Source of the DNA: Candidatus Porisulfidus sp. TsSOB
GTDB taxonomy: Bacteria; Pseudomonadota; Gammaproteobacteria; Poriferisulfidales; Poriferisulfidaceae
NCBI GenBank assembly: GCA_002631715.1
Contig: MRSX01000002.1
Location: 152,478 to 216,477, forward strand
Length of the DNA: 64,000 bases
Reading direction: 5' to 3'
Made by a program: the position numbers and the translations under genes. Below, piece by piece: positions 1-64,000 of this stretch; positions within the stretch are counted from its first letter, which is position 1, and every line of letters begins with the position of its first letter. Below the pieces are notes generated by a model that was given only the letters and a program-made list of their open reading frames with translations, made no database searches and was not told the DNA's origin.

Positions 1-1383
1 GAACAGGAACAGTTCAGCAACGAATTCCGGTATTTCGGATCGTTCCTTGACGACCGGGTGGATCTGACCGCGGGCCTGTACTGGTTCGACCAGGACATCG
101 GCTATTGGGAACGTCGAGTGCTATTCCGGGAGCGTCACGCCGTCTACAACCCCGCTCGCCCGCTCTGCAACGTTGCCCCAGTGCGGGCGGGTCTGAACAG
201 TATCCCGGGACTGCCTGCGTTGTGCGTGGAAAGCTCGGGGACTTACACCAGCACTTGGCACAACAGCTGGATCGATTCCACGCTGGGCGGCTCTCAGGAC
301 CAGACGACGCGGGGAGCCTTCATCCATGCAGATGTACACGCGACGCCAAGCATGACCTTCAACCTGGGCGTGCGCTACACCTACGAGAAAAAGAAGGCAG
401 ACATCGCGACATTCGATCCCGGGGTTTTCATGATTGAAGTGGCGCCTGGCCTAGCCCCCGTCCCAATCGGAGACTCGCGGTGCGATTTCGACGCCAGGAC
501 CTGCAACTTCAATTACTCGGACGAGCGCAGTTGGAACAGCTGGACACCAAAAGTCGGCATGCAGTACCATGCGAGCGACACCGTGAACCTGTACGCGTTC
601 TGGACTAAGGGCTTTCGCAGCGGCGGCTACAACTTCCGGCATACAGATCCTGACGTCGATCCGGAGCCGTTCAACGAGGAGCGGCAGAATTCCTATGAAG
701 TCGGTGCCAAGGTGGATTGGCTCGACGGACATCTGCGCACCAATCTGGCGCTGTTCTACAACAAGGTGGACGACATGCAGCGCGAAGTAGCGCGAACGCA
801 TCCCACCGCGGGCTCGGTACAGAATATCCTGAACCCCGCCGATGCAACACTGCGGGGCATCGAGTTGGAAGTCTGGGCCCAGCTTTCCGAAAACCTGACG
901 CTGTCGGCCAATCTCGGCTATACGGACGGCGAGTACGACACTGTGCGCGAGGATCTCAATAGAGACGGAAAGGTCGATGGAAAGGACGAAGACCTGGACT
1001 TGCCGCGTCTGGCGCCGTTGACCTACAGTCTGGGGCTGACCCACAGCCTTCCGATGGAGTCATGGAACGGCGTGTTGCTGACTCGGGTGGATTTCAGCCA
1101 TAACGATGACGCGGCCTCGGACGACGCCAATCTCGGAAAGCTGAGCGAAGTCGACATGCTGGAGGCGAGTCTGACCTATGTCAGTTTCGATGGACGGCTG
1201 CGGCTTTCCCTGTTCGGCAAAAACCTGCTGGACGAGGTCCAGGAGGGCGGCGAGTCAAGGTTTCCAGCCAATTTCCCCGGTGGTCCATTCGCTCCAGACG
1301 GCTACAAAGGCACTGGCATGGTGTTTGCGCCCCTGACCAACGAGGGGCGCCGCGGGGGGTTTCGGATTTCCTACCAGTATTGA
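1..1383 (+). CDS. TonB-dependent outer-membrane receptor, C-terminal part (5' end lies outside the window; frame is open from nt 1)
   Basis: The reading frame is open from nt 1 to the stop at 1381-1383. The sequence shows beta-barrel segments with alternating hydrophobic/aromatic residues, NxxD/GYNF-type motifs and a C-terminal aromatic. It lies next to fur. Confidence 0.7.
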   Translation, partial: EQEQFSNEFRYFGSFLDDRVDLTAGLYWFDQDIGYWERRVLFRERHAVYNPARPLCNVAPVRAGLNSIPGLPALCVESSGTYTSTWHNSWIDSTLGGSQDQTTRGAFIHADVHATPSMTFNLGVRYTYEKKKADIATFDPGVFMIEVAPGLAPVPIGDSRCDFDARTCNFNYSDERSWNSWTPKVGMQYHASDTVNLYAFWTKGFRSGGYNFRHTDPDVDPEPFNEERQNSYEVGAKVDWLDGHLRTNLALFYNKVDDMQREVARTHPTAGSVQNILNPADATLRGIELEVWAQLSENLTLSANLGYTDGEYDTVREDLNRDGKVDGKDEDLDLPRLAPLTYSLGLTHSLPMESWNGVLLTRVDFSHNDDAASDDANLGKLSEVDMLEASLTYVSFDGRLRLSLFGKNLLDEVQEGGESRFPANFPGGPFAPDGYKGTGMVFAPLTNEGRRGGFRISYQY

Positions 1384-1420
1384 ACGATTCTGAGCGTTCG
1401 GCTCAAAATCCGTTCTAGAC

Positions 1421-2155
1421 CTATTCGGAAGCCGGGGCAGGGTCGCGCCGGAAGCACCAGGCCGTCGGACTGCGCGCTGTATCCCCCGGCACGGCAACGC
1501 CTTCGGGATCCAGCAACAGCGCGTAACTGTAGCTGGGAAAGACTGCCACCACCACGGCCCGAAGCCAGGATGCCGGCTCCGCTTCTTTCTTGACCGGAAC
1601 CACTGTCAGTCCCGTGCCGATCGACAGAAACTCCAAGCTGCCCGCATTCAGGCGGACCACCGGAAGAGGTCGCGTCTCGCTGTTCGGCCAAAACCTCGAA
1701 ACCCTGCGGTGGATCGCACGTGCCGGCTCATGCACGACGATTTCGGTCAAGTCGATCTCAATGTGTTGCGGCGGGTGCACCCACGCATCCGGAATCCAAA
1801 TGAAAGGCTCGATTCCACCAACATCGAAAGCTTCTAATACCTGAGCATGCGGTTGGTCGCCGTTTCCGAGTCGGGCGCGCTGGATCCAACCGCGCCCATT
1901 GACCTGCACACGGACCAGAAGGTCTCCCGGACCGATCGGCACTGGCGGCTCGTACCCGGGCCACGGGCACCACACCTCTGGCCAGTCCTGCGGGTCCTTG
2001 ACGAAACGCCGCGCCGCATCCGCTTCGGCTTCTCCCTGGCGCACCAGATAGACGTGCGGCGCGTCGTCACGCAGCCACTCCTTCGCCGGATCTGCCTCGA
2101 AAGAGGCAAATACGGAACCGGAAATCAGGAAAAGAGCCAAAACCGCTGAGCGCAT
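1421..2155 (-). CDS. secreted hypothetical protein (N-terminal signal peptide MRSAVLALFLISGSVFA)
   Basis: 244-aa ORF with a cleavable-looking signal peptide and a Pro/Trp-rich mature part. I recognise no domain. Confidence 0.45.
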   Translation of the reverse strand: MRSAVLALFLISGSVFASFEADPAKEWLRDDAPHVYLVRQGEAEADAARRFVKDPQDWPEVWCPWPGYEPPVPIGPGDLLVRVQVNGRGWIQRARLGNGDQPHAQVLEAFDVGGIEPFIWIPDAWVHPPQHIEIDLTEIVVHEPARAIHRRVSRFWPNSETRPLPVVRLNAGSLEFLSIGTGLTVVPVKKEAEPASWLRAVVVAVFPSYSYALLLDPEGVAVPGDTARSPTAWCFRRDPAPASE

Positions 2156-2208
2156 CTACCAATTTTAGAGCATGGGGGTACACTACGCCCCTCTTACCGG
2201 CCAATCCC

Positions 2209-3963
2209 GTGAAAGCCACTCTCGTTTCGAACCTGACCCAGGCATGGCAGACCCTGCACCAACAGGGCTTGTTGCCCGACCCGAATCCCGATCGAATCGA
2301 AGTCGTGTCGACCAAGGATCCAAGACATGGAGATTACGCCTGCAACCTTGCCCTGATCCTGGCGCGGGAAGCAAGCCTCGATGCGCGCGAACTGGCCGAT
2401 CGGATCATCCAGAACCTGCCGGAAAACCCGGACCTGTTGGCCGCGGAAGTGGCGGGCCCGGGATTCATCAATTTTCAGTTACGGCCTGAAGCCAAAGCGG
2501 AGATCGTCGACCAGGTCCTGAGCCAAGCTACGAATTACGGAACCCGGCCGCCCGGCAGCGAACAACGCATCCTGATCGAATACGTCTCCGCCAACCCGAC
2601 CGGACCCCTGCATGTCGGACACGGCCGCGGGGCCGCGCTCGGCTCCTGCCTCGCCCGGATCCTCGAGGCGGCTGGCCATACGGTCGAGTGCGAATACTTC
2701 ATCAACGACGCCGGACGACAAATGGACATCCTGGCGATTTCCGTCTGGCTGCGTTACCTGGAACTGTGCGGAGAACCCGTGATCTTCCCGGAAGCCGGAT
2801 ATCAGGGCGACTATATCCTGGACATTGCGGCCGACTGCCACCGTACTCGTGGCGACGTGTGGCGGGCCTCGTTCGAAAACATCCGGGCGGGCGCACCGGA
2901 CGACGGGCCGGACGAGGACGGGCACAACATGTACCTGGACTTTCTGATTCTTCGAGCCCGGGATTTCCTCGACGAGACAGTCTGGGCCGAGTTGGCCTCG
3001 GTTGCGGTCGACACGCTGCTTGAGCGTATCCGCCGTGATCTGGATCATTTCGGCGCAAGTTTTGATTATTGGCAGTCCGAACGCGAACTGCTGGACGACG
3101 GTAAGGTCGAGCAAACCATCGCGCAATTGCGGGAAGCCGGCCATCTGTACGAACTGGAGGGCGCCCTCTGGTTCCGTTCAAGCGAATTCGGTGACGAAAA
3201 GGATCGCGTCGTCCAGAGAAGCAACGGACAGTGGACGTATTTCGCGACCGACATCGCCTATCATGCCGACAAGATGGCGCGCGGCTACGGCACCGCGATC
3301 AATATCTGGGGAGCGGATCATCACGGCTACGCGGGACGGGTGCGTGCCGCGCTTCAGGCGCTCGGGATCGACCCTGAGCGGCTGGAAATCCTGCTGGTCC
3401 AATTCGCCAACCTATACCGAGGCAAACAAAAAATCTCGATGTCGACGCGCAGCGGAGAGTTCGTGACCCTGCAGTCGCTGCAGCACGAAGTCGGACAGGA
3501 TGCGGCACGCTTCTTCTACGTCATGCGCAAATCGGACCAACACCTGGACTTCGACCTTCAACTGGCCACCGAACAAAGCGTGGACAATCCGGTCTACTAC
3601 GTGCAGTACGCACACGCAAGAATCTGCAGCATCCTGGAGCGAGCGAAAGATGAGGACATCAACATTCCCGAGGATCCCTGCGACTTGTCACCGCTGACCG
3701 ATGAAGGTGAACGCGCGTTGCAGAAACAGTTGTCACGCTATCCGGACGCGGTCCTGCGCTCGGCCCAAGAACGCGAACCGCACCACCTGACTGTCTACCT
3801 GCGCAAACTGGCTCAGGAGTTTCACGCTTACTATAATGCCGTTGCCGTGTTGGTTGATGAGCTTCCCGTGTGCCAGGCCCGACTCCGGTTGATCATGGCG
3901 GTACGCCAGACGCTCGGCAACGGGCTAAACCTGTTGAACATCGACGCCCCCGAGAGCATGTGA
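2209..3963 (+). CDS. argS: arginine--tRNA ligase
   Basis: GTG start. Class I HIGH motif (PTGPLHVGHGRGAALG), a KMSKS-like ISMSTRSG, and the C-terminal DALR anticodon-binding region; 584 aa. Confidence 0.95.
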   Translation: MKATLVSNLTQAWQTLHQQGLLPDPNPDRIEVVSTKDPRHGDYACNLALILAREASLDARELADRIIQNLPENPDLLAAEVAGPGFINFQLRPEAKAEIVDQVLSQATNYGTRPPGSEQRILIEYVSANPTGPLHVGHGRGAALGSCLARILEAAGHTVECEYFINDAGRQMDILAISVWLRYLELCGEPVIFPEAGYQGDYILDIAADCHRTRGDVWRASFENIRAGAPDDGPDEDGHNMYLDFLILRARDFLDETVWAELASVAVDTLLERIRRDLDHFGASFDYWQSERELLDDGKVEQTIAQLREAGHLYELEGALWFRSSEFGDEKDRVVQRSNGQWTYFATDIAYHADKMARGYGTAINIWGADHHGYAGRVRAALQALGIDPERLEILLVQFANLYRGKQKISMSTRSGEFVTLQSLQHEVGQDAARFFYVMRKSDQHLDFDLQLATEQSVDNPVYYVQYAHARICSILERAKDEDINIPEDPCDLSPLTDEGERALQKQLSRYPDAVLRSAQEREPHHLTVYLRKLAQEFHAYYNAVAVLVDELPVCQARLRLIMAVRQTLGNGLNLLNIDAPESM

Positions 3964-4562
3964 TGGCGGCCCCTAAAAAACGTACCGCAGCCCCGAAACG
4001 ACGTCCCGCAACTCCCAAGCGGCGACCAACCGCCAAAAAGCGCAAAACACGCGCACGCAAACCCCTTCCTCCATGGCTCCTACTCGGCGGTGGTCTGCTG
4101 ATCGGCATCGTCAGCGTCTTGGTGTTCAACGTGGCGAAGGAAGTGGAATGGGGTGCCCTATGGGGTAATGCGCAGCCACCGAAGATGGCCACGGCGAAGC
4201 CGGCGGAAACACTGCGGTTCGACTTCTACACCATCCTGCCCAGCCAAGAAGTCGTGGTGCCGGATCCAGAACCGCCGGCCAAAAAAGAATCAAAACCGGG
4301 CAACAAGAAAGCCAAGCCCGTGCCCGAGGGCGTTTATTACTTGCAAGCGGGCTCTTTCCGCAGTCTCGACGACGCCAACGGCATGAGGGCCCAGGTCATC
4401 CTGCTCGGAACCGAAGCGTCCATCCAGACCGTCACCATCGACCGCGACACCTGGCACCGGGTCCGGGTCGGACCCTACAAGAACCTGGCGCGACTGCGCG
4501 AAGTGCGCAAGCGGCTTCGTGACAACCGGATCGAGACGCTGCTGATCCGCGCGCACAAGTAG
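3963..4562 (+). CDS. SPOR-domain protein (FtsN/DedD-like) with a Lys/Arg/Pro-rich N-terminal tail and one TM helix
   Basis: ATG at 3963 overlaps the argS stop (ATGA). The N-terminal 3870-3962 part of the track ORF lies inside argS. The C-terminus (YYLQAGSF...WHRVRVGPY) matches SPOR peptidoglycan-binding domains. Confidence 0.8.
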   Translation: MAAPKKRTAAPKRRPATPKRRPTAKKRKTRARKPLPPWLLLGGGLLIGIVSVLVFNVAKEVEWGALWGNAQPPKMATAKPAETLRFDFYTILPSQEVVVPDPEPPAKKESKPGNKKAKPVPEGVYYLQAGSFRSLDDANGMRAQVILLGTEASIQTVTIDRDTWHRVRVGPYKNLARLREVRKRLRDNRIETLLIRAHK

Positions 4563-4568
4563 GCGCGA

Positions 4569-4781
4569 TCACTCAGCCTGGATTTCTCCCTCGACCACCA
4601 CGCTCAACGGCGAATTCGGGGGCTGGTCGCCATAATCGGTCAGGTCCTCCAGCGTACAGCGCAATCGTAGGGGGACACCGTCCCCCAGGATCGCCAAGTG
4701 CCGGACAATGGCCTCGTCTGCCTGCACTCCAAACCGCTTCAGAAGCATGCGGATATCCTTCCGGTTTTCTTCGCTCATCAA
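4569..4781 (-). CDS. small hypothetical protein (70 aa)
   Basis: A strong SD (GGAGA) sits 5 nt upstream of the ATG. It is divergent from fur. I recognise no domain. Confidence 0.4.
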   Translation of the reverse strand: MMSEENRKDIRMLLKRFGVQADEAIVRHLAILGDGVPLRLRCTLEDLTDYGDQPPNSPLSVVVEGEIQAE

Positions 4782-4903
4782 TTTCTCCTCGGAATCTCCC
4801 GGGCTCGGTCTTTACACCACCAATTTTAGAACGGCACCCAACTCTTTCCTATGAGCCTCTATGCTAGAGTAAGAGATTGCCCTGATTGGCGGAGATTCCC
4901 CCC

Positions 4904-5320
4904 ATGTCCAGCGACGACGGATTGCGCAAGGCGGGCCTCAAGAGCACCGTTCCCCGGTTGAAAATCCTGGCTGTTCTGGAAAACAGCGACGTGCGGCACA
5001 TGTCGGCCGAAGACCTCTACCGCAGGCTGCTGGACGCCAACGAAGACATCGGGCTTGCGACCGTGTACCGGGTCTTGACCCAGTTCGAGCAGGCAGGCCT
5101 GGTGGTCCGGCACAACTTCGACGCGGGCCGGGCCGTCTACGAACTCAACGACGAATCACCGCACGAGCACCTGATCTGCACGGAGTGCAACGCGGTCATC
5201 GAATTCGAGGATCCCGAACTCGTCGAACATCTCCGGGAGATCATCCGGCAGAAACACTTCGACCTGCAGAGCCACTCCCTGTACCTGTACGGCGTCTGCA
5301 GCGATTGCCGGGATAAGTAG
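4904..5320 (+). CDS. fur: ferric uptake regulator Fur
   Basis: MSSDDGLRKAGLKSTVPRLKIL... aligns with Fur N-termini. HEH/CxxC metal sites are present (HEHLICTECN...CSDC). An alternative in-frame ATG lies at 4886. Confidence 0.9.
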   Translation: MSSDDGLRKAGLKSTVPRLKILAVLENSDVRHMSAEDLYRRLLDANEDIGLATVYRVLTQFEQAGLVVRHNFDAGRAVYELNDESPHEHLICTECNAVIEFEDPELVEHLREIIRQKHFDLQSHSLYLYGVCSDCRDK

Positions 5321-5354
5321 GCCCCGCACAGCGGCGAGACCTACTGTCATCGAT

Positions 5355-5372
5355 GCGGCCAACCGCGGCCGC
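5355..5372. terminator. GC-rich hairpin between convergent fur and TonB-receptor genes (possible bidirectional terminator)
   Basis: gcggcc-aaccgc-ggccgc: a 6-bp perfect stem with a 6-nt loop, and no U-tract. Confidence 0.3.
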
Positions 5373-5374
5373 GT

Positions 5375-7654
5375 TCACCACTCCCAGTTCAACCGGACGT
5401 AGATATTGCGCCCCGGCCCCGGCAAGCGCTCGCCGACCGCCAATTCTCCCCCGCTGACCCGGTTGAAGCCGTTCATGTGGTCAACGTACATGCGGTCCGT
5501 CAGGTTCTCCACGCCGGCGGACAGCATAAAGTCCATAGATGGATGCATGTACTCGGTACGCAGGTTGTACAGCGCGTACCCTGAAGTCGGGCGGTTGTGG
5601 TTGTTGCCGCTCTGGGGATCGTCCAGCATGAGTTGAGATATCTTGGACTGGCGTGCTGCCCAGTCCACTTCCATCGATATCACCCAGTCGTCCAGGGTGC
5701 GCGAGGCAGACAGCAGGCCGCGCAATGGCGGCATACGATAAATGTTGTCGTCCCGGATCGTGCGGGTTGTGTCATTCTTCCGTCTCTGGCTCTGGAAGGA
5801 CTCGCGCAGTTTGCCGCGCACGTAGCTGACCGTGCCGTCCAGTCGCCAGTCTTCCGTCAGCGGGAACCCAAATACCGCGTCAGCCCCATAGAACTCGGCA
5901 TCGACATTGGCGAACTGGACCGGGGTCGGATCGCCGTTGAGCATTCTGCTGACCCGGATGATGTGTTCGTCCGTGGCCGGAATCCCGGTGATGTAGTCGT
6001 CGACTCGGCGTGCGAAGACTCTCGGCGAGAATTTCTTTCCACTATCTTCCCAGTTCAGGCCCAACTCGATCTGCCAAGAATCTTCCGGCTTGAGGTTGAT
6101 GTCGCCCACGTAGTTGTTGCCGTCGCCCAGGCCCGCGTTGATCTCAAGCGGAACCCACAGGTAGCGTTCCATGTAGGCCGGTGCCCGGGTCTTGTGCGCC
6201 AGGCCGAACTCAAGTTCCGTCGATTCACCCCATTCGTAACGGAATACGGCCGTGGCATCGATTTCCGTGTCCGTTTGGCTGCGGTCGGCCCGGTTGAAGC
6301 GCCCGCTCAGCATGCCGACCGACATCGCCGGGGGCGGCATCCAGTCCTCCGGAGTCAGCGTGGGATCGTCGCAGCCTCTTGTGGCCAGAGACCCATTCGG
6401 TCCGTATTTAAGATGTTCGCCGTTGGCGTTGACCCGCAAAAGCATCTGGCAGGTCGGCCGGAAATGCTGAACAGTATCGGCATCGGTACGGGTGTGGTGA
6501 ACCCGGACACCGAATTCGCCACTCCATAGGCCTGTCAGATCGCCGCTCCATTCAATAAATGCTCCGTATTCGTCCGTTGTCGCGTCGTCGAAGTTCTCGA
6601 CGAAGAAAGGAGGTGCATCTGGATCGAAAACGGTTGCCCCGTTCTCGCTCTGCCTGAAGTCCGCTCCCATGCGCAGGGTCCCGTCGCCCCATGGCCGGCT
6701 CCCGGCCAGTTTGCCGCCAACCGACAATCCGTCGACCAGCACCAAGCGTTTATCGGTCCCGCGGAACGGCGGCAGGATATCCGCCATGGGATTGCTGAAG
6801 TCTGGGGGGTCGCGCAGCGCATAGTTGGACATGTCGTGGTCGGTTTCCTGGTAATGAACCTGCGCCTCCATGTGCCACTCCCCCGTATCGCCGCGGTAAC
6901 GCAGATTGATCAGGTCCGTATGGTAGAAGTGGATGTCCATCGGCAAAGCCGGAACGCCGGCATCACCGGTATTGTTCCGGGCATAGTCGATCATCAGTTC
7001 ACCCTCGCCCAGTTGGTGGCCCATGCCGAACCCGAAGAAATCCCGCTTGTAGTGGGAGGTCCGGATCTTGACGTCCGCGCTGTTCGCCTCGTCGCCCTGA
7101 TCGTGCGCCCCGTACAGGTGGTATCGGGAACGGTCATTCGCCAGCGACAGGAACACGCTCGCGTTGTTGCCGTCATTGAACGAAAGGTTGTCCGCCGTCA
7201 CCCGTGCGTGGAATTCGTAATCTTTCGACAGGGTGTATCGGCTGGTGTACGAAAGCGCATCGATGTAGCCGCCGATCGCGGATCCGGCCCCGACCGGCGC
7301 GATGCCCCGGTGGACCTGCACTGATTCCATCAGGGAACTCGGCATGTAGTGCAGCGGGCTATCCATCCAGGCGGGGCCCGCCGTATGCGGCTGTCGACCG
7401 TCCAGATGAGTCTGAACCCGGTAGGTATGCAATCCCCGGTATTGCGGAATGCTGGTCAGGGCACCGTTACGGCTGACCGCGCCACCCGGCGCCAGACGAA
7501 TCAGGTTGGGCGTGTCTGTCGGGACGCCAGCATGCTGGAACACCGTCCTGGAACCGAACACCGTGATGATTTCCTGTGCGTGAACAGTCACTGTCGTGAA
7601 CAGAAACGCCGTGACGGCCAGCAGCCCTGAGAGAGAAAAACTGCATATCTGCAT
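5375..7654 (-). CDS. TonB-dependent receptor (siderophore/haem-type), full length
   Basis: Starting at the third Met (7654) gives a signal peptide MQICSFSLSGLLAVTAFLFTTVTVHAQE, a plug-domain TonB-box-like ITVFGS, and a C-terminal RLNWEW ending in aromatic Trp. The track ORF extends to 7708. Confidence 0.85.
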   Translation of the reverse strand: MQICSFSLSGLLAVTAFLFTTVTVHAQEIITVFGSRTVFQHAGVPTDTPNLIRLAPGGAVSRNGALTSIPQYRGLHTYRVQTHLDGRQPHTAGPAWMDSPLHYMPSSLMESVQVHRGIAPVGAGSAIGGYIDALSYTSRYTLSKDYEFHARVTADNLSFNDGNNASVFLSLANDRSRYHLYGAHDQGDEANSADVKIRTSHYKRDFFGFGMGHQLGEGELMIDYARNNTGDAGVPALPMDIHFYHTDLINLRYRGDTGEWHMEAQVHYQETDHDMSNYALRDPPDFSNPMADILPPFRGTDKRLVLVDGLSVGGKLAGSRPWGDGTLRMGADFRQSENGATVFDPDAPPFFVENFDDATTDEYGAFIEWSGDLTGLWSGEFGVRVHHTRTDADTVQHFRPTCQMLLRVNANGEHLKYGPNGSLATRGCDDPTLTPEDWMPPPAMSVGMLSGRFNRADRSQTDTEIDATAVFRYEWGESTELEFGLAHKTRAPAYMERYLWVPLEINAGLGDGNNYVGDINLKPEDSWQIELGLNWEDSGKKFSPRVFARRVDDYITGIPATDEHIIRVSRMLNGDPTPVQFANVDAEFYGADAVFGFPLTEDWRLDGTVSYVRGKLRESFQSQRRKNDTTRTIRDDNIYRMPPLRGLLSASRTLDDWVISMEVDWAARQSKISQLMLDDPQSGNNHNRPTSGYALYNLRTEYMHPSMDFMLSAGVENLTDRMYVDHMNGFNRVSGGELAVGERLPGPGRNIYVRLNWEW

Positions 7655-7850
7655 GCAGATCACTCCACAATGTGTCATAAGAAATCCTCCTTGCGATTTC
7701 CCGGTCAATCAAAAGGCCGATCAAGGCCAAAGCCCCTGATCGGCCAGATCTAAACAGGCTGCCAAGGGGCTCCGCCCCCGGTAGCCGGCAGTAATCCTAT
7801 CAGAATTTTTCGAAAAACCCGGATTTGTCGCTATTTTCGGGGCTTCAAGA

Positions 7851-9581
7851 TTAGTGGCCGACCACCACCAACCACAGGCACTGGTACGGCGTCAGCGTCA
7901 GATCCAGATGGCGGTGATGGACCCGGATCCGATTTTGCCCGATCAGGTCATTCACCGCACGCGGCAGCCCCAGTGGCTCCGTATCCAGATTCACGCGTTG
8001 CGGCTGTGGCGTGATGTTGCAGAGCACCAGAATCTTCTGTCGTGAAGACTCCCGAACCAGGCCGAGAAACCCCGAGCCAAGAGCCAACGGAGTCATCGAC
8101 GCCTGCGGCGCAAACGCGGGCTGCCCGGCGCGCAAGCGAATCAGGCCAAGCAGAGCCTCCAATACTTCCCGCCTCGGGTGCCCTGGCTCGTTCAATTGCT
8201 GTTCAAGTGCTGCCCGATCCAATTGGCCGCGATTGACCGAGCGTGCGCGTCCGGTCGCGCGCGCCTTCTCCTCGTCGTTCGGTGAAGCCAACAAGCTGTG
8301 GATGTAGAACGCCGGGATCCCCGGAAGCGACAAAAGGATCACATGCGCGCACAGCATCCGGGCGATCTGTAAGTCATCCTCGCCGAAACGGGTGCCACGC
8401 AAGGCATCGAACAGCGTGATGTTGATCTCGTAGGGGTATTCGCGCCCATCGTCGCCGGTTCGGGTGCTGATTCGCCCACCGAAGCGGCGCATCGTTTGCA
8501 GCAAATCCTCCAGTTCCGCCGGGGTGACGATCCCCTCGACCGGGCGCACGCCGATGCCGTCGTGAGAAGCGATGAAATTCAGGAAAGTGCAACCCGGTGG
8601 TAGCTCCGGCCAATCGCGGAGCCACCGGTTCAAGTAAACGGAACTGCCGCGGTGAAGAGCCTGCAGCACCAGAGATGGCAACGCGAACTGGTAGATCAGG
8701 TCCGCCTCATCCCCTTCGCCGAAGTAGCTCAGGTTCTCGTCCTGCGGAACGTTGGTTTCGGTGACGATTCGACAGGCCGGCGCATGCGCTCTGAGAATGG
8801 CGTGGAGCAGGCGGATAATGCGGTGCGTCTGGGGGAGGTGGATGCAACTCGTCCCCGGCTCCTTCCACAGGTAGGCGACTGCGTCCAGCCGCAGCAGGCG
8901 TGCACCGGCCGCCACGTATTGCGCCATCACGTCGATGACCTCAAGCAGGACCTCCGGATTGTGGTAGTTGAAGTCCAGTTGGTCGTCGCTGAATGTCGTC
9001 CAAACCCCGCGACCTTGCGGGTCGTTCGGCAACGGGGTAATCAGCGGGGTCGCCCGTGGCCGGACAATCCCGGTTGTGTCCATTGCCGGATCCACGACAT
9101 GAAACCAGTGCTCCACGCTGGAATCGCCGGACCACAGGCATCGCGCCAGTGAGTGCTCCCGCGAGCAGTGGTTGAGCACCAGATCGGTCATCAAGTCGAA
9201 TTTTTCAGCGATTCGGGAAACATCCTCCCAATCCCCCAAGTCGGGACGTACTTCTCGGTAGGACGACACGGCAAAACCATCATCCGAAGTGAACGGGAAA
9301 TAGGGAAGCAGGTGCACCGCGCTGAATGCGTCCTGCAGGCGGGTTTCCAGGAAGTCGGCCAGAGTGCGCAACGGCGCTTTCCCAGGCTCGGTCAGGGTGT
9401 CGCCATACGTGATCAGCAGCGTGTCCCGCTCTGACCAGCCCTGATCCGGGCGGCAGGGCGCATATGCATACTGCTTGAAGCTCGCGGCAATCCGCTCCTG
9501 CAGCGCATCTGCATCCGCATCCGGGTACAGCACCCGGAGATGTTCGACAATGGCGTTCACGCGTGGCGCTCCAACGCCCAC
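7851..9581 (-). CDS. GH13 subfamily 18 glycoside phosphorylase (sucrose-phosphorylase family; possibly glucosylglycerate phosphorylase)
   Basis: LLITYGDTL, the GH13 nucleophile region GARLLRLDAVAYLWKE, and FIASHDGIGVRP. A roughly 55-aa N-terminal extension precedes the sucrose-phosphorylase core. The start is uncertain and overlaps the queG 3' end. Confidence 0.75.
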   Translation of the reverse strand: MGVGAPRVNAIVEHLRVLYPDADADALQERIAASFKQYAYAPCRPDQGWSERDTLLITYGDTLTEPGKAPLRTLADFLETRLQDAFSAVHLLPYFPFTSDDGFAVSSYREVRPDLGDWEDVSRIAEKFDLMTDLVLNHCSREHSLARCLWSGDSSVEHWFHVVDPAMDTTGIVRPRATPLITPLPNDPQGRGVWTTFSDDQLDFNYHNPEVLLEVIDVMAQYVAAGARLLRLDAVAYLWKEPGTSCIHLPQTHRIIRLLHAILRAHAPACRIVTETNVPQDENLSYFGEGDEADLIYQFALPSLVLQALHRGSSVYLNRWLRDWPELPPGCTFLNFIASHDGIGVRPVEGIVTPAELEDLLQTMRRFGGRISTRTGDDGREYPYEINITLFDALRGTRFGEDDLQIARMLCAHVILLSLPGIPAFYIHSLLASPNDEEKARATGRARSVNRGQLDRAALEQQLNEPGHPRREVLEALLGLIRLRAGQPAFAPQASMTPLALGSGFLGLVRESSRQKILVLCNITPQPQRVNLDTEPLGLPRAVNDLIGQNRIRVHHRHLDLTLTPYQCLWLVVVGH

Positions 9582-10609
9582 GCAACGTGTTCGCGCACCA
9601 GTTCGCTGGGATGCCCGGCGCGAGTCCGCAGCGCCGCGACTACGGCTTCATCGTGCGGCGCATTGCCAAGCGCCACGGCGACATTGCGCAGCCACTGGAC
9701 ATGCCCGATGCGGCGCATCGCCGTACCTTCGGTGTGACGCAGGTAGTCTGTTTCTTCCCAAGTCATCATCTCCACAAGCGACGACTTCTCCAGTGCGGCT
9801 CGCGGCTGGAAGTCCTCTACCGAAGCCAGCCGGGCGTAGCGGTTCCATGGGCAGACCAGTTGGCAGTCGTCGCAACCGTAGACCCGGTTGCCGATCAGTG
9901 GCCGAAGCGGCAACGGGATCGAACCCTTGAGCTCAATCGTCAGGTACGAGATGCAACGGCGCGCGTCCAGTTGATACGGCGCGACGATTGCCTGGGTCGG
10001 GCAGACATCGATACAGGCGCGACAATCCCCGCAGTGTTCTTCACGGGTCGGCGGATCGGGGGCCAACGGCAAGTCCGTATAGATCTCACCAAGGAAAAAC
10101 CAGGACCCGGCATCCTTGGCCAGCAGGTTGGTGTGTTTGCCGATCCAGCCCAGCCCGGCACGTTCGGCCAACGCTTTCTCGAGCACCGGTGCGCTGCCGG
10201 TGAACACGCGGTAGCCGAACGGGCCGGCCACCCCTTCGATACGCCGGACCAAGCGCCGCAGGCGGCCTCGCAGCACCTTGTGGTAGTCCCGGCCCAAGGC
10301 GTATCGGGACACGTAGCCACGGGTTGAATCCTCCAATGCCTGTTCCGCGTGATCCAGCCCGTGCGGGAGGTAATTGAGGCGGACCGAAATCACCCGCTGC
10401 GTTCCAGGCACCAACTCCCATGGGCGCGAGCGGCGCACCCCGTGGCGCTGCATGTAGCCCATCTCGCCGTGCCGGCCCTGTTTCAGCCAGTTCAGCAGGT
10501 GCGTCTCGTGCTCTTCCAGATCCAGGTCGGCGATGCCCACCTGATCGAAGCCCAGTTCCCGTCCCCATCGGTGGACGGCACGCGAGAGATCCGGCAGCGA
10601 ATCGGACAT
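9557..10609 (-). CDS. queG: tRNA epoxyqueuosine reductase
   Basis: Two 4Fe-4S ferredoxin motifs (CGDCRACIDVCP and CDDCQLVCPWN) and a QueG-type N-terminal region. Confidence 0.9.
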   Translation of the reverse strand: MSDSLPDLSRAVHRWGRELGFDQVGIADLDLEEHETHLLNWLKQGRHGEMGYMQRHGVRRSRPWELVPGTQRVISVRLNYLPHGLDHAEQALEDSTRGYVSRYALGRDYHKVLRGRLRRLVRRIEGVAGPFGYRVFTGSAPVLEKALAERAGLGWIGKHTNLLAKDAGSWFFLGEIYTDLPLAPDPPTREEHCGDCRACIDVCPTQAIVAPYQLDARRCISYLTIELKGSIPLPLRPLIGNRVYGCDDCQLVCPWNRYARLASVEDFQPRAALEKSSLVEMMTWEETDYLRHTEGTAMRRIGHVQWLRNVAVALGNAPHDEAVVAALRTRAGHPSELVREHVAWALERHA

Positions 10610-10652
10610 GTACAGGTAAGGACCGATGAAAACACGCTACTATACTGCGATT

Positions 10653-12434
10653 GTGTGTGGAATCGCGGGAGAAAGGCATTTCCGGGGACCGGCCGATCCC
10701 GCCCGCATCGCCCGCATGCTCCTCCCTCTAGCCCGCAGGGGACCCGATCACGAGGGCCAGTGGCACCAGGGCCCGGTCGCATTGGGACACCGCCGCCTGT
10801 CGGTCATCGATCTGAATCCTCGGGCGCATCAACCGCTGCTGGATCCCGATTCCGGTCAGGTTCTGGTCTTCAACGGTTGCATCTATAACTACCCGCAGTT
10901 GCGGACACAACTGCAAGAACGCGGTCACCGTTTCCGCACCACGGGGGACAGCGAGGTCATCCTGAAAGCCTATGCCGAATGGGGCGAAATTTGCGTCGAA
11001 CGCCTCCACGGCATGTTTGCCTTCGCCCTGTGGGATCCCCGCGCGGAGCGATTGTTCTTGGCTCGGGATCGGCTGGGCATCAAGCCACTTTATTACCACC
11101 AGGCTCCCGATGCCTTCCGTTTCGCTTCCAACGTGCAGGCCCTGCTCGCCACCAAAGACGTGGACCTCACGCTCGACGAAGTCGCCTTGCACCATCACCT
11201 GAGCCTGCACGCGGTTGTCCCAGCCCCCCACACCCTGCTGCGTTCCATCCGAAAACTTGCACCGGGCCATTACCTGACGGTCGACGCGGACGGTACGGTG
11301 AAAGAGGAAAGCTACTGGCAACTGGATGCGCGGAACCCGGATCCCGCTCGCAACACGGAAGAATGGGTGGAACAGGTGCACGTCGAACTTCGAGAGGCTG
11401 TGCGCAAGCGGATAGAAATCTCCGACATCCCGGTCGGCGTGCTGCTGTCCGGCGGCCTGGACTCCAGCCTTCTGGTTGCCCTGCTGGCCGAACACGGCTC
11501 CTCGCCTATCCGCACCTACAGCATCGGCTTTGAGGATGTGGGCGGAGAAGCCGGGCATGAATTCGAATACTCGGACGCGGTCGCCCGGCACTACGACACC
11601 GAACATCATCGCTACTTCATCCGCAACGACCAGTTGTTGGATCGCTTGGACGAGGCCATTGGCTGCATGAGCGAACCCATGGTGGCCCAGGATGCGGCAG
11701 CGTTCTTCCTGCTGGCGGAACAGGTCAAGACGGATATCTCGGTCGTACAGAGCGGGCAGGGCGCGGACGAAGTGTTTGCCGGCTACTCCTGGTACCCGAA
11801 GATGCACGAGGAACAGGCGGACGGGCTGAATGCCTTCTGCCGCCATTACCTGGACCGCACTCATGATGAGTTCGGCGGAGCACTGGCGCCAGAGTGGATT
11901 GGCGAGGATCATTCCCGGGCCCTGCTCGCAGAGCGGCTCGAATGCGGAGAGGATGTCGAGTTCCTGAATGCCGTGCTGCGCATGGACGCGACCATGCTGA
12001 TCACCGACGACCCGGTCAAGCGGGTCGACAACATGACCATGGCGTGGGGACTTGAGGCACGTGTGCCGTATCTCGACCACCAATTGGTTGAATGCGTCGC
12101 CGGGATGCCGGCGGAACTGAAGCTGCGCGACGGCGGCAAGTACCCGCTGCGCGCCCTGGCCCGGGCGCGGCTGCCGGCAGAAGTGATCGACCGGCCGAAA
12201 GGGTATTTCCCGGTTCCGGCCCTCAAGTACGTGCAGGGACCCTTCCTGGACTGGGCCCGGGAGATTTTGAGCCGGCCCGAATGCTTGAACCGCAGGTTGT
12301 TTCGGAGAGAATACCTTGATCGGTTGCTTCAGGATCCCCTGCGCTATCGAACCGCGCTGGACGGCAGCCTGCTATGGCACGCGGCAGCGCTGGAATGCTG
12401 GTTGCAGCAACACGTCGACGGAATCAGTCCCTGA
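10653..12434 (+). CDS. asnB: asparagine synthase (glutamine-hydrolysing), AsnB family
   Basis: GTG at 10653 makes the class II amidotransferase catalytic Cys the second residue ((M)CGIAG). The synthetase domain carries SGGLDSS PP-loop. Confidence 0.85.
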   Translation: MCGIAGERHFRGPADPARIARMLLPLARRGPDHEGQWHQGPVALGHRRLSVIDLNPRAHQPLLDPDSGQVLVFNGCIYNYPQLRTQLQERGHRFRTTGDSEVILKAYAEWGEICVERLHGMFAFALWDPRAERLFLARDRLGIKPLYYHQAPDAFRFASNVQALLATKDVDLTLDEVALHHHLSLHAVVPAPHTLLRSIRKLAPGHYLTVDADGTVKEESYWQLDARNPDPARNTEEWVEQVHVELREAVRKRIEISDIPVGVLLSGGLDSSLLVALLAEHGSSPIRTYSIGFEDVGGEAGHEFEYSDAVARHYDTEHHRYFIRNDQLLDRLDEAIGCMSEPMVAQDAAAFFLLAEQVKTDISVVQSGQGADEVFAGYSWYPKMHEEQADGLNAFCRHYLDRTHDEFGGALAPEWIGEDHSRALLAERLECGEDVEFLNAVLRMDATMLITDDPVKRVDNMTMAWGLEARVPYLDHQLVECVAGMPAELKLRDGGKYPLRALARARLPAEVIDRPKGYFPVPALKYVQGPFLDWAREILSRPECLNRRLFRREYLDRLLQDPLRYRTALDGSLLWHAAALECWLQQHVDGISP

Positions 12435-12453
12435 CACGGGAATTTGGGAATCG

Positions 12454-12948
12454 TCAGGCCGGGTTTTTGGGCGTGTCTACCTCGCGCAAGGTGCAGACGG
12501 CAGGACCCAATTCCTGCCAAGAACCGCAGTCCACATCCAGGCGAACCACCGCACAGGTGGGGAGGTCGTTCAAGACTTGATTGGCCAGGTACGCGGCAAC
12601 TCCGCTGGTCGCAGGATTATGGCTGAAAACCGCAACCCGGTCAGCGGCATCGTCCAGTTCGCGTAATTCGCGCAGCAGGTCATTGGGTGAGAAGGTGTAG
12701 AAGCCCTTCCGCAGGCGGATGTCCGCCGCATCCATGCCCAGCGCCTCAGCGAAATGTTCCGCAGTGTCCAACGCCCGGCGGGCAACCGAACTGTAAAGGG
12801 CGTCAATGCCCTCTTGGCGGTCTGCCAGCCGCCGCCCCATTTCCGGTGCATCCCGTTCCCCTCTCGGAGCCAGCGGACGTTCAACATCCGGGACGCTCCA
12901 ATCACTGCGATCAGACTTGGCGTGACGGATGAGGATCAGTTGGCGCAC
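12454..12948 (-). CDS. sixA: histidine phosphatase superfamily protein (SixA-like phosphohistidine phosphatase)
   Basis: LILIRHAKS catalytic RHG-type motif; 164 aa. Confidence 0.7.
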   Translation of the reverse strand: MRQLILIRHAKSDRSDWSVPDVERPLAPRGERDAPEMGRRLADRQEGIDALYSSVARRALDTAEHFAEALGMDAADIRLRKGFYTFSPNDLLRELRELDDAADRVAVFSHNPATSGVAAYLANQVLNDLPTCAVVRLDVDCGSWQELGPAVCTLREVDTPKNPA

Positions 12949-13008
12949 GAAAATAAAACCTGAATCAATGACGGTTCATCATACAAGCATGGCAGTACGA
13001 TTACGTGT

Positions 13009-13860
13009 TCAATGCAGATCATGGGCCAAAGTCGCCAGCACTTGGTCGCAGGCCACCAGCCCCCACAGATGCCCCACCTTCGGGATAACGGTCAAATAGG
13101 AACCGGGAAACATGCGCGAATAAATGAACGCAGCTTTTGGCACAATCACTTTGTCCTCCGCCCCGTGCCAGATCCGCACCGGCGCATCCAGAGCAATCGG
13201 TGAAGAGGGGCGTTCGCGATAAAAGTTCCTCGCCTCAAAAGCGGTCGCGCGCCCGCTCCAGAGGACCCCGGCAATGCCTTTAGTCAAGCATCGGCGAATT
13301 TCCCGGTCCTTCAGGGCCTGACGATCACTGCGATCGAGACCGGGACCAATCAGGAACCGGGAAAAATTCGGTACAGTTACCGCGGGAATCGCGATCGCCA
13401 AAAACACCAATCGAGCCACCGGGATGCTGACATTCGCCAGTTTCATCAAAATCCGGTGCCCCGGGCCGGGCTGTACGCCTTGCACATGCGCGCTGACCAG
13501 GGTCAAGGCCCGAATCCGGAGCGACTCCTGCCTAGCCACTTCCGCCGCATAGGGACCCCCGCCGGAAAAACCGAGCACCCCGAATTTCTCCACCCCGAGA
13601 TGATCCAGCAAGGCGACCGCATCCTCAATATGCCCCGCGAGACTGTGATCGGGACGGTCATCCGAACCTCCGACACCTGCCCGGTCCGGCGCAATCAGGC
13701 GCAATCCATGTTTCCGGGCCGAAGCGTCGCCCAGCGAAAAGATGTGCCGGGTTCCGGGCGTGCCATGCAAACCCAAAACCGCAATGCCATCGGGATCACC
13801 ATATTCGGCATAGGCCAGCACCCGTCCGTCTGGCAGATTCATGCTCAAATTTTCATTCAT
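13009..13860 (-). CDS. alpha/beta hydrolase fold protein
   Basis: HGTPG oxyanion motif and a GFSGGG nucleophile elbow (GxSxG). Its start overlaps the stop of the upstream 362-aa ORF by 8 nt. Confidence 0.75.
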   Translation of the reverse strand: MNENLSMNLPDGRVLAYAEYGDPDGIAVLGLHGTPGTRHIFSLGDASARKHGLRLIAPDRAGVGGSDDRPDHSLAGHIEDAVALLDHLGVEKFGVLGFSGGGPYAAEVARQESLRIRALTLVSAHVQGVQPGPGHRILMKLANVSIPVARLVFLAIAIPAVTVPNFSRFLIGPGLDRSDRQALKDREIRRCLTKGIAGVLWSGRATAFEARNFYRERPSSPIALDAPVRIWHGAEDKVIVPKAAFIYSRMFPGSYLTVIPKVGHLWGLVACDQVLATLAHDLH

Positions 13861-14941
13861 GATCGGCCAAGCATTCCAAATGTTTCCTGATCGGCTGGAC
13901 GACCGGTTCGATTCGCCGGCGCATGACCGACCCTACCGCATCGCTGACACCGAAAATCGGGTCCAGCAATCGTTCCCCCACCCGGGCCAGACACAACACG
14001 GAACGGCGGAGCTCGGAGAGGTCCGCATCCTCTTCCCAAGGTGCCTGGGACGGCAGGGCGCCAACCTCCTTTTCCAGCTCAGCAAACGTGCGGAACGAGG
14101 CGGTGGCACCGGGCAGGGAAAATCCCTGTCCGATCGCGTTCAGCAAGGCCACCACCACGTCCTGGTTGGGCGGACGTGCGAGCGCCTTTCGGGTGGCCGC
14201 AAGGAAGCCCTGCCCGGACACGTCCAAAGCCCACAGCAGACACTGCGAGAGAGGATCTTTGGAATCCTTGCCGATTGCTGTCTGGGCTTCTTCAAGTTTC
14301 GGGTGCGATGGGTGCGTTTCCGGCAAACACTCGGCGCCAGCCGACAAAAACCCCACCATGTAGGTGGACTGCCTCTGGGCGCGCTGCCACAAGGCGGACC
14401 TCCGCTCTTCGGTCAAGGAGGCATGCCGCAGCAGGCGCTGCAGCGAGGCGATGACATCGCCCGGGCGTTCTTCGAACGGCAAAAATTCAAGAAGAAACTC
14501 CACCAGTGTCGCACCCAACGTGCTGTCGGCAACCGCCGGGCTGTCCAGCATCCGTCGGGCATGTTCGGAGTTCGGTTCCACCCACCAGGCGCGCCGCGCA
14601 AGCTCTTCCGTAAGCCCCGGCGCGTGCACCACTGCTGCGACCGCTTCCGGCTCGCCCAACAGCAGCAACCGCTCCAGCGAACCGTCACGCGCCTGACCCA
14701 TCCGGGTCCAGCGCCGGATGTATAGCGGGTAGCCGCCCGGAGAACCCAGGATCCGGGTGGAAAGCATGGCACGCACTTCGCGCAGATAGGATTCCGGACG
14801 GGTGTTCGGGTGCAGCGCCACTCGCGCTTCTCCCTGGTCGGTCAAGGCTTCCAAGCACATCCTAGACTCATCGATGCGGACCGCCTGCAACGGCTGGGTT
14901 AGCAGCACGTTCATGCGCAACAGGTCGGCTTCGGCCAGCAC
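13853..14941 (-). CDS. hypothetical protein (362 aa, predicted all-alpha, no recognisable domain), member of the MoxR/VWA operon
   Basis: Long ORF packed between the VWA gene (4-nt gap) and the hydrolase gene (8-nt overlap). Leu/Ala/Arg-rich. Confidence 0.55.
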   Translation of the reverse strand: MLAEADLLRMNVLLTQPLQAVRIDESRMCLEALTDQGEARVALHPNTRPESYLREVRAMLSTRILGSPGGYPLYIRRWTRMGQARDGSLERLLLLGEPEAVAAVVHAPGLTEELARRAWWVEPNSEHARRMLDSPAVADSTLGATLVEFLLEFLPFEERPGDVIASLQRLLRHASLTEERRSALWQRAQRQSTYMVGFLSAGAECLPETHPSHPKLEEAQTAIGKDSKDPLSQCLLWALDVSGQGFLAATRKALARPPNQDVVVALLNAIGQGFSLPGATASFRTFAELEKEVGALPSQAPWEEDADLSELRRSVLCLARVGERLLDPIFGVSDAVGSVMRRRIEPVVQPIRKHLECLADHE

Positions 14942-14945
14942 TGCG

Positions 14946-16079
14946 TCAGTTCAGCTGGATTCTCTCGCCCCACGGCACGGAAGCGCGGCCCTTGACCAGC
15001 CACAACACCGGATAAGGCGGCTGGGCTTCCGGGTAGCGGCCCTGGGCATCCGTGAAATACAGCAGCAGGTCCGGCATGCGGTCCTGCCCATTGACCCACT
15101 CGAAGACCGGGCGGAACGAGGTGCCGCCGCCGCCGCTGACTTTCGTCGGCGGCTCCAGTGTCTCCCAGGGTTCAAAGACTTTCGGGCTGTCCGAAGACAA
15201 CTCCTGGTCACATGCGAGCAATGTGATGCGGGCCCGCAAGGTCCCCTTGATCGCATTCACCTCGCCAACGAACTCCGCGATTTCAGTATCCGAAACCGAG
15301 CCGCTGACGTCCAACGCGGTGACGAGGTCGATTTCGCGTCCACGAAGGCTGGGATAGATCGCAGGTCCCTCCCGGCGCGTAGAAGTCCGCTGGTAACTGT
15401 AGTCGTCGCGGGCCAATGCGCCGGTATAGCGGGCGAGCAGTTGCCGCCACGGCAGGCGCGGCATCAACTGCGGGGAGAAATGGCGTTCAAAATTCCCGGA
15501 CAACCGCCCGGCCTGCCGGGTTGCGTCCAGGGCGCGGGAAACCCGGGCCTGCCAGGTCGCTGCCATGGCATTCTGTTTGGCCTGACTGAGCGGGCGGGGC
15601 CCTGCCATCGAATCTTCTTGTCCCGACGAATCGCCGTACAGGTGCAGGTCTTGGGTCCGCTTGTCCTCCATCTCGTCGAGGCAGGGATAGATTTCCTCCG
15701 CGGTAAGGTCCGCGAACTTGGGCTCGTACAGGGCACCTTGGGGAAGCATCATGTCTTCGGCGACCAACAGGCAATTCACCGCGTAGTCGCAGGCGACATC
15801 CCAGCGCCCGCGCGCCCGGTGCCCTCGCCGATGCAGGTGAAGCAAGGCGCAATGGAGAGCCTCATGGCACAGCACCGACTGGACTTCCTCGCCGGTCAGG
15901 CGGTCGATGTAGGCCGGGTTGTAGTAGAAGCTTTGCGTGTCGGTGGCCGTGGTGCGGCACCAATCTCCCCCTTCCACCAGCGGCAGTTGCAGCACCAGGG
16001 CGCCAAGAAAAGGCCGATCCAGAACCAGCCGGGTACGGGCTTGTGCCAGCCGGGTCTTCGCGTCGCGCGTCGCCGGCAT
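14946..16079 (-). CDS. DUF2201-type protein: N-terminal HEXXH metallopeptidase-like domain plus C-terminal von Willebrand A-like domain
   Basis: HEALH motif. The N-terminus resembles DUF2201_N (LVLDRPFLGALVLQLPLVE...YYNPAYI). The ATG at 16079 overlaps the MoxR stop (ATGA). The track ORF extends to 16118. Confidence 0.75.
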   Translation of the reverse strand: MPATRDAKTRLAQARTRLVLDRPFLGALVLQLPLVEGGDWCRTTATDTQSFYYNPAYIDRLTGEEVQSVLCHEALHCALLHLHRRGHRARGRWDVACDYAVNCLLVAEDMMLPQGALYEPKFADLTAEEIYPCLDEMEDKRTQDLHLYGDSSGQEDSMAGPRPLSQAKQNAMAATWQARVSRALDATRQAGRLSGNFERHFSPQLMPRLPWRQLLARYTGALARDDYSYQRTSTRREGPAIYPSLRGREIDLVTALDVSGSVSDTEIAEFVGEVNAIKGTLRARITLLACDQELSSDSPKVFEPWETLEPPTKVSGGGGTSFRPVFEWVNGQDRMPDLLLYFTDAQGRYPEAQPPYPVLWLVKGRASVPWGERIQLN

Positions 16080-17125
16080 CAGTCGTAGACCAGCAGTTCC
16101 GCGACTTGATCCGCCCAAGGTTTGAATTCCGGTGCGCCGAAGACCGCCTCTTCACCAACCCCGCGCATCAGGTCGCAGACCAGCATGACGCCGATTTCGC
16201 GTTGCGGGAACTGTCCGGCGTAGGCCAGGATCGGGCCCAGCACTGTCTCAAGCTTCGATTCACCATTGGCGCGCACGGCCCGGCCGACCAGCGCAGCGGC
16301 GACAGCGTACTGGAGATCCACCGACTCGGGGATTGTTGTGTCCTTGCCTGCCAGCACGTCATCCAAGTCCGGCAATTCCGCAGCATGCTGCACGAAAGCA
16401 TGCAACTGCATCCCTGCTGCCGGACCCACGCAGGCCTGGAGCGACTCGCCCAGCACCAAGGGATCAGACTCGAATTTGCGCAATGCCCGATGTGCGAACT
16501 CCCAGGATCGCGGGGTGGGAAATGCACTGGGATTGTGCTCGGCGTCGAAATCGAACAGAAGTTCCGGGCGCAATCGCAGGAAGCCGATCACCCGGTCGTC
16601 GATCCTTTCTCCATAAGCCCATTGCACCCAGTCGTCCAAGTGCACTTCAATCTCGAAGTGCGAAAAGCGGTTGGCCAGCGGCGACGGCATCACATAGGTC
16701 ACGCCGCGGTCGCCCTGGCGGTTGCCGGCGGCGAAGATGGCCCAGCCGTCCGGGACCTGGTAGTGGCCGAGGCGGCGGTCCAGGATCAACTGGTAGGCGG
16801 CAGCAGAAACGGTCGGCGCGGCCGAAGTGATTTCATCCAGGAACAGGATTCCGTTCGGCCCGTGGCGATCCGTGTTCGGCAGCATGGCCGGAATCGCCCA
16901 ATCCACCGTATCGTCAACTCGAAAAGGGATTCCGCGCAAATCGCTCGGCTCCATTTGCGACAGGCGGATGTCGATCATCGGGGCCGCATGGCGGTCGGCG
17001 ACCTGCGCCACGATCTGCGACTTGCCCACGCCGGGCGGTCCCCAGATCATGGCTGGCGTATGGTGCCCTTGAGCCGCACTGCGGAACTCCTCTTCCAGCA
17101 CCCGGGCGAGTTGGGACGGACGCAT
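16079..17125 (-). CDS. MoxR-family AAA+ ATPase (AAA_5/CbbQ-NorQ-like)
   Basis: Walker A GPPGVGKS, Walker B ILFLDEITSA, sensor/arginine finger region; 348 aa. Confidence 0.8.
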   Translation of the reverse strand: MRPSQLARVLEEEFRSAAQGHHTPAMIWGPPGVGKSQIVAQVADRHAAPMIDIRLSQMEPSDLRGIPFRVDDTVDWAIPAMLPNTDRHGPNGILFLDEITSAAPTVSAAAYQLILDRRLGHYQVPDGWAIFAAGNRQGDRGVTYVMPSPLANRFSHFEIEVHLDDWVQWAYGERIDDRVIGFLRLRPELLFDFDAEHNPSAFPTPRSWEFAHRALRKFESDPLVLGESLQACVGPAAGMQLHAFVQHAAELPDLDDVLAGKDTTIPESVDLQYAVAAALVGRAVRANGESKLETVLGPILAYAGQFPQREIGVMLVCDLMRGVGEEAVFGAPEFKPWADQVAELLVYD

Positions 17126-17130
17126 GTCGA

Positions 17131-17556
17131 TCAGAACCCGGCTTTCTTGTACAAGGCGCGGGCTCGCTCCGTATCCTGCGGCACCAGCTTCCCTTCCTCG
17201 TACATCATGGCCAGCGTAGTCAGGGAGCCCGCCAAACCCTGTTCCGCCGCTTTCTCGTACCAGTACACGGCTTTCTCTCCATTCTGTTCAACACATTCGC
17301 CTTCCATGTACATGAACCCCAGACCGTGCTGCGCGAGCGCCAAACCCGACTCGGCCGCTGCAGTCATCCAGGCGAATGCCCGTTCGGCATCCACCACGCA
17401 GCCCAATCCATTCTGGCACATGATCGCGCATCGGTACTGGGCCTCCGGCTCCCCTGCATCAGCCAACGGGGTCAACAACTGGAGCGCGCGCGAAAACTGC
17501 TTCGATGCGAATGCCGCGATGCCGCTTTGCAGGCTCAACTGGGTCGATTCGTCCAT
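17131..17556 (-). CDS. Sel1-repeat (TPR-like) protein
   Basis: Four Sel1-like repeats (AQYRCAIMCQNGLG / AFAWMTAAAESG / AQHGLGFMYMEG / AVYWYEKAAEQG). Confidence 0.75.
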   Translation of the reverse strand: MDESTQLSLQSGIAAFASKQFSRALQLLTPLADAGEPEAQYRCAIMCQNGLGCVVDAERAFAWMTAAAESGLALAQHGLGFMYMEGECVEQNGEKAVYWYEKAAEQGLAGSLTTLAMMYEEGKLVPQDTERARALYKKAGF

Positions 17557-17558
17557 CG

Positions 17559-18608
17559 CTACAACCCCGCTTCGAAACGTGCCCGTGCCCGACCGCTGTC
17601 GATGGCCTCGCAGGCGGCCGGATAGTGGCGTTGGATGTCCCGGCTGCCGTCGAGATGCGCCAGGATCATCCCCGCCGCATACTGGAGGCTGTCCTTGGCC
17701 GGCCCCGCCTGTCCGCCCAACGCCGCAAGCCCGATCTCGGCCGCGGCCTGCGCTATCTGCTCCACCGACATATCCGAATCCGGTAGGGGCACCGCACGGC
17801 TGTCATGCACGAAATCCAAATCGTCGGCATGGAAATCCCACTCCGTCTCTTCGTCCTTCCCGTGAAGTCCGAAGGCCTTTCCGGCCTGCTTGAGCGAAGG
17901 AAAGATGCCGCCTTCCACGCCACGCACGATCAACGCGGAATCGAATCCCGCCGCGCGGGCCAAGTGTGCGTAAACCGGCGGGTAGGGCTTGTGCACGTAG
18001 CCGGTAACGAGGTGGGTTGCCTCGCGGCCGCGCACTGGTGCGAGCAGCACCTCTACGGTCGTCAGCACCGGCCGCTTGACGATGCGGGTGCGGAATTCCA
18101 GCAACTGGTGCAGGGCGGGACAGAACTGCGATTGATCAACGTAGCTCCAGCCGCATTCGGCTTCCCCCACCCGTGCAGCGGCTTCCCGGGTCGGGCGGTC
18201 CACATCCGCCCCGCAGGCACGCAGGATTTGCCGCGGCGTTACCCCGAATTTCGGTCCGACCGTCTCGGCACCATGGCAAATCGAAGGTGCCCCGCAGGCG
18301 CTCAGTACGGCCGGCAGGAACGCCCCCATCGGCAGCCCGCGCACGAAACCGTCGTACGGTTCCGCCACATCCACAACCTGTGCGACATCCGCCACCTCCG
18401 GCACAGTGTGGTCATGCAGTGCCTCGAGCGCCCCGGTGTTTTCTTCCAAGGTTTCCCGCTTCATGCGCAATGCAATGAAGAAAATCCCCGCCTGCACCGG
18501 ATCCGCCTGCCCGTTCAGGATCAGGTTCAGTGCGGCGCGTGCCTCTTCCTGCGGGAGGTCCTTGCTGTACTCGGGTCCGGTTGCAATGCGCTGCAGAACG
18601 CTGCGCAT
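17559..18608 (-). CDS. TrpD2/YbiB-family protein (anthranilate phosphoribosyltransferase-like fold, nucleic-acid binding)
   Basis: From Met16 (18608) the N-terminus aligns residue-for-residue with E. coli YbiB (MRSVLQRIATGPEYSKDLPQEEARAALNLILNG versus MDYRKIIKEIGRGKNHARDLDRDTARGLYAHMLNG). No TrpD GTGGDG catalytic motif. Confidence 0.7.
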   Translation of the reverse strand: MRSVLQRIATGPEYSKDLPQEEARAALNLILNGQADPVQAGIFFIALRMKRETLEENTGALEALHDHTVPEVADVAQVVDVAEPYDGFVRGLPMGAFLPAVLSACGAPSICHGAETVGPKFGVTPRQILRACGADVDRPTREAAARVGEAECGWSYVDQSQFCPALHQLLEFRTRIVKRPVLTTVEVLLAPVRGREATHLVTGYVHKPYPPVYAHLARAAGFDSALIVRGVEGGIFPSLKQAGKAFGLHGKDEETEWDFHADDLDFVHDSRAVPLPDSDMSVEQIAQAAAEIGLAALGGQAGPAKDSLQYAAGMILAHLDGSRDIQRHYPAACEAIDSGRARARFEAGL

Positions 18609-18666
18609 GAAAGCTTGCGGTTCAGTCTGTGCAGCGGTGGCTGGATCGCTCATCAGTATCCGAAAG

Positions 18667-18740
18667 TGGAGCGGGTGAAGGGAATCGAACCCTCGTTATC
18701 AGCTTGGGAAGCTGAAGTTCTACCATTGAACTACACCCGC
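18667..18740 (-). tRNA. tRNA-Gly (anticodon CCC)
   Basis: Reverse complement reads GCGGGTGTAGTTCAATGGTAGAAC...TTCCCAA...GGTTCGATTCCC...CACCCGCTCCA. This gives a cloverleaf with a 7-bp acceptor stem, a T-loop and a CCC anticodon. Confidence 0.85.
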
Positions 18741-18818
18741 TTGAGTTTTATTCTACTTGGTGTAATCCCGGAAGCATCTTCTCGTGGAGTGGTGCGCACG
18801 GCAGACTTTGCCCTGCGG

Positions 18819-19436
18819 TCAGTCCTCCTCGCCGCGCAGAAGACGACGCAGGTTCTCCTGGTGCCGGTAGACGACCACGATGCCCAAAAAGAGGCCCGCC
18901 CACACGAGATCCCAAGTCTGGTGCACCGCCCAGGCATACAACGGCAAGGCCGCACCCACCGCGATGGAGGCAGCCGACACCCGGCGATACAACACGTACC
19001 CGAACAACCAGGTCGCCAGCCCCATTGCCAGCAGCAACGGATTCAGCACCGCCATCACCCCGGCCAACGTCGCCACTCCCTTGCCGCCCTGGAAACGGTA
19101 ATAGACCGGCCATACGTGCCCGACCACCGCCATGACGGCGGCCATCACTTCCGGCGACGGCCAGGAGGAAGGGAGGCTCTCTCCAGCAAGGTAGGAGACC
19201 AGCCAAACCGCCAGCGCTCCCTTGCCGGCATCTCCGGCCAGGGTCATCGCGGCCCATCTCTTGTCCTCGCTGACCCGCAGCATGTTGGTTGCGCCTGGAT
19301 TGCCGGAACCTTCGGCGCGCGGATCTTTCAGGTTGAAGAGCCTGCTTATAATCAAAGCGCTGTTGACCGCGCCGAGCAGATAACTTCCCAGCACCACGCT
19401 CAGCAGCACAAGAAACTGGTTAACTTCAACGCTCAT
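18819..19436 (-). CDS. plsY: glycerol-3-phosphate acyltransferase PlsY
   Basis: Starting at Met9 the sequence aligns with PlsY (GSGNPGATN motif, multiple TM segments). Confidence 0.85.
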   Translation of the reverse strand: MSVEVNQFLVLLSVVLGSYLLGAVNSALIISRLFNLKDPRAEGSGNPGATNMLRVSEDKRWAAMTLAGDAGKGALAVWLVSYLAGESLPSSWPSPEVMAAVMAVVGHVWPVYYRFQGGKGVATLAGVMAVLNPLLLAMGLATWLFGYVLYRRVSAASIAVGAALPLYAWAVHQTWDLVWAGLFLGIVVVYRHQENLRRLLRGEED

Positions 19437-20169
19437 GACCAACCCGGACTCCAAAAGCAAGCCGTCGGTGATCCTGATTCACGGATTCGGATTTCATTCA
19501 TTCGTGTGGGAACCGGTCGCGACGCGGCTTGCTGCCAATTATACGGTTCGCCAGCTCACGCTCTCGGGATATGACGGAACCCCTAGCCGGTCCAATGGCT
19601 GGGATTCCGAGCAATTGGCGGAATACGAGGATGCGCATTGGGTCGGCTGGTCGATGGGCGGCCTGGTGGCGCTTTCCGCCATTGAGAGCGGGCTTTGCCC
19701 ACGTTCGCTGACCCTGCTTGCCTCGTTGCCTTGCATGGTCGAACACGAAGACTGGCCCCATGCCATCGGGACTTCGGCATTCGAAGACTTCCGCCAACGC
19801 ATCCAGCTGGACTCTGAAGCCGCAATGCGCTATTTCGCGGCCTTGGTCGCCCATGGCGACGACCAGGCCCAGCAAATCCGTAATCAACTGCAGGCCGTGC
19901 CGATTCCGGGCCGCCCGACTCTCGAACGGGGTCTGGACCTGCTCGAACACACGGATCTGCGCGAGACATGGATCCAATGTCGGGCCCCGCAACAATGCAT
20001 CTTGGGAGAACGCGACGCGCTGATTCCGGCGGACGCGGGCCAGACCCTGCGCACCTTGCGCCCCGAAGCCCGTTTCGACCTCGTCCCCCGATCCGGGCAT
20101 GCCCTGCCGCTGTCGGAACCGGACCGGTGTGCCGAATTGATGCGCACATTCTGGGAGTCACTCGGATGA
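19435..20169 (+). CDS. bioH: pimeloyl-[acyl-carrier protein] methyl ester esterase
   Basis: Alpha/beta hydrolase with VILIHGFG and GWSMGG; ATGA-coupled to bioC. Confidence 0.8.
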   Translation: MTNPDSKSKPSVILIHGFGFHSFVWEPVATRLAANYTVRQLTLSGYDGTPSRSNGWDSEQLAEYEDAHWVGWSMGGLVALSAIESGLCPRSLTLLASLPCMVEHEDWPHAIGTSAFEDFRQRIQLDSEAAMRYFAALVAHGDDQAQQIRNQLQAVPIPGRPTLERGLDLLEHTDLRETWIQCRAPQQCILGERDALIPADAGQTLRTLRPEARFDLVPRSGHALPLSEPDRCAELMRTFWESLG

Positions 20170-21014
20170 ACGAGCCGGACCGCGCCCGGCAGGCAAGACT
20201 GCGCCGGAGATTCGACCGCGCGGCGGCTCGCTACGACGAGTGCGCAGGCGTACAACGCGAAATTACCCATCGGCTGCTTGAACGGCTGGACCTGGTCCAG
20301 TTGGATCCCGGATGCGTGGTGGACCTGGGTGCCGGTACCGGGGACGGAACGGTGCAGTTGCACCAGCGCTACCCCCAGGCTCGGGTTCTTGCGGTCGACT
20401 TCTCGCAAGCCATGCTGCGGCAGGGTCAAAAGCGCGAACTGGCCGGCTCTTCTGTCGTGGCTGACGCGTTTCACCTGCCTTTCGCACCCGGCACGGCCGA
20501 CTTGGTGTTTTCAAGCTCTACTTTGCAGTGGTGTGTACCACTGGCCGAGGTTCTGCGGGAGATCAGCCGCGTGCTACGCCCCGACGGATTGCTGATGTTC
20601 TCGACCTATGGCCCGGACACCCTGCAGGAATTGCATGCCGCGCAACAAGCGGCAGGCATGGAAGGCGGCGTCAACGAGTTCAGCGACATGCACCCCATCG
20701 GTGACCTGCTGCTGGAAGAAGGCTACCAGGATCCGGTTCTTGATGTCGAGCGCTTGGATGTTTCCTATGCGTCGGTTCGAGACCTGATGATTGAACTTAA
20801 GGGCATCGGCTCAAGTCGTATCGAATCCCCGGCCGCACAGCCCTGCACCCGGCATCAGTGGCAAGCCTTGGCCGACGCCTATCCAACCGACGATCAGGGG
20901 CGGATTCACGCGACTTACGAGGTCATTTTCGGGCATGCCCTCGCGCCTGTTTCGCACACTCGTGGCAAAACCGCCACGATCCCGGTCACGGCCGTCGGTC
21001 GGCAAGTCCGATAG
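20166..21014 (+). CDS. bioC: malonyl-[acyl-carrier protein] O-methyltransferase
   Basis: SAM-MTase motif VVDLGAGTG, BioC-like N-terminus (FDRAAARYDECAGVQRE). The start overlaps the bioH stop. Confidence 0.8.
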   Translation: MNEPDRARQARLRRRFDRAAARYDECAGVQREITHRLLERLDLVQLDPGCVVDLGAGTGDGTVQLHQRYPQARVLAVDFSQAMLRQGQKRELAGSSVVADAFHLPFAPGTADLVFSSSTLQWCVPLAEVLREISRVLRPDGLLMFSTYGPDTLQELHAAQQAAGMEGGVNEFSDMHPIGDLLLEEGYQDPVLDVERLDVSYASVRDLMIELKGIGSSRIESPAAQPCTRHQWQALADAYPTDDQGRIHATYEVIFGHALAPVSHTRGKTATIPVTAVGRQVR

Positions 21015-21059
21015 GCCCGCATGGGCATACAATAAGCGGATACGCCAATTTTCCCAGAC

Positions 21060-21548
21060 ATGGCCGATCTGACGCACTTCAACGCCCAGGGCGAAGCCCA
21101 TATGGTCGATATTTCAGAGAAAGAATCCACACACCGCGTAGCGGAAGCGGAAGGGCGCATCCTGATGCAGGCGGAAACCCTGGAGCAGATTCGAGGAGGA
21201 ACCCACCGCAAGGGCGATGTGCTTGGCATTGCGCGAACCGCGGGCATCATGGCCACCAAGCGAACCGCAGAACTGATTCCACTGTGCCATCCACTGTCCC
21301 TGACCCATGCATCAGTCGAGTTCGAACTGGAGGACCAGCCTCCTGCCGTACGTTGCCTCGCGCGCTGCGAAACCAAGGGACCCACCGGGGTCGAGATGGA
21401 AGCCCTGACGGCGGTGCAGGTTTCGCTGCTGACCATTTACGACATGTGCAAGGCCGTCGACCGGGGAATGCGTATCCAGGGGGTCGGGCTGCTGCGCAAG
21501 TCCGGGGGTCGCTCGGGAGACTGGGCGCGCGAAACCGCCTCGTCCTAG
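21060..21548 (+). CDS. moaC: cyclic pyranopterin monophosphate synthase MoaC
   Basis: [18 protein letters not shown]...[14 protein letters not shown] are typical MoaC motifs. Confidence 0.9.
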
Positions 21549-21552
21549 GCTG

Positions 21553-23655
21553 ATGCTGTTCAGGCTTCTGCGTTACACCGCCTTCGGCATCCTGACGCTG
21601 GTGCTTGCGGGCCTGTTGGCACTCAGCTACTTGGTGCTGACGTTCGAACCCGACGATTACCGGGACGACCTCATCAATCTAGTGGAGGAACAGACCGGGC
21701 GGGCATTTACCATCGACGGAAGCCTAGACCTGCACCTGAACCCGCCACTGGTCGGCTTCGAGGTTCATGACATATCGTTCGACAACCCTCCAGGGTTCGG
21801 GCAGGAGCCGATGCTGACCGCGAAACGCGTCGAAGCATACCTGCAAGTCATCCCGTTGCTGCTCGGCGAACTACGCATTCGCTCCGTACTTCTGGACGGA
21901 CTGCAGTTGCGGCTGCGGCGAAAGTCGAACGGACACACCAACTGGTCCGACCTGCTCGCCGACAAGGATGCCCCTAGCCCCGGCCCAAGCGATCCGGGCA
22001 AAGCGACCGGCATTGATCTGGCCGAGATCCACCTGACCGACGGGACCATCGCAATCTGGGACGAACTGCGCAATCGCCGCCTGCGAGGGTCTCATCTCGA
22101 CCTGAACTTGAAGAACCTGACTTCCGGCGGCAACGTGCAGGTCGCATTGAATGGCGAGTTGATGGCCTGGCTCGACACCCGTGCCGAAAGCCGAATCAAT
22201 GCCCAAGTGCAGATGACCACCGATCTCGCCCTGAAAGATGGCGGAGAGAAAATCGCCGGGGAAGACCTGAACATGACGCTGGAGTTAACTGGACCGGCAT
22301 TCGCTTTCATGCGCATCAATCCCACCATTGAGGCCGAATCCTTCCGCTGGGACCAGGCAAGCGACACTCTTCGCCTCGATGGAACCGAGGCGACAGTCGA
22401 AGGTGCGCAGTTGCGACTCGCTCCTCTGGAGGTGAAGTCCTTGTCCGAAAAGCCGGAATTGACGGGACATGTCGAAGGAACCGGCGTCGATGTCCTGCAC
22501 TGGCTGGCCCTGTGGAACGAAGAAGTGCCAACCTTGGAAGATCCGACCGCTTTGCGGTTCCTGAAGTGGCAAGGCGATCTCAGGATCCATCCGCAGGGGG
22601 TCCAGCTGTCGGGACTGGATGCCGTGCTGGATTCCACCCCGATTCGGGGAGAACTCTCTCTCCTGGACTTCGACCGACCGCGGGTCGCCCTAGATCTGCA
22701 GGTGGGTGAAATCGACTTGGACCGTTACCTTCCTCAGGATCAGGAAGCCGAAACTGAGGAAAAACCCGATGCCGAAGATGTGGCATCGCCGAAACCAAGC
22801 AGCTTGCCGGTCGATTGGCTCCGCCAGCAAAGGCTCGTGGCGAAAGTGGCACTGGAACGCCTGCACTGGCAAGGGCTTCAATTCGCAGAAACACATGCCC
22901 AGATGACCGCCAATCAGGGGCTCTGGGAAGTCGAGTCGCTGAATGGAAGAATCAACGATGGCACGGTCGAGGCCAGTGCAGAACTGGACGTCTCTGGCGG
23001 CATCCCGTTGTATCGGCTGGACCTGAAGCTGGAACAGATGGAACTCGGCCGCATGATAGCCCTGTTCGACGAACATGGGCACACTCCCATCGAGGGCACG
23101 ACCGATCTGAATCTGGCCTTCAACGCACGCGGACACCGCATGGCTACGCTTTGGCCTTCGCTGACCGGCTTTGCCAGTTTGACCGTGCGTAACGGCGTGC
23201 TGCAGGTCGGGGGAGTCGCCCAAGCCGTAGAGGCTGCCGTTGCAGCACTGCAAGGACGCCCCAGCGAAACAACCTCCCAAGGCAAGTTGCCGTTCGACCT
23301 GCTGCTTGCGAGTTGGGATGCCAACGACGGGCGATTAACCAGTCGCGAATTGAAGCTGAATGCCGGCGCGATTTCCCTGGACGGGCTGGGTTACATCGAT
23401 CTGCCGCATTCGTCGATCGACTACCAGTTGAATGTCTGGTCCGGCGACAGCCTGCGGATCCCGGTTCGCATCCGGGGACCGTTCGACAACCTATCGCACT
23501 CCCTGGACATGTCGTCACTGGTCGAAGAACAACTGGACAAAGGGCTGGATAAGGGATTGGAATCAATCGTCGATAAGGTCGAGGAAAAAGTCGAAGAAAA
23601 AGCTGGCAAGCCCGCCGGAAAAGTTCTGCGGAAACTGCTCAAAGATCTGTTCTAA
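21553..23655 (+). CDS. asmA: AsmA-family outer-membrane assembly protein
   Basis: N-terminal TM anchor, a long repetitive beta-rich periplasmic region, AsmA-like N- and C-terminal segments; 700 aa. Confidence 0.8.
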   Translation: MLFRLLRYTAFGILTLVLAGLLALSYLVLTFEPDDYRDDLINLVEEQTGRAFTIDGSLDLHLNPPLVGFEVHDISFDNPPGFGQEPMLTAKRVEAYLQVIPLLLGELRIRSVLLDGLQLRLRRKSNGHTNWSDLLADKDAPSPGPSDPGKATGIDLAEIHLTDGTIAIWDELRNRRLRGSHLDLNLKNLTSGGNVQVALNGELMAWLDTRAESRINAQVQMTTDLALKDGGEKIAGEDLNMTLELTGPAFAFMRINPTIEAESFRWDQASDTLRLDGTEATVEGAQLRLAPLEVKSLSEKPELTGHVEGTGVDVLHWLALWNEEVPTLEDPTALRFLKWQGDLRIHPQGVQLSGLDAVLDSTPIRGELSLLDFDRPRVALDLQVGEIDLDRYLPQDQEAETEEKPDAEDVASPKPSSLPVDWLRQQRLVAKVALERLHWQGLQFAETHAQMTANQGLWEVESLNGRINDGTVEASAELDVSGGIPLYRLDLKLEQMELGRMIALFDEHGHTPIEGTTDLNLAFNARGHRMATLWPSLTGFASLTVRNGVLQVGGVAQAVEAAVAALQGRPSETTSQGKLPFDLLLASWDANDGRLTSRELKLNAGAISLDGLGYIDLPHSSIDYQLNVWSGDSLRIPVRIRGPFDNLSHSLDMSSLVEEQLDKGLDKGLESIVDKVEEKVEEKAGKPAGKVLRKLLKDLF

Positions 23656-23659
23656 ACCC

Positions 23660-24691
23660 GTGTCGTCGTTCGCCAGCCGGATCATCCGCTACCAGCGCGA
23701 ACACGGCCGACACGACCTGCCGTGGCAACGCCGACGCACGTTGTATCGCGTATGGGTCTCCGAAATCATGCTGCAGCAGACCCAAGTGGCGACCGTGGTC
23801 CCTTACTTCCGGCAGTTCATGCGACAGTTCCCGAATGTCAAACAACTGGCTGAGGCCCCTTTGGACTCCGTGCTGGCGTGCTGGTCCGGACTGGGCTACT
23901 ACGCCCGGGCACGCCATCTGCATCAGGCTGCACAAGTCATCCGCGGCTCGGGGGGACGTCTGCCGCGAACCATCGAAGACTGGATGCAGTTGCCGGGTAT
24001 CGGCCGCAGCACGGCTGGCGCTATCGTCTCACTCGCCCTGAACCAGCCGGCTCCCATGCTCGATGGCAATGCGCGACGCGTTATTGCCCGACATCAGGGC
24101 CTGCCCACGACTCCTCGTGTTGCCCTGTGGCGCGCTGTCGAGCAATTACTACCGAACCAGGATGCCGCCGCCTACACTCAAGGCCTGATGGATCTAGGGT
24201 CGCAATGCTGTACGCCGCGCGCACCCGACTGCACGCATTGCCCGTTAAGCAAGGACTGTCACTACGCCAACCACGAACCGGATGAGCAACCCAGCCGGAA
24301 GCGGTCACCACTGCCGCGTCGTGATTTCTGGGTGGCTATCGTGCAGTCCGAAGACGGGCAGGTTCTGCTGCAGCAAAGGCCGACGAACAGCATCTGGGGC
24401 GGGCTCTGGAGCCTACCGGAATACCCGGACCGGAGTGCGGCGCAGCGCTGGGCCCGGAACTGCGGGGAAAAACTGGAGTGGCAGGAAGACCCTCCCCTGA
24501 CCCATCGCCTGAGCCACTTGGAACTTTGCCTTCACCCCCTGCGAATCCGGATCCGGAATTCGGATCGCGAAAGTTTCCAGAAAAGCGGGCGCTGGTTCGA
24601 CCCAGAGCAATTGACCGTCGGTGTGGCAACCCCGATCATGAAACTGATACGGCGCGAAACTGTATCTCGAACCTTATCGGTTCAAGGCTGA
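23660..24691 (+). CDS. mutY: A/G-specific adenine DNA glycosylase
   Basis: GTG at 23660 gives a MutY-like N-terminus (IIRYQREHGRHDLPWQ...). It has the HhH-GPD motif, a 4Fe-4S cluster loop (CTPRAPDCTHCPLSKDC) and a C-terminal NUDIX-like domain. Confidence 0.9.
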   Translation: MSSFASRIIRYQREHGRHDLPWQRRRTLYRVWVSEIMLQQTQVATVVPYFRQFMRQFPNVKQLAEAPLDSVLACWSGLGYYARARHLHQAAQVIRGSGGRLPRTIEDWMQLPGIGRSTAGAIVSLALNQPAPMLDGNARRVIARHQGLPTTPRVALWRAVEQLLPNQDAAAYTQGLMDLGSQCCTPRAPDCTHCPLSKDCHYANHEPDEQPSRKRSPLPRRDFWVAIVQSEDGQVLLQQRPTNSIWGGLWSLPEYPDRSAAQRWARNCGEKLEWQEDPPLTHRLSHLELCLHPLRIRIRNSDRESFQKSGRWFDPEQLTVGVATPIMKLIRRETVSRTLSVQG

Positions 24692-24739
24692 CTATAATCT
24701 TATGGGCCCAGTAATCGACCCCAGCAAGAGAAATGCAAC

Positions 24740-25627
24740 ATGAAAGCGATGACTTGGCCCGGCACCCCTGTCTTTAGCGCCCTGACCCTGACGGCAATCC
24801 TCGCCTATTCTCCGGCCCCCGTCTTTGCGGCGCAGGAAGGAATCTACCTCGGGGTTTCTGCCGCGGCGGAAGAGCTGGACGTGTCGGTTTTCAAAACCAT
24901 CGACAACACGCCCGACGGAAACATGACCTTGTCCCAGGGCAAGATCTTCACGGACCGGGACTCCGACACCAAGACAGCAAGCGGATTCGGAATCGTGCTC
25001 GGGTACCAATGCCCTCTCCACTACGGAAGCCTGTACTGGAGCGGCGAAATCAACTTGGCCTATCACAGCGGGAAAGCGCGAGGCAGGATGGAAGGAACCG
25101 AGGATGTTGCAGCGCGGAAAACCCACAACGACGCGACCGACCCAGACCTCCCGGCTTTTTCGGTCGGCCCGCAAACCGGCGAGAACTGGCCGGAACGCTG
25201 GACCTTCGAGAAAGACTACAGCTATGGCGTGACGCTCAGGCTGGGCGGGCGGCCGGAATTCCTGACCTCCGCGCTCGGCCCGGACGCCGGACTCTATGTT
25301 CTGGCTGGCGTGCGCCGAGTCGAGGCCGAGTACGTGAACACCGGAACCGGTTGTTTCGAAACTCCCCCGACGCTCTGTACAAGCGATGAGGATTTCAGCC
25401 CCAGCGTCGTCCGGACCGACCGGGACTACACTGCTTGGACCCTGGGAATAGGAGTGCATGCGGCGATTGCGGAGCAAGTCGGCCTGCAAATCGAAACCTA
25501 CTACATGGATTACGATTCGGAATCTCTGGTTCAGCTCGACGGGACAGAAGACCTGCGGGTGCGCGCCATGCATGAACCGGACGCCGAGGAAATCGGCCTG
25601 AGAATGAGATTGCTGCGGTATTTTTAA
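24740..25627 (+). CDS. outer-membrane beta-barrel protein (paralogue 1 of a tandem pair)
   Basis: Signal peptide, amphipathic beta-strand periodicity, C-terminal LRMRLLRYF ending in aromatic Phe. It has a Cys pair in a predicted loop. Confidence 0.6.
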   Translation: MKAMTWPGTPVFSALTLTAILAYSPAPVFAAQEGIYLGVSAAAEELDVSVFKTIDNTPDGNMTLSQGKIFTDRDSDTKTASGFGIVLGYQCPLHYGSLYWSGEINLAYHSGKARGRMEGTEDVAARKTHNDATDPDLPAFSVGPQTGENWPERWTFEKDYSYGVTLRLGGRPEFLTSALGPDAGLYVLAGVRRVEAEYVNTGTGCFETPPTLCTSDEDFSPSVVRTDRDYTAWTLGIGVHAAIAEQVGLQIETYYMDYDSESLVQLDGTEDLRVRAMHEPDAEEIGLRMRLLRYF

Positions 25628-25637
25628 TCTTAGCCAG

Positions 25638-26498
25638 ATGAAGCTGTTCAAACGTTCGGGGGATTTTTCCGTTTTGGCCTGCGTAGTGGCGCTGGCCGGT
25701 GCGCCTGGTTTTTCTTCCGCCATGGAAGAAGGGTTCTACATGGGGCTTTCCGCCTCTGCAGAGAATCTGGACGTCACCCCCTCCCGAATCACGGACAACA
25801 CGCATTCCATGAACGCGACCACTTCCCGTGGCCGGACTTTTTCCACCCGGGATTCCGATACCCAGACAACCAGCGGATTCGGTATCCTGGCCGGCTACAC
25901 CTTCTGCCCAAGCAATCGGGAACTGTATTTGAGCGCTGAAATCGACTTGGCCTATCACGGTGGCAAGGCGCGGGGAAGACTAGCGTGGATCAAGGATTCC
26001 GTGCTCCGGGCAGGCGCAAACAACGTACCCGACTGGCCGCAATCCGGCGAAGGCTGGCCGGACGACTGGACGTTTGAGCAAAACCGCAGCTACGGCCTGA
26101 CCCTCAGACTGGGCGGGCAACCGGATTTCCTGATCTCCATGCTTGGGCCGGACTCCGGGCTTTACGTTTTGGCCGGCGTCCGTCGCATTGAGGCGGAGTA
26201 CTCTCTTTCCTTCGAGGGCTGCCCCGAGGACGACGGCTGTCCCGACGGGAGAGAAGACGAGTCTTATGCCCAAGGGTCCGACCGGACCGACACGGACTAT
26301 ACCGCCTGGACTGCGGGGCTCGGGCTACACACCCCGGTCGGGGACCGGCTCGGGATGCAGGTCGAAATGTACTACACCAACTATGAGGAAGAGAACCTGT
26401 TGCTTCTGGACGACAAGGGTCCGCCTCACATTCGAGTCGTGCATTCGCCGGATGCTGATGGAATCGGTTTGCGATTGCGGCTGCTGCGATATTTCTGA
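25638..26498 (+). CDS. outer-membrane beta-barrel protein (paralogue 2 of a tandem pair)
   Basis: Collinear with the upstream gene (GFGI(V/L)LGY, SGEINLAYHSGKARGR versus SAEIDLAYHGGKARGR, GLYVLAGVRR(V/I)EAEY, identical LRLRLLRYF end). Confidence 0.6.
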   Translation: MKLFKRSGDFSVLACVVALAGAPGFSSAMEEGFYMGLSASAENLDVTPSRITDNTHSMNATTSRGRTFSTRDSDTQTTSGFGILAGYTFCPSNRELYLSAEIDLAYHGGKARGRLAWIKDSVLRAGANNVPDWPQSGEGWPDDWTFEQNRSYGLTLRLGGQPDFLISMLGPDSGLYVLAGVRRIEAEYSLSFEGCPEDDGCPDGREDESYAQGSDRTDTDYTAWTAGLGLHTPVGDRLGMQVEMYYTNYEEENLLLLDDKGPPHIRVVHSPDADGIGLRLRLLRYF

Positions 26499-26521
26499 CT
26501 TACCGAGACGTTTCACAGAAC

Positions 26522-27292
26522 GTGCCCTTCTCGGCGTTCCGAGGTCCTCTTCTGCGGCAGTGCAGGACTTCCCTCTGCATTATTCTTGCCGCCAGCTTAC
26601 ACACCCCGACCGTCTCGGCCGAAACCTGGCGCGGCCTGGTCGTCGAGCCGGAAGATCGTTGCTCGCCCTACCGGAGCAACGACTATTCCTATCCACAGTC
26701 GGTCGAACCTAAAATCGTCACCGAACTCGGAAAAATCTACAGCCCTTACACCGGGCAGTGTTTCGGCAGCATTCGACAAACCGACATCGAACATATCGTG
26801 GCTCGTTCCGAAGCGCATGACAGCGGGCTGTGCCGCGCAGACATTGCCACCCGAAAAAGATTCAGTTCCGATCTTCTTAATCTGACGCTGGCAAGCCCCA
26901 CGCTCAATCGACAACAGAAACGCGCCTACGATGCGGCTGAATGGATGCCCGAAATCAATCGCTGCTGGTTCGCCAATCGCGTGCTTCAAGTGCGCCTCAA
27001 GTACGGGCTGAGCATCGATCGGCGCGAGGCTGAAGCCCTGGAGCGGACCCTTTCCGCTTGCACGACGGTCGGAATCGAGAAATCGGACTGCGTTGCCGTG
27101 TCCGACCTCCCGGCTTCCCGTCCCGCAGCCTCTTCAGAGGACGCGGAGGCCCTGCGCCTTTGGGACGACAACCGGAACGGAAGAATTACCTGCCGCGAGG
27201 CGCGCTGCCACGGAATTGCGCCCGTGCCGCGTGGGCATCCCGCCTATCCGTTCATGCACGATGGTGACGGCGACGGCGTGGTCTGTGAATAA
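26522..27292 (+). CDS. secreted protein with DUF1524/GmrSD-C-like HNH (His-Me finger) nuclease motif and C-terminal Excalibur Ca-binding domain
   Basis: Signal peptide. TDIEHIVARSEAHDSG resembles the DUF1524 catalytic motif. The C-terminal WDDNRNGRITCREARCHG...HDGDGDGVVCE matches the Excalibur DxDxDG...CE signature. It is Cys-rich. Confidence 0.6.
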   Translation: MPFSAFRGPLLRQCRTSLCIILAASLHTPTVSAETWRGLVVEPEDRCSPYRSNDYSYPQSVEPKIVTELGKIYSPYTGQCFGSIRQTDIEHIVARSEAHDSGLCRADIATRKRFSSDLLNLTLASPTLNRQQKRAYDAAEWMPEINRCWFANRVLQVRLKYGLSIDRREAEALERTLSACTTVGIEKSDCVAVSDLPASRPAASSEDAEALRLWDDNRNGRITCREARCHGIAPVPRGHPAYPFMHDGDGDGVVCE

Positions 27293-27313
27293 CGAACTGA
27301 GGGCGGGGCGGGA

Positions 27314-27589
27314 TCAGCGGTAAAACTCCACGTAGAAACGAACCTTACCGAGCGCCTTGACTTCGTGTGCAATCTCCGGTTCTACAATCCCGGGTGTCTG
27401 CGGTGAAAGTTCCTCGTCCCAGGCCTCGGGCTCCAGGATACGGTAACGCAACCGGCCTTCCAAGACGACGATTTTCCCCCAGATCCCCGCACTGGTTCGG
27501 TGCTCTTTCTTGAGGTTCTTCGGTATCGAGTCTTCTGTAAATTCGGGGGACTGAGCGAAACTTGAAACTTCTGCAGGCAGGGTTTTCAT
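27314..27589 (-). CDS. DUF1971 (YeaR/TehB-C-terminal-like) domain protein
   Basis: SPEFTEDSIPKNLKKEHRTSAGIWGKIVVLEGRLRY resembles E. coli YeaR TPFWNKQTAPAGIFERHLDKGTRPGVYPRLSVMHGAVKY. Confidence 0.5.
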   Translation of the reverse strand: MKTLPAEVSSFAQSPEFTEDSIPKNLKKEHRTSAGIWGKIVVLEGRLRYRILEPEAWDEELSPQTPGIVEPEIAHEVKALGKVRFYVEFYR

Positions 27590-27786
27590 CGCAATAACTC
27601 CTCATTTTGCTCCTGTTTCAGGTCACCAGTGGACATTGCAGGTCGGGCACGAGTGCTCCTATCACGTGCGTCCTGGGGCGACAGTCTGTGCAATAGCATA
27701 GCCCGTCGAAATCCTGCACGCAATCATTATCGCCCTCGCATTTATAATTACGGGCTCCATCAACCTACTTGCGAATTCATCCGACA

Positions 27787-28059
27787 ATGTCCCGAATGGT
27801 TCAATGCGTCAAACTCGGCCGTGAAGCCGAGGGTCTGGAGCGGATGCCCTACCCGGGGCCGCTCGGGCAGCGCATCTTCGACGAAGTCTCGGCCGAGGCC
27901 TGGAGCGGCTGGCTGCGCCACCAGACCATGCTGATCAACGAATACCGACTGACCCCGGTCGATCCCAAGGCGCGAAAATTCCTTGAGGAAGAAATGGAAA
28001 AGTATTTCTTCGGAGAAGGCTCTGAAAAACCGAAGGAATTCGTCGAACCGGAAAGTTAA
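27787..28059 (+). CDS. yggX: Fe(2+)-trafficking / oxidative-damage protection protein YggX
   Basis: [35 protein letters not shown]...QTMLINE aligns with E. coli YggX. Confidence 0.85.
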
Positions 28060-28091
28060 CCCGGCAGTTTGGTCACAGCGCCCCCACGCCG

Positions 28092-28109
28092 TTGTAATCA
28101 AACTGAAAC
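28092..28109 (+). promoter_or_regulatory. putative Pho box upstream of pstC
   Basis: TTGTAAT-caaa-CTGAAAC: two 7-nt CTGTCAT-like repeats separated by 4 nt, about 45 nt upstream of pstC. Confidence 0.3.
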
Positions 28110-28155
28110 ATAACGCCGAAATAATGTCTCTTTCCTAGAGGCCCGGTGTTCCCAG

Positions 28156-29535
28156 GTGTCCCCACTCTTTCTAATCTTCTTACTGCTGGCATTGTCGTCG
28201 GCAGCTTATTTCTTCAGCCAGCGCCGCATGCTGCGGCAGGTCCGGAACGCCAACGTCGCGCGTCTTAGTTCCCTTCCCGAACACTTTGGAATGCTGGGCG
28301 CCATCTGGGCCGGCGCACCTGCCCTGCTGGTGTACTTCGTATGGTTGATTTTCGAGGGTGACATCCTCATGGCCCAAGTGCTGGCGATATTGCCGGATCC
28401 CGAATCCATGGCGGCAACTCGCGAGCTGTTGATCGGCGACATCCGCAACGCCATCAATAACCCCATGAGCTACCAGATGGCCAACGAAGAGGTCCGCATG
28501 GCGGCGGACCGCTACCAGGAACTGTCTCAAACCGCCACGCTCGCGCTGACCGCCACCTGCTTGTCAGTATTCGCCATCTGTTCCGCACTGGTCTTGAAAT
28601 TCCTGACTCCCCAAGTTCGAGCCCGGGTCCGAGTCGAGAAGATCATCCGCGGATTCCTGCTGCTGTGCTCGACGCTGGCCATCTTCACCACCGTCGGCAT
28701 CGTGCTTTCGGTCCTGTTCGAGGCCAGCCGGTTCTTCCAAACCGTCTCGGTGATCGAATTCCTGTTCGGTCTCGAATGGAGCCCTCAGATGGCCATCCGC
28801 GAGGACCAGGTCGGCTCCAGCGGCGCCTTCGGCGCCGTGCCGCTGTTCGCCGGCACCCTGCTCATTTCGTTTATTGCGATGCTGGTAGCCGCACCAATCG
28901 GCCTGATGTCAGCGATCTACCTGTCTGAATACGCGCCAGCCAAGATCCGTGCCGCGGTCAAGCCGATGCTGGAAATTCTGGCTGGCGTGCCGACCGTAGT
29001 GTACGGCTTCTTCGCCGCTATCACGGTTGGCCCTGCCCTGCGCGGGTTCGGGCAGTCCATCGGCTTGGATGTCGCTTCCGAAAGCGCCTTGGCGGCTGGC
29101 TTCGTAATGGGAGTGATGATCATTCCTTTCGTCTCATCCATTTCCGACGACGTAATCACGGCCGTGCCGCAGGCAATGCGCGACGGCTCGCTCGGAATGG
29201 GGGCCACCAATTCCGAGACCATGCGCCGGGTCATTCTTCCCGCCGCTCTCCCCGGCATCATCGGCGGCCTCCTGCTGGCCATCTCGCGCGCCATCGGTGA
29301 AACTATGATCGTCGTGATGGCGGCCGGCCTGTCCGCCAACCTGACGGCCAACCCGCTGGAGGCTGTAACCACGGTCACCGTGCAGATCGTTACCTTGCTG
29401 GTCGGCGACCAGGAATTCGACAGTCCCAAGACGTTGGCTGCATTCGCCCTGGGCCTGACTCTGTTCTTCGTCACCCTGGTGCTTAACTTCATTGCCCTGT
29501 ATGTGGTGCGCAAATACCGGGAACAATACGAATGA
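28156..29535 (+). CDS. pstC: phosphate ABC transporter permease PstC (long form)
   Basis: ABC permease with the EAA loop; 459 aa, like the long Pseudomonas-type PstC. Its stop overlaps the pstA start. Confidence 0.85.
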   Translation: MSPLFLIFLLLALSSAAYFFSQRRMLRQVRNANVARLSSLPEHFGMLGAIWAGAPALLVYFVWLIFEGDILMAQVLAILPDPESMAATRELLIGDIRNAINNPMSYQMANEEVRMAADRYQELSQTATLALTATCLSVFAICSALVLKFLTPQVRARVRVEKIIRGFLLLCSTLAIFTTVGIVLSVLFEASRFFQTVSVIEFLFGLEWSPQMAIREDQVGSSGAFGAVPLFAGTLLISFIAMLVAAPIGLMSAIYLSEYAPAKIRAAVKPMLEILAGVPTVVYGFFAAITVGPALRGFGQSIGLDVASESALAAGFVMGVMIIPFVSSISDDVITAVPQAMRDGSLGMGATNSETMRRVILPAALPGIIGGLLLAISRAIGETMIVVMAAGLSANLTANPLEAVTTVTVQIVTLLVGDQEFDSPKTLAAFALGLTLFFVTLVLNFIALYVVRKYREQYE

Positions 29536-30806
29536 ACCCCACCAAGCAGATTGTTTCCGGGTTGGCCCGGCGGCAGCGGGCCGAGAAGCGGTTCCGGCTC
29601 TACGGCCTTACCGCTGTCGTCCTCGGCATGGCCTTCTTGCTGCTGCTGTTCGGCAGCATCGTTGCCAACGGCTATAAGGCATTCACCCAGACCTATATCG
29701 AACTGCCCATTTACTTCGATCCCGCAGTGATTGATCCAAGTAGCGAACGCGATCACCAAACCCTGTTTTCGGCCGACTACTGGAAGCTGGTCAAAACCGC
29801 CGTGTACCAGAAGTTTCCCCAAGCCAGCGGGCGGAAGGAACGCCGCGAGCTGACCCGGATGGTCAGTGAAGGATCTGCATATGAACTGCGCGATCAGGTT
29901 CTGGAGAATCCCCGACTGATCGGAACCACGCAACACATCTGGCTGGCGGCTGACGATGATATCGACATGCTGATGAAAGGTTACATCGACCGGAATGTGC
30001 CGGAAGACGAACGGCGCCTGAACGACCGAATCATCGGCTATGTGGACAGCATGCGCGAGGTCGACGCCATTGAGCGGCGATTCAATACCACGTTCTTTGC
30101 CGCCGGGGATTCCCGGGAACCGGAACAGGCCGGCATTCTCGGCGCGTTGATGGGATCCTTCCTCACCTTGATCGTCACCTTGCTGCTATCGTTCCCGATC
30201 GGCGTGGCCGCCGCAGTCTACCTGGAAGAATTCGCGCCCCGAAATCGCTTTATCGATCTGATCGAGATCAACATCAACAACCTGGCCGCTGTCCCCTCGA
30301 TCATCTTCGGCCTGCTTGGGCTCGCCATTTTTATCAACTGGTTCGGGATGCCTCGCTCCACACCTGTCGTTGGCGGACTGGTTCTGGGGCTGATGACACT
30401 GCCGACCATCATCATTGCCTCACGTGTCTCCATCCAATCAGTCCCCCCTTCCATCAAGGAAGCCGCACTTGGCGTCGGCGCCTCGCGCATGCAGGCGATG
30501 TTCCACCACGTACTGCCCATCGCCACGCCCGGCATGTTGACTGGAACCATCATCGGTATGGCGCGGGCACTTGGCGAGACGGCCCCGTTGCTGATGATCG
30601 GCATGGTGGCTTTCATTGTCGATCCCCCCGGGGGGTTCACGGAACCGGCCACCGCCCTACCCGTGCAGATCTTCCTGTGGTCGGACAGTCCAGAGCGAGG
30701 TTTTACCGAGCGCACCTCCGCTGCAATCCTGGTGCTGCTTGTGTTCCTGATCGCCATGAACGCCGCCGCCGTCTATCTGCGCGAGAGAGTCACCAAGCGG
30801 TTCTGA
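29532..30806 (+). CDS. pstA: phosphate ABC transporter permease PstA (long form)
   Basis: The C-terminal permease core matches PstA ([11 protein letters not shown]...[13 protein letters not shown]). Confidence 0.85.
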
Positions 30807-30840
30807 GGAACCCGATTCATCACCGCCACCCACTATAATC

Positions 30841-31707
30841 ATGGACATTACTGAAACCTTGGCCATTCCGATTCCGGAGCAACTCGACTCCCCTGCCGTA
30901 CCCGATCAAGCGGATCTTGATCTGACCACGGTCGGGGACTTTACCGTCCCAGACCCGCGGATGAAAATTCGCGATGTCAACGTGTTCTATGGCCAAAAAC
31001 AGGCTATCTTTGACGTCAACCTCGACATTGGGTCGAATTCCGTCGTGGCCATGATCGGTCCGTCCGGCTGCGGAAAAACCACCTTGCTGCGCTGCCTCAA
31101 CCGGATGAACGACACGATCGACGGCTGCCGGGTCGAAGGTCGGGTCGAGATGGACGACAAGAACGTCTACGACCGCAAGATGGACCCGGTCCTGCTGCGC
31201 GCCCGGGTTGGCATGGTTTTCCAGAAACCCAACCCGTTCCCGAAATCGATCTTCGACAATGTCGCCTACGGCCCCCGCATCCATGGGCTGGTGCGCGATC
31301 GCACCGACCTGGAGGAAATCGTTCACACTTCGCTGGAGCGGGCGGGCTTGCTCGACGAGGTCAAGGACCGGATGGACCAGCCCGGCACCGGACTGTCCGG
31401 CGGCCAGCAACAGCGCCTGTGCATCGCGCGCGCCATCGCGGTCAGCCCCGAGGTGATCCTGATGGATGAGCCATGCTCGGCACTGGATCCGATCGCCACC
31501 GCGCGGATTGAGGAACTGATCGGCGAATTGCGCAAGAATTTCTCCATCGTCATCGTCACTCATTCCATGCAGCAGGCCGCGCGCGTCTCCCAGCGCACCG
31601 CCTATTTCCATCTGGGCTATCTGGTCGAGGTGGGGTCCACCAAGGACATCTTCACGACGCCGAAGCACCAGTTGACCGAAGAGTACATCACGGGCCGTTT
31701 CGGCTGA
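30841..31707 (+). CDS. pstB: phosphate import ATP-binding protein PstB
   Basis: Walker [24 protein letters not shown] signature, Walker B ILMDEP. Confidence 0.9.
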
Positions 31708-31713
31708 TTCCGG

Positions 31714-33012
31714 TTAGCGTCCGCCGCGATCCTCCGTCAGGATCGGGAATACGCAGGTGAAGGTGCTGCCTTTGCCCCATTCGCTGTCGATCTGCAGCCG
31801 TGCATCATGGCGCTGCAGGATGTGCTTCACGATCGCAAGCCCGAGCCCCGTCCCCCCGGTGTCGCGCGACCGGGCCTTGTCCACCCGGTAGAAGCGCTCG
31901 GTCAGCCGGGCAATCTGGTCTTTCTTGATGCCGACCCCCTGGTCGGTGACCGACAGCCGAATCCGGTCGTTCTTGCGCTGCCAGCCGATGCTTACTATGC
32001 CCCCGTCCGGCGAGTAGCTCAGCGCGTTGCTGACCAAGTTGAACAACGCGCTATGCAATTCTTCCGCCCGTCCTCGGATCGTCACACCCGCCTCACCCTC
32101 CACCTCGATCGTGTGCTGGGCCTCCGAGGTCAGGGCCTGGGCTTCACGCCGGACTTCGTCCGTCAGGTGGGCCAGATCCACATCCTGCAGGTCATGATCG
32201 CTCAGCTCGCTAGCCTCCAGCCGCGACAACTCCAGCAGGTCATCCACCAAATGGCGCATGCGCTGGCACTGGCGTGACATTTCGCGAATGATCGACCGCT
32301 TCGGGGGTTTGTCCGCATGGTCTTCGATGGTCTCCAGGTACCCGGTGACCACGGTCAGGGGACTTTTGATCTCGTGCGACACGTTGGCCACGAACTCCTG
32401 ACGCAACCGGTTCAGGCGGATGTCCTGGGTCAGGTCGCGAAAGGTGATCAGCCGGTCGTGTTTCCCGAACTTCGAAACCTGCACGCTGACCGGGTGCGAG
32501 GCGCCCGCGAACGTCTCCAGGTCCAAGGGCAGGGCGAAATCCCCCACCTGCAGGTACTGCACCAGTTCCGGAATCCGCACGACATGGACCAGCGAGCGGC
32601 CCTGATCGTCCGGCTGCAGATCCAGCAAGGACACGGCCGTGTCGTTGAACCATTCGATCCGCAACTCCGAATCGACTGCTACGGCAGCGTCCGGCAAGGC
32701 GACCGACAGAACCTCGAATTTTCTCTGCAAACGCTTCAGTTCCTGTTTGACTTGAACCGCCTGATGCCGGCGGTCCGACAAATCCGCGACCCATTTATGC
32801 CAAAACGGCGAGAGGTTATGCGGGATCGGGGCCTGTGGGAGGCGTTCCCATTTCCGGACCTGGCGCAACTGCCGCACATGCCACAGAATAAAGATAAGCA
32901 GTCCCAGGCCGAACCCCAAGCCTGGCACTGAAAAAAAAGAGCCCATGACCATGCCGACCACCGCCAGCGCCAACAGGCGCGCGACCTCCGTGGAAAGCGC
33001 GGGATCCTTCAC
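31714..33012 (-). CDS. phoR: phosphate regulon sensor histidine kinase PhoR
   Basis: N-terminal TM, PAS-like region, H-box HEIKSPLT, HATPase (GTGLGLAIVKH). Confidence 0.85.
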   Translation of the reverse strand: MKDPALSTEVARLLALAVVGMVMGSFFSVPGLGFGLGLLIFILWHVRQLRQVRKWERLPQAPIPHNLSPFWHKWVADLSDRRHQAVQVKQELKRLQRKFEVLSVALPDAAVAVDSELRIEWFNDTAVSLLDLQPDDQGRSLVHVVRIPELVQYLQVGDFALPLDLETFAGASHPVSVQVSKFGKHDRLITFRDLTQDIRLNRLRQEFVANVSHEIKSPLTVVTGYLETIEDHADKPPKRSIIREMSRQCQRMRHLVDDLLELSRLEASELSDHDLQDVDLAHLTDEVRREAQALTSEAQHTIEVEGEAGVTIRGRAEELHSALFNLVSNALSYSPDGGIVSIGWQRKNDRIRLSVTDQGVGIKKDQIARLTERFYRVDKARSRDTGGTGLGLAIVKHILQRHDARLQIDSEWGKGSTFTCVFPILTEDRGGR

Positions 33013-33020
33013 CCGAATCG

Positions 33021-33761
33021 TCAGGCAGCCTTGCGCTGCTTGACCTTACCGGATTTCTTATTGGATTTTACGGGCAGGTCGGTGTGGAACTGGTAACCTG
33101 CGCTGTGAATGGTACGGATATGGCCGGAGGCCTTCTTGCCAAGCGCCTTGCGCAAACGCAGGATATGCACGTCGATGGTCCGTTCCTCAATGTAGCTGTT
33201 CTGCCCCCACACCTGGTCCAGCAACTGGCTGCGGCTATAGACCCGGTTGGGGTGCGCCATCAGGAAACGCAACAGCCGGAACTCTGTCGGCCCCATTTCG
33301 GCCTGCTTCTTGCCAACCCACACTTCGTGCCGGAGCGAATCGAGTCGGACGGCCCCGTGCTGCAGCGTGGGGCTTGCGATATGCGGTGCGGAACGGCGCA
33401 GCAGGGCGTGAATGCGGGCGATCAATTCGCGCAGCGAGAACGGCTTGGATATGTAGTCGTCCGCCCCGCACTCCAGCCCACGCACCCGGTCGGATTCCTC
33501 CCCGCGGGCGGTCAGCATGATAATTGGAAGCTCAGCGGTCGGCGCATCCTTGCGCAAGCGTCGAGCCACCTCCAGGCCGCTTTGCCCGGGCAGCATCCAG
33601 TCGAGCAGGACCAAGTCCGGCTTATGGTCGGCAATCAATCCGTAAGCCTGCTGTGCGTCTTCCGCTTCCAGCAGTTCGAAATCGGATTGCCGGAGGGCGT
33701 AACTCACCATCTCGCGGATGGCGGGCTCGTCCTCGACGATGAGGATTTTTGCAACGGACAT
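33021..33761 (-). CDS. phoB: phosphate regulon response regulator PhoB (with about 17-aa Lys-rich C-terminal extension)
   Basis: ATG at 33761 gives MSVAKILIVEDEPAIREMV. It has a receiver domain and an OmpR winged helix. The tail ...GYQFHTDLPVKSNKKSGKVKQRKAA extends past the usual PhoB end. Confidence 0.9.
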   Translation of the reverse strand: MSVAKILIVEDEPAIREMVSYALRQSDFELLEAEDAQQAYGLIADHKPDLVLLDWMLPGQSGLEVARRLRKDAPTAELPIIMLTARGEESDRVRGLECGADDYISKPFSLRELIARIHALLRRSAPHIASPTLQHGAVRLDSLRHEVWVGKKQAEMGPTEFRLLRFLMAHPNRVYSRSQLLDQVWGQNSYIEERTIDVHILRLRKALGKKASGHIRTIHSAGYQFHTDLPVKSNKKSGKVKQRKAA

Positions 33762-33870
33762 GCTTACGCTAGTCTGCTTTGCAAATGTTACACCATTCTG
33801 ACAACCGCCACCGGCATCGTGCTTATAATGAACTCCAAGTAATTCGGCGTTTTGCATCCGCAACGGGGGT

Positions 33871-35202
<1,332 letters not shown>

Positions 35203-35205
35203 GTC

Positions 35206-36036
35206 GTGACCCCGAACCCGGGCATAGTTCGCGAGGACGTCGCTCGGGCCTTGCGGGAGGACGAGGCGACCGGCGACTTGACCGCCGGGCTGGTTCCCGA
35301 GCAGTTGGCTCGCGCGACGATTCTCTGCCGGCAGCAGGCCGTGCTGTGCGGCATTCCCTGGGCCGCGGAAGTGTTCCATCAACTGGAACCCTCCATTGCC
35401 CTCGAGTGGCAGGCCGAAGACGGCGACTTGGTTGAGGCTGATACCGTCGTCTGCGAGCTTCAAGGGCCGGGCCGGGCCCTGCTGCAGGGCGAGCGCACGG
35501 CTCTCAATTTCCTGCAACTCCTGTCAGCGACCGCCAGCCGCACCCGCCAGTTTGCGCAAGCACTGGATTCGGCCCCGTGCATGCTGCTCGATACTCGCAA
35601 GACACTCCCCGGCCTACGTCACGCGCAGAAATACGCGGTACGCTGCGGCGGAGGCGTGGCTCACCGCTCAAGCCTGGCGGAAGCCGTCCTGATCAAGGAA
35701 AACCATTGGGCCCTGCTTCCCGACCTGGAAGCCGCCATCCGCGAGGCGCGTGACCAGCATCCGGACACGCAGATCATCGTGGAAGTCGAGAACCTGGAAC
35801 AACTTGAGCGCGTACGCGCGGCACGCCCGGACGTGATCCTGCTGGACAATTTCAGCCCGGAACAAGCACAATCAGCAGCGGCCGAATACCCGGACATCCC
35901 GCTGGAAATCTCCGGCGGGGTTACCGAATCGAACCTGGCCGACTACGCGGCCGCCGGTGCGGCGCGTATTTCTCTCGGCACCCTGACCAAGGACATTCAA
36001 GCCGTCGATTTTTCGATGCGGCTGGAGCACGCCTAG
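35206..36036 (+). CDS. nadC: nicotinate-nucleotide pyrophosphorylase (carboxylating)
   Basis: GTG start. QAPRTase motifs (ERTALNFLQ, LLDTRKT, ISGG) are present. Confidence 0.9.
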   Translation: MTPNPGIVREDVARALREDEATGDLTAGLVPEQLARATILCRQQAVLCGIPWAAEVFHQLEPSIALEWQAEDGDLVEADTVVCELQGPGRALLQGERTALNFLQLLSATASRTRQFAQALDSAPCMLLDTRKTLPGLRHAQKYAVRCGGGVAHRSSLAEAVLIKENHWALLPDLEAAIREARDQHPDTQIIVEVENLEQLERVRAARPDVILLDNFSPEQAQSAAAEYPDIPLEISGGVTESNLADYAAAGAARISLGTLTKDIQAVDFSMRLEHA

Positions 36037-36803
36037 GATTCGGCGCGCTTCGCCTCCTGCCACAATTCCTCCCAACGTTCGGCGGATACCTTCTCTACCG
36101 CCTCGCCACATTCCTGCAGACAGGCCTCCATGGATTCGAAGCGTCGCGTAAACCGCGAGCAGGCGCGGTGCAGGGTTTCCTCCGGACGTAGGTCGCAATG
36201 GCGCGCGTAGTTCACTAGAGTGAACAGCAAATCGCCGATCTCCGCAGCCCGTTCATCCGGACTTTCCGCCTCGCGCAATTCACGTAGTTCTTCCTCGATT
36301 TTGTCCTCCACCTGCCGGGCTTCTTCCCAATCAAACCCCACCCGAGCAGCACGTTTCTGTAGTTTGAACGCCCGCGTCAGCGCCGGTTGCGCCTTCGGCA
36401 CGCCCCCCAGTACGCCCGACGTTCCGTACTCGGCCCGTTCGCGATGCTTGCGCCTCTCCCAATCCTGCTTGATCTCATCCTCGTTGCGCTGACCAACCTC
36501 CCCGAAGACATGCGGGTGTCGCTCGATCATCTTGGTGCAGATCGCCTCTACTACGTCGGAAAAACGGAACAAGTCCTGTTCCTCGGCCATTTGCGCGTGA
36601 TACACCACCTGTAGCAACAGATCGCCGAGTTCGCCGCGCAGCTCGTGCCAAGCTTCCCGCTCGATGGCGTCCGCCACCTCATAGGCCTCCTCCACCGTGT
36701 AGGGTGCAATCGTCCTGAAATCCTGGCGCAAGTCCCATGGACAGCCATGGTCGGGATCCCGCAAGTCCCGCATGATCCTGAGCAGGTCGTCGATGCCGTG
36801 CAT
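36033..36803 (-). CDS. mazG: nucleoside triphosphate pyrophosphohydrolase MazG
   Basis: Met12 start aligns with E. coli MazG ([40 protein letters not shown]). It has two EExxE MazG repeats. Confidence 0.85.
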
Positions 36804-36915
36804 GACCCTCTCCCGGTCGAAACAAACGAACGGCACCTATCATAGGGGATGGTTTTGCGCAGGCGCGGACAGGCGCCCGGTACAATGGGTTTTTGTCCTT
36901 CGTCATTTCCTGCTG

Positions 36916-37785
36916 ATGGCTACGCGCATTCGCAAAGCGGTGTTCCCCGTCGCTGGGCTCGGTACGCGGTTCCTGCCCGCCACCAAGGCGGTGCCCAAGG
37001 AGGCGTTGCCGATCGTGGACAAGCCGCTCATCCAGTACGCGGTGGAAGAAGCCGTTGCCGCCGGGATTGACCAACTCATCTTCATCACCGGGCGCAACAA
37101 GCGCTCGATCCCGGACCATTTCGACATGGCCTATGAACTGGAAGCGGAATTGGAGGCATCCGGCAAGACCGAGCAACTTGAACAGGTACGGAAAATCACC
37201 CCTGAAGGCGTCAGCTGCATCTACCTTCGCCAGCGCCAAGCGCTCGGGCTGGGCCATGCCATTCTATGCGCGGAGCCGGTCGTCGGCGACGAGCCGTTCG
37301 CCGTCATTCTCGCGGATGATCTGATCGACGGCGGAGATAATCCATGTCTGAAGCAGATGATTGACGTATTCCAAGCCTTCGAAGCTGGAGTAATCGCGGT
37401 GGAACAGGTTCCACCGGAGAGGATCTCGCGTTACGGCGTGATTTCGGGCGATTCGTGCGGTGAGCGGCTGTGGATGTTGAACGGCATCGTGGAGAAGCCT
37501 CCGGCCGACGAGGCACCTTCTGACCTCGGCGTGGTTGGGCGCTATATCCTGACCCCGGAAATATTCGATCACCTGCGCGAAACGGCTGCCGGTGCTGGCG
37601 GCGAAATCCAACTGACCGACGCCATTGCCCTCCAATTGCAGAAAGAAACGGTTCAGGCCTATCAGTTCGAAGGAAAGCGCTACGACTGCGGAAGCAAACT
37701 CGGCTATCTGCAAGCTTCCGTGGAATACGCCTTGAACCGCGAAGACCTTGGCGAAGAATTCAGGGCATGGCTGGAACAGTTGTAG
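36916..37785 (+). CDS. galU: UTP--glucose-1-phosphate uridylyltransferase
   Basis: [23 protein letters not shown] motif; 289 aa from the ATG at 36916. Confidence 0.9.
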
Positions 37786-37853
37786 CAGTGGGTTGAAAGG
37801 CGGCGCCTTCAATCCCACATAAGAAAAACTGCCGGATTCGGCAAGGGGGGAGG

Positions 37854-37929
37854 TGGCTCCCCGGGACGGGCTCGAACCGCCGACCTAGTGGTTAACAGCC
37901 ACCCGCTCTGCCAACTGAGCTACCGGGGA
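37854..37929 (-). tRNA. tRNA-Asn (anticodon GTT)
   Basis: Reverse complement reads TCCCCGGTAGCTCAGTTGGCAGAGCGGGTGGCTGTTAACCACTAGGTCGGCGGTTCGAGCCCGTCCCGGGGAGCCA, with cloverleaf and CCA end. Confidence 0.85.
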
Positions 37930-38079
37930 ATGGGGCCGCAAAGTTTAACATAGCCGACCGGAGCTTGAAGCCCCATCAATAGGAAGAACAACAGGCTTTA
38001 GTTTGGCAAAACGGCCTGTGAAGGAAACTTTTTGGCAAAGTACGGGTAAAATATAAGGTTGCGCTTTTCTCTCTACCCT

Positions 38080-39852
38080 ATGAGCAAAAATCCCACCTCC
38101 CCCGCTGACCAAGACAACACTCTTGAAGAGTTGATCGCGCACGGGCGCGAAAAAGGGCACCTGACGCTGGGCGAGATCCACAAGCAGTTGTCCGACGAGC
38201 ACGATGACGAATCGATCGCTCTGATGGTCGAGAGCCTCTCCGACATGGGGATCGAAATCATGGAGCAGGATCCCGATGAGGAAAGCGACCTCATGGGGGA
38301 CGATGAAGAGATCGAAGGAAAAGACCCGGACTCGCCGGAAAACACGACGCCCGAACCGGACGACTCACACACCTCGGATCCCATCCGCATGTATATGCGT
38401 GCAATGGGGGCGGTCAGCCTGCTGAGCCGAGCCGAGGAAATCGAGATCGCAAAACGCATTGAACTCAGCGAGTGCAATGCCGTCTTCGCCATGGCCCAAT
38501 GTCCGCTGGTGATCGAGAGGATGCTGGAAAAATACGAAGAATTCAAACAAAAGAAACTCAAGATCGCCGACCTTGTACTCGGTTTCGAGGACCCTCGCAT
38601 CCAGCCGGAGAAGGTCGAAATCAACAAGGACAGCAAGAAGGACCGTTCCCCCACCAAGCGCCAGGTGCAAACCCGTTTTCGCGAACTGGCCAACCGTCAC
38701 AAGCGGGCCATGAACAGCAATGTCCGGCGCAATCCGAATGCCTATCAGCGCCGCCGCCATGAAGTGGGCGACTATTTCGTCCTGTTCCGTCTGCCCCCTA
38801 ACATCATTGCCGAACTGCGCGAAATCGTGCAACAGATGGGTCGCGTCGCCAGCCAAGAGGAAGCCAACATCCGCAAGCTTTGCCTCGATGCAGGCATGCC
38901 CGCGGAGGATTTTGAAAGGGATTTCCTCAAGAACGCTTCCAAACCGGCCTGGATCGGCAACTGCCTGCGCCGCCAGATCTCGTACAAGGACAACCTGCGC
39001 AAGGTACGCAAGCAGATCGAGACTCACCAGAAGAAACTAGCTGCACTGGAAGACGCACACTACCTGAAATCACCAGTAATCAAGTCCATCGTCAGCGACT
39101 TGCGCATCGCTGATGTACAGGCTCAGAAAGCCAAGGATGAAATGGTCGAGGCCAATCTCCGGCTGGTCATTTCGATTGCCAAGAAGTACACCAACCGCGG
39201 CCTGCATTTCCTGGATCTGATCGAGGAAGGCAATATCGGCCTGATGAAAGCGGTCGACAAGTTCGAATACCGGCGCGGTTTCAAGTTCTCCACCTACGCG
39301 ACCTGGTGGATCCGTCAGGCCATCACCCGTTCCATCGCCGACCAAGCGCGCACGATCCGGGTGCCGGTCCATATGACGGAGACCATCAACAAGGTCAATC
39401 GTATTTCCCGGCAGATCATGCAGGAACAGGGACGGGAGCCGACGGCGGCGGAATTGGCAGACCGGATGGAACTGGCCGAAAACAAGGTCCGCCGCGTACA
39501 GAGCATCGCCCGCGATCCGATTTCCATCGAGACTCCAGTCGGCGACGATGATGACCTGCATATCGGGGACCGGCTGGAAGACACCTCGCAGGAACTGCCA
39601 GAAGATGCCACCACCCGGGCGGCGGTAGCCAAGGCAATCCGCGAAGCATTGAGCACGCTGTCGCCACGCGAATCGAAAGTGCTGCGCATGCGCTTTGGCA
39701 TCGACCTGAACCAAGATCACACTCTGGAGGAAGTCGGCAAACAATTCGAGGTGACGCGCGAACGAATACGGCAGATCGAGTCCAAGGCCCTGCGCAAATT
39801 GCGTCATCCCAGCCGTTCCGAACTGCTTCGCAGTTTCCTCGACCGGGAATGA
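38080..39852 (+). CDS. rpoD: RNA polymerase sigma factor RpoD (sigma-70)
   Basis: Regions 1.1 to 4.2 present (acidic region 1.1, [28 protein letters not shown]-terminal HTH). Start at Met8 of the track ORF. Confidence 0.95.
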
Positions 39853-39880
39853 CCAGGCCCTGGATTCCGACGCCATCCGT

Positions 39881-39957
39881 GGGCCTGTAGCTCAGTTGGT
39901 TAGAGCAGGGGACTCATAATCCTTTGGTCGCAGGTTCGAATCCTGCCGGGCCCACCA
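39881..39957 (+). tRNA. tRNA with CAT anticodon (tRNA-Ile2/lysidine type favoured over elongator tRNA-Met)
   Basis: GGGCCTGTAGCTCAGTTGGTTAGAGCAGGGGACTCATAATCC...CGGGCCCACCA. The C4-G69/C5-G68 acceptor pairs and the position downstream of rpoD mirror E. coli rpoD-ileX. Confidence 0.8.
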
Positions 39958-39995
39958 CACTTAAAAAGTCGTAGAAACAATGCTATAGTGTTTTC

Positions 39996-40367
39996 ATGCG
40001 AAATTCCAAAGTTGTCTGGATTGCGCTGATCGCGGTGGCATTCGCGGCGAATGCCTATGCCACGGCTTTCGCGGCCTCGTGCGACTGCATCGATACGATG
40101 TCGGTCGAAATCGTCAAGGTGGACATGCAGTGCCACGATTCGGGCGAGCTGGATTCGGCATCTAGTATTGACGGATCCCATCAAGAAGGCCTGCCCGACT
40201 GCAACCATTGCGCATACGGTCACTGTCAGGTTTCTCCCCAGACTCCTTTGTTCAGCAACTCGGGAGTAGACCCAGTTTCTGAAGACGGGTGGCGCAACTT
40301 TTCCGCCAAAGTGCCAAAACCCCCTCTTTCCTACGGCATAGACTACCCTCCTAAACACACCTCCTAA
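39996..40367 (+). CDS. small secreted Cys/His-rich protein (candidate periplasmic metal-binding protein) leading the cus-like operon
   Basis: Signal peptide MRNSKVVWIALIAVAFAANAYA. The mature part has SCDC, QCHD, DCNHCAYGHC motifs. It sits 78 nt upstream of the cusC-like gene. Confidence 0.5.
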   Translation: MRNSKVVWIALIAVAFAANAYATAFAASCDCIDTMSVEIVKVDMQCHDSGELDSASSIDGSHQEGLPDCNHCAYGHCQVSPQTPLFSNSGVDPVSEDGWRNFSAKVPKPPLSYGIDYPPKHTS

Positions 40368-40371
40368 TCTC

Positions 40372-40387
40372 GACACCGGCAGGTGTC
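40372..40387 (+). promoter_or_regulatory. perfect 6-bp stem / 4-nt loop hairpin (gacacc-ggca-ggtgtc) between the small ORF and the cusC-like gene
   Basis: Read directly from the sequence. It could be an attenuator/terminator or a palindromic operator. Confidence 0.3.
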
Positions 40388-40445
40388 TCCATAAAGGACC
40401 GGTACGCCATGTGTGTGCCGGGAAACAACCGATTAGGAGGTTATT

Positions 40446-41672
40446 GTGGTTACAAAACGCCTTTGGGCCATAGCAGGATTGGCCATCTCCCTGGGGATGG
40501 CACAGGCAAACGCCGAAACGCTGGAAAGCTACGCCCAGCGATTGGCTGAACATCCCCAAGTTACGAGAATCCTGGAGCAGAGTACCCGTTTCGAGGAACT
40601 ATCCGACGGTGAAATGGGTCTCCCGGACCCGCAGATCATTTTTGGTGCGGAGAACGTGCCAATCAATAGCCCGGCATTCGACCGATTCCTGCCCACTTCG
40701 AAAGTTTTAGGAGTCCAGCAGAAAATCCCCAACTATTCCCTGCGCAAAGCCCGATCCAGCAAACAGGAAAGCCTCGCCAAACGGCAAAATCTGGTCGCCG
40801 ACTATACGCGGAAGCGGCTGGAATCCATCCTCATTGGCCAGTTGGCTGAATTGGACAAGGTCAAAACCCTGGAGAGGCTGGCTGGAGAACAGTTGGAACT
40901 TTACCGCGCAATGGAAGAAGACATGCAGGGTCGGCTGGAGGCAGGCAGTCCCGTTTACGGGAGATTCTCAGAAATTGACGTTGACCGTGCCGGGGTGGAA
41001 CAGCGCCTGAACGACCTGAAAGTCGAGCGTGTGACCATCGAGGAGGAGCTTGTCCGCTTGGTCGGCGAGGTGCCGTCCATCCCCCTTCCCTCAGTTCCGG
41101 AAGTCGCATGGAATCGTGATGGAACGGCACTCTATCCGGTACGCATTGCCGCAGAAGATGTGCAAGTGGCCTCCAAGGACGTGGATGTGGCAGATGCGGC
41201 CTTCGGGCCCACCTATGGTGTGCAGGCACTCTACAAGCAGCGTGAATCCGGTGCAGGATTCTCCGGGGACGACTGGCTCAGCGTGCAGGCGACCGTTTCC
41301 ATCCCTTTATGGGCCACCTCTAACCAAAAGCCGAAATTGCGGGCAGCACAGGCAGGCAAACGCAGCGCCAGATACGCCTATGAGGATGTCCGACGCGAAT
41401 GGGTAGGACGCATGGCCACTCTCAAGGCCGAGCGTAACATCACCCTAGACAACATCGCACTGCTTCAGGAGAAGGCCTCCGCCCTTCAGGAAAAGACAGA
41501 AGCGGCGGAACGTGATTACGAGTCCGGCAACACCTCGCTGGAGTCCGTGCTCGAGACGCAGATCGATGCGTTGACCATTGCCGCACAACTGGCGGAACAG
41601 CGGAGCCGGCACGTCCGGCTGTCCGCCCAGTTCAATAGCCATATCGTGGGAGGACGCCATGAAAGCAATTAA
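40446..41672 (+). CDS. cusC: outer-membrane efflux protein (TolC/CusC/CzcC family)
   Basis: GTG start with RBS TAGGAGG; signal peptide; OEP repeats. Confidence 0.8.
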   Translation: MVTKRLWAIAGLAISLGMAQANAETLESYAQRLAEHPQVTRILEQSTRFEELSDGEMGLPDPQIIFGAENVPINSPAFDRFLPTSKVLGVQQKIPNYSLRKARSSKQESLAKRQNLVADYTRKRLESILIGQLAELDKVKTLERLAGEQLELYRAMEEDMQGRLEAGSPVYGRFSEIDVDRAGVEQRLNDLKVERVTIEEELVRLVGEVPSIPLPSVPEVAWNRDGTALYPVRIAAEDVQVASKDVDVADAAFGPTYGVQALYKQRESGAGFSGDDWLSVQATVSIPLWATSNQKPKLRAAQAGKRSARYAYEDVRREWVGRMATLKAERNITLDNIALLQEKASALQEKTEAAERDYESGNTSLESVLETQIDALTIAAQLAEQRSRHVRLSAQFNSHIVGGRHESN

Positions 41673-42759
41673 CATTTTGTGGGCCGTGCTGGCCCTCGTC
41701 ATAAATCCGGCATGGGCCGAAAGCAACCCGGCCGACAATACGGGACCGGAACATATCGCCACACGGGCGACCGTCGTCATCCCGCCGGAAACAGTTCAGA
41801 ACATCGGGGTTCGCACTGAAGACGCAGCCTTGGCCAGTTTTGGCATCCATATCAGGAGCTATGGCCTAGTCACGGAGAACGTGAGGAATGCCTATGCCAT
41901 CTCAAGTCGCGTTGCGGGATGGATCGAAGACTTGAAAATTACTGCGGTGGGGGACGAGGTTCGGAAAGACGACCTGCTCTTCACCCTGTACAGCCCTGAT
42001 CTGATTTCCGCTCAGCAGGACTACATCGCTGCCCTTGTCACTGGGAATAAAGGGAGAATCAATTCCAGCGCAAAACGTTTGCAGTCATTGGGCGTAGGCG
42101 ACAAAGCACTGGAACAGATCGGAGCCAAACGTCGGAAACTGGAGCGGTTGCCGTTTTATGCGGAAGCGGAAGGCATCGTCAGCCACTTGATGGTAAGCAA
42201 GGGAAGCTACGTTACCCCCGGTATGCAAATTGCCAGCATCCAAGACTACCGCTCCGTCTGGATCGAGGTCAGCGTGGCGGAAAAGGATCTGCAGTTTCTG
42301 GAAAAAGATGGAAAAGCCACTGTAACTTTTCCTAACTTGGGAAACGCCGAACGCGCTGCACGAATTGACTATATCTACCCGACCATCGACATGGACAGCC
42401 GCACGGGTCGGGTGCGGTTGGTGCTGAACAACCAAGGTGGCACCCTCAAGCCCGGTGCTTATACCGACGTGTTGTTCGAAACCAACGTCGAGCAGCGCCT
42501 GAGCGTGCCATCGGAAGCCATCCTGAAGAGTTCGGAGGGAGACTTTGTCATTGTTGCCTTGGGTGAAGGACGATTCCGTCCGCAAAAAATACAGACGGGT
42601 ATTCGCAGTAAAGGCCGGACAGAAGTTGTACACGGCTTGAAGGAAGGTGAAACCATCGTGGTCAGCAGCCAGTTCTTGATCGATTCCGAAAGCGCGCTTC
42701 GGGAATCTTTCCGCAAACTGCAAACAGTGCCAGCGGGAGGCGGCCATGCCCATCACTAG
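41659..42759 (+). CDS. cusB: efflux RND periplasmic adaptor (CusB/CzcB family)
   Basis: The ATG at 41659 (MKAINILWAVLALV signal) overlaps the cusC end by 14 nt. MFP beta-barrel/lipoyl-like motifs are present. Confidence 0.8.
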   Translation: MKAINILWAVLALVINPAWAESNPADNTGPEHIATRATVVIPPETVQNIGVRTEDAALASFGIHIRSYGLVTENVRNAYAISSRVAGWIEDLKITAVGDEVRKDDLLFTLYSPDLISAQQDYIAALVTGNKGRINSSAKRLQSLGVGDKALEQIGAKRRKLERLPFYAEAEGIVSHLMVSKGSYVTPGMQIASIQDYRSVWIEVSVAEKDLQFLEKDGKATVTFPNLGNAERAARIDYIYPTIDMDSRTGRVRLVLNNQGGTLKPGAYTDVLFETNVEQRLSVPSEAILKSSEGDFVIVALGEGRFRPQKIQTGIRSKGRTEVVHGLKEGETIVVSSQFLIDSESALRESFRKLQTVPAGGGHAHH

Positions 42760-45700
42760 CGACCATCTCAGCGACGATCCGACCCGATCGGTCACCGCCA
42801 AAATCATTGAATGGTCGGCGAACAACCCGCTGCTGATCATGGCGGTGGTAGCGGCCCTGCTGGTATCCGGCTGGCTCGCAATAAAGAACACGCCGCTCGA
42901 TGCCATCCCGGACTTGTCGGACACGCAGGTGATCATCCGCACAGACTTCCCTGGTCAATCTCCGCAAATTGTCGAAGACTTGGTGACCTACCCCCTATCC
43001 ACCACCATGCTGGGCCTGCCCAAAACCGAGGACGTGCGGGGGTTTTCCATGTTCGGCACTTCCTTCGTCTACATCATTTTCAAAGACGATGTGGATCTGT
43101 ATTGGGCCCGCAGCCGAGTCGCCGAAGTGCTTTCGAAAATCCAGGGAGACCTGCCGCAGAATGCCACGCCGCAAATTGGCCCGGATGCCACCGGCATGGG
43201 CTGGGTCTACCAGTATGCCCTGGTGGACAGGACCGGTAAGTACGATCTAGCCTATCTCCGATCTTTGCAGGACTGGTTCCTGAAGCTTGAACTAGCCACG
43301 GTCGAAGGTGTGTCCGAGGTGGCCTCGGTCGGTGGTTTCGTCAAAGAGTACCAAGTGTTGGTCGACCCCAACCGCCTGCGCGCCTACGACGTTCCGTTGC
43401 TTCGCATCGTGGATGCCGTCGGTGCAGCCAGCAAGGAGGTGGGAGGACGCGTGATCGAGCAGGGTGAAACGGAACTGATGATCCGCTCCAAGGGCTACAT
43501 CACAAACCTGGAAGAACTCGAAAAGGTTGTGGTCTATGCCAAGGGCGGCACACCGGTGGCCCTTTCCGACGTGGCACATATTGTCGAGGGCCCGGAATTG
43601 CGCCGTGGCGTGGTTGAGCTTGACGGTGAGGGCGAAGTCGTGGGAGGCGTGATCGTCATGCGTTCCGGAGAGAATGCCCTGGCGGTCATTGAAAGAGTCA
43701 AGGAAAAACTGGAAGAATTGAAACTTGGCCTTCCCCAAGGGGTCGAAGTTCAGACCGTCTACGACCGCGCCCCGCTGATCAAAGGGGCCATTGACTACCT
43801 GACCCGGAAGCTGATCGAGGAAGGACTCGCGGTTGCCTTGGTCTGCCTGCTTTTCCTGCTTCATTTCCGCTCCGCGTTCGTGGCCATTGTCACCCTGCCG
43901 CTCGGCATACTGGCAGCCTTCCTTGTGATGTCGGCCCAGGGAATCACCGCCAACATCATGTCCCTGGGCGGCATCGCGATCGCCATTGGCGCCATGGTCG
44001 ATGCCTCCGTCGTGATGGTCGAGAACGCCCACCGCAAACTCTCTCGGATGGCACCGGGTGCCGACATAAGGGAAAGGCGTGCGGCCATACTGCTGGCAGC
44101 CAAAGAAGTGGGCCCGGGACTGTTTTTTTCGCTCCTGATTATTACCGTGTCGTTTCTGCCGGTCTTTGCCTTGGCCGGGGAATCTTTCCGCTTGTTCTCA
44201 CCCCTGGCATTTACCAAGACCTATGCCATGGCTTTCGCGGCGATTCTCTCGATTACGGTCGTCCCGGTGCTGATGATGTGGCTGCTGCGTGGCAAGATCC
44301 GACGAGAGGCAAGCAATCCGATCAACCGCGGACTCGCCTGGTCCTACACTCCCCTGCTCGCGGCAGCACTGCGCCACAAGTGGCTTACGATGACCGTCGT
44401 CGGCGTACTGCTGGCAAGTGCGGCCCTGCCCCTTTCACGCATCGGTTCGGAATTCATGCCCGCCCTGTACGAAGGCGAGCTGCTCTACATGCCAACCACC
44501 CTGCCCGGCGTGTCAATCACCAAGGCCAAGGAGGTCCTGGCCCAGACCAACCGCCTGATCAAGACGGCCCCGGAAGTGGAAATGGTGTTCGGCAAGGTCG
44601 GGCGTGCAGACACCGCAACCGATCCGGCTCCGATCTCGATGGTCGAGAGCTGGATACGGCTCAAGCCGAAAGATGAATGGCGCAGCGGGCTTACCGCCGA
44701 GGAACTGATCGCGGATCTTGACCAACGAGTGAAATTGCCCGGCTTGGTCAACAGTTGGGGCTATCCAATCAAAATCCGCACCGATATGATCTCCACCGGT
44801 ATCCGCACGCCGGTTGGAATCAAAATCTCCGGAGCGGACTTGAACGAAATCAACCAGGTCGCGCTGGATGTAGAGGCCGCCATCAGTGATATCGAGGGCA
44901 CGCGTTCCGCTTTTGCCGACCGTGTCGTCGGCGGAAAATATCTGGAAATCGACCCCGATCGGGACGAATTGGCGCGGCAGAACATAGATTTGGGTATGTT
45001 CCAGCGCATTATCCAGACTGCTCTGGGCGGAATGAAAATTTCCGAGTCGGTACAGGGCCGCGAACGCTACAACATCATGCTGCGCTACGAACGGCCTTTC
45101 CGGGAATACCCGGAAGACCTGGCCGATATCCTGGTGCCAACCCCGCAGGGACAGCATATCCCGCTGGGTGAATTGGCCAGCATCGAGTTTGTCGAGGGCC
45201 CGCCGATGATCAAATCCGAAAACGCCCGGCTCTCGGGCTGGGTATTCGTGGATATCGCAGACCGGGATATCGGATCGTACGTGGATGAGGCTCAATCCGC
45301 AGTGGCGAAAAAGGTGAAATTGCCCCCGGGATACGCGATCGAGTGGTCGGGACAGTTTGAACAGATGCTGCAAGCTAAGGCACGGATGCAAATCGCCATC
45401 CCGTCAGCCATTCTCATCATCTTCATGCTGCTCATGCTGCATTTCGGCAGGCTGGACCGCACGCTCATGGTGATGTTGTCCTTGCCGTTCGGCTTGATTG
45501 GCGGATTTTGGGCACTTTACCTAGCCGGGTACCACTTCTCCGTCGCAGTGGGAGTTGGGTTCATCGCGTTGGGCGGAGTTGCCGCCGAAATCGCAGTGGT
45601 GATGCTGCTTTATCTCGACCATCAGGTACGACAACGCGCTCCCGAAAACCTCAAGGAACTGACCGAAGCCATCCTGCAGGGCGCGACATTGCGGGTTCGG

Positions 45701-45907
45701 CCTATTTTGATGACAGCGTTAATCATCATCGCGGGATTGATTCCGATATTCATCACCGAGGGCTTGGGCTCGGATGTGATGCGCCGGATCGCCCTGCCCA
45801 TGCTGGGCGGCATGTCTTCAACCCTGATTCTGACTCTCATCGCGGTTCCGGTACTTTACCGTCTGTGGGAAGGCCGTCGTTTCAGCCGAGCAGGAGAAAA
45901 ATCCTAG
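42746..45907 (+). CDS. cusA: heavy-metal (Cu/Ag-type) efflux RND pump
   Basis: Collinear with E. coli CusA over the full length (PDLSDTQVIIRTDFPGQSPQIVE..., ...YRLW end); 12 TM. Confidence 0.9.
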   Translation: MPITSDHLSDDPTRSVTAKIIEWSANNPLLIMAVVAALLVSGWLAIKNTPLDAIPDLSDTQVIIRTDFPGQSPQIVEDLVTYPLSTTMLGLPKTEDVRGFSMFGTSFVYIIFKDDVDLYWARSRVAEVLSKIQGDLPQNATPQIGPDATGMGWVYQYALVDRTGKYDLAYLRSLQDWFLKLELATVEGVSEVASVGGFVKEYQVLVDPNRLRAYDVPLLRIVDAVGAASKEVGGRVIEQGETELMIRSKGYITNLEELEKVVVYAKGGTPVALSDVAHIVEGPELRRGVVELDGEGEVVGGVIVMRSGENALAVIERVKEKLEELKLGLPQGVEVQTVYDRAPLIKGAIDYLTRKLIEEGLAVALVCLLFLLHFRSAFVAIVTLPLGILAAFLVMSAQGITANIMSLGGIAIAIGAMVDASVVMVENAHRKLSRMAPGADIRERRAAILLAAKEVGPGLFFSLLIITVSFLPVFALAGESFRLFSPLAFTKTYAMAFAAILSITVVPVLMMWLLRGKIRREASNPINRGLAWSYTPLLAAALRHKWLTMTVVGVLLASAALPLSRIGSEFMPALYEGELLYMPTTLPGVSITKAKEVLAQTNRLIKTAPEVEMVFGKVGRADTATDPAPISMVESWIRLKPKDEWRSGLTAEELIADLDQRVKLPGLVNSWGYPIKIRTDMISTGIRTPVGIKISGADLNEINQVALDVEAAISDIEGTRSAFADRVVGGKYLEIDPDRDELARQNIDLGMFQRIIQTALGGMKISESVQGRERYNIMLRYERPFREYPEDLADILVPTPQGQHIPLGELASIEFVEGPPMIKSENARLSGWVFVDIADRDIGSYVDEAQSAVAKKVKLPPGYAIEWSGQFEQMLQAKARMQIAIPSAILIIFMLLMLHFGRLDRTLMVMLSLPFGLIGGFWALYLAGYHFSVAVGVGFIALGGVAAEIAVVMLLYLDHQVRQRAPENLKELTEAILQGATLRVRPILMTALIIIAGLIPIFITEGLGSDVMRRIALPMLGGMSSTLILTLIAVPVLYRLWEGRRFSRAGEKS

Positions 45908-46024
45908 GAAAAAGCCCGTTTGTACTGTCAACAGATGCTTGGATGGTGTGCAGGCTCGGCTCGAAGCCCGAATTCTGCTAGAATGCGCACCCCGCAACCT
46001 GCGGACGACTTTCTGGAGCAACTT

Positions 46025-46279
46025 TTGGTCACCATCCGTCTGTCTCGAGCCGGCGCGAAGAAGCGCCCGTTCTACCACCTGGTAGTCACCGATTCGCGCA
46101 AACCCCGCGACAGTGGGTACATTGAGCGTCTGGGCTTCTTCAATCCCATCGCCACCGGCAAGGAAGAAGAGTTGCGCATCGACCAGGAACGCGTACAGCA
46201 CTGGCTGGACCAGGGTGCAAAACTTTCAGACCGTGCGGCGCAGCTGGTCCGCAAACACGCCAAGCTGCAGGCCGCCTGA
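46025..46279 (+). CDS. rpsP: 30S ribosomal protein S16
   Basis: TTG start preceded by GGAG. (M)[20 protein letters not shown] matches S16. Confidence 0.9.
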
Positions 46280-46340
46280 GGCCGTCCCCCTGAACACCCC
46301 CTCCGCCACGGATCCGTCCGGTTCCGCGGCTCCCGCCTAT

Positions 46341-46832
46341 GTGCTGTGCGGTTACATCAGCGGTGTATACGGCGTTCGGGGCTGGGTCAAGATATTTTCG
46401 TACACCCGCCCCATCGACAACCTCCTCCGCTATCGCCCGTGGCAACTGCGTGACGATGGAAGCAATGGCATCTATAACCTGGAATCGAGTCGACGCACTC
46501 ACCGGGGGCTGGTCGCGAAGCTTCACGGTGTGGACGACCGCGACCAGGCAGAAGCGTTGCGCGGCCAGAAAATCTGGATTGATGCGGCTCAATTCCCAAC
46601 TCTGCCGAAGGGCGAGTACTACCAGCGCCAACTGCTGGGGCTGGCCGCATTCGATCAGCAAGGTGAAGCACTTGGGACGGTCGACCAGATCCTGGAGACC
46701 GGCGCCCACGACGTTTTGCTCATTCGCGGAGAGCAGGAGTATCTCATCCCCTACGCTCCCGGCGAGACCGTGCTCAAGATTGACCTGTCTCAAGGCCGCA
46801 TCGACCTGCGATGGGACGGCGTGCGGGAGTGA
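46341..46832 (+). CDS. rimM: ribosome maturation factor RimM
   Basis: GVYGVRGWVKIFSYT... are RimM motifs. The start is uncertain; the GTG at 46341 is the first plausible start after the rpsP stop. Confidence 0.75.
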   Translation: MLCGYISGVYGVRGWVKIFSYTRPIDNLLRYRPWQLRDDGSNGIYNLESSRRTHRGLVAKLHGVDDRDQAEALRGQKIWIDAAQFPTLPKGEYYQRQLLGLAAFDQQGEALGTVDQILETGAHDVLLIRGEQEYLIPYAPGETVLKIDLSQGRIDLRWDGVRE

Positions 46833-46836
46833 CGTC

Positions 46837-47598
46837 ATGCGCTTTGATGTCGTCGCGCTGTTTCCGGGAATTGTCGAGGCCGTTGTCTCCGAAGGGGTGG
46901 TCGGCCGGGCATGCGCCCAAGGAAAACTGGAAGTCCATTGCATTAACCCCCGCGATTTCACCGAAGACCCACATCGCACCGTTGATGATCGCCCTTATGG
47001 CGGCGGACCCGGCATGGTCATGCAATACGAACCGCTGGCACGGGCGCACGAAGCGGCACGCCGGGCGAACCCGGAAGCCCGCACGGTCGCGCTGACCCCG
47101 CAGGGAATCCCCTTTACCCAAGAACTGGCGCAAGAGACGGCGGAAAAAAACGGCTTGATCCTGATCGCCGGGCGCTACGAAGGGATCGACGAACGCTTTC
47201 TGCAGCAACGGACAGATGCCGAGTGGTCGGTCGGCGATTACGTTCTGTCCGGCGGCGAATTGGCTGCGGCTGTAGTGATCGACGCCGTTGCCCGTTTGCT
47301 GCCAGACGTTCTTGGCTGCGCGGAATCGGCCGGGCAGGACTCGTTCAGCGAGGGACTTCTAGACTGCCCGCACTACACCCGGCCGGAAGAAATCGATGGC
47401 CTGCGCGTGCCGGAGGTGCTTTTAACCGGCGATCATGGCAAAATAGAACGCTGGCGGCGGCGAGAAATGCTTGGACGCACCTACCGGCGCCGCCCGGATC
47501 TGCTTGAACGCACCGCACTGTCGACGGAAGACCAAGCATTGCTGGACGAATACCTGAACGCAACCTCTGAGGACAAGAACCGTGAGCGCGACGATTGA
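46837..47598 (+). CDS. trmD: tRNA (guanine37-N1)-methyltransferase
   Basis: [11 protein letters not shown]...SPOUT knot motifs ([19 protein letters not shown]). Confidence 0.9.
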
Positions 47599-47938
47599 GA
47601 AACTGGAAAGCGCCCAAATGCGCCAAGACCTGGCGGATATTGAATTCACCCCGGGCGACACGGTCGCAGTCTCGGTTAAGGTTCGGGAAGGTGAACGTGA
47701 ACGCTTGCAAATATTCGAGGGCGTGGTGATCGCCCGGCGAAATCGCGGTCTGAATTCTTCGTTTACGGTGCGAAAAATCTCGCACGGCGAAGGCGTGGAG
47801 CGAGTGTTCCAGATGCACAGTCCGCTGATCGACTCGATCAATGTCAAGCGCCGCGGAAAAGTGCGTCGCGCGAAGTTGTACTATCTCCGCGGCCGTACCG
47901 GAAAAGCCGCCCGCATCCAGGAAAAGCTCGGCGGGTAA
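47582..47938 (+). CDS. rplS: 50S ribosomal protein L19
   Basis: GTG start overlapping the trmD end. [27 protein letters not shown] matches L19. Confidence 0.9.
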
Positions 47939-47942
47939 TTTC

Positions 47943-48458
47943 ATGGCCGTGTCGGACGCCACCGGCTTCCAGAGTTTCGACACGCCTCTCGATGCACCGA
48001 TTGAAATCTATGCCGACCGGCACGGCGTGTCGGCGATCTTCTTCAACCTGGACCGCCAAAAGCAACGTTCGGATCGTCCGAACACCTTGACCCGCACTGC
48101 TGCACAGCAGCTCCGGGAATACTTCGAAGGAAAGCGTCAGACGTTCGATCTTCCGCTTTCATCCCTCGCCCTGGACAACTCAGTTACCGAGTACCGGCGC
48201 AGAGTGTGGAGTACGCTTCTGGAAATTCCTTACGGGCAGACCCGGACTTATACCGACATCGCCAAGAAGGCCGGAGGCAGTCCGCGTTCGGTCGGCACTG
48301 CCAACGGTCGCAATCCTCTCTGCGTCGTCGTGCCCTGCCACCGCGTGGTCGCGAAAAACGGCCTCGGAGGCTACGGCGGACCGCTGATTCCCGAGAAAGG
48401 ACCCGAACTTTTGGAGATCAAGCGTCGTCTTCTGGAGCACGAACAACGTCACGCCTGA
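47943..48458 (+). CDS. ogt: methylated-DNA--protein-cysteine methyltransferase
   Basis: PCHRVV active site with HTH; 171 aa from the ATG at 47943. Confidence 0.8.
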   Translation: MAVSDATGFQSFDTPLDAPIEIYADRHGVSAIFFNLDRQKQRSDRPNTLTRTAAQQLREYFEGKRQTFDLPLSSLALDNSVTEYRRRVWSTLLEIPYGQTRTYTDIAKKAGGSPRSVGTANGRNPLCVVVPCHRVVAKNGLGGYGGPLIPEKGPELLEIKRRLLEHEQRHA

Positions 48459-49311
48459 CGCCCCGGCTCCGACCCAGTCGCTGAGTCCCTCCGTCGAACG
48501 CAAGGCACCCCAAAAAGAGAAACGCGGCCACCGTGACGATGGTCGGCCCGGTTGGAGTGTCGAACCAGAGCGAACCGTAAAGGCCCAGCACGCCAGAAAG
48601 TGTCGCGACCAGTACCGCGATCAGCGCCATTTGTTCCGGAGTGTGCGCCAAAGTCCGTGCCGCCGCAGCCGGAACGATCATCAGGGCGACGACCAGCAAG
48701 GCACCCACCACCTGCATGCCCACGGCCACCACGGCGGCCACCAGGGCCATGTAAAGTAGTTGATTACGCAAGGGTTTCGCGCCTTCGGCTGCCGCCAGGC
48801 CCTCGTGCAGGGTTGCCGCCACCAACGGGCGCCAGATCACCGCCAGCACCAGAAGACCAAACAAGCCGCCCAGCCCGATTAGCGCCAAGTCTTCCCGGCC
48901 AACCGCCAGCACATCTCCAAACAGGTAGGCGGTCAATTCATACTGCCGGTAGTTGTCCGTCAAGGCCATGGCAACGAGTCCAATGGCAAGAGTCGAGTGC
49001 GCCAGCACCCCGAGAATCGTATCACCTGGCAGGCGCGACACCCGCTGCAACACCACCACTGCCGCCGCCACGAGAAACGCGACTCCAAACACTCCGGCCT
49101 CCGGGTTGAGTCCGAGAATTATGCCGAGCACCACGCCGAGCAATGCGGAATGCGCCATGGTGTCGCCAAAATAGGCCTTGCGCTGCCAAAGAATCACGCA
49201 GCCAGTCGGCCCGGCCACCGCCGCAACAGCCAAGGTTGCGAGCAAGGCGCGAAAGAAGAAATCGTCCAGCACAGGCAGGAGAGTCAGGTGTCCAGTGACT
49301 CGCCCTGGCAC
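48418..49311 (-). CDS. znuB: zinc ABC transporter permease ZnuB
   Basis: ILWQRKAYFGDTMAHSALLGVVLG aligns with ZnuB. The start is uncertain (ATG 49311 overlapping znuC, or GTG 49272). Confidence 0.8.
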   Translation of the reverse strand: MPGRVTGHLTLLPVLDDFFFRALLATLAVAAVAGPTGCVILWQRKAYFGDTMAHSALLGVVLGIILGLNPEAGVFGVAFLVAAAVVVLQRVSRLPGDTILGVLAHSTLAIGLVAMALTDNYRQYELTAYLFGDVLAVGREDLALIGLGGLFGLLVLAVIWRPLVAATLHEGLAAAEGAKPLRNQLLYMALVAAVVAVGMQVVGALLVVALMIVPAAAARTLAHTPEQMALIAVLVATLSGVLGLYGSLWFDTPTGPTIVTVAAFLFLGCLAFDGGTQRLGRSRGVRRDVVRAPEDDA

Positions 49312-50036
49312 TGGTGGCGGACATGTCGGTAGGCTTCAGCGCGGGTGCCAAACAACTGATGGAACTCCGGGTGGTCCACCGTGTCCTCCGGCGCCCCCAT
49401 GCAGCGGATCGTCCCATTCAGGCAGACAACCTGATCGGTCCGACTCATCACGTAATGCAGGTCATGGCTGGTCATCAACGCCGCACATCCCCGGTGTTCG
49501 ACGACCTCCGAGATCAACTGGTACATCTCCGCTTCGCTGGAGAAATCGATGCCCCGCAACGGCTCGTCCATCACCAGAAGATCGGGGTTGCGTGACAGTG
49601 CCCGGGCCAGCATCACCCGCTGGAATTCACCGTGCGAGAGTTCATTGACCTGAGAGCCGGACAGATGGCTGGCGCCAACCTCCCCCAAGGCATTCGCAAT
49701 GATATCCGCCGAACACGAAGAAGTCAGCGTCATCAGGCGCCGTACTGTCAGAGGCAGGTCGAACTGAACCGGGTCGGTGGGCGGCACGTAACCGATCTGA
49801 AGTCCGGGTGCACGAACTACGTCGCCTGCATCCGGGCGATACAGCCCGAGCAGAGTCTTGAGCAGGGTGCTCTTGCCAGCCCCATTGGGACCGACCACAG
49901 TCACCACTTCGCCGGGGCGAATCTCAAGGTTGACGTCATGAATGATCCAGCGCCCGCCCCGATGAACCCCCACGGAACTCGCGCGAATCAGGAGCTCACC
50001 CGAATCATGCGGCGGCATTTTCTGCCCCCTCGGCAC
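49284..50036 (-). CDS. znuC: zinc ABC transporter ATP-binding protein ZnuC
   Basis: Walker A GPNGAGKST, signature LSHGEFQRVMLARAL, Walker B LVMDEP. Confidence 0.85.
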   Translation of the reverse strand: MPRGQKMPPHDSGELLIRASSVGVHRGGRWIIHDVNLEIRPGEVVTVVGPNGAGKSTLLKTLLGLYRPDAGDVVRAPGLQIGYVPPTDPVQFDLPLTVRRLMTLTSSCSADIIANALGEVGASHLSGSQVNELSHGEFQRVMLARALSRNPDLLVMDEPLRGIDFSSEAEMYQLISEVVEHRGCAALMTSHDLHYVMSRTDQVVCLNGTIRCMGAPEDTVDHPEFHQLFGTRAEAYRHVRHQCQGESLDT

Positions 50037-50505
50037 AATTGGGGCAATACCCGACGGCTTCCAGCAATCGGGTATGGATTGTGAATCCGGATTGCTGGGC
50101 CAGTTTGTCCATCATGGACCCTAGCTTGATCTCTTCGCGTTCCATGACAACGCCACACGCCTTGCACACGAAAAGCACGGCGCCGTGCCGCTCGGTGAGC
50201 CGGTAGCAAGCAACATAAGCATTGCTGCTGGCAACACGGTGCACCAAGCCCATGGATTCCAGGAAATCAAGCGCCCGGTATACCTGGACCGGAGCCCGGG
50301 CACGCCCCCCCCAGTCGAAACGTCTGAGGATTTCATAGGCGCCAAGGGCGCAGTGGCTGTCGAGCAGCAACTCCAAAACTGCCCGTCGATTTTCGGTCAA
50401 CCGCTTACCGCGACTCTGGCAGACCGTCTCTGCGTGCGCCAAAGTGTCCGAAATGCAGGACTGATGATCGTGCGGGGAGGCTGGGAGTCGGGATTCAGCG
50501 GTCAT
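50005..50505 (-). CDS. zur: zinc uptake regulator Zur (Fur family)
   Basis: Fur-family winged helix with CxxC pairs (FVCKACG, YCPNCAEG). It overlaps the znuC start. Confidence 0.8.
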   Translation of the reverse strand: MTAESRLPASPHDHQSCISDTLAHAETVCQSRGKRLTENRRAVLELLLDSHCALGAYEILRRFDWGGRARAPVQVYRALDFLESMGLVHRVASSNAYVACYRLTERHGAVLFVCKACGVVMEREEIKLGSMMDKLAQQSGFTIHTRLLEAVGYCPNCAEGAENAAA

Positions 50506-50544
50506 TCAAGTCGTCACATGGGCAGAATCGGCCCAAGCAATCTG

Positions 50545-50565
50545 CATGTAATATTATAACTTTAG
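50545..50565. promoter_or_regulatory. putative Zur box in the zur-znuCB promoter
   Basis: aTGTAATATTATAACtTT is an AT-rich imperfect palindrome resembling gammaproteobacterial Zur operators, about 40-60 nt upstream of zur. Confidence 0.35.
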
Positions 50566-51617
50566 CTGCCCGATGATCGGGGGAACGCCACCAAGTGCTC
50601 CAGATCAAGACCTAATTGAGTTTCTTCGCCGACCTCCAGATCCCTGTGGCTTGAAGCCAGCGCCAGCAGTCGGGTGCCGGATGGCAGCCGCAACGTGTAC
50701 AGAGTGTCGTCGCCCTTGAAGGCTTTTTCGATTACTGTGGCGGAAATCTTCCCTTCCGGATCAATCAGCACGTCGTCCGGACGCAGCAAGATGTCCATGC
50801 GTGTTCCCGGGGGATGCGGATAGGTGTGATGTTCGTCTTGAACCCGGCCGATCTCGGTGTCGAAAGCCCCCGCCTCGCGCAAGATACCCTCGATAAAGAC
50901 TCCCCGGCCGACAAGGCTCGCGACCTGTCGGGAGACCGGGCGGTGGTAGATGTTGAACGGCGTGTCCCATTGCAGAATGGCGCCATCTTCGATGATCCCG
51001 ACCTGATCACCCATGACAAAGGCTTCATCCTGGTAGTGCGTTACGACGACCGCCGTGGAGCCGGTTTCCTTGAGGATATTACGGACCTCGAAACTCAGCC
51101 GTTCGCGCAGATCGATGTCGAGGCTGGCGAATGGTTCGTCGAGCAGCAGCAGACGCGGTTGCGGAGCCAGAGCCCGGGCCAACGCCACCCGTTCTTGCTG
51201 CCCGCCGGACAACTCATGCGGAAAGCGGGAAATGCAGTGTTCCAGACCGACGATTTCCAGCAGATTTCGAACAATCCGGTCCTGATCGGTTTTCGGTTCG
51301 CGACGGATTCCGATGGCAATATTCTGCTCCACCGTCAAGTGTGGAAACAATGCGCGGTCCTGGAACACCATGCCGACCGGCCGACGCTCCGGCGGAACGT
51401 TGAACCCAGGTCGGGACATGACCTCACCCGCGATGCGGATCTCTCCTTTCAAGATCGGCTCGAAACCCAGAATGGCGCGCAACGCGGTCGTTTTGCCTCC
51501 GCCGGACGGCCCCAGCAAGGCGGCAATTTCCCCCTGCACGACTTCGAACGAAAAATCGTGCAGCGCCGAACTGTCGCCGTAGGTACAGGAAATTCTCTCT
51601 ACTTCCAGAAGCGCCAT
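50562..51617 (-). CDS. fbpC: Fe(3+) ABC transporter ATP-binding protein (FbpC/AfuC-like, C-terminal TOBE domain)
   Basis: Walker A GPSGGGKTT, LSGGQQERVALARAL signature, 351 aa with a C-terminal extension. Confidence 0.8.
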   Translation of the reverse strand: MALLEVERISCTYGDSSALHDFSFEVVQGEIAALLGPSGGGKTTALRAILGFEPILKGEIRIAGEVMSRPGFNVPPERRPVGMVFQDRALFPHLTVEQNIAIGIRREPKTDQDRIVRNLLEIVGLEHCISRFPHELSGGQQERVALARALAPQPRLLLLDEPFASLDIDLRERLSFEVRNILKETGSTAVVVTHYQDEAFVMGDQVGIIEDGAILQWDTPFNIYHRPVSRQVASLVGRGVFIEGILREAGAFDTEIGRVQDEHHTYPHPPGTRMDILLRPDDVLIDPEGKISATVIEKAFKGDDTLYTLRLPSGTRLLALASSHRDLEVGEETQLGLDLEHLVAFPRSSGS

Positions 51618-51626
51618 AACTTTCCC

Positions 51627-53246
51627 TCAGCGTCGGCCGCGCACAGCCAGAAGAAACACCGGAATCAGACCCGCCGCCACCAGCGCCACCGATGGAAGCG
51701 CAGCCCGTTCCCACAAGCCCTCCGAAGACAGCTCGTAAATCCGGACCGCCAGCGTATCCCAGCCGAATGGGCGCAGAAGCAAAGTCGCCGGCATCTCCTT
51801 CATCACGTCAACCAGAACCAGCAATGCCGCCGTCAGCAGGCCGGGGCGCAGGATTGGGATGTAAATCCGCCACACCAGCGCCACTCCGCTGAAGCCCAAC
51901 GATTGTGCGGCTTCCCGCATGCTGGGACGGACCCGCTCCAGCGCGCTGTCGATCGGGTTGAACGCCAGTGCCAGAAACCGGGCGAAGTAAGCCAGTATAA
52001 GACTGAACACACTGCCAACAAAGAACCATGTCGCCTCGGTTCCGGTCAACCACAGCCATATTTCGGCGACTTGGCGATCGATCCAACCCAACGACCACAT
52101 CACGGCCACCGCCAATACCGAACCCGGGATGGCATAGCCCAAAGTGCCAATGCGCACGCTTGTCCGGGTTAGCCAACTCGTGTCGCGTCGCAGGGCATAA
52201 GCAAGAATCAGGCCTCCCGCCGTGGTTGCCGCAGCCGCCATGGCACCCAAGGCCAAGGTATGGCCCAATAGCGACAGATAGGCAAAATCCAGGTCGCCGA
52301 TCCAGTTCCAAGCCCACAGCAGGAGTTGCGCCATCGGAATGATGAACGCCAGAAGCAGAATCAGGCCGCAGTATGCGCTCGCTGCCGCCGCACGGGGGCC
52401 GTGCAGGCGGTAGGTGCGAAGATTCGGTGCGCTGCCGCTGTCATCGAATCGGGCTCTTCCGCGCCCGTAACGTTCCAGGTACAGCAGCACGAAAACAAAC
52501 GTCAGCAACAGGGATGCCAACTGGCTGGCGGCGTTGAGATCGAAGAAGCCAAACCAGGCCTTGTAGATGGCCGTAGTGAACGTGTCGTAATTGAATACGG
52601 CGACCGCGCCGAAATCGGCCAGCGCTTCCATCACGGCCAGGCTGACGCCCCCGATGATCGCCGGGCGAGCCATCGGCAGGGCCACCCGAAAGAAACTTTC
52701 CCATGCGGTCATGCCCAGCGTACGGGCCGCTTCCAGCGCAACCCGGCCCTGCTTCAGAAATGCCACTCGCGCCAGCAAGTAGACATAGGGATACAGTACC
52801 AGCACCATGACGGCCAAAACGCCGACGGAATGCCGTGCTTCAACGCTCCAGGAGGCCGGCAGACCGAAAGCCTGCCGCAAAAAACCCTGTACCGGCCCCT
52901 GAAAATCAAGCAGCCCGAGAAACACGAACGCCATGACATAAGTCGGCAGGGCAAACGGCAGCATCAGCGCCCAATCGAACCAGCGCCGTCCCGGGAATTC
53001 GCAGGTGCTGACCAGCCAAGCCAGGCTGACCCCAAGAATCAGAGTGCCAATCGCGACGCCGAAAATCAGCAGCAGAGTGTTGCCGATCAGCGTCGGGAGT
53101 ACGGTCGCCGCCAAATGTCCCCAGACCTCGGTGGCCGGGGCCAGCCAAGCTCCGAAAATCACGATCAGCGGGACCAGAATGGCCGCCGCTAGAAACCGGC
53201 TACCCCAATACCAAAAGCGACCGGAAAAGCCGGTAACCAATGTCAT
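51627..53246 (-). CDS. fbpB: Fe(3+) ABC transporter permease, fused two-domain type (FbpB/AfuB-like)
   Basis: 539 aa with a duplicated permease core and two EAA-type loops. Confidence 0.8.
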   Translation of the reverse strand: MTLVTGFSGRFWYWGSRFLAAAILVPLIVIFGAWLAPATEVWGHLAATVLPTLIGNTLLLIFGVAIGTLILGVSLAWLVSTCEFPGRRWFDWALMLPFALPTYVMAFVFLGLLDFQGPVQGFLRQAFGLPASWSVEARHSVGVLAVMVLVLYPYVYLLARVAFLKQGRVALEAARTLGMTAWESFFRVALPMARPAIIGGVSLAVMEALADFGAVAVFNYDTFTTAIYKAWFGFFDLNAASQLASLLLTFVFVLLYLERYGRGRARFDDSGSAPNLRTYRLHGPRAAAASAYCGLILLLAFIIPMAQLLLWAWNWIGDLDFAYLSLLGHTLALGAMAAAATTAGGLILAYALRRDTSWLTRTSVRIGTLGYAIPGSVLAVAVMWSLGWIDRQVAEIWLWLTGTEATWFFVGSVFSLILAYFARFLALAFNPIDSALERVRPSMREAAQSLGFSGVALVWRIYIPILRPGLLTAALLVLVDVMKEMPATLLLRPFGWDTLAVRIYELSSEGLWERAALPSVALVAAGLIPVFLLAVRGRR

Positions 53247-53259
53247 GGCACTGGAAGGC

Positions 53260-54261
53260 TCAGCGATAGCCCGCCCTGTCCATCAGGCGCACGGCTTCCG
53301 CCTGCAGGCGGCCTGCTTCAGCGAGATTCAGCGAATCTCCTTGAAATTCACCCCAAGCCTGGACTTCCGGTGCCGGAGGGATGTCTTTCCGAACCGGGTA
53401 TTCCAAGTTGAGTTCAGCGAACAAGCCTTGGGCCTCGGGCTGTGCCAGCCATTCGAGAAAAGCCTGCGCCTCTTGGGGATGCTTGGAAAGCGCCAGAAGG
53501 CCTCCGCCGGAAATATTGACGTGGACGCCCTGAGAGTCCTGATTCGGCCAGAACAGGGCAAGCTTGAGATCCGGCTCCTTGCGCATCAACCGGCCATAGT
53601 AGTAAGTGTTGACGATGGTGACATCGCACTGCCCCATCGCGACTGCCTGCAGTGCCTTGGTGTCGTTGGAAAAAGGTTCGGCTGCGAGGTTGGCCACCCA
53701 GCCTTTCACGGTCTCTTCGGTTACTTCTTCGCCGTGATGCGCGATCAGGGTCGCGACCAGCGACTGGTTGTAGACTTTTTTGGAAGTGCGCAGGCACAGC
53801 CTCCCCTTCCACTTCGGGTCTGCCAAATCCTCGTAGGAGGAAAGGTCATCGGGAGAGATTTTTTCAGTGTTGTAAGCCAGAGTGCGTGCCCTTTTCGAAA
53901 GTCCGAACCAGCGGTTCTCCGGATCACGCAAAGCGGCCGGAACGGATTGGACTAGTGCTTCGGAATCAACCGGCACCAGCAAACCGCGCTCGGCAGCATG
54001 CCAGAGGTTCCCGGCATCCACCGTCAGGAGGATGTCGGCTCCGCCGTTTTTGCCCGCTGCGGCAAGGCGTTCAAGGATGGGGCCTGGTTTCCCGGTATGG
54101 AGATTGAAACGGACGCCGGTTTGTTTCGTGTAGAGTTCCAGCACCGGCTCGATCAGATGCGCCTTGCGCGAGGAATACAGCGTCAGCGTGATCGGATCGG
54201 CAGCCATCAGGACAGGCTGAACTGCGAGAAATGCCAACAAAGCTAGGGCGAGCTTTTTCAT
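53260..54261 (-). CDS. fbpA: Fe(3+)-binding periplasmic protein (FbpA/AfuA family)
   Basis: Signal peptide, SBP fold with Tyr-rich motifs (TIVNTYYYG). Confidence 0.8.
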   Translation of the reverse strand: MKKLALALLAFLAVQPVLMAADPITLTLYSSRKAHLIEPVLELYTKQTGVRFNLHTGKPGPILERLAAAGKNGGADILLTVDAGNLWHAAERGLLVPVDSEALVQSVPAALRDPENRWFGLSKRARTLAYNTEKISPDDLSSYEDLADPKWKGRLCLRTSKKVYNQSLVATLIAHHGEEVTEETVKGWVANLAAEPFSNDTKALQAVAMGQCDVTIVNTYYYGRLMRKEPDLKLALFWPNQDSQGVHVNISGGGLLALSKHPQEAQAFLEWLAQPEAQGLFAELNLEYPVRKDIPPAPEVQAWGEFQGDSLNLAEAGRLQAEAVRLMDRAGYR

Positions 54262-54275
54262 GCGAGAGAGGCTGT

Positions 54276-54296
54276 TAATGAGAATGACTATTATTA
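54276..54296. promoter_or_regulatory. putative Fur box in the fbpA promoter
   Basis: TAATGAGAATGACTATTATTA matches GATAATGATAATCATTATC at about 12 of 16 core positions, 15-35 nt upstream of the fbpA start in an AT-rich spacer. Confidence 0.4.
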
Positions 54297-54481
54297 TGGT
54301 TTATGTATGCCTGTCAACCTGCCGTGATCGTTGAGCCAATGTGGCGGCATGCAGTTTCGTGGTTTTCATGCTGCCATGCGGCTTGAATCTGCTTGAGAAG
54401 TCTAGGGTGTTTCTGATCGTTGATATAAGCCACAATCAGAGTAGAATGAATAATCCCCTCCATTACAAAAGGAGTAAGGAT

Positions 54482-54853
54482 ATGTCACTGCCCAATATGA
54501 TGAAGGCGAGCATCGACGGCGCCGAACCGGATGTTCATGGGAAGATCTCCAAACAAGTTGTCACACTCGACGAGGTCACAGCTATCAAGGTGACTTTCAA
54601 CCCTGGAGCCAAATGGTCTGAGGATCTCAAGGAATACGCTGGAACGGAATCATGCCTGCTTCCGCATGTCGCATATGTGATCTCCGGCGCAATCGAAATC
54701 CAGATGGATGACGGTTCAAAAGAGACTTTTCGCAAAGGCGACATCATGATGCTGCCCCCGGGACATGACGCTTGGACCGTAGGTGACGAACCTTGCCAGT
54801 TCATCCAGATGTCGCAGGGCGACAACTACTACGCGGATCGCTGCTGCGCATAG
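54482..54853 (+). CDS. cupin-domain protein
   Basis: Strong SD AAAGGAG 8 nt upstream of the ATG at 54482. 123 aa with cupin-like beta motifs (GHDAWTVGDEPCQFIQM). Confidence 0.55.
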   Translation: MSLPNMMKASIDGAEPDVHGKISKQVVTLDEVTAIKVTFNPGAKWSEDLKEYAGTESCLLPHVAYVISGAIEIQMDDGSKETFRKGDIMMLPPGHDAWTVGDEPCQFIQMSQGDNYYADRCCA

Positions 54854-54913
54854 GCCGGCCTGAAGCGGGCTCGGGTCACAGTTGAAATTGGAAGCCATTC
54901 GGCTGCCAATCGT

Positions 54914-56128
54914 CTATGCTTGATTGTCCTCTTCCACGGCTATTTCCAAGCGTTGCAGGAAGTCTGGAATAGCTGAACGAACCCGACGCCAACTCGGAAC
55001 GTACGGGCTTTCCATCGGGTGCGCCAGAAAATCCTCCCCGGCCTTCAGCAAGTTGCTGGCAAATAGCTCCGCTGCCTGCTCTTCCGCATCCCGATCCAAG
55101 TTCAGCCCGTTGGTGACGGCATCGCTCTGGTAGTATTCGATCAGGTCCAGCGCTTCCCGAAGATAGGCAGCCTTGAGGCTGCGGAACACGCCTTCGGAGA
55201 ACACCTCGCCCTCGATCGCCATCTTCCTGAAGACGGCCTTGCAGATGTCTGCGCTCATCTTCGACAGCCCCGACTGCGCATCGGCCTCTCCCATCTGCTG
55301 GTGTTTGTGGTCGTACAGGTCCGCGATGTCGATCTGGCAGATGCGCCGGCTTGAGTACATACGCCGGATCTCGGCGAGCAGGCCGATCTCCAGGCCCCAG
55401 TCGTCCGGCAGGTACAAGTCCTTGAGCACGTGGGTACGCAACGAGCACTCCCCGGCCAGCGGATAGCGGAAACTGTCGAGAAACTCGACGAAATCGTGTG
55501 GCCCGAACACCTTGCTGAGGGCACGCAGCAGCGGTGCCACCAACAGTCGCGCCACCCGCCCCTTCAGTTCCTGCTCGGAAATGCGCGAATAGTAACCTTT
55601 GCAGAACGCGAAACTGAAACTCGGGTTCGCGACCGGATAGATCAACCGCGCCAGCAGGCGGCGATCGTACGTAATGATGTCGCAGTCGTGCAATGCCAGG
55701 GCTTTTGCACGGTCGGATGCCAGCACGTACCCGAAACAGAACCAGACGTTACGCCCCTTTCCTTGCTGGCTCGGCGCCAAACCCCGTGCCTCCAGTTCAT
55801 CCGCCAAGGCCCGCAGCCTGGGACCATCATTCCAAAGCACGTGGTGGGGCTGCGGCAGGCGGGAGAAGAAGTCTCGTGCCCGTTTGAACTGTTCCGCATC
55901 GGCCGCATCCAGACCGATTACGATCTCGTTCAGGTATTCGACCTGCGCCAGTTCTTCGATGATCCGGTCAAGCGCCGGCCCCTCTAGCTCCGAATACAGG
56001 GAAGGCAGCACCAGCCCCAGCGGACGGTCTTGAGAAAATCGAAGCAATTCCGCCTCGAATTCCTCGGTGGGGCGTCCCGCCAGATCGTGCAGCGTGACGA
56101 TCTGTCCATTCTGGAAAAAATCACTCAT
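54914..56128 (-). CDS. glucosyl-3-phosphoglycerate synthase-like glycosyltransferase (MpgS/GpgS family; sugar specificity unresolved)
   Basis: About 405 aa. It resembles the Osmo_MPGsynth-type synthases. The ATG at 56128 overlaps the HAD phosphatase stop. It is co-operonic with pgi and an MPGP-family phosphatase. Confidence 0.5.
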   Translation of the reverse strand: MSDFFQNGQIVTLHDLAGRPTEEFEAELLRFSQDRPLGLVLPSLYSELEGPALDRIIEELAQVEYLNEIVIGLDAADAEQFKRARDFFSRLPQPHHVLWNDGPRLRALADELEARGLAPSQQGKGRNVWFCFGYVLASDRAKALALHDCDIITYDRRLLARLIYPVANPSFSFAFCKGYYSRISEQELKGRVARLLVAPLLRALSKVFGPHDFVEFLDSFRYPLAGECSLRTHVLKDLYLPDDWGLEIGLLAEIRRMYSSRRICQIDIADLYDHKHQQMGEADAQSGLSKMSADICKAVFRKMAIEGEVFSEGVFRSLKAAYLREALDLIEYYQSDAVTNGLNLDRDAEEQAAELFASNLLKAGEDFLAHPMESPYVPSWRRVRSAIPDFLQRLEIAVEEDNQA

Positions 56129-56900
56129 GGCTGCCCTCCAGCAGCGTCTGAACCGCGCGCGACCAAGCCGTCGGTCCGGTCCCCTCCGGGACGCGCGCAC
56201 CAGGATATTGTATGTTGCGCCCGCCAGGGTTGTTGATAACCACCGCGATATCCGCTGCCGACATCATGCCCAGATCGTTCGGCCCGTTGCCAAGTGCCAC
56301 GCTGACTGCTTCCGGATGCCGCTGCCGATAACGCGGCACCAGATGCTCCAGTGCAACCCGTTTGTCGGTTTCCCCCATGACATGCACGAAGCGGTCTCCA
56401 CGCTTGAGGATCAGCCCATGCGGGCGCAGGCTTTCCGCAAATTCGTCGAGGCACCCCGGATCATCACGCCAGACCAGCGGCTCGCTAAAGCGTCTCTCTC
56501 GGGCCGCCGCCACCGAACCGGGCGGCAAGCCGCAGGCAGCCTCCACCTCTTCTTCACTCATGTCGGAAATCCCCTGGAAGCGGAACGAGGCAGACAGTCC
56601 GTCCAAGGCGGCCCGGATCGCCGGATGGGGGGCGCCAAATGGAATCAGCCCTTCCGCCTCGCCGTCGCCGAAAGTCCCGGGCGGCACGTATACCGCGCCC
56701 CCGTTTTCAATCGAAAACGGCGCATGGATCCCGAGTTCCTCCCCCAACTGAAGGGTCTCCTGTTCGGTCTTGCTGGTGTTGAAGATAATCGGCACACCGT
56801 GCCTGCGGGCGCACTCGATTCCGGGCAGTGCCTCCTCCCAGCGATACGTTTCGACGTCGAGCATCGTCCCATCGACGTCGCTGAACAGAAGATAGCGCAT
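56121..56900 (-). CDS. HAD-IIB phosphatase of the mannosyl/glucosyl-3-phosphoglycerate phosphatase (YedP/MpgP) family
   Basis: DVDGTMLD motif I, TSKT motif II. The C-terminal GNGPND with SAADIAVVINNP fits YedP-like proteins. Confidence 0.7.
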   Translation of the reverse strand: MRYLLFSDVDGTMLDVETYRWEEALPGIECARRHGVPIIFNTSKTEQETLQLGEELGIHAPFSIENGGAVYVPPGTFGDGEAEGLIPFGAPHPAIRAALDGLSASFRFQGISDMSEEEVEAACGLPPGSVAAARERRFSEPLVWRDDPGCLDEFAESLRPHGLILKRGDRFVHVMGETDKRVALEHLVPRYRQRHPEAVSVALGNGPNDLGMMSAADIAVVINNPGGRNIQYPGARVPEGTGPTAWSRAVQTLLEGSHE

Positions 56901-58444
56901 TACCGGTGCCGCAGTCGGTCGAGGAGAGCATCCAGGGTGTGCCCGGGAGCCGGCACCGACGAATCTTGCAATGCCTCCGCCAGAGAGCGTGACAGGCGCT
57001 TGCCGTATTCCACCCCGAACTGGTCGAAAGCGTTGATCCCCCAGAACACGGCCACCGAAAATGTTGCATGTTCGAACAGCGCCAATAGCGCCCCGACCCG
57101 TCGCGGGCTCAGATCTTCCATCAGGAACAGCGTGCTTGGCCGGTCTCCGGGGTGCACGTAGTGCCCAGGCGCCACCCCATCGGCTGGCTCCACTTCTTCA
57201 GAAGTCCGCCCTGAAGCCAACAGGTCCAATTGGGACAAGCACTGGGCCAGCAACGCTCGCTCGCGTTCATTTTCCAGGTCACCCCGCGCGATGATCGCGT
57301 CCACCGGCACGACCTGCGACCCTTGGTGCAACAGTTGGAAGAACGCGTGGGCGCCGTCGTTGGCGGAACCGCCCCACACGACCGGCGCCGCAACCTCCTG
57401 CAACTCACCATGTGTATCCGCACGTTTGCCCAGGCTTTCCATCTGCAACTGCTGCAGGAACCTTGGCAGCGTACGCAAGCCTTGATTGTACGGAAGAACC
57501 GCCCGCGTCGCCGCGCCCAGGAACGTGTGGTTCCAGAGCATCAGCAGCGCCAACAGCAAGGGGGCGTTGGATTCCGCCTCCGCTTCCCTGAAATGTTCAT
57601 CCATCGCATGGGCGCCTGCAAGCAATTCTTCAAATGCACCCCAGCCAGCATGCAACACGACCGGCAAGCCGACCGTCGACCAGACCGAATAGCGACCGCC
57701 AACCCCTTCCCAGAATGGGAAGATCCGCTGCGCGTCGATGCCGCTCTCCTGCGCGCGGTCGGTGGCAGCCGTGGTGGCCGCAAAATGCTCCATCACCTCC
57801 CCGGATCCCACTCCTTGTTCCACGAGCCATTGTTTGACCGCCGAAAAATTCCGCTGGGTCTCTTCGGTAGTAAATGTCTTGGAAGCGACGATGAAAAAGG
57901 TCTGGTTCGCATCGCAGCCATGCAACGCGGCATTCAGCTCCTCAGGGTCCAGCGTGGATACGAAGCGGACATCCGGTGCGCCGGATGCGCGGGGAAACGT
58001 CTCGCACAGCATGCGCGGACCCAAGTCCGAACCACCGATCCCGAGGTTGATGACCGTCTGCCAGCGTGTAGCGCAAGTCTCCGCAAATTCACGCATCCGC
58101 TGGTGCTGCCGATGCACTTCCGACAGAATATCGACTCCTTCCACGACCAGGCCTTCCGGGCGCGGGTCGCGCAGTGCCGGGTGCAATGCCGGACGATTCT
58201 CCGTTTCGTTCACCGGCATGCCGGCAAACAGGTCGGAACGGGCCGGCTCCACCTGCTCCGCCACGCGCAACAGGTCCGCCCAGGCCGCAGCATCCAACCG
58301 CTGGCGCGAAGCATCCACGTAGATACCCTCGATATTGCGGCACAGGAAGGAACGTTCCCGGTCTTCCGCAAACAGGGTTCGCAGCGGAATTTTCCGCAGG
58401 CGTTCCGCGTGATGGAAAAGGGATTCCGGGTAGGGTTCAGGCAT
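56900..58444 (-). CDS. pgi: glucose-6-phosphate isomerase
   Basis: PGI motifs GGRYSVWSTVG and the second PGI signature; 514 aa. Its stop overlaps the downstream HAD gene start. Confidence 0.85.
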   Translation of the reverse strand: MPEPYPESLFHHAERLRKIPLRTLFAEDRERSFLCRNIEGIYVDASRQRLDAAAWADLLRVAEQVEPARSDLFAGMPVNETENRPALHPALRDPRPEGLVVEGVDILSEVHRQHQRMREFAETCATRWQTVINLGIGGSDLGPRMLCETFPRASGAPDVRFVSTLDPEELNAALHGCDANQTFFIVASKTFTTEETQRNFSAVKQWLVEQGVGSGEVMEHFAATTAATDRAQESGIDAQRIFPFWEGVGGRYSVWSTVGLPVVLHAGWGAFEELLAGAHAMDEHFREAEAESNAPLLLALLMLWNHTFLGAATRAVLPYNQGLRTLPRFLQQLQMESLGKRADTHGELQEVAAPVVWGGSANDGAHAFFQLLHQGSQVVPVDAIIARGDLENERERALLAQCLSQLDLLASGRTSEEVEPADGVAPGHYVHPGDRPSTLFLMEDLSPRRVGALLALFEHATFSVAVFWGINAFDQFGVEYGKRLSRSLAEALQDSSVPAPGHTLDALLDRLRHR

Positions 58445-58511
58445 GCTGAAAAGTCTGTGTTTGGGGTGCGCCTAGTATAATGGGCGGCTCAAACGCCACC
58501 GCCTTTTCTTT

Positions 58512-61307
58512 ATGCCTAGCGCGGCCAAACATACGCCGTCGATAGGCGATGCCATTGACCGCAAGTTACGACAGCGGGTCAAACTGCTGGGTCGCCTGCT
58601 CGGTCTCGTGCTCCAGGAGCACGCCCCGCCCCAAGTGTTCCAGGTCGTGGAGCGGCTGCGCCGGGGCTACATCCGTCTGCAGCGCGAAGAGGACGTGCGA
58701 CGGCGCATCCGCTTGGTGCGCTTGATCGACCGACTGGACCAAGATCTCACCAGCCAGGTCATCCGGGCGTTCTCCACCTACTTCAGCCTGGTCAACGTCG
58801 CCGAAGAGGCGGCGCTCCAAGATCAGCGCCGTCGGTATCTGCAAGCCGGTACCGCATTGTGGACAGGTTCATTCGACGCGACCTTGCGCGCACTCAAGGA
58901 ACAGAGCTTCAGCGCCGCCAAAGCGGAAAAGCTGTTGCTTCAGACGAATTACATGCCGGTCTTCACCGCCCATCCGACCGAGGCGAAGCGCCGCATCATG
59001 CAGGAAGCGTTGCGGCGGATTTTCATCCTGCTGCAATCCTCGGACGACCCAGCCTTGAGCCAAGTGGAACGCGACGAGGCCCGCGAGCGCCTGTTGGCGG
59101 AAATCCAGTTGCTGTGGAAGACCGACGAGGTCCGTCCAGGCAAGCCGACCGTGCAGACCGAAGTCAAGAACGGCTTGCATTATTTCGAGAAATCCCTGTT
59201 CGAGGCGATCCCGATCCTGTACCGCAACCTGCAGCGCGCGTGGCGGCGGACCTATCCGGATTCGCCCCGTACGCTTCCGAGCTTCATCCAGTTCGGCTCC
59301 TGGATCGGCGGCGACCGTGACGGCAACCCCCACGTCACTGCGCGCGTCACCCGGCAAGCCTGCCGGATGCAGGCGCGCACCATCCTCGGCGAATACATCC
59401 GGCGCGTCCGCAAACTGGAAAGCATCCTCAGCCACTCCTCGCACTTGATCGACCTGCCCGACCGCATGCGCACCAGCCTGGAAGCCGACCGCAAGCTGTT
59501 GGACCGGGTGCGCAGCCGAAGCATTTCACTGTTCGAGACCGAGCCGTACCGCTGCAAGCTGGAGGTCATCCTGTGCCGGCTGCAGCACCGGCTCGATCAT
59601 CTGGAGGGTCGATCCTGGCACAGTTCGGACAGCTATCAGGACGAGACCCAGTTCCTCGATGACCTGCGACTGATTTACGACTCGCTGGTCGAGCAGGGCG
59701 ATGGCCGCATCGCAGACGGAGAATTGACCGATCTGATCCGGTTGGTGGAGACATTCGGCTTCTACCTCGCGAGACTCGATCTCCGCCAGGAATCTCCTCG
59801 CCACACGGAGGCAGTCGACGAAATCCTGCAGGCCATGGATGGGACCGATTACGCCAATCTGAACGAAGCCAAGCGCATCCAAGTCCTGCAAAAGCACATC
59901 AAGAAGATGAACGGGCCGGTTTCTTTGGACCGCAGGAAACTGTCCGCCGCCACGCGCGAGACCTTGGCCGTGTTCGACCTCGTACGGGAAGTGCCGGAAC
60001 GAACCAGCCCGAAAATCTTCGGCCAATACGTCATCTCCATGACCCACGCTGCCAGCCATGTCCTGGAAGTGCTGTTCCTGGGAGGGTTGGCCGGGTTGGC
60101 CGGAGGCCGGGGACAGCATCACTTCTGCCTATTGCAGATTTGCCCGTTGTTCGAGACGATCGAGGACCTGCGCAGGGCGCCAAGCATCCTCAACCGGCTG
60201 TTTCAGGACCCCGTCTACCGCCCGTTACTCGATGCCTCCGGCGGCGTACAGGACATCATGCTGGGATATTCCGACTCCTGCAAGGACGGCGGCATCCTGG
60301 CCTCGGCATGGAACCTGTACCAGGCACAAAAGCAGATTCACGAGATCTCCAAGCGCCGGGGAGTACGGTTCCGGCTTTTCCACGGCCGCGGCGGAACCGT
60401 TGGGCGGGGCGGGGGACCGACCCACGAAGCCATCACGGCGCAGCCGTCCGGCACGGTGCGGGGCGCCATCAAGTTGACCGAACAGGGCGAGGTGCTGTCG
60501 TACAAGTACTCCAACCTGGAGACCGCCGTGTACGAACTGACCATGGGCGCGACCGGCCTGGTCCTGGCCTCCCGCCACCTGATATTCCGCAAACTAGCTC
60601 ACGAATACGCCGATGACCTCAGGATCATGGAGAAACTGGCCGAAGACGGTGAGCAAGCTTACCGGGAATTGATCACGGCACCGGGATTCCTGGACTACTT
60701 CTACGAGGTCACCCCGGTGCAGGAAATCGGCAATATCAACATCGGTTCCCGGCCTTCGCACCGCCGCGCGGTCGACCGGTCGATGGATTCCATCCGTGCC
60801 ATCCCCTGGGTGTTCGGCTGGTCCCTCTCGCGGCATACTTTGCCCGCCTGGTACGGCATCGGCACCGCGCTCGAATCCTATCTGAAGGCGCACCCGAAGA
60901 CCGGGCTTAAACAGATTCGCCGCATGTACAAGCGTTGGCCATTCTTCCAAACCCTGATGCAGAACATCCAGATGGCTCTCACCAAAGCCGACATGCCGAC
61001 CGCCCAGCAGTACATGCAGTTGAGTCGGCATCCGGACGACGCCAAGCGGATCTACCGGCAGATCGAGCGGGAATACCGGCTCACCCGAAAACTCGTGTTG
61101 CGGGCAACCCGTTGCAAGGAGCTTCTGGAAACACAGGAAGTGCTGCGCCGGTCACTGAGCCGTCGGAAACCCTACCTGGATCCCCTCAACGCGATCCAGC
61201 TCAGCCTGCTGCGCCGTACACGCGAAGCCTCCGACCCCGGCCCTTACCAGGATACGGTGGCACGATCGATCAGCGCGATCGCGGCAGGGATGCGGAATAC
61301 CGGCTGA
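58512..61307 (+). CDS. ppc: phosphoenolpyruvate carboxylase
   Basis: 931 aa with PEPC motifs (VFTAHPTE, GYSDSCKDGG, FHGRGGTVGRGGGP) and the C-terminal ...MRNTG. Confidence 0.95.
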   Translation: MPSAAKHTPSIGDAIDRKLRQRVKLLGRLLGLVLQEHAPPQVFQVVERLRRGYIRLQREEDVRRRIRLVRLIDRLDQDLTSQVIRAFSTYFSLVNVAEEAALQDQRRRYLQAGTALWTGSFDATLRALKEQSFSAAKAEKLLLQTNYMPVFTAHPTEAKRRIMQEALRRIFILLQSSDDPALSQVERDEARERLLAEIQLLWKTDEVRPGKPTVQTEVKNGLHYFEKSLFEAIPILYRNLQRAWRRTYPDSPRTLPSFIQFGSWIGGDRDGNPHVTARVTRQACRMQARTILGEYIRRVRKLESILSHSSHLIDLPDRMRTSLEADRKLLDRVRSRSISLFETEPYRCKLEVILCRLQHRLDHLEGRSWHSSDSYQDETQFLDDLRLIYDSLVEQGDGRIADGELTDLIRLVETFGFYLARLDLRQESPRHTEAVDEILQAMDGTDYANLNEAKRIQVLQKHIKKMNGPVSLDRRKLSAATRETLAVFDLVREVPERTSPKIFGQYVISMTHAASHVLEVLFLGGLAGLAGGRGQHHFCLLQICPLFETIEDLRRAPSILNRLFQDPVYRPLLDASGGVQDIMLGYSDSCKDGGILASAWNLYQAQKQIHEISKRRGVRFRLFHGRGGTVGRGGGPTHEAITAQPSGTVRGAIKLTEQGEVLSYKYSNLETAVYELTMGATGLVLASRHLIFRKLAHEYADDLRIMEKLAEDGEQAYRELITAPGFLDYFYEVTPVQEIGNINIGSRPSHRRAVDRSMDSIRAIPWVFGWSLSRHTLPAWYGIGTALESYLKAHPKTGLKQIRRMYKRWPFFQTLMQNIQMALTKADMPTAQQYMQLSRHPDDAKRIYRQIEREYRLTRKLVLRATRCKELLETQEVLRRSLSRRKPYLDPLNAIQLSLLRRTREASDPGPYQDTVARSISAIAAGMRNTG

Positions 61308-61308
61308 T

Positions 61309-61689
61309 TCAGGCCGCCTGGACCGGAATCTTGTGGGTGATGCGTTCGATGCGGTTGCCCGCGCCTAAGTAAACGAGGACGGGCTTGAAGTCCGCCACTT
61401 CCTCCGGCTCCAGTTGCGCGTAGGCGGCAATGATGACCTGATCCCCCGGCGATGCCTTGTGCGCCGCCGCACCATTCACCGAAATGATCCGGCTGCCGTG
61501 GCGGGCCTGGATGGCGTAGGTCGTCAGCCGCTCCCCGTTGGTAATGTTGTACAGGTCGATCTGCTCGTACTCGCTGATGCCGGCCGCTTCCAGCAACTCG
61601 CCATCAATCGCGCACGAACCATCGTAGTCCGGCTCGACATGAGTCACTGTTGCCTGATGCAGGCGGGCACGGAGGAAAGTCAGTTTCAT
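61309..61689 (-). CDS. panD: aspartate 1-decarboxylase
   Basis: The Gly-Ser self-processing site (DYDGSCAID) is present; 126 aa. Confidence 0.9.
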
Positions 61690-61753
61690 ATCCGAATTTT
61701 AGCAAATGGACTTTTCGCGGCAAAACGCCCCTGCGAGACAACACACGGGCAGC

Positions 61754-64000
61754 TTATTGCCCAGATGTCTTTATCCAGTGATGACGGCGCTGGAACGGAT
61801 AGCCCGGCAGTGAGATTCGGCGCCGTGCCTCTCCCGCGAACAGCCCCTGGAAGGAAATCGGCAGTCCCGTCTCGTACACCTTCGCCACGGTCCCCACGAA
61901 TTTCCGGTAAATGTCCTCCACCGGTTCGTCACCGGACGGTTCGTGCAAGCTCGAGATCAGCGCTGGCTCCCCCGCATCTCCTGCTGGTTCCGGCCAAGCA
62001 GAAGCAAGCATGGGGCCAAATGCCTCGCGCGGGCCGATTTCCACCAGCCCATCGATCCCAAAACCCGACAATGCCTCAGCACATTTCTGGAGTTCCGCCG
62101 GCTTGCTCGCTTGCTCGTGCCAGTATGTTGCGTCGAGTACCTCGTCGGGCCCGACCATCCGACCCATTGTGCTGCTGATCAGGGTGATCGACGGCGGCAC
62201 GATCGCGATATCCGAGAAAGCCGTTTCCAATTCATCCGCACCACGCGCTGCCGCAAACAGCAAGCCATCCTTCAGACTAAATACTCCCGCCGCCTGCGCT
62301 GCCGCAATTTCTCCGAGATCATGGCCAATCACCGCGCTCGGGCGAACCCCCATGCTCAGCCACCATGCCGTAAGCGCGCATTCCAGCGCATAGATGGCCG
62401 GTTGCGCCCATGCCGGATCGTCCAGGCTTTCTTTTGAATCGGCTCGACCGAACATCACATCCAGCAGCGAAACTTCCCGTTCTTCCTGAAGCCAGGCGTC
62501 GCATTGATCCAGCACCGCCCGTATTACCGGCTCACTCCGATACAGCGCTTCTCCCATCCCGACCCACTGGCTGTCCTGCCCGGTGTACACGAACGCGGCT
62601 TTCGCTGCCACTCGCGGTTCCGATCCCTCGCCCGCTTCTACTACTGTCTCCAGTCCGTCCCTCAAGGATCCGGCATCATTGAATACCACGCCTGCGCGGT
62701 GAGTGAAATGACTTCGCCCTATCCCGGCCGTCCACGCCATATCGGCAAGCAACCGGTCTGGAGTCTCGCCTTCTTCGGAAAACTCCTCTGCGTGATCATC
62801 AAGCCACGACCGGTATTTCCCCGCCAACTCTCCAAGCGCTGCATGCGACTTTCCGGAGAGAGGCAGGATTCTTGCCGCACGCGGGTTGAATTCTTCTGCT
62901 GCCGGCAGCGAATCCGCGATGGATTCCGGCAGCGAGATGTCGACAGTCTGTTCGACCCCCTCGGGGGCGGACATCCCGTCGGACTTGGATGACTCGCTTT
63001 GCGGCGCGTCGTAACCTTCCACGATGACATGGGCATTCGTCCCCGACAACCCGAAAGCGCTCACGCCTGCCCGCGGCGGCCGGCCGGGGTCGAGTGGCCA
63101 GTCGATTGTTTCCGATGTCACCCGCACGGGCAACTGGTCCCAGTCCACCTGCGGGCTCGGGTTCTGGAAATGCAATTGCCCCGGGATCTTCCCTCGCTGC
63201 ATCGCCAACACAACTTTGATCAACGCCGAAACTCCCGCCGCCCACTCCAGATGCCCGATGCTCGGCTTGACCGAGCCGATCAGCAGCGGGCGGTCCGCCT
63301 CGCGCCCTTCGCCGTACACCGCCGCCGCCGCGCGCACCTCGACCGGGTCACCTAATTCCGAACCTGTCCCATGAGCCTCCAGGTAATCCACCTCCGACGG
63401 CGGAATCCCGGTCTGGGCCAGTGCCTCTCCAAGCACCTGCTCCTGTGCGGTTCCGCTGGGTGCCGATATGCCGGCACTCGCCCCGTTCTGGTTGACCGCC
63501 GAACCCCGGATCACACCCCAGATTCGGTCACCGTCCGCTTCCGCCTTGCTCAACCGCTTGAGGACCACGATCCCGCAGCCTTCGCCTCGCACAAAACCAT
63601 CTGCCGCAGCATCGAAAACACCGCATCGCCCGCTTGCCGACAGCATCCCGAAGTCCGCCATGAACTTTGTGACTGCAGGAGACAGGACCACGTTGGCACC
63701 TCCGGCCAGAGCCAGATCCACCTCGCCCCGCCGCAGACTTGCGATCGCCTGATGCACGGCAACCAGCGATGAGGCACAGGTCATGTCCAGCGGGATTGCC
63801 GGTCCCATGAAACCCAGTGCGTAGGAAATTCGCCCGGCCGCTACGCTTCCAGCAGTACCGATATAGTTGTCCTCCTCGCCAAGGGCTGCGACCAGGTCTC
63901 GGTATTCGCTGCCGCCCAACCCCACATACACCCCGGTTTGGCTGCCTTTCAGCAGGTCGGGATCCATTCCGGCATCCTCAAGCGCCTGCCAACTCGTTTC
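61754..64000 (-). CDS. type I polyketide-synthase-like KS-AT didomain protein (N-terminal part beyond the window); AT motif is GHDLG
   Basis: Frame open to nt 64000. KS catalytic triad present (DMTCASSLVA, EAHGTGSELGDP, SIGHLEWAAG). The AT-like domain reads VIGHDLGE, with Asp where the Ser nucleophile normally sits. The protein stops after the post-AT linker LPGYPFQRRHHWI. Confidence 0.75.
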   Translation of the reverse strand, partial: ETSWQALEDAGMDPDLLKGSQTGVYVGLGGSEYRDLVAALGEEDNYIGTAGSVAAGRISYALGFMGPAIPLDMTCASSLVAVHQAIASLRRGEVDLALAGGANVVLSPAVTKFMADFGMLSASGRCGVFDAAADGFVRGEGCGIVVLKRLSKAEADGDRIWGVIRGSAVNQNGASAGISAPSGTAQEQVLGEALAQTGIPPSEVDYLEAHGTGSELGDPVEVRAAAAVYGEGREADRPLLIGSVKPSIGHLEWAAGVSALIKVVLAMQRGKIPGQLHFQNPSPQVDWDQLPVRVTSETIDWPLDPGRPPRAGVSAFGLSGTNAHVIVEGYDAPQSESSKSDGMSAPEGVEQTVDISLPESIADSLPAAEEFNPRAARILPLSGKSHAALGELAGKYRSWLDDHAEEFSEEGETPDRLLADMAWTAGIGRSHFTHRAGVVFNDAGSLRDGLETVVEAGEGSEPRVAAKAAFVYTGQDSQWVGMGEALYRSEPVIRAVLDQCDAWLQEEREVSLLDVMFGRADSKESLDDPAWAQPAIYALECALTAWWLSMGVRPSAVIGHDLGEIAAAQAAGVFSLKDGLLFAAARGADELETAFSDIAIVPPSITLISSTMGRMVGPDEVLDATYWHEQASKPAELQKCAEALSGFGIDGLVEIGPREAFGPMLASAWPEPAGDAGEPALISSLHEPSGDEPVEDIYRKFVGTVAKVYETGLPISFQGLFAGEARRRISLPGYPFQRRHHWIKTSGQ

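Follow-up and report, generated by a model that had tools for sequence, protein, structure and literature searches.

In sulfur-oxidising Gamma- and Betaproteobacteria, a MoxR-like AAA+ ATPase gene, a DUF2201/VWA gene and dsrS, in that order, make up a conserved core, and we consider it moderately probable that this cassette encodes a remodelling chaperone of MoxR/VWA type that serves the sulfur-oxidation machinery, with DsrS as its adaptor. The copy described here lies in the window, the whole 64,000-nucleotide stretch analysed, whose nearest relatives are 'Candidatus Porisulfidus' MAGs. The cassette belongs to the chromosomes of thiotrophic bacteria and is inherited vertically, and the position of dsrS directly behind the AAA+/VWA pair in many sulfur oxidisers points to the working partners of DsrS.

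In the window the core is embedded in a head-to-tail array of six co-directional minus-strand ORFs (13009–18608; ORF listing and reading of the sequence). These are a TrpD2/YbiB-like gene (17559–18608, 349 aa), a Sel1-repeat gene (17131–17556, 141 aa), the AAA+ ATPase gene (16079–17125, 348 aa, AAA_5 class), the DUF2201_N+DUF2201 (VWA) gene (14946–16079, 377 aa), dsrS (13853–14941, 362 aa, GTG start) and an alpha/beta hydrolase gene (13009–13860, 283 aa). ARAGORN places a minus-strand tRNA-Gly(CCC) at 18667–18740, 58 nt upstream of the first gene. The preliminary description had given the six ORFs and the tRNA at these positions, and every one of its domain calls is borne out by Pfam. The TrpD2-like gene starts at the ATG at 18608, backed by orthologue N-termini, a longer ORF from 18653 being open too. 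The genes follow one another after gaps of 2 and 5 nt, then with a 1-nt overlap, after a 4-nt gap and finally with an overlap of 8 nt (dsrS stop and hydrolase start) that reads ATGAATGA. The tight coupling described earlier thus stands as to gaps of 5 nt or less and overlaps, but the ATPase/VWA junction is TGATG rather than ATGA. Gene calls are identical on an independent Logan contig, and 11 Porisulfidus genomes, with DsrS identity as low as 62%, keep all six in order, so the ORFs are real genes and not chance ones.

Across genomes the six-gene set is a composite and not one conserved unit. What survives of the proposed six-gene system is AAA–VWA–DsrS, often with Sel1, which co-localises widely; the other genes are not core. 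For 64 species-representative DsrS-anchored loci that extend 4 kb or more upstream, the gene sets are Sel1+AAA+VWA+DsrS in 39, AAA+VWA+DsrS in 5, Sel1+DsrS in 17 and DsrS alone in 3; the triad is therefore present in 44/64, and the loci are phylogenetically non-independent, so these counts overstate independent events. Metagenome loci anchored on the VWA gene have AAA upstream in 59/60 and DsrS as the next gene in 37/59, with nothing sulfur-related after the pair in 17/59. Between VWA and DsrS the median gap is 16 nt, and 65/103 gaps measure 30 nt or less. The triad persists with very divergent DsrS proteins (P0268, P0250) and is present in a betaproteobacterial Gallionellaceae contig. The siroheme synthase gene cysG lies directly downstream on the same strand in 30/69 loci, and a DsrC gene lies within ~8 kb in 14; the window holds no dsr, sox or apr gene beyond dsrS.

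Some cassettes are split and retain their parts. In A. vinosum the orthologous proteins are distributed over two loci: AAA (Alvin_2108) and VWA (Alvin_2109, whose cluster encodes a protein 55% identical to the window's VWA protein) precede an M48/TPR gene and soxYZ in 'sox cluster one' (Alvin_2108-2112), and the DsrS counterpart, Alvin_1265, is encoded in the dsr operon tail (dsrN-dsrR-dsrS). Neither locus has a Sel1 or TrpD2-like neighbour, and the link between the two has not been drawn before; the A. vinosum genome paper treats Alvin_2108-2112 as one cluster, naming only soxYZ as Sox-encoding. Thiohalobacter similarly has Sel1–DsrS at one locus (L038) and a stand-alone AAA–VWA pair at another (L091).

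The remaining genes differ in their attachment to this core. The small, cytoplasmic Sel1 protein (Pfam Sel1 2.8e-29, three repeats) is a frequent accessory: its gene is upstream in 39/44 AAA+VWA+DsrS loci of the genome sample and abuts dsrS directly in 17 loci where AAA/VWA is absent, and it occurs in only about 13 VWA-anchored metagenome loci. The TrpD2-like gene lies near 30/39 full cassettes versus 3/14 Sel1-only loci and is co-directional only in Porisulfidus, being divergent in 23 loci; because it is missing from most VWA-anchored loci and usually divergent, we regard it as a clade-specific neighbour outside the core. Its product matches Glycos_trans_3N and Glycos_transf_3 in Pfam and, below cut-off, the NCBIfam models PRK07394 (1e-49) and YbiB (9e-25), and it lacks the TrpD GTGGD PRPP motif. 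The hydrolase (Abhydrolase_1, 1.3e-19) follows dsrS only in the Porisulfidus loci (L001–L012) and in none of the others. In Porisulfidus, then, the TrpD2-like gene and the hydrolase have been appended to the same transcription-unit-like array.

The 362-aa protein, previously taken for an orphan with no recognisable domain, belongs to the DsrS family, though no Pfam or NCBIfam model matches it. Aligned over its full length, it shares 40% identity (E 1e-88) with the DsrS of Thiorhodococcus, whose gene is the last of a canonical dsrEFHCMKLJOPNRS operon. Structurally, a small beta unit of three strands at the N-terminus leads into an alpha-solenoid of the HEAT/ARM-like type, and DsrS is non-enzymatic. 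In purple sulfur bacteria its gene closes the dsr operon, named for reverse dissimilatory sulfite reductase, after dsrN (siroheme amidation) and dsrR (IscA-like). DsrS has been a long-unexplained accessory protein of bacterial sulfur oxidation.

The MoxR-like AAA+/VWA pair noted earlier is present, and its motifs are strongly conserved. The ATPase scores above cut-off for Pfam AAA (31.2 bits) and AAA_5 (29.7 bits) and is 62–70% identical to counterparts in distant sulfur oxidisers, and its likeness to canonical MoxR proteins is weak (E~1e-3 to NorQ, CbbQ and midasin). Its Walker A motif, GPPGVGKS (residues 29–36; 17018–17041, minus strand), is at least 95% conserved in 42 orthologues save one Pro at 70% or more, and the stretch GILFLDEITSA around Walker B (ILFLDE, residues 93–98; 16832–16849, minus strand) is at least 95% conserved. 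The VWA protein (DUF2201_N 2e-44, DUF2201 6e-25) combines an N-terminal zincin-like domain with a C-terminal VWA/MIDAS domain whose fold matches NorD, midasin and BchD. The MIDAS comprises DVSGS (residues 257–261; 15297–15311, minus strand), GGGGT (316–320) and FTD (342–344); D257, S259, S261, G316–T320 and F342–D344 are invariant in one alignment and reach 95% conservation or more among 48 orthologues taken from the loci. Judged by alignment, the Walker A/B and MIDAS (DxSGS...GGGGT...FTD) residues that a MoxR/VWA machine would need are invariant.

Synteny of these genes suggests physical interaction, ATP-driven remodelling and a client in sulfur oxidation. As in other MoxR/VWA pairs, the VWA protein would dock onto the ATPase ring, its MIDAS site would grip an acidic residue on client or adaptor, and ATP hydrolysis would remodel the client, with DsrS and, where present, the Sel1-repeat protein acting as adaptors that confer specificity for cytoplasmic sulfur oxidation. 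The most likely candidate client would be rDsrAB or its siroheme/[4Fe-4S] cofactor loading, and sulfur-relay proteins around rDsrAB would be an alternative. Frequent adjacency of cysG, dsrN and dsrR hints at rDsrAB cofactor maturation; since the A. vinosum pair adjoins soxYZ, which encode periplasmic proteins, and not dsr, the client could also lie elsewhere in sulfur oxidation. The characterised MoxR/VWA pairs NorQD, CbbQO and RavA-ViaA mature or repair metallo- or redox enzymes. As the preliminary description had supposed, the combination found here is not known as a characterised system, and no paper in the library searchable here links DsrS with MoxR or VWA.

We rejected identity of the pair with NorQ/NorD or CbbQ/CbbO, a case raised in the preliminary description, as similarity reaches only E~1e-3 and no cognate enzyme is nearby. 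NorQ/NorD is a MoxR AAA+/VWA pair that inserts non-haem FeB into nitric oxide reductase; similarity to it is marginal, there are no nor genes near the cassette, NorD lacks the zincin-like DUF2201_N domain, and here a separate alpha-solenoid, DsrS, is a conserved third partner. CbbQ/CbbO pairs a MoxR-class ATPase with a VWA adaptor to repair an enzyme of autotrophy in chemolithoautotrophs. It is encoded beside its client, and this rubisco activase serves as a conceptual model for an rDsr 'activase'. However, similarity to CbbQ is only E 5e-3 and the window has no rubisco genes. CbbO is also a much larger protein. Resemblance to the class I chelatases BchI/BchD(/BchH) and CobS/CobT(/CobN) is architectural only, DsrS being homologous to neither BchH nor CobN. 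CysG carries its own chelatase.

One possibility, improbable but the best placed of the alternatives, is an ATP-regulated protease: an active zincin in the DUF2201 N-domain would cut a particular substrate that the AAA+ protein, helped by DsrS and Sel1, brings to it or unfolds. The substrate, cut so as to mature it or turn it over, would be a Dsr or Sox component or else a regulator. The HEXXH motif of the preliminary description is indeed present in the window protein as HEALH (residues 72–76; 15852–15866, minus strand; read from sequence). The Pfam name of the domain is putative metallopeptidase, with a weak SprT-like match; Foldseek and profile searches give weak matches to the minimal zincin selecase; and genes for other peptidases repeatedly neighbour the pair (M48/TPR in loci of the A. 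vinosum type, SprT-like and M48 at L083/L084). However, HExxH is kept in 81% and lost in 19% of orthologues: the two residues preceding ALHCAL are HE in 102/126, KQ in 17, NQ in 3, HD in 2, QQ in 1 and QE in 1. These 24 proteins lack the first metal ligand and/or the catalytic Glu and sit in otherwise intact cassettes (ATPase, MIDAS, DsrS and Sel1 conserved), so it cannot be catalysis that keeps the cassette together. Residue patterns thus indicate that peptidase catalysis is not its conserved function; because most orthologues retain HExxH, proteolysis may still matter in most lineages.

A post-transcriptional or nucleic-acid regulator, in which DsrS and the TrpD2/YbiB-like nucleic-acid binder make up an RNA- or DNA-binding complex that tunes dsr expression and that the VWA protein and ATPase remodel, seems to us less likely still. 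Its loose model is Ro60, which combines HEAT repeats with a VWA domain. Gene-fusion data from A. vinosum reportedly suggested that DsrS takes a part in controlling dsr expression after transcription, and the protein is said not to be essential; both points weigh against the chaperone reading. The regulator reading also gains from the promoter of its own reported for dsrS and from the closest solved relative of the first gene, the DNA-binding protein YbiB (PDB 4muo, 2.8e-13). Against it, the TrpD2-like gene is in just 3 VWA-anchored loci, no nucleic-acid-binding motif was identified in DsrS, and to our knowledge no characterised MoxR/VWA pair acts on RNA.

Fortuitous synteny, with AAA–VWA a general-purpose two-gene module beside dsrS in one large proteobacterial radiation and no functional coupling, is more doubtful again. 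The pair is self-contained in 557 phage records (N4-like phages included), it stands alone in Thiohalobacter and the 17 metagenome loci above, and related Gammaproteobacteria make up much of the diversity sampled, so that common descent inflates the counts. The coliphage N4 gp24/gp25-type AAA–DUF2201 pair (PHROG 1297/1314; matches of ATPase and VWA protein 1e-90 and 7e-81) has the same two-gene architecture through true homology, the ATPase being homologous to gp24-type ATPases (31% identity to an N4-like gp24, E 6e-41); gp24 and gp25 genes are adjacent in the phage, and gp25 has HExxH and an intact MIDAS motif. Identity to the N4-type pair is only 22–33%, and the phage pair lacks a DsrS or Sel1 partner, DsrS having no PHROG match. 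(The phrog_1314 label 'HNH endonuclease' is unsupported by domain content.) Chance adjacency sits poorly with VWA–DsrS neighbours that persist at only 36–45% DsrS identity to the window protein and 27–38% among family members, amid wholly different surrounding genes (L083/84, L087, L173 and the window) and across gaps typically under 30 nt. When away from dsrS, moreover, the A. vinosum pair adjoins another sulfur-oxidation locus.

Least credible is the proposal of the first reading, in which tRNA-Gly is the entry point of a mobile, NTP-dependent conflict or defence system of the vWA-MoxR kind. A MoxR-like ATPase and vWA protein with further genes beside a tRNA gene, the distant phage homologues and weak sub-threshold matches to IetA/IteA ATPase models suit it. 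But no PADLOC model rises above noise at the locus, bpMoxR stays below its cut-off (17.4 bits, cut-off 27), and a third component of the VMAP, iSTAND or beta-propeller kind is absent. The architecture is fixed and strongly conserved, the vWA protein carries no variable effector fusions, the family follows sulfur oxidisers in its distribution, and a DsrS directly behind the pair in many of them disfavours a defence island. The suggested island likewise falls away: GC is uniform, flanking genes are housekeeping, we found no integrase or att repeat, and the window has no second copy of the tRNA 3′ end. tRNA-Gly(CCC) was rejected as an island junction, its adjacency to the cassette being fixed across the genus (8/8 Porisulfidus loci tested, 0/8 other loci). 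The vWA-MoxR ternary conflict systems (Kaur, Burroughs, Iyer & Aravind 2020) have a VMAP, iSTAND or beta-propeller component and variable effectors fused to vWA, and occur in multicellular prokaryotes; the present cassette tracks sulfur oxidisers instead and has no architectural diversification. The two are alike in encoding an ATPase of MoxR type and a vWA protein together with a helical third protein, and the general mechanism put forward for the conflict systems, in which ATPase and vWA protein reshape the complex that they make with the third component, is applicable to this cassette.

The ORF listing of the window contains six minus-strand genes running head to tail: a TrpD2-like gene (17559-18608), a Sel1-repeat gene (17131-17556), an AAA+ ATPase gene (16079-17125), a gene for a 377-aa DUF2201 protein with a zincin-like N-terminal domain and a C-terminal VWA domain (14946-16079; hereafter the VWA protein), a gene for a 362-aa protein (13853-14941) and a hydrolase gene (13009-13860). 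All six lie where the preliminary description placed them, 58 nt from the upstream tRNA-Gly(CCC) (18667-18740), and Pfam agrees with the domains named there (a TrpD-like two-domain protein, three Sel1 repeats, AAA/AAA_5, DUF2201_N plus DUF2201, and Abhydrolase_1). Read from the sequence, successive junctions are a 2-nt gap (TrpD2-like to Sel1), a 5-nt gap (Sel1 to AAA), a 1-nt overlap (AAA to VWA), a 4-nt gap (VWA to the 362-aa gene) and an 8-nt overlap with the hydrolase gene (ATGAATGA). The overlap of the ATPase and VWA genes had been noted correctly, but its string is TGATG and not ATGA. Gene calls are identical on an independent Logan assembly, and the whole array is kept in 11 related genomes. 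A promoter and terminator scan of the locus returned sites no more numerous than in shuffled sequence and thus says nothing on co-transcription. A SixA-like histidine phosphatase gene (His_Phos_1; 12454-12948, minus strand) follows the hydrolase gene by 60 nt on the same strand; because this distance ranges between about 60 nt and about 8 kb among Porisulfidus genomes, it is probably not a member of the cassette.

Homology places the 362-aa protein, first described as a domainless orphan, in the DsrS family: it indeed has no Pfam match, but it is not an orphan. It aligns over residues 6-360 with DsrS of the purple sulfur bacterium Thiorhodococcus minor (40% identity, E 1e-88), which is encoded by the final gene after DsrE/H/C/M/K/L/J/O/P/N/R, and Asp6 is invariant in both of our DsrS alignments. 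The homology search returned 4037 relatives, some named "sulfur reduction protein DsrS" by NCBI, and an exhaustive profile search of 1.84 billion proteins yielded only 513 cluster representatives, making this a compact family. The closest relatives (95-96% identity) come from gammaproteobacterial MAGs of sponge metagenomes, followed by "Candidatus Porisulfidus" chromosomes of 1.6-2 Mb; Porisulfidus serves as an outgroup to SUP05. In the literature dsrS is the last gene of the textbook dsrABEFHCMKLJOPNRS operon of Allochromatium vinosum, where it has its own promoter, is non-essential and has a role described as unresolved. No other dsr gene, dsrAB included, occurs within the 64-kb window, so dsrS here is neither in nor next to a dsr operon. 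Such displacement is frequent, for example in Sulfurifustis, Sulfuricaulis, Thioalkalivibrio and many chemolithotrophs, and genome papers merely remark that the gene is often "located elsewhere". Our comparisons give this location a content: "elsewhere" is usually immediately behind a conserved MoxR-like ATPase/VWA pair.

The unequal distribution of the six genes across genomes shows that the operon is a composite, with a deep AAA-VWA-DsrS core, a frequent accessory Sel1 gene, a clade-specific TrpD2-like neighbour and a genus-specific hydrolase. We mapped the window proteins by tblastn onto 80 DsrS-anchored loci from species-representative genomes. Of these loci, 64 extend upstream by 4 kb or more; among them (raw counts, ignoring kinship) 39 have Sel1-AAA-VWA-DsrS, 5 have AAA-VWA-DsrS, 17 have Sel1-DsrS and 3 have DsrS alone. 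Thiohalophilus is one cultivable bacterium with the contiguous cassette. The TrpD2-like gene lies near 30/39 full cassettes versus 3/14 Sel1-only loci in this sample; it is co-oriented solely in Porisulfidus and divergent in 23 loci, while the hydrolase and the SixA-like phosphatase are restricted to Porisulfidus. In a second sample, of metagenome contigs anchored on the VWA protein, the ATPase gene is upstream in 59/60 loci and the next gene 3′ of VWA encodes DsrS (37/59), an M48/TPR protein (5/59) or something unrelated (17/59); both Sel1 (about 13 loci) and TrpD2 (3 loci) are uncommon there. Between VWA and DsrS the median gap is 16 nt (≤30 nt in 65/103), and the triad is kept with the most divergent DsrS sampled (loci L083, L084 and L087) as well as in a Gallionellaceae contig. 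Gene neighbourhoods therefore bear out co-localisation of AAA, VWA and DsrS, but not of all six genes as one unit. We considered HDOD, adenylate kinase, GGDEF and thioredoxin proteins as third partners in the 17 unrelated cases; these are the stand-alone arrangement of Thiohalobacter type, with no replacement of DsrS. At L083 (1572-2087) and L084 (7171-7686) a stand-alone SprT-like zincin gene occupies the usual Sel1 position, and an M48 peptidase gene lies two genes 3′ of dsrS.

The ATPase and its VWA partner are an ancient two-gene unit, in which the clade of sulfur oxidisers forms a distinct branch, having acquired DsrS. The ATPase is a single MoxR-like AAA+ module (AAA_5 29.7 bits, cut-off 22), in which Walker A (GPPGVGKS), Walker B (ILFLDE), AAGN and PLANRF are conserved at nearly all positions in ≥95% of 42 orthologues. 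The VWA protein matches PF13203 (152.6 bits, cut-off 23.2) and PF09967 (88.2 bits, cut-off 26.4) in N-to-C order; its C-terminal domain has the Rossmann-like alpha/beta VWA fold and a complete DxSxS...T...D site, with D257-S259-S261, T320 and D344 of the MIDAS invariant. The best profile match of the ATPase is the phage family phrog_1297 (1e-90), and it is 31% identical to gp24 of N4-like phages; the module as a whole is homologous to the gp24/gp25 pair of these phages (557 phage records, 22-33% identity). These two genes are adjacent in Escherichia phage vB_Eco_Jura (L174:1733-4101), and the pair also occurs in jumbo phages and Thermus phage phiFa. The label "HNH endonuclease" carried by the DUF2201 protein in PHROG 1314 and many GenBank records is at odds with its zincin-like and VWA/MIDAS content. 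DUF2201 is a widespread, essentially unstudied family, mentioned only in passing in four papers of the open-access literature, and the association with DsrS provides its first cellular context.

Similarity to characterised pairs is marginal. No NCBIfam family is matched by the ATPase, which aligns with midasin, NorQ and CbbQ at E~1e-3 (1e-3 to 6e-3 for CbbQ/NorQ), and rubisco and NOR genes are missing from the window; the possibility raised at the outset that the ATPase/VWA pair is simply CbbQ/CbbO or NorQ/NorD is thus not borne out. Relative to known MoxR/VWA chaperones, the architecture, the third partner and the physiological context are all new. We found no paper tying DsrS to a MoxR/VWA pair, although the search was confined to open-access literature and the absence there is no proof.

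Some sulfur oxidisers carry the parts of the cassette separately. The chromosome of A. vinosum has the order AAA, VWA, M48/TPR, soxY, soxZ (L089:8965-13506; CP001896, about 2.416-2.421 Mb), in which the AAA-VWA pair is Alvin_2108/2109, the M48-peptidase/TPR protein is Alvin_2110 and the VWA orthologue is 55% identical to the window protein; dsrS (Alvin_1265) follows dsrN and dsrR. Likewise, Thiohalobacter thiocyanaticus has Sel1-DsrS (L038) and Thiohalobacter sp. IOR34 a stand-alone AAA-VWA pair. The A. vinosum genome paper names a cluster "Alvin_2108 to Alvin_2112" and leaves its non-Sox genes uninterpreted, and on pyrite Alvin_2110 is induced together with soxYZ (PMC11267869). A 65-aa ORF divergently upstream of the A. 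vinosum pair is presumably Alvin_2107, a homologue of which was highlighted in a thiotrophic-symbiont transcriptome (PMC8269255).

Genomic context hints at a link between DsrS and the cofactor of DsrAB. The siroheme synthase gene cysG lies directly 3′ of dsrS on the same strand in 30/69 loci; in L087 it stands upstream of the triad in divergent orientation. Within dsr operons, dsrS comes after dsrN, for siroheme amidation, and the IscA-like dsrR. Genes for the siroheme/Fe-S cofactor are thus repeated neighbours of dsrS. DsrC is encoded within about 8 kb in 14 loci. Those MoxR/VWA pairs that have been characterised serve in the maturation or repair of redox and metallo-enzymes, NorQD by inserting FeB, CbbQO by reactivating rubisco and RavA-ViaA through its action on respiratory complexes. 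The best-supported reading is that AAA-VWA would be an ATP-driven remodelling chaperone of the MoxR/VWA type that serves the sulfur-oxidation machinery specifically, with DsrS, often together with the Sel1 protein, as its putative adaptor. What we observe directly are gene identities, synteny, motifs and folds; that the proteins interact, that they remodel a client at the expense of ATP, and which client this is, we infer. Most likely the client is rDsrAB, the reverse dissimilatory sulfite reductase, or the loading of its cofactor. With dsrS behind the ATPase/VWA pair in many genomes and the equivalent pair beside soxYZ in a model organism, an orphan accessory gene becomes a concrete hypothesis that genetics can address.

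A more specific proposal, which we offer tentatively and regard as rather unlikely, is that AAA-VWA-DsrS forms a dedicated ATP-driven maturation or repair machine for rDsr (an "rDsr activase"). In this scheme DsrS would retain DsrAB in its apo or damaged form, or a siroheme/siroamide intermediate, and the siroheme-[4Fe-4S] cofactor would then be inserted or exchanged through the action of the VWA MIDAS site and the ATPase ring. NorQD-driven FeB insertion would be one parallel, and the AAA+/VWA/third-subunit logic of Mg- and Co-chelatases another. If true, DsrS would gain a function more than twenty years after its naming, and MoxR/VWA chaperones a new class of client.

The VWA protein might alternatively act as a regulated zincin protease, which we think unlikely. 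The window protein does carry the reported HEXXH motif (HEALH), and its N-domain resembles the minimal zincin selecase weakly by profile (E 0.12) and at rank 48 in Foldseek (probability 0.99). However, HExxH is replaced by KQ, NQ, QQ, HD or QE in 24/126 orthologues (19%), within otherwise intact cassettes and in a highly conserved family of one architecture throughout (PF13203 plus PF09967, about 375-465 aa); proteolysis is therefore unlikely to be the activity that the family conserves. Also in orthologues that have lost HExxH, the block ALHCAL-H-x2-RR-x2-R-x4-W-x2-AC (15780-15866, residues 72-100) is invariant. The invariant N-domain residues H76, C77, H81, R84, R88, W93 and C97 thus include two cysteines and two histidines, and persistence of the block suggests a metal or cofactor site unlike the classical zincin site.

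Another possibility is that the cassette is a post-transcriptional regulator involving the YbiB-like protein, which we judge improbable. Grimm et al. reportedly studied DsrS experimentally in 2011, with results compatible with this idea, and we know of no other experimental DsrS paper; the YbiB-like gene, however, lies outside the core. Its product has Glycos_trans_3N and Glycos_transf_3 domains and the TrpD2/YbiB fold, and the DNA-binding protein YbiB is its best solved relative. Scores of 87.6 bits for YbiB (cut-off 185) and 169.5 for PRK07394 (cut-off 287) indicate a related yet distinct subfamily. Where TrpD has GTGGD, its PRPP-binding motif, the YbiB-aligned region has EPYDGFVRG in the HMMER alignment. 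A true trpD was rejected, with 73.7 bits for TIGR01245 (cut-off 199) and GTGGD missing.

Fortuitous synteny could in principle also place an ATPase/VWA pair beside dsrS, but we consider this quite implausible, as the adjacency survives complete turnover of the flanking genes. At loci L013-L081, outside Porisulfidus, a wider set of neighbours recurs about 4-8 kb before and 1-3 kb after dsrS. Two of its families are unannotated, one of 210 aa (33 loci) and one of 184 aa immediately behind dsrS (25 loci); the others are DUF6866 (32), a 2OG-Fe(II) oxygenase (26), a GNAT acetyltransferase (24), CysG, glutaredoxin and an AhpC-like peroxiredoxin. All of them are missing from the window and are therefore not components of this locus.

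The locus is stable chromosomal synteny and not the island at tRNA-Gly that had been suggested. GC content is 0.60-0.64, the same as in the flanks; the flanking genes are housekeeping genes (PlsY, BioH/BioC-like, AsmA, MutY, Pst, AsnB, QueG, RpoD and others); no integrase domain was annotated among neighbouring genes; and no second copy of the tRNA 3′ end or att direct repeat was found in the window. Adjacency to tRNA-Gly holds in 8/8 Porisulfidus loci tested and 0/8 others, and all Porisulfidus loci examined share one fixed arrangement. A defence or conflict system, also suggested initially, is extremely unlikely: PADLOC models matched the cassette proteins only at noise level (E 2.5e-3 or weaker, 14-15 bits), and whereas vWA-MoxR ternary systems have a VMAP/iSTAND/beta-propeller third component, a bpMoxR ATPase and variable effectors fused to vWA in diversified architectures, DsrS has no Pfam match, bpMoxR scores 17.4 bits (cut-off 27) and the window family keeps a single fixed architecture. 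Annotation should accordingly label the locus dsrS-associated and not defence-related. Only one gene with a defence flavour was noticed in the window: lying 8 kb from the cassette (26522-27292, plus strand), it encodes a 256-aa protein with a GmrSD_C-type restriction-endonuclease domain and a C-terminal Excalibur calcium-binding domain. Elsewhere, long ORFs of 231-428 aa have no Pfam match (24692-25723 and 54914-56200, minus strand; 20858-21553, plus; 1421-2155, minus), some of which overlap annotated opposite-strand genes and may be spurious. Near the window end, a large minus-strand ORF (61754-63967) of polyketide/PUFA-synthase type has ketosynthase, KS-AT linker and acyltransferase domains, its KS domain being N-terminally truncated relative to the Pfam model.

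Follow-up and report, generated by a model that had tools for sequence, protein, structure and literature searches.

A predicted exported His-Me finger nuclease with a calcium-binding Excalibur tail in a sponge symbiont, encoded near but apparently outside the Pho regulon

Proteins that join a DUF1524 nuclease domain (His-Me finger group 3) to a C-terminal Excalibur domain were described by Jablonska et al. (NAR, 2017, PMC5714182) as "putative extracellular nucleases". GenBank names members of this family "excalibur calcium-binding domain-containing protein", and a literature search for the biochemical characterisation of any member found none. The BmdE DNase of Cutibacterium granulosum was considered as a characterised relative and dropped because the paper that describes it mentions none of these domains. 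Enzymes of the same Pfam family, with a C-terminal DUF1524 domain, are the cytoplasmic GmrSD, BrxU and SspE of type IV restriction and phage defence, whose modification dependence is conferred by a DUF262 NTPase/sensor domain at the N-terminus. Endonuclease I (Escherichia coli EndA, Vibrio vulnificus Vvn and V. cholerae Dns) comprises small, Sec-exported, disulfide-stabilised and non-specific His-Me finger nucleases, features that are likewise predicted for the protein reported here. Its members act in the periplasm or medium; the family differs in sequence from the protein reported here and has no Excalibur or EF-hand module. The Excalibur domain has been solved in the pneumococcal choline-binding protein CbpL (PDB 5j8t), a Gram-positive surface protein that has no nuclease domain. 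Pho-regulated extracellular nucleases (V. cholerae Xds and Dns, P. aeruginosa EddB and C. glutamicum NucH) share with our protein the presumed substrate and export, whereas their defining feature is a Pho box with Pi-responsive expression, and no Pho box was found for the gene described below. They belong to protein families different from that of this nuclease.

We analysed a 64,000-nucleotide stretch of contig MRSX01000002.1 from the sponge symbiont Candidatus Porisulfidus sp. TsSOB (hereafter the window). A complete coding sequence at positions 26522–27292 of the plus strand begins with GTG and encodes 256 amino acids followed by a stop codon. A public assembly carries an identical gene call (the same 256 amino acids), and six relatives have ATG at the position of the GTG start. 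Sequence searches return more than 5000 homologs, among them sequences of 48–98% identity, and dN/dS values of 0.13–0.24 against relatives indicate purifying selection; together these establish that the reading frame is a real gene and not a chance occurrence, with the frame and features described earlier. Its Pfam architecture, an N-terminal hydrophobic or signal segment followed by PF07510 and then PF05901, is identical to that of the group described in 2017, with no structural difference, and the 223-residue mature protein consists of the nuclease and calcium-binding modules alone. An NCBIfam scan gave no model matching the protein. The family counts 491 representatives at E<=1e-30. Judged by sequence, nothing sets the window protein apart from the other members of a predicted family that has been known bioinformatically since 2017, and the gene product is very probably a DNA-cutting enzyme that is exported from the cytoplasm of the symbiont.

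The predicted nuclease domain (residues 34–185; 26621–27076, plus strand) is, according to Pfam and a structural model, a His-Me finger core of the GmrSD_C/DUF1524 type that is extended at its N-terminus. Residues 83–173 match GmrSD_C (PF07510) at 32.0 bits against a cut-off of 23 (E=1.3e-7), a margin of just 9 bits. A Pfam search, which might have placed this N-terminal domain in an unrelated family, found GmrSD_C instead, and the DUF1524/GmrSD-C nuclease motif proposed in the initial annotation is in place as TDIEHIVARSEAHDSG (residues 87–102; 26780–26827, plus strand). From its invariance in 39 homologs and from the model, this segment is assigned to the first beta strand and the following helix. 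Within it, E90 is predicted to bind the metal and H91 to serve as the general base; E97, H99 and D100 are likewise invariant among the 39 homologs. The second beta strand and helix, assigned on the same grounds, correspond to NLTLASPTLN (26879–26908, plus strand), where the two Asn of an H-N-N motif are predicted to be N120 (structural) and N129 (metal-binding), and where N120, L121, T122, L123, P126 and N129 are invariant in the same homologs. The putative catalytic tetrad E90/H91/N120/N129 is therefore invariant in all 39, at identities down to 53%. It corresponds to D113/H114/N169/N178 of GmrD, and the counterparts in Vvn are E79/H80/N127 (PMC4619093). GmrSD, BrxU and SspE have the same (D/E)-H...N...N arrangement, and the spacing of 9 residues between the two Asn is that of GmrD N169/N178 and of Gme HNH N68/N77.

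Secondary structure in the AlphaFold2 model agrees with these assignments, with strands at residues 88–91 and 121–124 and a helix at 126–133. A model of the domain alone has a pLDDT of 92.3 and a pTM of 0.89. When it was compared with the PDB by Foldseek, 15 of the 16 top matches were His-Me finger nucleases, all of them weak (none at E<=0.001; best TM 0.46). The second-best match is the periplasmic endonuclease Vvn (1ouo), with a probability of 0.93, a TM of 0.46 and 15% identity over 143 aligned columns. Foldseek with the full-length model gave weak matches alone. Sequence searches of the PDB found no solved structure with a domain-only profile, matched the Excalibur domain alone with the single sequence, and were dominated by calmodulin with the full-length family profile. 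Taken together, sequence and model support the reading of a Cys-rich nuclease that is exported, belongs to the DUF1524/GmrSD_C clade of His-Me fingers and ends in a calcium-binding Excalibur tail.

In comparison with GmrSD, BrxU and SspE, the window protein lacks DUF262, has no PADLOC match, and adds a predicted export signal, disulfide-type cysteines and putative calcium-binding modules. The signal peptide noted in the initial annotation is predicted at residues 1–33 (26522–26620, plus strand), where a positively charged n-region leads into a hydrophobic stretch (Kyte-Doolittle mean of the best 10 residues, 2.49) and the signal peptidase I site has small residues at −3 and −1; the cut would fall after VSA33 (between VSA and ETW). 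The same features abut the conserved mature end ETWRG in 35 of 39 homologs despite divergent signal sequences. In two homologs the signal peptidase I site is replaced by a lipoprotein-like site, LIAC followed by G. The pLDDT of the AlphaFold2 model is low over residues 1–33, as expected of a signal peptide. The many Cys residues pointed out earlier number 11 in total, nine of them in the mature protein and six invariant across the 39 homologs. C80 and C190 co-occur perfectly (both present in 26 sequences, neither in 13 and no mixed case among the 39; Fisher p=1.2e-10, ignoring phylogeny), and the odd ninth mature cysteine of the window protein, C229, is found in 1 of the 39 sequences. This pattern of conservation and co-variation fits a disulfide-bonded enzyme that is active outside the cytoplasm. 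Export is predicted to proceed via Sec and to reach at least the periplasm of a Gram-negative cell. In such a cell a Sec signal alone delivers a protein to the periplasm at most, and no secretion system genes were found in the window.

The C-terminal part of the protein carries two predicted calcium-binding elements. The first is an EF-hand-like 12-residue loop, DDNRNGRITCRE (residues 215–226; 27164–27199, plus strand), which follows the pattern D-x-N-x-N-G-x-I-x-x-x-E and in which D215, I222, C224 and E226 are invariant among the 39 homologs. Pfam EF-hand matches at this loop are weak, and the family profile matches calmodulin EF-hand pairs with an E of about 3e-5. The second is the Excalibur domain (PF05901, 35.6 bits against a cut-off of 22; residues 223–256, 27188–27289, plus strand), which includes the signature DGDGDGVVCE (residues 247–256; 27260–27289) recognised in the initial annotation, and in which C224 and C255 are invariant across the same homologs. 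The C-terminal 34 residues align with the Excalibur domain of CbpL (5j8t; E=0.015), including the DxDxDGxxCE motif and the Cys pair, with the difference that an EF-hand-like loop precedes the domain in the window protein. Loop and Excalibur domain form one repeat unit, which is present as a tandem duplicate in many alphaproteobacterial homologs. The predicted calcium sites all lie in this C-terminal module, outside the active site, and the module as a whole would be expected to bind Ca2+. The EF-hand/Excalibur repeat unit, the invariant and co-varying cysteines, and the carriage on plasmids and islands described below are features that we did not find described in the literature consulted.

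Two paralogous genes for OMP_b-brl outer-membrane beta-barrel proteins, identified by Pfam at 24740–25627 and 25638–26498 (24740–26498 overall, plus strand), lie directly upstream of the nuclease gene. They are separated from each other by 10 nt, and the second stops 23 nt before the nuclease, which leaves the latter without a promoter region of its own. The short upstream region that had been remarked on is thus a real gap of only 23 nt after an OMP stop codon, within a cassette. The number of OMP copies among relatives is 2, 1 or 0, with the nuclease always following directly, and the three genes of the window are probably co-transcribed. A candidate −10 element, TATAAT (24693–24698, plus strand), is conserved 42 nt before the ATG of the first OMP gene. 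The longer string CTATAAT is common to the window and the related loci L001, L002, L003, L005 and L007, and the DNA upstream of it is wholly different in L003 and L007.

These observations are probably best explained by a nuclease that works outside the cytoplasm. It would be transcribed together with the two upstream OMP genes from a sigma-70-type promoter with a consensus −10 and no Pho box. The precursor would be exported by Sec and cut after VSA33, as the conserved signal features suggest. Three invariant disulfides and an optional C80–C190 bond would then form in the oxidising periplasm or exterior, a proposal that draws on the invariance and perfect co-occurrence of the cysteines, and the EF-hand-like loop and Excalibur domain would bind Ca2+, as motifs and family membership indicate. 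By analogy with GmrD and Vvn, the His-Me finger core would cut nucleic acid with H91 as the general base, E90 and N129 holding the metal, and N120 bracing the beta-beta-alpha fold. Disulfides and Ca2+ would be available only outside the cytoplasm, and the enzyme would therefore be harmless while it is being made, which would account for the lack of an accompanying inhibitor or immunity gene. Most likely it would break down free DNA non-specifically, in the periplasm or the surroundings, as Endonuclease I (EndA, Vvn and Dns) does; the window protein differs from that family in having no Pfam Endonuclease_1 match. The cell would gain nucleotides in this way, and less foreign DNA would enter it.

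Homologs of the nuclease are widely distributed and occur in 184 plasmid records; Streptomyces is among the genera whose plasmids or mobile islands carry the family. Full-length homologs of 52–55% identity are carried on plasmids of Vibrio, Alteromonas and Pseudoalteromonas, which are free-living or animal-associated, and the idea of a sponge-specific gene was rejected on this account. Plasmid copies are present in Vibrio nigripulchritudo, V. parahaemolyticus and Alteromonas mediterranea, and Pseudoalteromonas pernae YIC-656 has a homolog of 51% identity (L079). Close homologs also occur in host-associated MAG sets from Gammaproteobacteria, Alphaproteobacteria, Chloroflexota, Binatia, Latescibacterota, Acidobacteriota and others. 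On large plasmids, homologs lie next to DNA methylases and SNF2 proteins; elsewhere one lies in an island with integrase, toxin-antitoxin and Eco57I genes, and another has Toprim, SSB and helicase genes as neighbours, a set typical of conjugative elements. Clustering of ORFs within 5 kb on either side of 80 loci gave no conserved neighbour family beyond lineage synteny. An apparent neighbour cluster of 18 loci consisted of the ORF that runs antisense to the nuclease gene in GC-rich genomes. In Porisulfidus, the synonymous divergence of the OMP-nuclease cassette is 2–4 times that of the flanking DNA, the pattern to be expected if recombination exchanges the locus. By its distribution, the nuclease gene appears as an accessory and horizontally mobile one.

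An alternative is that the enzyme is primarily a defensive or competitive barrier, often carried on mobile elements, which would destroy incoming or competing DNA (transforming DNA, rival plasmids) before it reaches the cytoplasm and would be especially useful in sponge tissue, where foreign DNA abounds. We regard this as possible but rather unlikely. Its catalytic domain is that of type IV restriction enzymes (PMC5714182), and the plasmid, island and conjugative contexts above, the occurrence in sponge-symbiont MAGs of many phyla, the reported enrichment of DUF1524 in sponge metagenomes (PMC7848895) and the raised synonymous divergence of the cassette all point in this direction. However, no PADLOC defence model matches, no defence partner is conserved, and the neighbourhoods are plainly metabolic in four of the six chromosomal contexts, the window included. 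A non-specific exported nuclease would serve nutrition equally well, and the two roles are compatible. A broader version, in which exported DUF1524-Excalibur enzymes serve nucleic-acid defence or the clearing of DNA as an outer, mobile layer and are exchanged horizontally among marine plasmids and symbionts from many phyla in sponges, is speculative and somewhat less likely still. If it were true, part of the DUF1524 enrichment in sponge metagenomes would reflect an extracytoplasmic nuclease that acts on the abundant foreign DNA of sponge tissue, and not intracellular restriction-modification, as which it has been read so far. Comparably close homologs are also found in free-living marine bacteria.

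It had also been suggested that the nuclease belongs to the PhoB regulon, in which case it would be induced by phosphate starvation and would free phosphate from extracellular DNA for uptake by PstCAB; we consider this improbable. The suggestion started from a distance of about 1 kb to pstCAB and phoBR, which holds for pstC (starting 864 nt downstream of the nuclease), whereas phoR and phoB are about 4.4 kb away and a convergent DUF1971 gene (minus strand) and yggX separate the nuclease from pstC. In a symbiont genome as compact as this one (1.6 Mb), being close to pstCAB-phoBR does not indicate co-regulation. Other bacteria do have extracellular nucleases under Pho control, for example V. cholerae Dns and Xds (PMC4714964), and phosphate esters would be set free by an exported nuclease however it is regulated. 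The Pho boxes of this organism, however, are YTGTAAYCAAACTGAMAY before pstC (28092–28109) and CTGTCAGAATGRTGTAAC before phoB (33787–33804, minus strand), both conserved in relatives, and a relaxed pattern derived from them recovered those two sites alone across the window and 11 related 20-kb loci, with none in the cassette. A search with the E. coli Pho-box consensus that allowed 3 mismatches at most gave 2 matches against 3.6 expected, and the consensus was rejected as a locus-linked element as neither match lies close by. The initial annotation was right that the upstream region contains no Pho box, as none occurs anywhere in 24400–26600. Beside the TATAAT of the cassette there is no Pho-box-like conservation; the promoter keeps that element alone, and the DNA upstream, including the position that a Pho box would take, is unconserved. 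No phosphatase or nucleotidase genes were found near the nuclease. Moreover, linkage to pst is limited to the closely collinear Ca. Porisulfidus genomes (L001–L008), is lost in Porisulfidus genomes that are more distant, and is absent from three other related loci (L009, L012 and L020), 69 loci from other taxa, 3 plasmid contexts and 6 Pfam-labelled contexts. No sequence criterion applied here places the nuclease in the Pho regulon, and the proposed role in scavenging phosphate from eDNA under Pho control finds no support.

The remaining two readings fare worse. A secreted antibacterial toxin, acting as a bacteriocin-like DNase against competitors, would accord with the predicted export and with the frequent use of His-Me finger DNases as toxin modules (PMC5714182), but it is very unlikely given that there is no adjacent immunity gene or conserved neighbour and that the 223-residue mature protein has no translocation, receptor-binding or secretion-targeting domain. 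Least likely of all is an intracellular component of a GmrSD-type (type IV) restriction system whose hydrophobic N-terminus would be something other than a signal peptide: the Pfam family and catalytic motif are indeed common to GmrSD and BrxU, and in one case a full-length GmrSD gene is found about 3 kb from a homolog, but the protein has neither a DUF262/GmrSD_N (PF03235) domain nor a PADLOC match, its neighbours are OMPs and DUF1971 with no adjacent DUF262 partner, the features of a cleavable signal are conserved, the cysteines fit disulfides, which are rare in the cytoplasm, and Excalibur is an extracellular calcium-binding domain.

An extracytoplasmic nuclease of the kind favoured here would be a case in which the catalytic domain of type IV restriction is reused outside the cell, and activity, if shown, would add a class of exported nucleases beside the Endonuclease I, NucA/Serratia and SNase types. 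The family is a well-defined target, with about 500 diverged representatives, a fully conserved active site and no solved structure found. The organism of the window is unculturable, and cultured carriers in Vibrio, Alteromonas and Pseudoalteromonas make the function testable. More distant homologs of the nuclease occur in Streptomyces and Rhodococcus.

The nuclease gene (26522..27292, + strand) has a GTG start codon and a 256-residue product. Three observations show that it is correctly called: a publicly available assembly, from a genome 98% identical, has the same 256-aa product, ATG stands exactly at the start codon in six related genomes, and pairwise dN/dS against eight relatives is 0.13–0.24, which indicates purifying selection. 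Pfam places GmrSD_C (PF07510, formerly DUF1524) at residues 83–173 (32.0 bits, cut-off 23) and Excalibur (PF05901) at residues 223–256 (35.6 bits, cut-off 22); no NCBIfam or PADLOC model matches the protein. The signal peptide, nuclease motif, Excalibur signature and cysteine richness described in the initial annotation are each found where it placed them, and its DUF1524-like reading of the N-terminal domain is borne out by the GmrSD_C score above cut-off. The protein belongs to an already predicted kind: Jablonska et al. (PMC5714182) termed the DUF1524 + Excalibur group "putative extracellular nucleases". GenBank labels close homologues "excalibur calcium-binding domain-containing protein", and our searches of the open literature turned up no biochemical or genetic work on a DUF1524-Excalibur member. 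An enrichment of DUF1524 in sponge metagenomes has been cited, and interpreted there as restriction-modification (PMC7848895). The window nuclease is an ordinary annotation, yet it offers a clean experimental target in a widespread, uncharacterised family.

Active site, export signal and cysteines were compared in an alignment of 39 homologues with 53–95% identity. Within the nuclease domain (residues 34–185), E90, H91, N120 and N129 are invariant. Their counterparts are D113/H114/N169/N178 in GmrD and E79/H80/N127 in the periplasmic nuclease Vvn, and their roles in His-Me finger enzymes are, in order, metal ligand, general base, structural Asn and metal ligand (PMC4619093). The AlphaFold2 model of the domain is confident (pLDDT 92.3, pTM 0.89); H91 ends strand 88–91, N120 precedes strand 121–124, and N129 lies within the next helix (126–133). 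His-Me finger nucleases make up 15 of the top 16 Foldseek PDB matches, among them Cas9 HNH domains, Vvn (1ouo), a Geobacter HNH nickase (4h9d) and PtuB, and GmrD modelling by Machnicka et al. drew the same kinds of template. Because all of these matches are statistically weak (best E 0.03, best TM 0.46) and the sequence profile of the domain matched no solved structure, the modelled fold is consistent with a His-Me finger, short of proof.

The predicted signal peptide occupies residues 1–33 and consists of MPFSAFRGPLLRQCR, the hydrophobic stretch SLCIILAASL and TPTVSA, with the junction at TPTVSA/ETW. Signal sequences vary among the homologues and the mature end, ETWRG, is almost invariant; a hydrophobic core and small -3/-1 residues immediately precede it in 35 of the 39, and two others have a lipoprotein-like LIAC/G site farther upstream. 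The alignment has six invariant cysteines: C47, C104, C148, C180, C224 and C255. C80 and C190 occur together in 26 homologues, are both missing from 13 and never occur singly (Fisher p = 1.2e-10, uncorrected for phylogeny). Together with the invariant cysteines, this co-occurrence is what disulfide partners should show, so folding outside the cytoplasm would be expected. C229 (codon 27206–27208) is found in the window protein alone; the other 38 sequences lack it, including one that is 95% identical, and the great majority have Arg there. This extra residue gives the mature window protein an odd cysteine count.

The C-terminal region carries a loop that fits the canonical 12-residue EF-hand (residues 215–226, DDNRNGRITCRE) and the Excalibur Ca2+ motif DGDGDGVVCE (residues 247–256), which share one unit of ~50 residues. 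A profile of the family hits calmodulin EF-hand pairs (E about 3e-5). In alignment A1 of the nuclease homologues, the unit is tandemly duplicated in many alphaproteobacterial proteins and triplicated, with extra EF-hand matches, in two Latescibacterota-type proteins (duplications and triplications: P0038–P0048, P0061, P0070, P0076, P0088, P0090, P0094 and P0118). These tandem copies imply that the loop and the Excalibur motif form a self-contained module.

The window genome is very near MAGs named Candidatus Porisulfidus, gammaproteobacterial sponge symbionts of 1.5–2.0 Mb (PMC12988363). The gene order is asmA, mutY, OMP1, OMP2, nuclease, DUF1971 (-), yggX, pstC, pstA, pstB, phoR (-) and phoB (-). 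OMP1 (24740–25627) and OMP2 (25638–26498), both on the + strand, encode paralogous outer-membrane beta-barrels of ~290 aa with a typical C-terminal ...LRLLRYF, and neither matches an NCBIfam model. OMP2 follows OMP1 by 10 nt and the nuclease follows the OMP2 stop by 23 nt; only one larger gap occurs on this strand, where 48 nt separate mutY from OMP1, and it contains TATAAT at 24693–24698. Five relatives retain this element, including those with unrelated upstream DNA. From spacing and conservation only, we infer that OMP1, OMP2 and the nuclease form a single transcript with a sigma-70-type promoter.

mutY and yggX are commonly adjacent in Gammaproteobacteria. In the window and eleven Porisulfidus loci with a nuclease homologue (L001–L009, L012 and L020), a variable cassette lies between them (24740–27589 in the window). 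Across Porisulfidus genomes, the OMP_b-brl complement ranges from two genes through one or a remnant to none, and some loci lack the DUF1971 gene; the nuclease always keeps its directly downstream place whatever the OMP gene number. The OMP genes diverge fast among close relatives, with OMP2 just 52–73% identical where the flanks are 97% identical. Against the closest genomes (L002, L005 and L007), dS is 0.47–1.17 for OMP1, OMP2 and the nuclease, which is 2–4 times the 0.2–0.3 of the flanking asmA, mutY and phoR; pstCAB fall within the latter range in L002 and L005. The history of the cassette is therefore deeper than that of the genes around it, and suggests a surface-protein cassette replaced allelically by recombination.

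Domains, active site, signal and cysteines support, at the level of prediction, the exported Ca-binding nuclease of the initial annotation; its further suggestion, Pho-regulon membership owing to nearby pstCAB and phoBR, is not supported. Clear Pho boxes, each with a -10 element downstream, occur at pstC (28092–28109, +; YTGTAAYCAAACTGAMAY / TTGTAATCAAACTGAAAC, then ATAATG 11 nt on) and phoB (33787–33804, -; CTGTCAGAATGRTGTAAC / TTGTCAGAATGGTGTAAC). Among nine Porisulfidus-type genomes, the spacer before pstC has diverged everywhere except at the box with its ATAATG, and a relaxed pattern that fits both boxes matches those two sites alone in the 64-kb window and eleven 20-kb Porisulfidus loci. 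Together they provide a usable species-specific pattern. No Pho box had been seen upstream of the nuclease, and none is present in 24400–26600 with the species-derived pattern (two mismatches allowed) or the E. coli consensus. The pst genes include long forms of pstC (with DUF3708) and pstA (with DUF3333) at 28156–31707; at this locus pstS does not precede pstC, phoU does not follow pstB, and pstB abuts convergent phoR. The pst/pho genes adjoin the nuclease only in L001–L008, which are collinear with the window throughout this region. Farther away among the Porisulfidus loci, L009, L012 and L020 also have the nuclease after mutY, and no pst genes lie within 10 kb of it. Sixty-nine loci from other taxa have no pst/pho genes beside the nuclease; the PstB/PhoR matches there (25–35% identity) represent ABC ATPases and histidine kinases of a generic type. 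Three plasmid and six further Pfam-labelled contexts have no adjoining pst/pho operon or phosphatase, and the sole pho-type annotation is a 135-aa ORF with a phosphate ABC substrate-binding label ~5 kb away on an Alteromonas plasmid. No conservation is seen 10–30 nt upstream of the cassette TATAAT, where a Pho box would sit. That PhoB acts directly on the cassette at some non-canonical site is improbable. With no Pho box at the cassette and linkage confined to L001–L008, the nuclease–Pho link is, on this evidence, a gene-order accident of a compact genome.

Domains, catalytic residues, export signal, cysteine pattern, and the lack of a Pho box and of a conserved partner can be read directly from the sequence; a working scheme can be proposed beyond them. 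The precursor would be exported by Sec and cleaved after A33, three or four disulfides would form by oxidative folding, and the C-terminal module would take up Ca2+. The enzyme would then cleave nucleic acids in a metal-dependent, probably non-specific manner, with H91 as general base. A need for disulfides and Ca2+ would hold it inactive until exported, which would explain why an inhibitor gene is dispensable. In diderm hosts it is predicted to reach the periplasm at least. The envelope type of Chloroflexota is unsettled, and in these hosts the nuclease may be directly extracellular. Endonuclease I (EndA, Vvn, Dns) is the closest likeness in working mode, whereas by ancestry the window nuclease belongs to the DUF1524 clade.

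A word-seeded search returned >5000 homologues, and an exhaustive nuclease-domain search gave 4261 cluster representatives at E<=0.001 (491 at E<=1e-30). The 80 closest relatives in species-representative genomes (48–93% identity) are nearly all from MAGs and span Porisulfidus, Arenicellales, many Alphaproteobacteria, Binatia, Dehalococcoidia and other Chloroflexota, Latescibacterota, Bryobacterales, Vicinamibacteria and Ca. Amphirhobacter. Judging by their bin names, these MAGs look like sponge-microbiome sets; for Porisulfidus alone, this comes from a paper (PMC12988363). The neighbour-joining tree is star-like, with mostly coherent lineages and monophyletic Porisulfidus copies, a shape that fits ancient horizontal spread and subsequent vertical inheritance. 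The family extends beyond sponges: 184 plasmid records match, large Vibrio, Alteromonas and Pseudoalteromonas plasmids carry full-length copies (52–55% identity), and Streptomyces, Rhodococcus and Mycobacterium have more distant ones. On three plasmids of 170–300 kb, from Vibrio nigripulchritudo (L082), Alteromonas mediterranea (L083) and V. parahaemolyticus (L084), the surrounding genes include ones for DNA methylases, an SNF2-related protein and a PAPS-reductase-family protein, besides many hypothetical genes in long runs; these plasmid-bearing marine strains provide cultured systems for family tests. Two of six chromosomal homologues lie in mobile islands. One island (L087, P0056) has transposases, a phage-type integrase, a PhdYeFM/PIN toxin-antitoxin, DUF4238 and an Eco57I-type methylase. 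In the other (L090, P0117), the gene overlaps the end of a DUF7146/Toprim gene by 4 nt, with SSB and a 1500-aa helicase nearby, a setting that resembles a conjugative element. Across loci, the nuclease has no conserved partner gene. It could plausibly serve nutrient salvage as well as foreign-DNA exclusion, and the mobile-element contexts tilt slightly toward exclusion.

In a 7.4-Mb genome (L086, P0046), a full-length intracellular GmrSD (GmrSD_N + GmrSD_C) lies ~3 kb from the DUF1524-Excalibur gene, so both uses of the DUF1524 domain coexist in one organism. The only phage records matched are those of Gordonia phage Finkle (ON456347.1, 25116–25673; 33% identity over 86% of the mature protein), in which the region is annotated as two "membrane protein" genes and may represent a phage-borne exported relative.

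Follow-up and report, generated by a model that had tools for sequence, protein, structure and literature searches.

A probable SupA-type polyketide synthase gene end in a gammaproteobacterial sponge symbiont, with an intact ketosynthase triad and an acyltransferase that is very probably non-catalytic

The gene at the window edge and its neighbour panD

The window (i.e. the whole 64-kb stretch of DNA analysed) ends within a minus-strand open reading frame (ORF) of a type I polyketide synthase (PKS), which has no start codon inside the window and whose first residue falls about 95 positions into the ketosynthase (KS) profile (Table 1). Judging from ortholog length, the 5' part of the gene, about 2,690 codons, lies beyond the window edge. 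The original prediction was a KS-AT didomain protein. The KS, the acyltransferase (AT) motif and the stop right after the LPGYPFQRRHHWI linker are all found in the translation, the protein ending in LPGYPFQRRHHWIKTSGQ, but the didomain layout arises only from where the window ends, the ORF running on beyond it.

The two closest relatives share 94% (L006) and 93% (L007) of the 748 residues, no relative in the genome scan exceeding 94%, and in each the protein is encoded by one ORF, 3,439 and 3,445 aa long respectively. An exact 41-mer search among metagenome contigs gave no match. Their synteny is that of the window, and their DNA is 90-93% identical through panD and PEPC. In L006 the Pfam domains are, in order, KS, AT, PS-DH, Methyltransf_12, ADH_zinc_N, KR and PP-binding, and the domain order of this one polypeptide is KS-AT(GHSVGE)-DH-MT-ER-KR-ACP(GMDSL)-KS-AT°. 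The orthologs contain a MAS/FAS-like single module; we call its first two domains KS1 and AT1, and the terminal pair KS2 and AT°. Most of the 85 relative loci carry a single ORF of 3,400-3,550 aa; separate KS-AT° genes of 750-860 aa exist in other genomes, directly after a KS-AT-DH-MT-ER-KR-ACP gene. The full architecture is read from relatives 86-94% identical, the window itself holding only the KS2-AT° end. By orthology, the window ORF appears to be the C-terminal KS2-AT° end of a KS-AT-DH-MT-ER-KR-ACP-KS-AT° polypeptide. No KR, DH or ACP follows AT°, as originally noted, but the stand-alone condensing enzyme then considered is contradicted by the fused orthologs, where module 1 lies upstream in the same polypeptide.

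Table 1. Coordinates of the PKS gene end, its domains and motifs, and the panD region within the window.
Feature	Position	Strand	Evidence or remark
supA-like type I PKS gene, 3' end (748 codons + stop)	61754..64000	-	translation; orthologs L006, L007
KS2, fragment residues 1-330	63011..64000	-	Pfam KS_N 6e-50, KS_C 1e-39
Cys75 of KS2	63776-63778	-	in DMTCASS
His210 of KS2	63371-63373	-	in EAHGTGS
His250 of KS2	63251-63253	-	in SIGHLE
KS-to-AT linker domain, residues 331-465	62606..63010	-	Pfam KAsynt_C_assoc, CurL-like_PKS_C, RhiE-like_linker
AT° N-terminal part of large subdomain, residues 466-587	62240..62605	-	Acyl_transf_1 match, alignment
GQDSQ motif of AT°	62567-62581	-	
GHDLGE motif of AT°	62309-62326	-	
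Asp561 codon (GAT)	62318-62320	-	
Arg586 of AT°	62243-62245	-	carboxylate-binding, equivalent of FabD Arg117
Deletion junction Ala588/Asp589	62234..62239	-	MAFFT alignment, internal BLASTP
AT° C-terminal part of large subdomain, residues 588-700	61901..62239	-	aligns with C-terminal third of canonical ATs
Post-AT linker, residues 701-748, protein end	61757..61900	-	translation
LPGYPFQRRHHWI within post-AT linker	61772-61810	-	
Stop codon of PKS gene	61754-61756	-	
Terminator-like hairpin overlapping PKS stop codon	61746..61763	-	consensus scan; weak evidence
Sigma-70-like promoter match upstream of panD	61696..61723	-	consensus scan, 9/12 + extended TG; weak evidence
panD (aspartate 1-decarboxylase)	61309..61689	-	Pfam Asp_decarbox 4e-43, TIGR00223 1e-41

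As originally noted, panD lies 64 nt downstream of the PKS gene on the same strand. The link to beta-alanine/pantothenate metabolism suggested by this proximity is rejected: panD is adjacent at only 4 of the 86 related loci (the window, L006, L007 and L024), all from a single gammaproteobacterial lineage, and the terminator-like and promoter-like sites of Table 1 intervene. L008 (86% identical) carries hydrolase, PPTase and ACP genes downstream of the PKS instead. panD merely adjoins the PKS system and does not belong to it; its adjacency is lineage-specific and coincidental.

Ketosynthase, linkers and truncated acyltransferase

The translation bears out the complete Cys-His-His triad first reported for the KS. 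Its residues (Cys75, His210 and His250) are kept in 85/85, 85/85 and 84/85 relatives respectively, and the dN/dS of KS2 is 0.07-0.11. KS2 possesses the Cys-His-His triad required of an elongating ketosynthase. An intact triad is necessary but not sufficient for condensation, as the KS of CalA3 (PMC10006239), a calcimycin module that has no ACP and releases the chain, keeps it too. No in-line ACP follows KS2; most loci have conserved a discrete ACP, its Ser invariant, which may pair with KS2. In the post-AT linker the columns Y734, P735, F736 and W742 are invariant (alignment A1).

Like the KS_N and KS_C matches of Table 1, the Acyl_transf_1 match of AT° (6e-33) is far beyond chance; it spans only profile positions 2-117 of 319. 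Aligned by MAFFT with canonical PKS ATs and E. coli FabD, AT° keeps about two-thirds of the AT fold and lacks about 88 residues at the junction of Ala588 and Asp589, i.e. the ferredoxin-like small subdomain together with the catalytic His of the HAFH motif. A BLASTP comparison internal to L006 gives the same picture: KS2-AT° is 58% identical to its own KS1-AT1, and the alignment skips residues 706-793 of AT1. From these alignments, AT° appears to be an internal paralogue of AT1. The N-terminal part of AT° is modelled with a pLDDT of about 85-92 and has a dN/dS of 0.06-0.24; that of the C-terminal part is 0.09-0.41. The deletion of the small subdomain and catalytic His had been overlooked in the original prediction.

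The motif had been read as VIGHDLGE, with Asp in place of the Ser nucleophile, and the translation agrees: the Ser of GHSxG is absent from the AT° of the window, the codon being GAT. A sequencing error at this position is rejected, as L006, an independent assembly 94% identical, has the same GAT codon, and no single-base change converts GAT into a Ser codon. Compared with active transacylases (FabD and PKS ATs, PF00698), AT° is without Ser nucleophile, catalytic His and small subdomain, and only the Arg is retained.

The position of the former Ser is variable in the 85 relatives (Gly 72, Asp 9, Ala 2, Ser 1, Gln 1), while the shortening by about 88 residues occurs in 85/85; the His of the motif is kept in 23/85 and the Arg in 54/85. 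The nearest relatives of the window (86-94% identical) read Asp, Ala and Gly: the one at 94% has Asp, that at 93% Ala and that at 86% Gly. Asp is not conserved, the point that the original prediction had asked to be checked. A neighbour-joining tree with Fitch parsimony gives Gly as the ancestral state and about seven separate origins of Asp, and GGY to GAY is the commonest single transition away from Gly. Asp561 is probably a tolerated single-transition variant of this kind, due to neutral drift at a dead active site.

Partner genes, occurrence and likeness to Sup

Searches by tblastn within 10 kb of the PKS gene found a discrete ACP at about 75 of the 85 loci, an α/β-hydrolase at about 68, an NCS2-type permease at about 50 and an Sfp-type PPTase at about 45, identities that are supported by Pfam and NCBIfam. 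The Ser of the discrete ACP is kept in 66/66 aligned sequences and that of the hydrolase in 68/68. The nucleophile elbow of this conserved hydrolase is atypical. The ACP and hydrolase genes of L006 and L007 are found upstream of the PKS gene and are divergent. None of the four partner genes has a match anywhere in the 64-kb window, and they were not found near about 10 sup-like loci, L002 and L005 included. AT1, itself part of the PKS polypeptide, is the cluster's only AT, and no free-standing AT was found. According to the record titles the loci are nearly all from metagenome-assembled genomes of sponge symbionts, in more than 10 phyla; among the names in the titles of the 80 genome loci are SB06xx, RHO, COS and IRC bins as well as Ca. 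Porisulfidus and Ca. Palauibacter.

This combination recalls the Sup ('sponge symbiont ubiquitous') cluster, supA-E (Fieseler et al. 2007; Hochmuth et al. 2010). Sup is a small mono-modular sponge-specific PKS, the proposed maker of mid-chain-branched fatty acids, with SUP-like clusters in several phyla. SupE is a permease (PMC3908369). We identify the window gene with Sup because the reducing C-methylating module, the accessory gene set and the occurrence in sponge symbionts of several phyla match. The first of these, one fully reducing module with a C-methyltransferase, is present in the ortholog L006 and lies outside the window; the discrete ACP, PPTase, alpha/beta-hydrolase and permease are found near the PKS across relatives, none of them inside the window; and the hosts are marine-sponge symbionts of several bacterial phyla. 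The likeness is drawn from published descriptions of Sup. With these points together, the gene is very probably the tail of a SupA-type PKS of a gammaproteobacterial sponge symbiont related to Ca. Porisulfidus, bearing a non-catalytic AT°. The PKS family of sponge symbionts has been known since 2007 and the window gene is an ordinary additional member; taken alone, its unusual motif is of little import.

Possible role of the terminal unit and comparison with known systems

In the family ancestor, AT° would have lost the small subdomain and the catalytic His by the deletion of about 88 residues, and the Ser nucleophile afterwards. What was left would have been kept as a folded scaffold holding the KS-linker-AT-post-AT-linker architecture of KS2, and possibly as a docking surface too; a structural scaffold is the most likely role of AT°. 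In the route that we propose, module 1 would carry out a single extension of a fatty-acyl starter, followed by C-methylation and full reduction, and KS2, with its intact triad, would then take the chain from the in-line ACP and condense it with a malonyl group on the discrete ACP, loaded in trans by AT1 or FabD. The alpha/beta-hydrolase would free the product, or the chain would pass to type II FAS; a methyl-branched fatty acid would result. For this route as a whole, from the module 1 product through KS2 and the discrete ACP to release or FAS, we see a little better than an even chance. The data show the anatomy, the loss of the catalytic apparatus of the AT, the purifying selection on what is left of it and the conserved partner genes; the direction of chain flow, the loading in trans and the product are inferred. 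In the literature searched, no experimental product of any Sup PKS was found.

That AT° serves more particularly as a non-catalytic docking platform, bringing the discrete ACP and trans malonyl loading by AT1 to KS2, is conceivable but rather doubtful. If it were so, SupA would be a natural hybrid with one AT serving two ACPs; in its last step a type I megasynthase would give up a methyl-branched chain to a free ACP and type II FAS. In the wider family the hydrolase and the discrete ACP make up a conserved terminal device together with the truncated AT° and an invariant KS2, and AT° offers a natural case of how much of an AT is removable with the KS-AT architecture intact, which is relevant to PKS engineering.

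A different function for the same unit would be that of an ACP-less release or transfer module like CalA3. KS2 would then perform no condensation, the chain on its Cys being off-loaded to water or a nucleophile (lipid head group, amine or other carrier), and AT° would be a scaffold only. CalA3 is likewise terminal and without ACP, its KS releases the chain by amidation or hydrolysis with a Cys-His-His triad, and its AT is inactivated (Ser to Gly, His to Leu and Arg to Leu); in our family, too, the former Ser position mostly holds Gly; moreover L002 and L005 have no discrete ACP nearby. However, the discrete ACP with its invariant Ser, the PPTase and the Ser hydrolase are co-conserved at most loci, and release by the KS alone would need none of them. 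Furthermore the KS-AT°-DH°-KR° layout and full-length AT of CalA3 are absent here, the polypeptide ending after the post-AT linker with no remnants of DH or KR. We consider release of this type fairly unlikely.

The remaining explanations are far less probable. In one, the AT would be a non-canonical loading or hydrolytic enzyme in which Asp561 acts as nucleophile or general base instead of Ser. Some alpha/beta-hydrolases (haloalkane dehalogenases, epoxide hydrolases) do use an Asp nucleophile, Asp is the second commonest residue at this position with repeated origins, and the window retains Arg586. But the deletion has removed the catalytic His and the small subdomain, which forms half of the substrate cleft, the closest relatives have Asp, Ala and Gly, Gly is ancestral, and the motif His and Arg vary in the family: a functional Asp is very improbable and was rejected. 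Of the two options originally offered, a non-canonical or an inactivated AT, the second stands. Inactivation does not amount to decay. The free drift of the catalytic residues could point to a functionless remnant, be it AT° or the whole KS2-AT° tail, but AT° is under purifying selection (dN/dS 0.06-0.41, similar to KS2), which rules out pseudogene-like decay; the deletion boundary and C-terminus are the same in 85 loci of more than 10 phyla, the KS2 triad is essentially invariant, and the fold is modelled confidently, the model matching the KS-AT didomains of CurL, Lsd14 and DEBS (Foldseek). There is very little room for such a remnant. A stand-alone KS-AT didomain of a PUFA-synthase, olefin or hybrid pathway tied to pantothenate through panD, as first proposed, would suit what the window displays, i.e. 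only KS-AT with panD close by, and stand-alone KS-AT° genes are known. It is contradicted by the fused orthologs of the same synteny, by the position of the separate genes directly behind a complete module, by the rare and interrupted adjacency of panD, and by the PfaA model (TIGR02813), whose score of 219 bits falls far short of the cut-off, 1010. Beside the orthologs, whose module is of the MAS/FAS type, neither pfa neighbours (tandem ACPs, KS-CLF, FabA-type DH) nor ole neighbours (OleABCD) were found. The PUFA/ole assignment was rejected and is the least credible of all.

Among known systems, Sup has in common with the orthologs the single fully reducing module with C-methyltransferase, the small accessory set (discrete ACP, PPTase, hydrolase and permease) and the confinement to sponge symbionts of many phyla. 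SupA, too, reportedly ends in an additional KS and a defective, truncated AT. The present case differs by its gammaproteobacterial host, by the gene order of its lineage (ACP and hydrolase upstream and divergent, panD and PEPC downstream) and by Asp at the former Ser position where Gly is usual.

CalA3 is also a terminal PKS unit with no in-line ACP, an intact KS triad and an AT devoid of catalytic residues in a structural role. Its AT is nevertheless full-size, with the small subdomain, and is accompanied by a dead DH and KR; CalA3 has no ACP as partner, and the bond that it makes is C-N, to 3-hydroxyanthranilate. In the present case AT° has an 88-residue deletion and is the last domain, and the discrete ACP and the hydrolase are conserved with it.

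The best sequence and fold matches are canonical cis-AT KS-AT didomains: CurL (4mz0; sequence match 3.8e-152, Foldseek E 5e-58 and TM about 0.7), DEBS module 5 (2hg4) and Lsd14 (7s6b). KS, linker domain, AT core and post-AT linker succeed one another in them as they do here, but their ATs, which possess GHSxG, the small subdomain and the HAFH His, lie ahead of processing domains and an ACP. In trans-AT PKSs a KS is also followed by a non-catalytic AT vestige, the AT-docking remnant, and acyl transfer comes from another AT. There, however, the AT core is entirely gone and a free-standing AT gene is present, whereas here about two-thirds of the AT fold persists and AT1 is in cis; a trans-AT assignment was rejected on the latter ground and for want of any free-standing AT.

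Frame, active-site residues and deletion in the acyltransferase

The frame 61754..64000 (-) is free of stops from the window edge to LPGYPFQRRHHWIKTSGQ, where it closes as originally noted. It contains the KS-AT linker and matches the Pfam profiles KS_N (6e-50), KS_C (1e-39) and Acyl_transf_1 (6e-33). The Cys-His-His triad of the ketosynthase and the Asp replacing the acyltransferase Ser were both read in the translation, and with the Pfam matches they establish that the original sequence observation was real. Two points had been missed: the frame has no start inside the window, since its KS part is matched only from profile position 95 onward, and the Acyl_transf_1 match covers only positions 2-117 of a 319-position profile.

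Features of the window and of the related locus L006
Feature	Position	Strand	Remark
KS motifs DMTCASS, EAHGTGS, SIGHLE	Cys75, His210, His250	-	translation
AT motif VIGHDLGE	Asp561, codon GAT 62318-62320	-	translation
AT° deletion junction AAARGA/DELE	nt ~62234-62239	-	alignment
panD	61309-61689	-	64 nt downstream of PKS gene
PEP carboxylase gene	58512-61307	+	converges on panD
tRNA-Gly-CCC	18667-18740
tRNA-Asn-GTT	37854-37929
tRNA-Met-CAT	39881-39957
Cluster alpha/beta-hydrolase	L006 374-1273	-	homologs in 68 loci

The fragment was aligned against FabD of E. coli and against canonical PKS modules among the retrieved homologs (P0058, P0070, P0084 and P0113, all GHSLGE). Relative to these references, about 85-95 residues are lacking right after the conserved Arg-Gly, both in the window protein and in close homologs of it. 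The absent block corresponds to the ferredoxin-like small subdomain and the HAFH-type catalytic His, and the deletion is common to all 85 related loci. Lacking the nucleophile as well as the His that pairs with it and one half of the substrate cleft, this acyltransferase (AT°) cannot work as any known kind of transacylase or hydrolase. A non-canonical loading or hydrolytic AT is thereby discarded; an inactivated AT, the other proposal, is right, given the replaced Ser and the deleted His and small subdomain, seen both in the alignment and in the Pfam coverage. In L006, KS2-AT° is 58% identical to KS1-AT1, the first ketosynthase and intact first acyltransferase of the same polypeptide, in an alignment that skips AT1 residues 706-793; AT° and AT1 are thus paralogues within one protein, and AT° has undergone a clean deletion.

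Where the Ser used to be, the 85 relatives carry Gly (72), Asp (9), Ala (2), Ser (1) or Gln (1); the His before this position is retained in only 23 of them, and the conserved Arg of the domain in 54. Fitch parsimony on a neighbour-joining tree places Gly at the root, with 11 changes and about seven origins of Asp, whose codons are all GAY, i.e. one transition from GGY. The Asp is not conserved in a clade: the window's own clade reads D (window, L006), A (L007) and G (L008). A second Gly-to-Asp change lies in the oxyanion-loop motif (window 62567-62581), which is GQDSQ in the window and L007, GQGSQ in L006 and GQGGQ in L008. Judged from these alignments, the variation at the Ser position and in GQGSQ is what an old active site under relaxed constraint would show, rather than a newly gained catalytic residue; GHDLG reflects neutral drift where catalysis has been lost.

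AT° is nevertheless no functionless relic. Its dN/dS is low when the window is compared with L006, L007 and L008 (0.06-0.24 in the N-terminal part, 0.09-0.41 in the C-terminal part; 0.07-0.11 for KS2). AlphaFold2, run on an alignment of 35 sequences, models AT° at a pLDDT of about 85-92, and the model can be laid over the KS-AT didomains of CurL, Lsd14 and DEBS (Foldseek E about 1e-55, TM about 0.7). In the same alignment Y734, P735, F736 and W742 of the post-AT linker are invariant, and the KS2 Cys, His and His are kept in 85, 85 and 84 of the 85 loci. On these grounds AT° would most simply be a scaffold keeping the KS-linker-AT-post-AT-linker architecture around a KS2 predicted to be active.

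The complete synthase and its Sup partners

When one genome of each GTDB species was scanned, three close relatives emerged, namely L006 (uncultured Chromatiales MAG, 94% identical), L007 (Gammaproteobacteria COS4_bin_16, 93%) and L008 (86%), and a further 77 loci at 53-63% identity. The DNA of L006 and L007 is 90-93% identical to the window, extending through panD, the PEP carboxylase gene and beyond. The L006 ortholog is a single ORF of 3,439 aa in which Pfam places KS, AT (GHSVGE), DH, C-methyltransferase, ER, KR, ACP (GMDSL), a second KS and AT°; judging from this ortholog, the window holds no more than the final fifth of a large single-module-plus PKS. This order is incompatible with the stand-alone KS-AT protein and the PUFA/olefin-type subunit that had been envisaged. 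Upstream of the L006 gene, and divergent from it, lie genes for a 75-113-aa ACP and an Abhydrolase_6 protein.

The usual form in the 85 loci is one ORF of 3,400-3,550 aa ending YPFQRRxxW. Elsewhere KS-AT° stands alone (750-860 aa) or as KR-ACP-KS-AT° (about 1,150-1,260 aa), always after a KS-AT-DH-MT-ER-KR(-ACP) gene. The L008 synthase is apparently split into 1851-8324 and 8297-12253 (2,157 and 1,318 aa, 28-nt overlap), and among the homologous proteins P0001-P0120 the apparent split points differ by genome: KS-AT / DH...ACP / KS-AT° in L004, ...ER / KR-ACP-KS-AT° in L003. These splits may be frameshifts, assembly errors or real.

Neighbour-gene probes covering 10 kb around each of the 85 loci detected a discrete ACP in about 75, an alpha/beta-hydrolase in about 68, an NCS2-type permease in about 50 and a Sfp/HetI-type PPTase in about 45. 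The Ser of the discrete ACP (G-V/I-S/P-S-x-D/E) is invariant, as is that of the hydrolase, whose elbow is atypical (G-[VI]-[FY]-H-S-x-[SA]-x instead of G-x-S-x-G) and which has no NCBIfam match near any cut-off. In L002, L005 and about eight other sup-like loci the same probes found discrete ACP, PPTase, hydrolase and permease absent within 10 kb; L002 has 2-oxoacid dehydrogenase E1alpha, E1beta and E2 and lipoate ligase genes downstream and a P450 upstream.

By their records almost all loci come from marine-sponge MAGs (Aplysina SB06xx, Rhopaloeides RHO, COS and IRC bins, Ca. Porisulfidus, Ca. Palauibacter), spread over Chloroflexota, Latescibacterota, Gemmatimonadota, Acidobacteriota, Nitrospinota, Alpha- and Gammaproteobacteria, Binatia and others. 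In the Sup family, first described in 2007, SupA reportedly carries an extra C-terminal KS with a defective AT, and SupB-D are reportedly an ACP, a PPTase and a hydrolase. The sup genes are small mono-modular PKSs dominating sponge metagenomes, with mid-chain methyl-branched fatty acids as proposed product; SUP-like clusters are known from several phyla, and SupE is a permease (PMC3908369). Judging by its match to the published descriptions of sup, the gene adds a gammaproteobacterial member to this known family. What remains of interest is the chemistry of the conserved terminal set, KS2, AT°, ACP and hydrolase.

The panD side of the gene

panD does follow the PKS stop on the same strand, as originally noted. 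This adjacency is confined to the window, L006, L007 and L024 (Ca. Porisulfidus), all of one gammaproteobacterial lineage, while L008 has hydrolase, PPTase and ACP genes downstream instead. The stop codon of the PKS gene lies within a terminator-like hairpin, and upstream of panD there is a promoter-like site. The suggested link to beta-alanine/pantothenate metabolism is therefore abandoned.

From panD onward L024 and the window share 85% DNA identity (window 54435-61706, L024 13895-21170) and the panD protein 95%; the SupA C-terminus of L024 (10001-12262 in the comparison) is only 63% identical to that of the window. Its AT° motif is GHSLGE, with a Ser codon AGC that is a single step away from GGC; between supA and panD, genes for a hydrolase and an ACP are inserted. 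These comparisons suggest that the sup cluster has been exchanged or rearranged while its place in the chromosome stayed fixed. Also on this side, a 428-aa ORF (54914-56200 (-)), flanked by the phosphoglucose isomerase gene and by an ABC-transporter operon, has no Pfam match at E<=1e-5. Across the whole window no Rfam family beyond the three tRNAs reaches its gathering score.

Elongation or release by KS2-AT°

The protein starts with KS and so has no loading module; KS1 would take a fatty-acyl starter. AT1 would load malonyl, and through MT, KR, DH and ER the in-line ACP would come to carry a saturated chain with a 2-methyl branch. KS2 would then take this chain and condense it with malonyl on the discrete ACP, loaded in trans by AT1 or FabD, and the product would be freed by the hydrolase or passed by the free ACP to type II FAS. 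We prefer this four-step elongation, with a confidence barely above even; which way the chain flows, the loading in trans and the nature of the product are our inferences.

KS2-AT° might instead perform chain release like CalA3, the ACP-less module of calcimycin biosynthesis, in which a KS with intact triad next to a dead AT off-loads the chain by amidation or hydrolysis (PMC10006239). We consider such a release rather unlikely and favour elongation, because ACP, PPTase and hydrolase are co-conserved with KS2-AT°. The triad alone does not separate elongation from release, an intact KS triad beside a dead AT being common to CalA3 and KS2-AT°.
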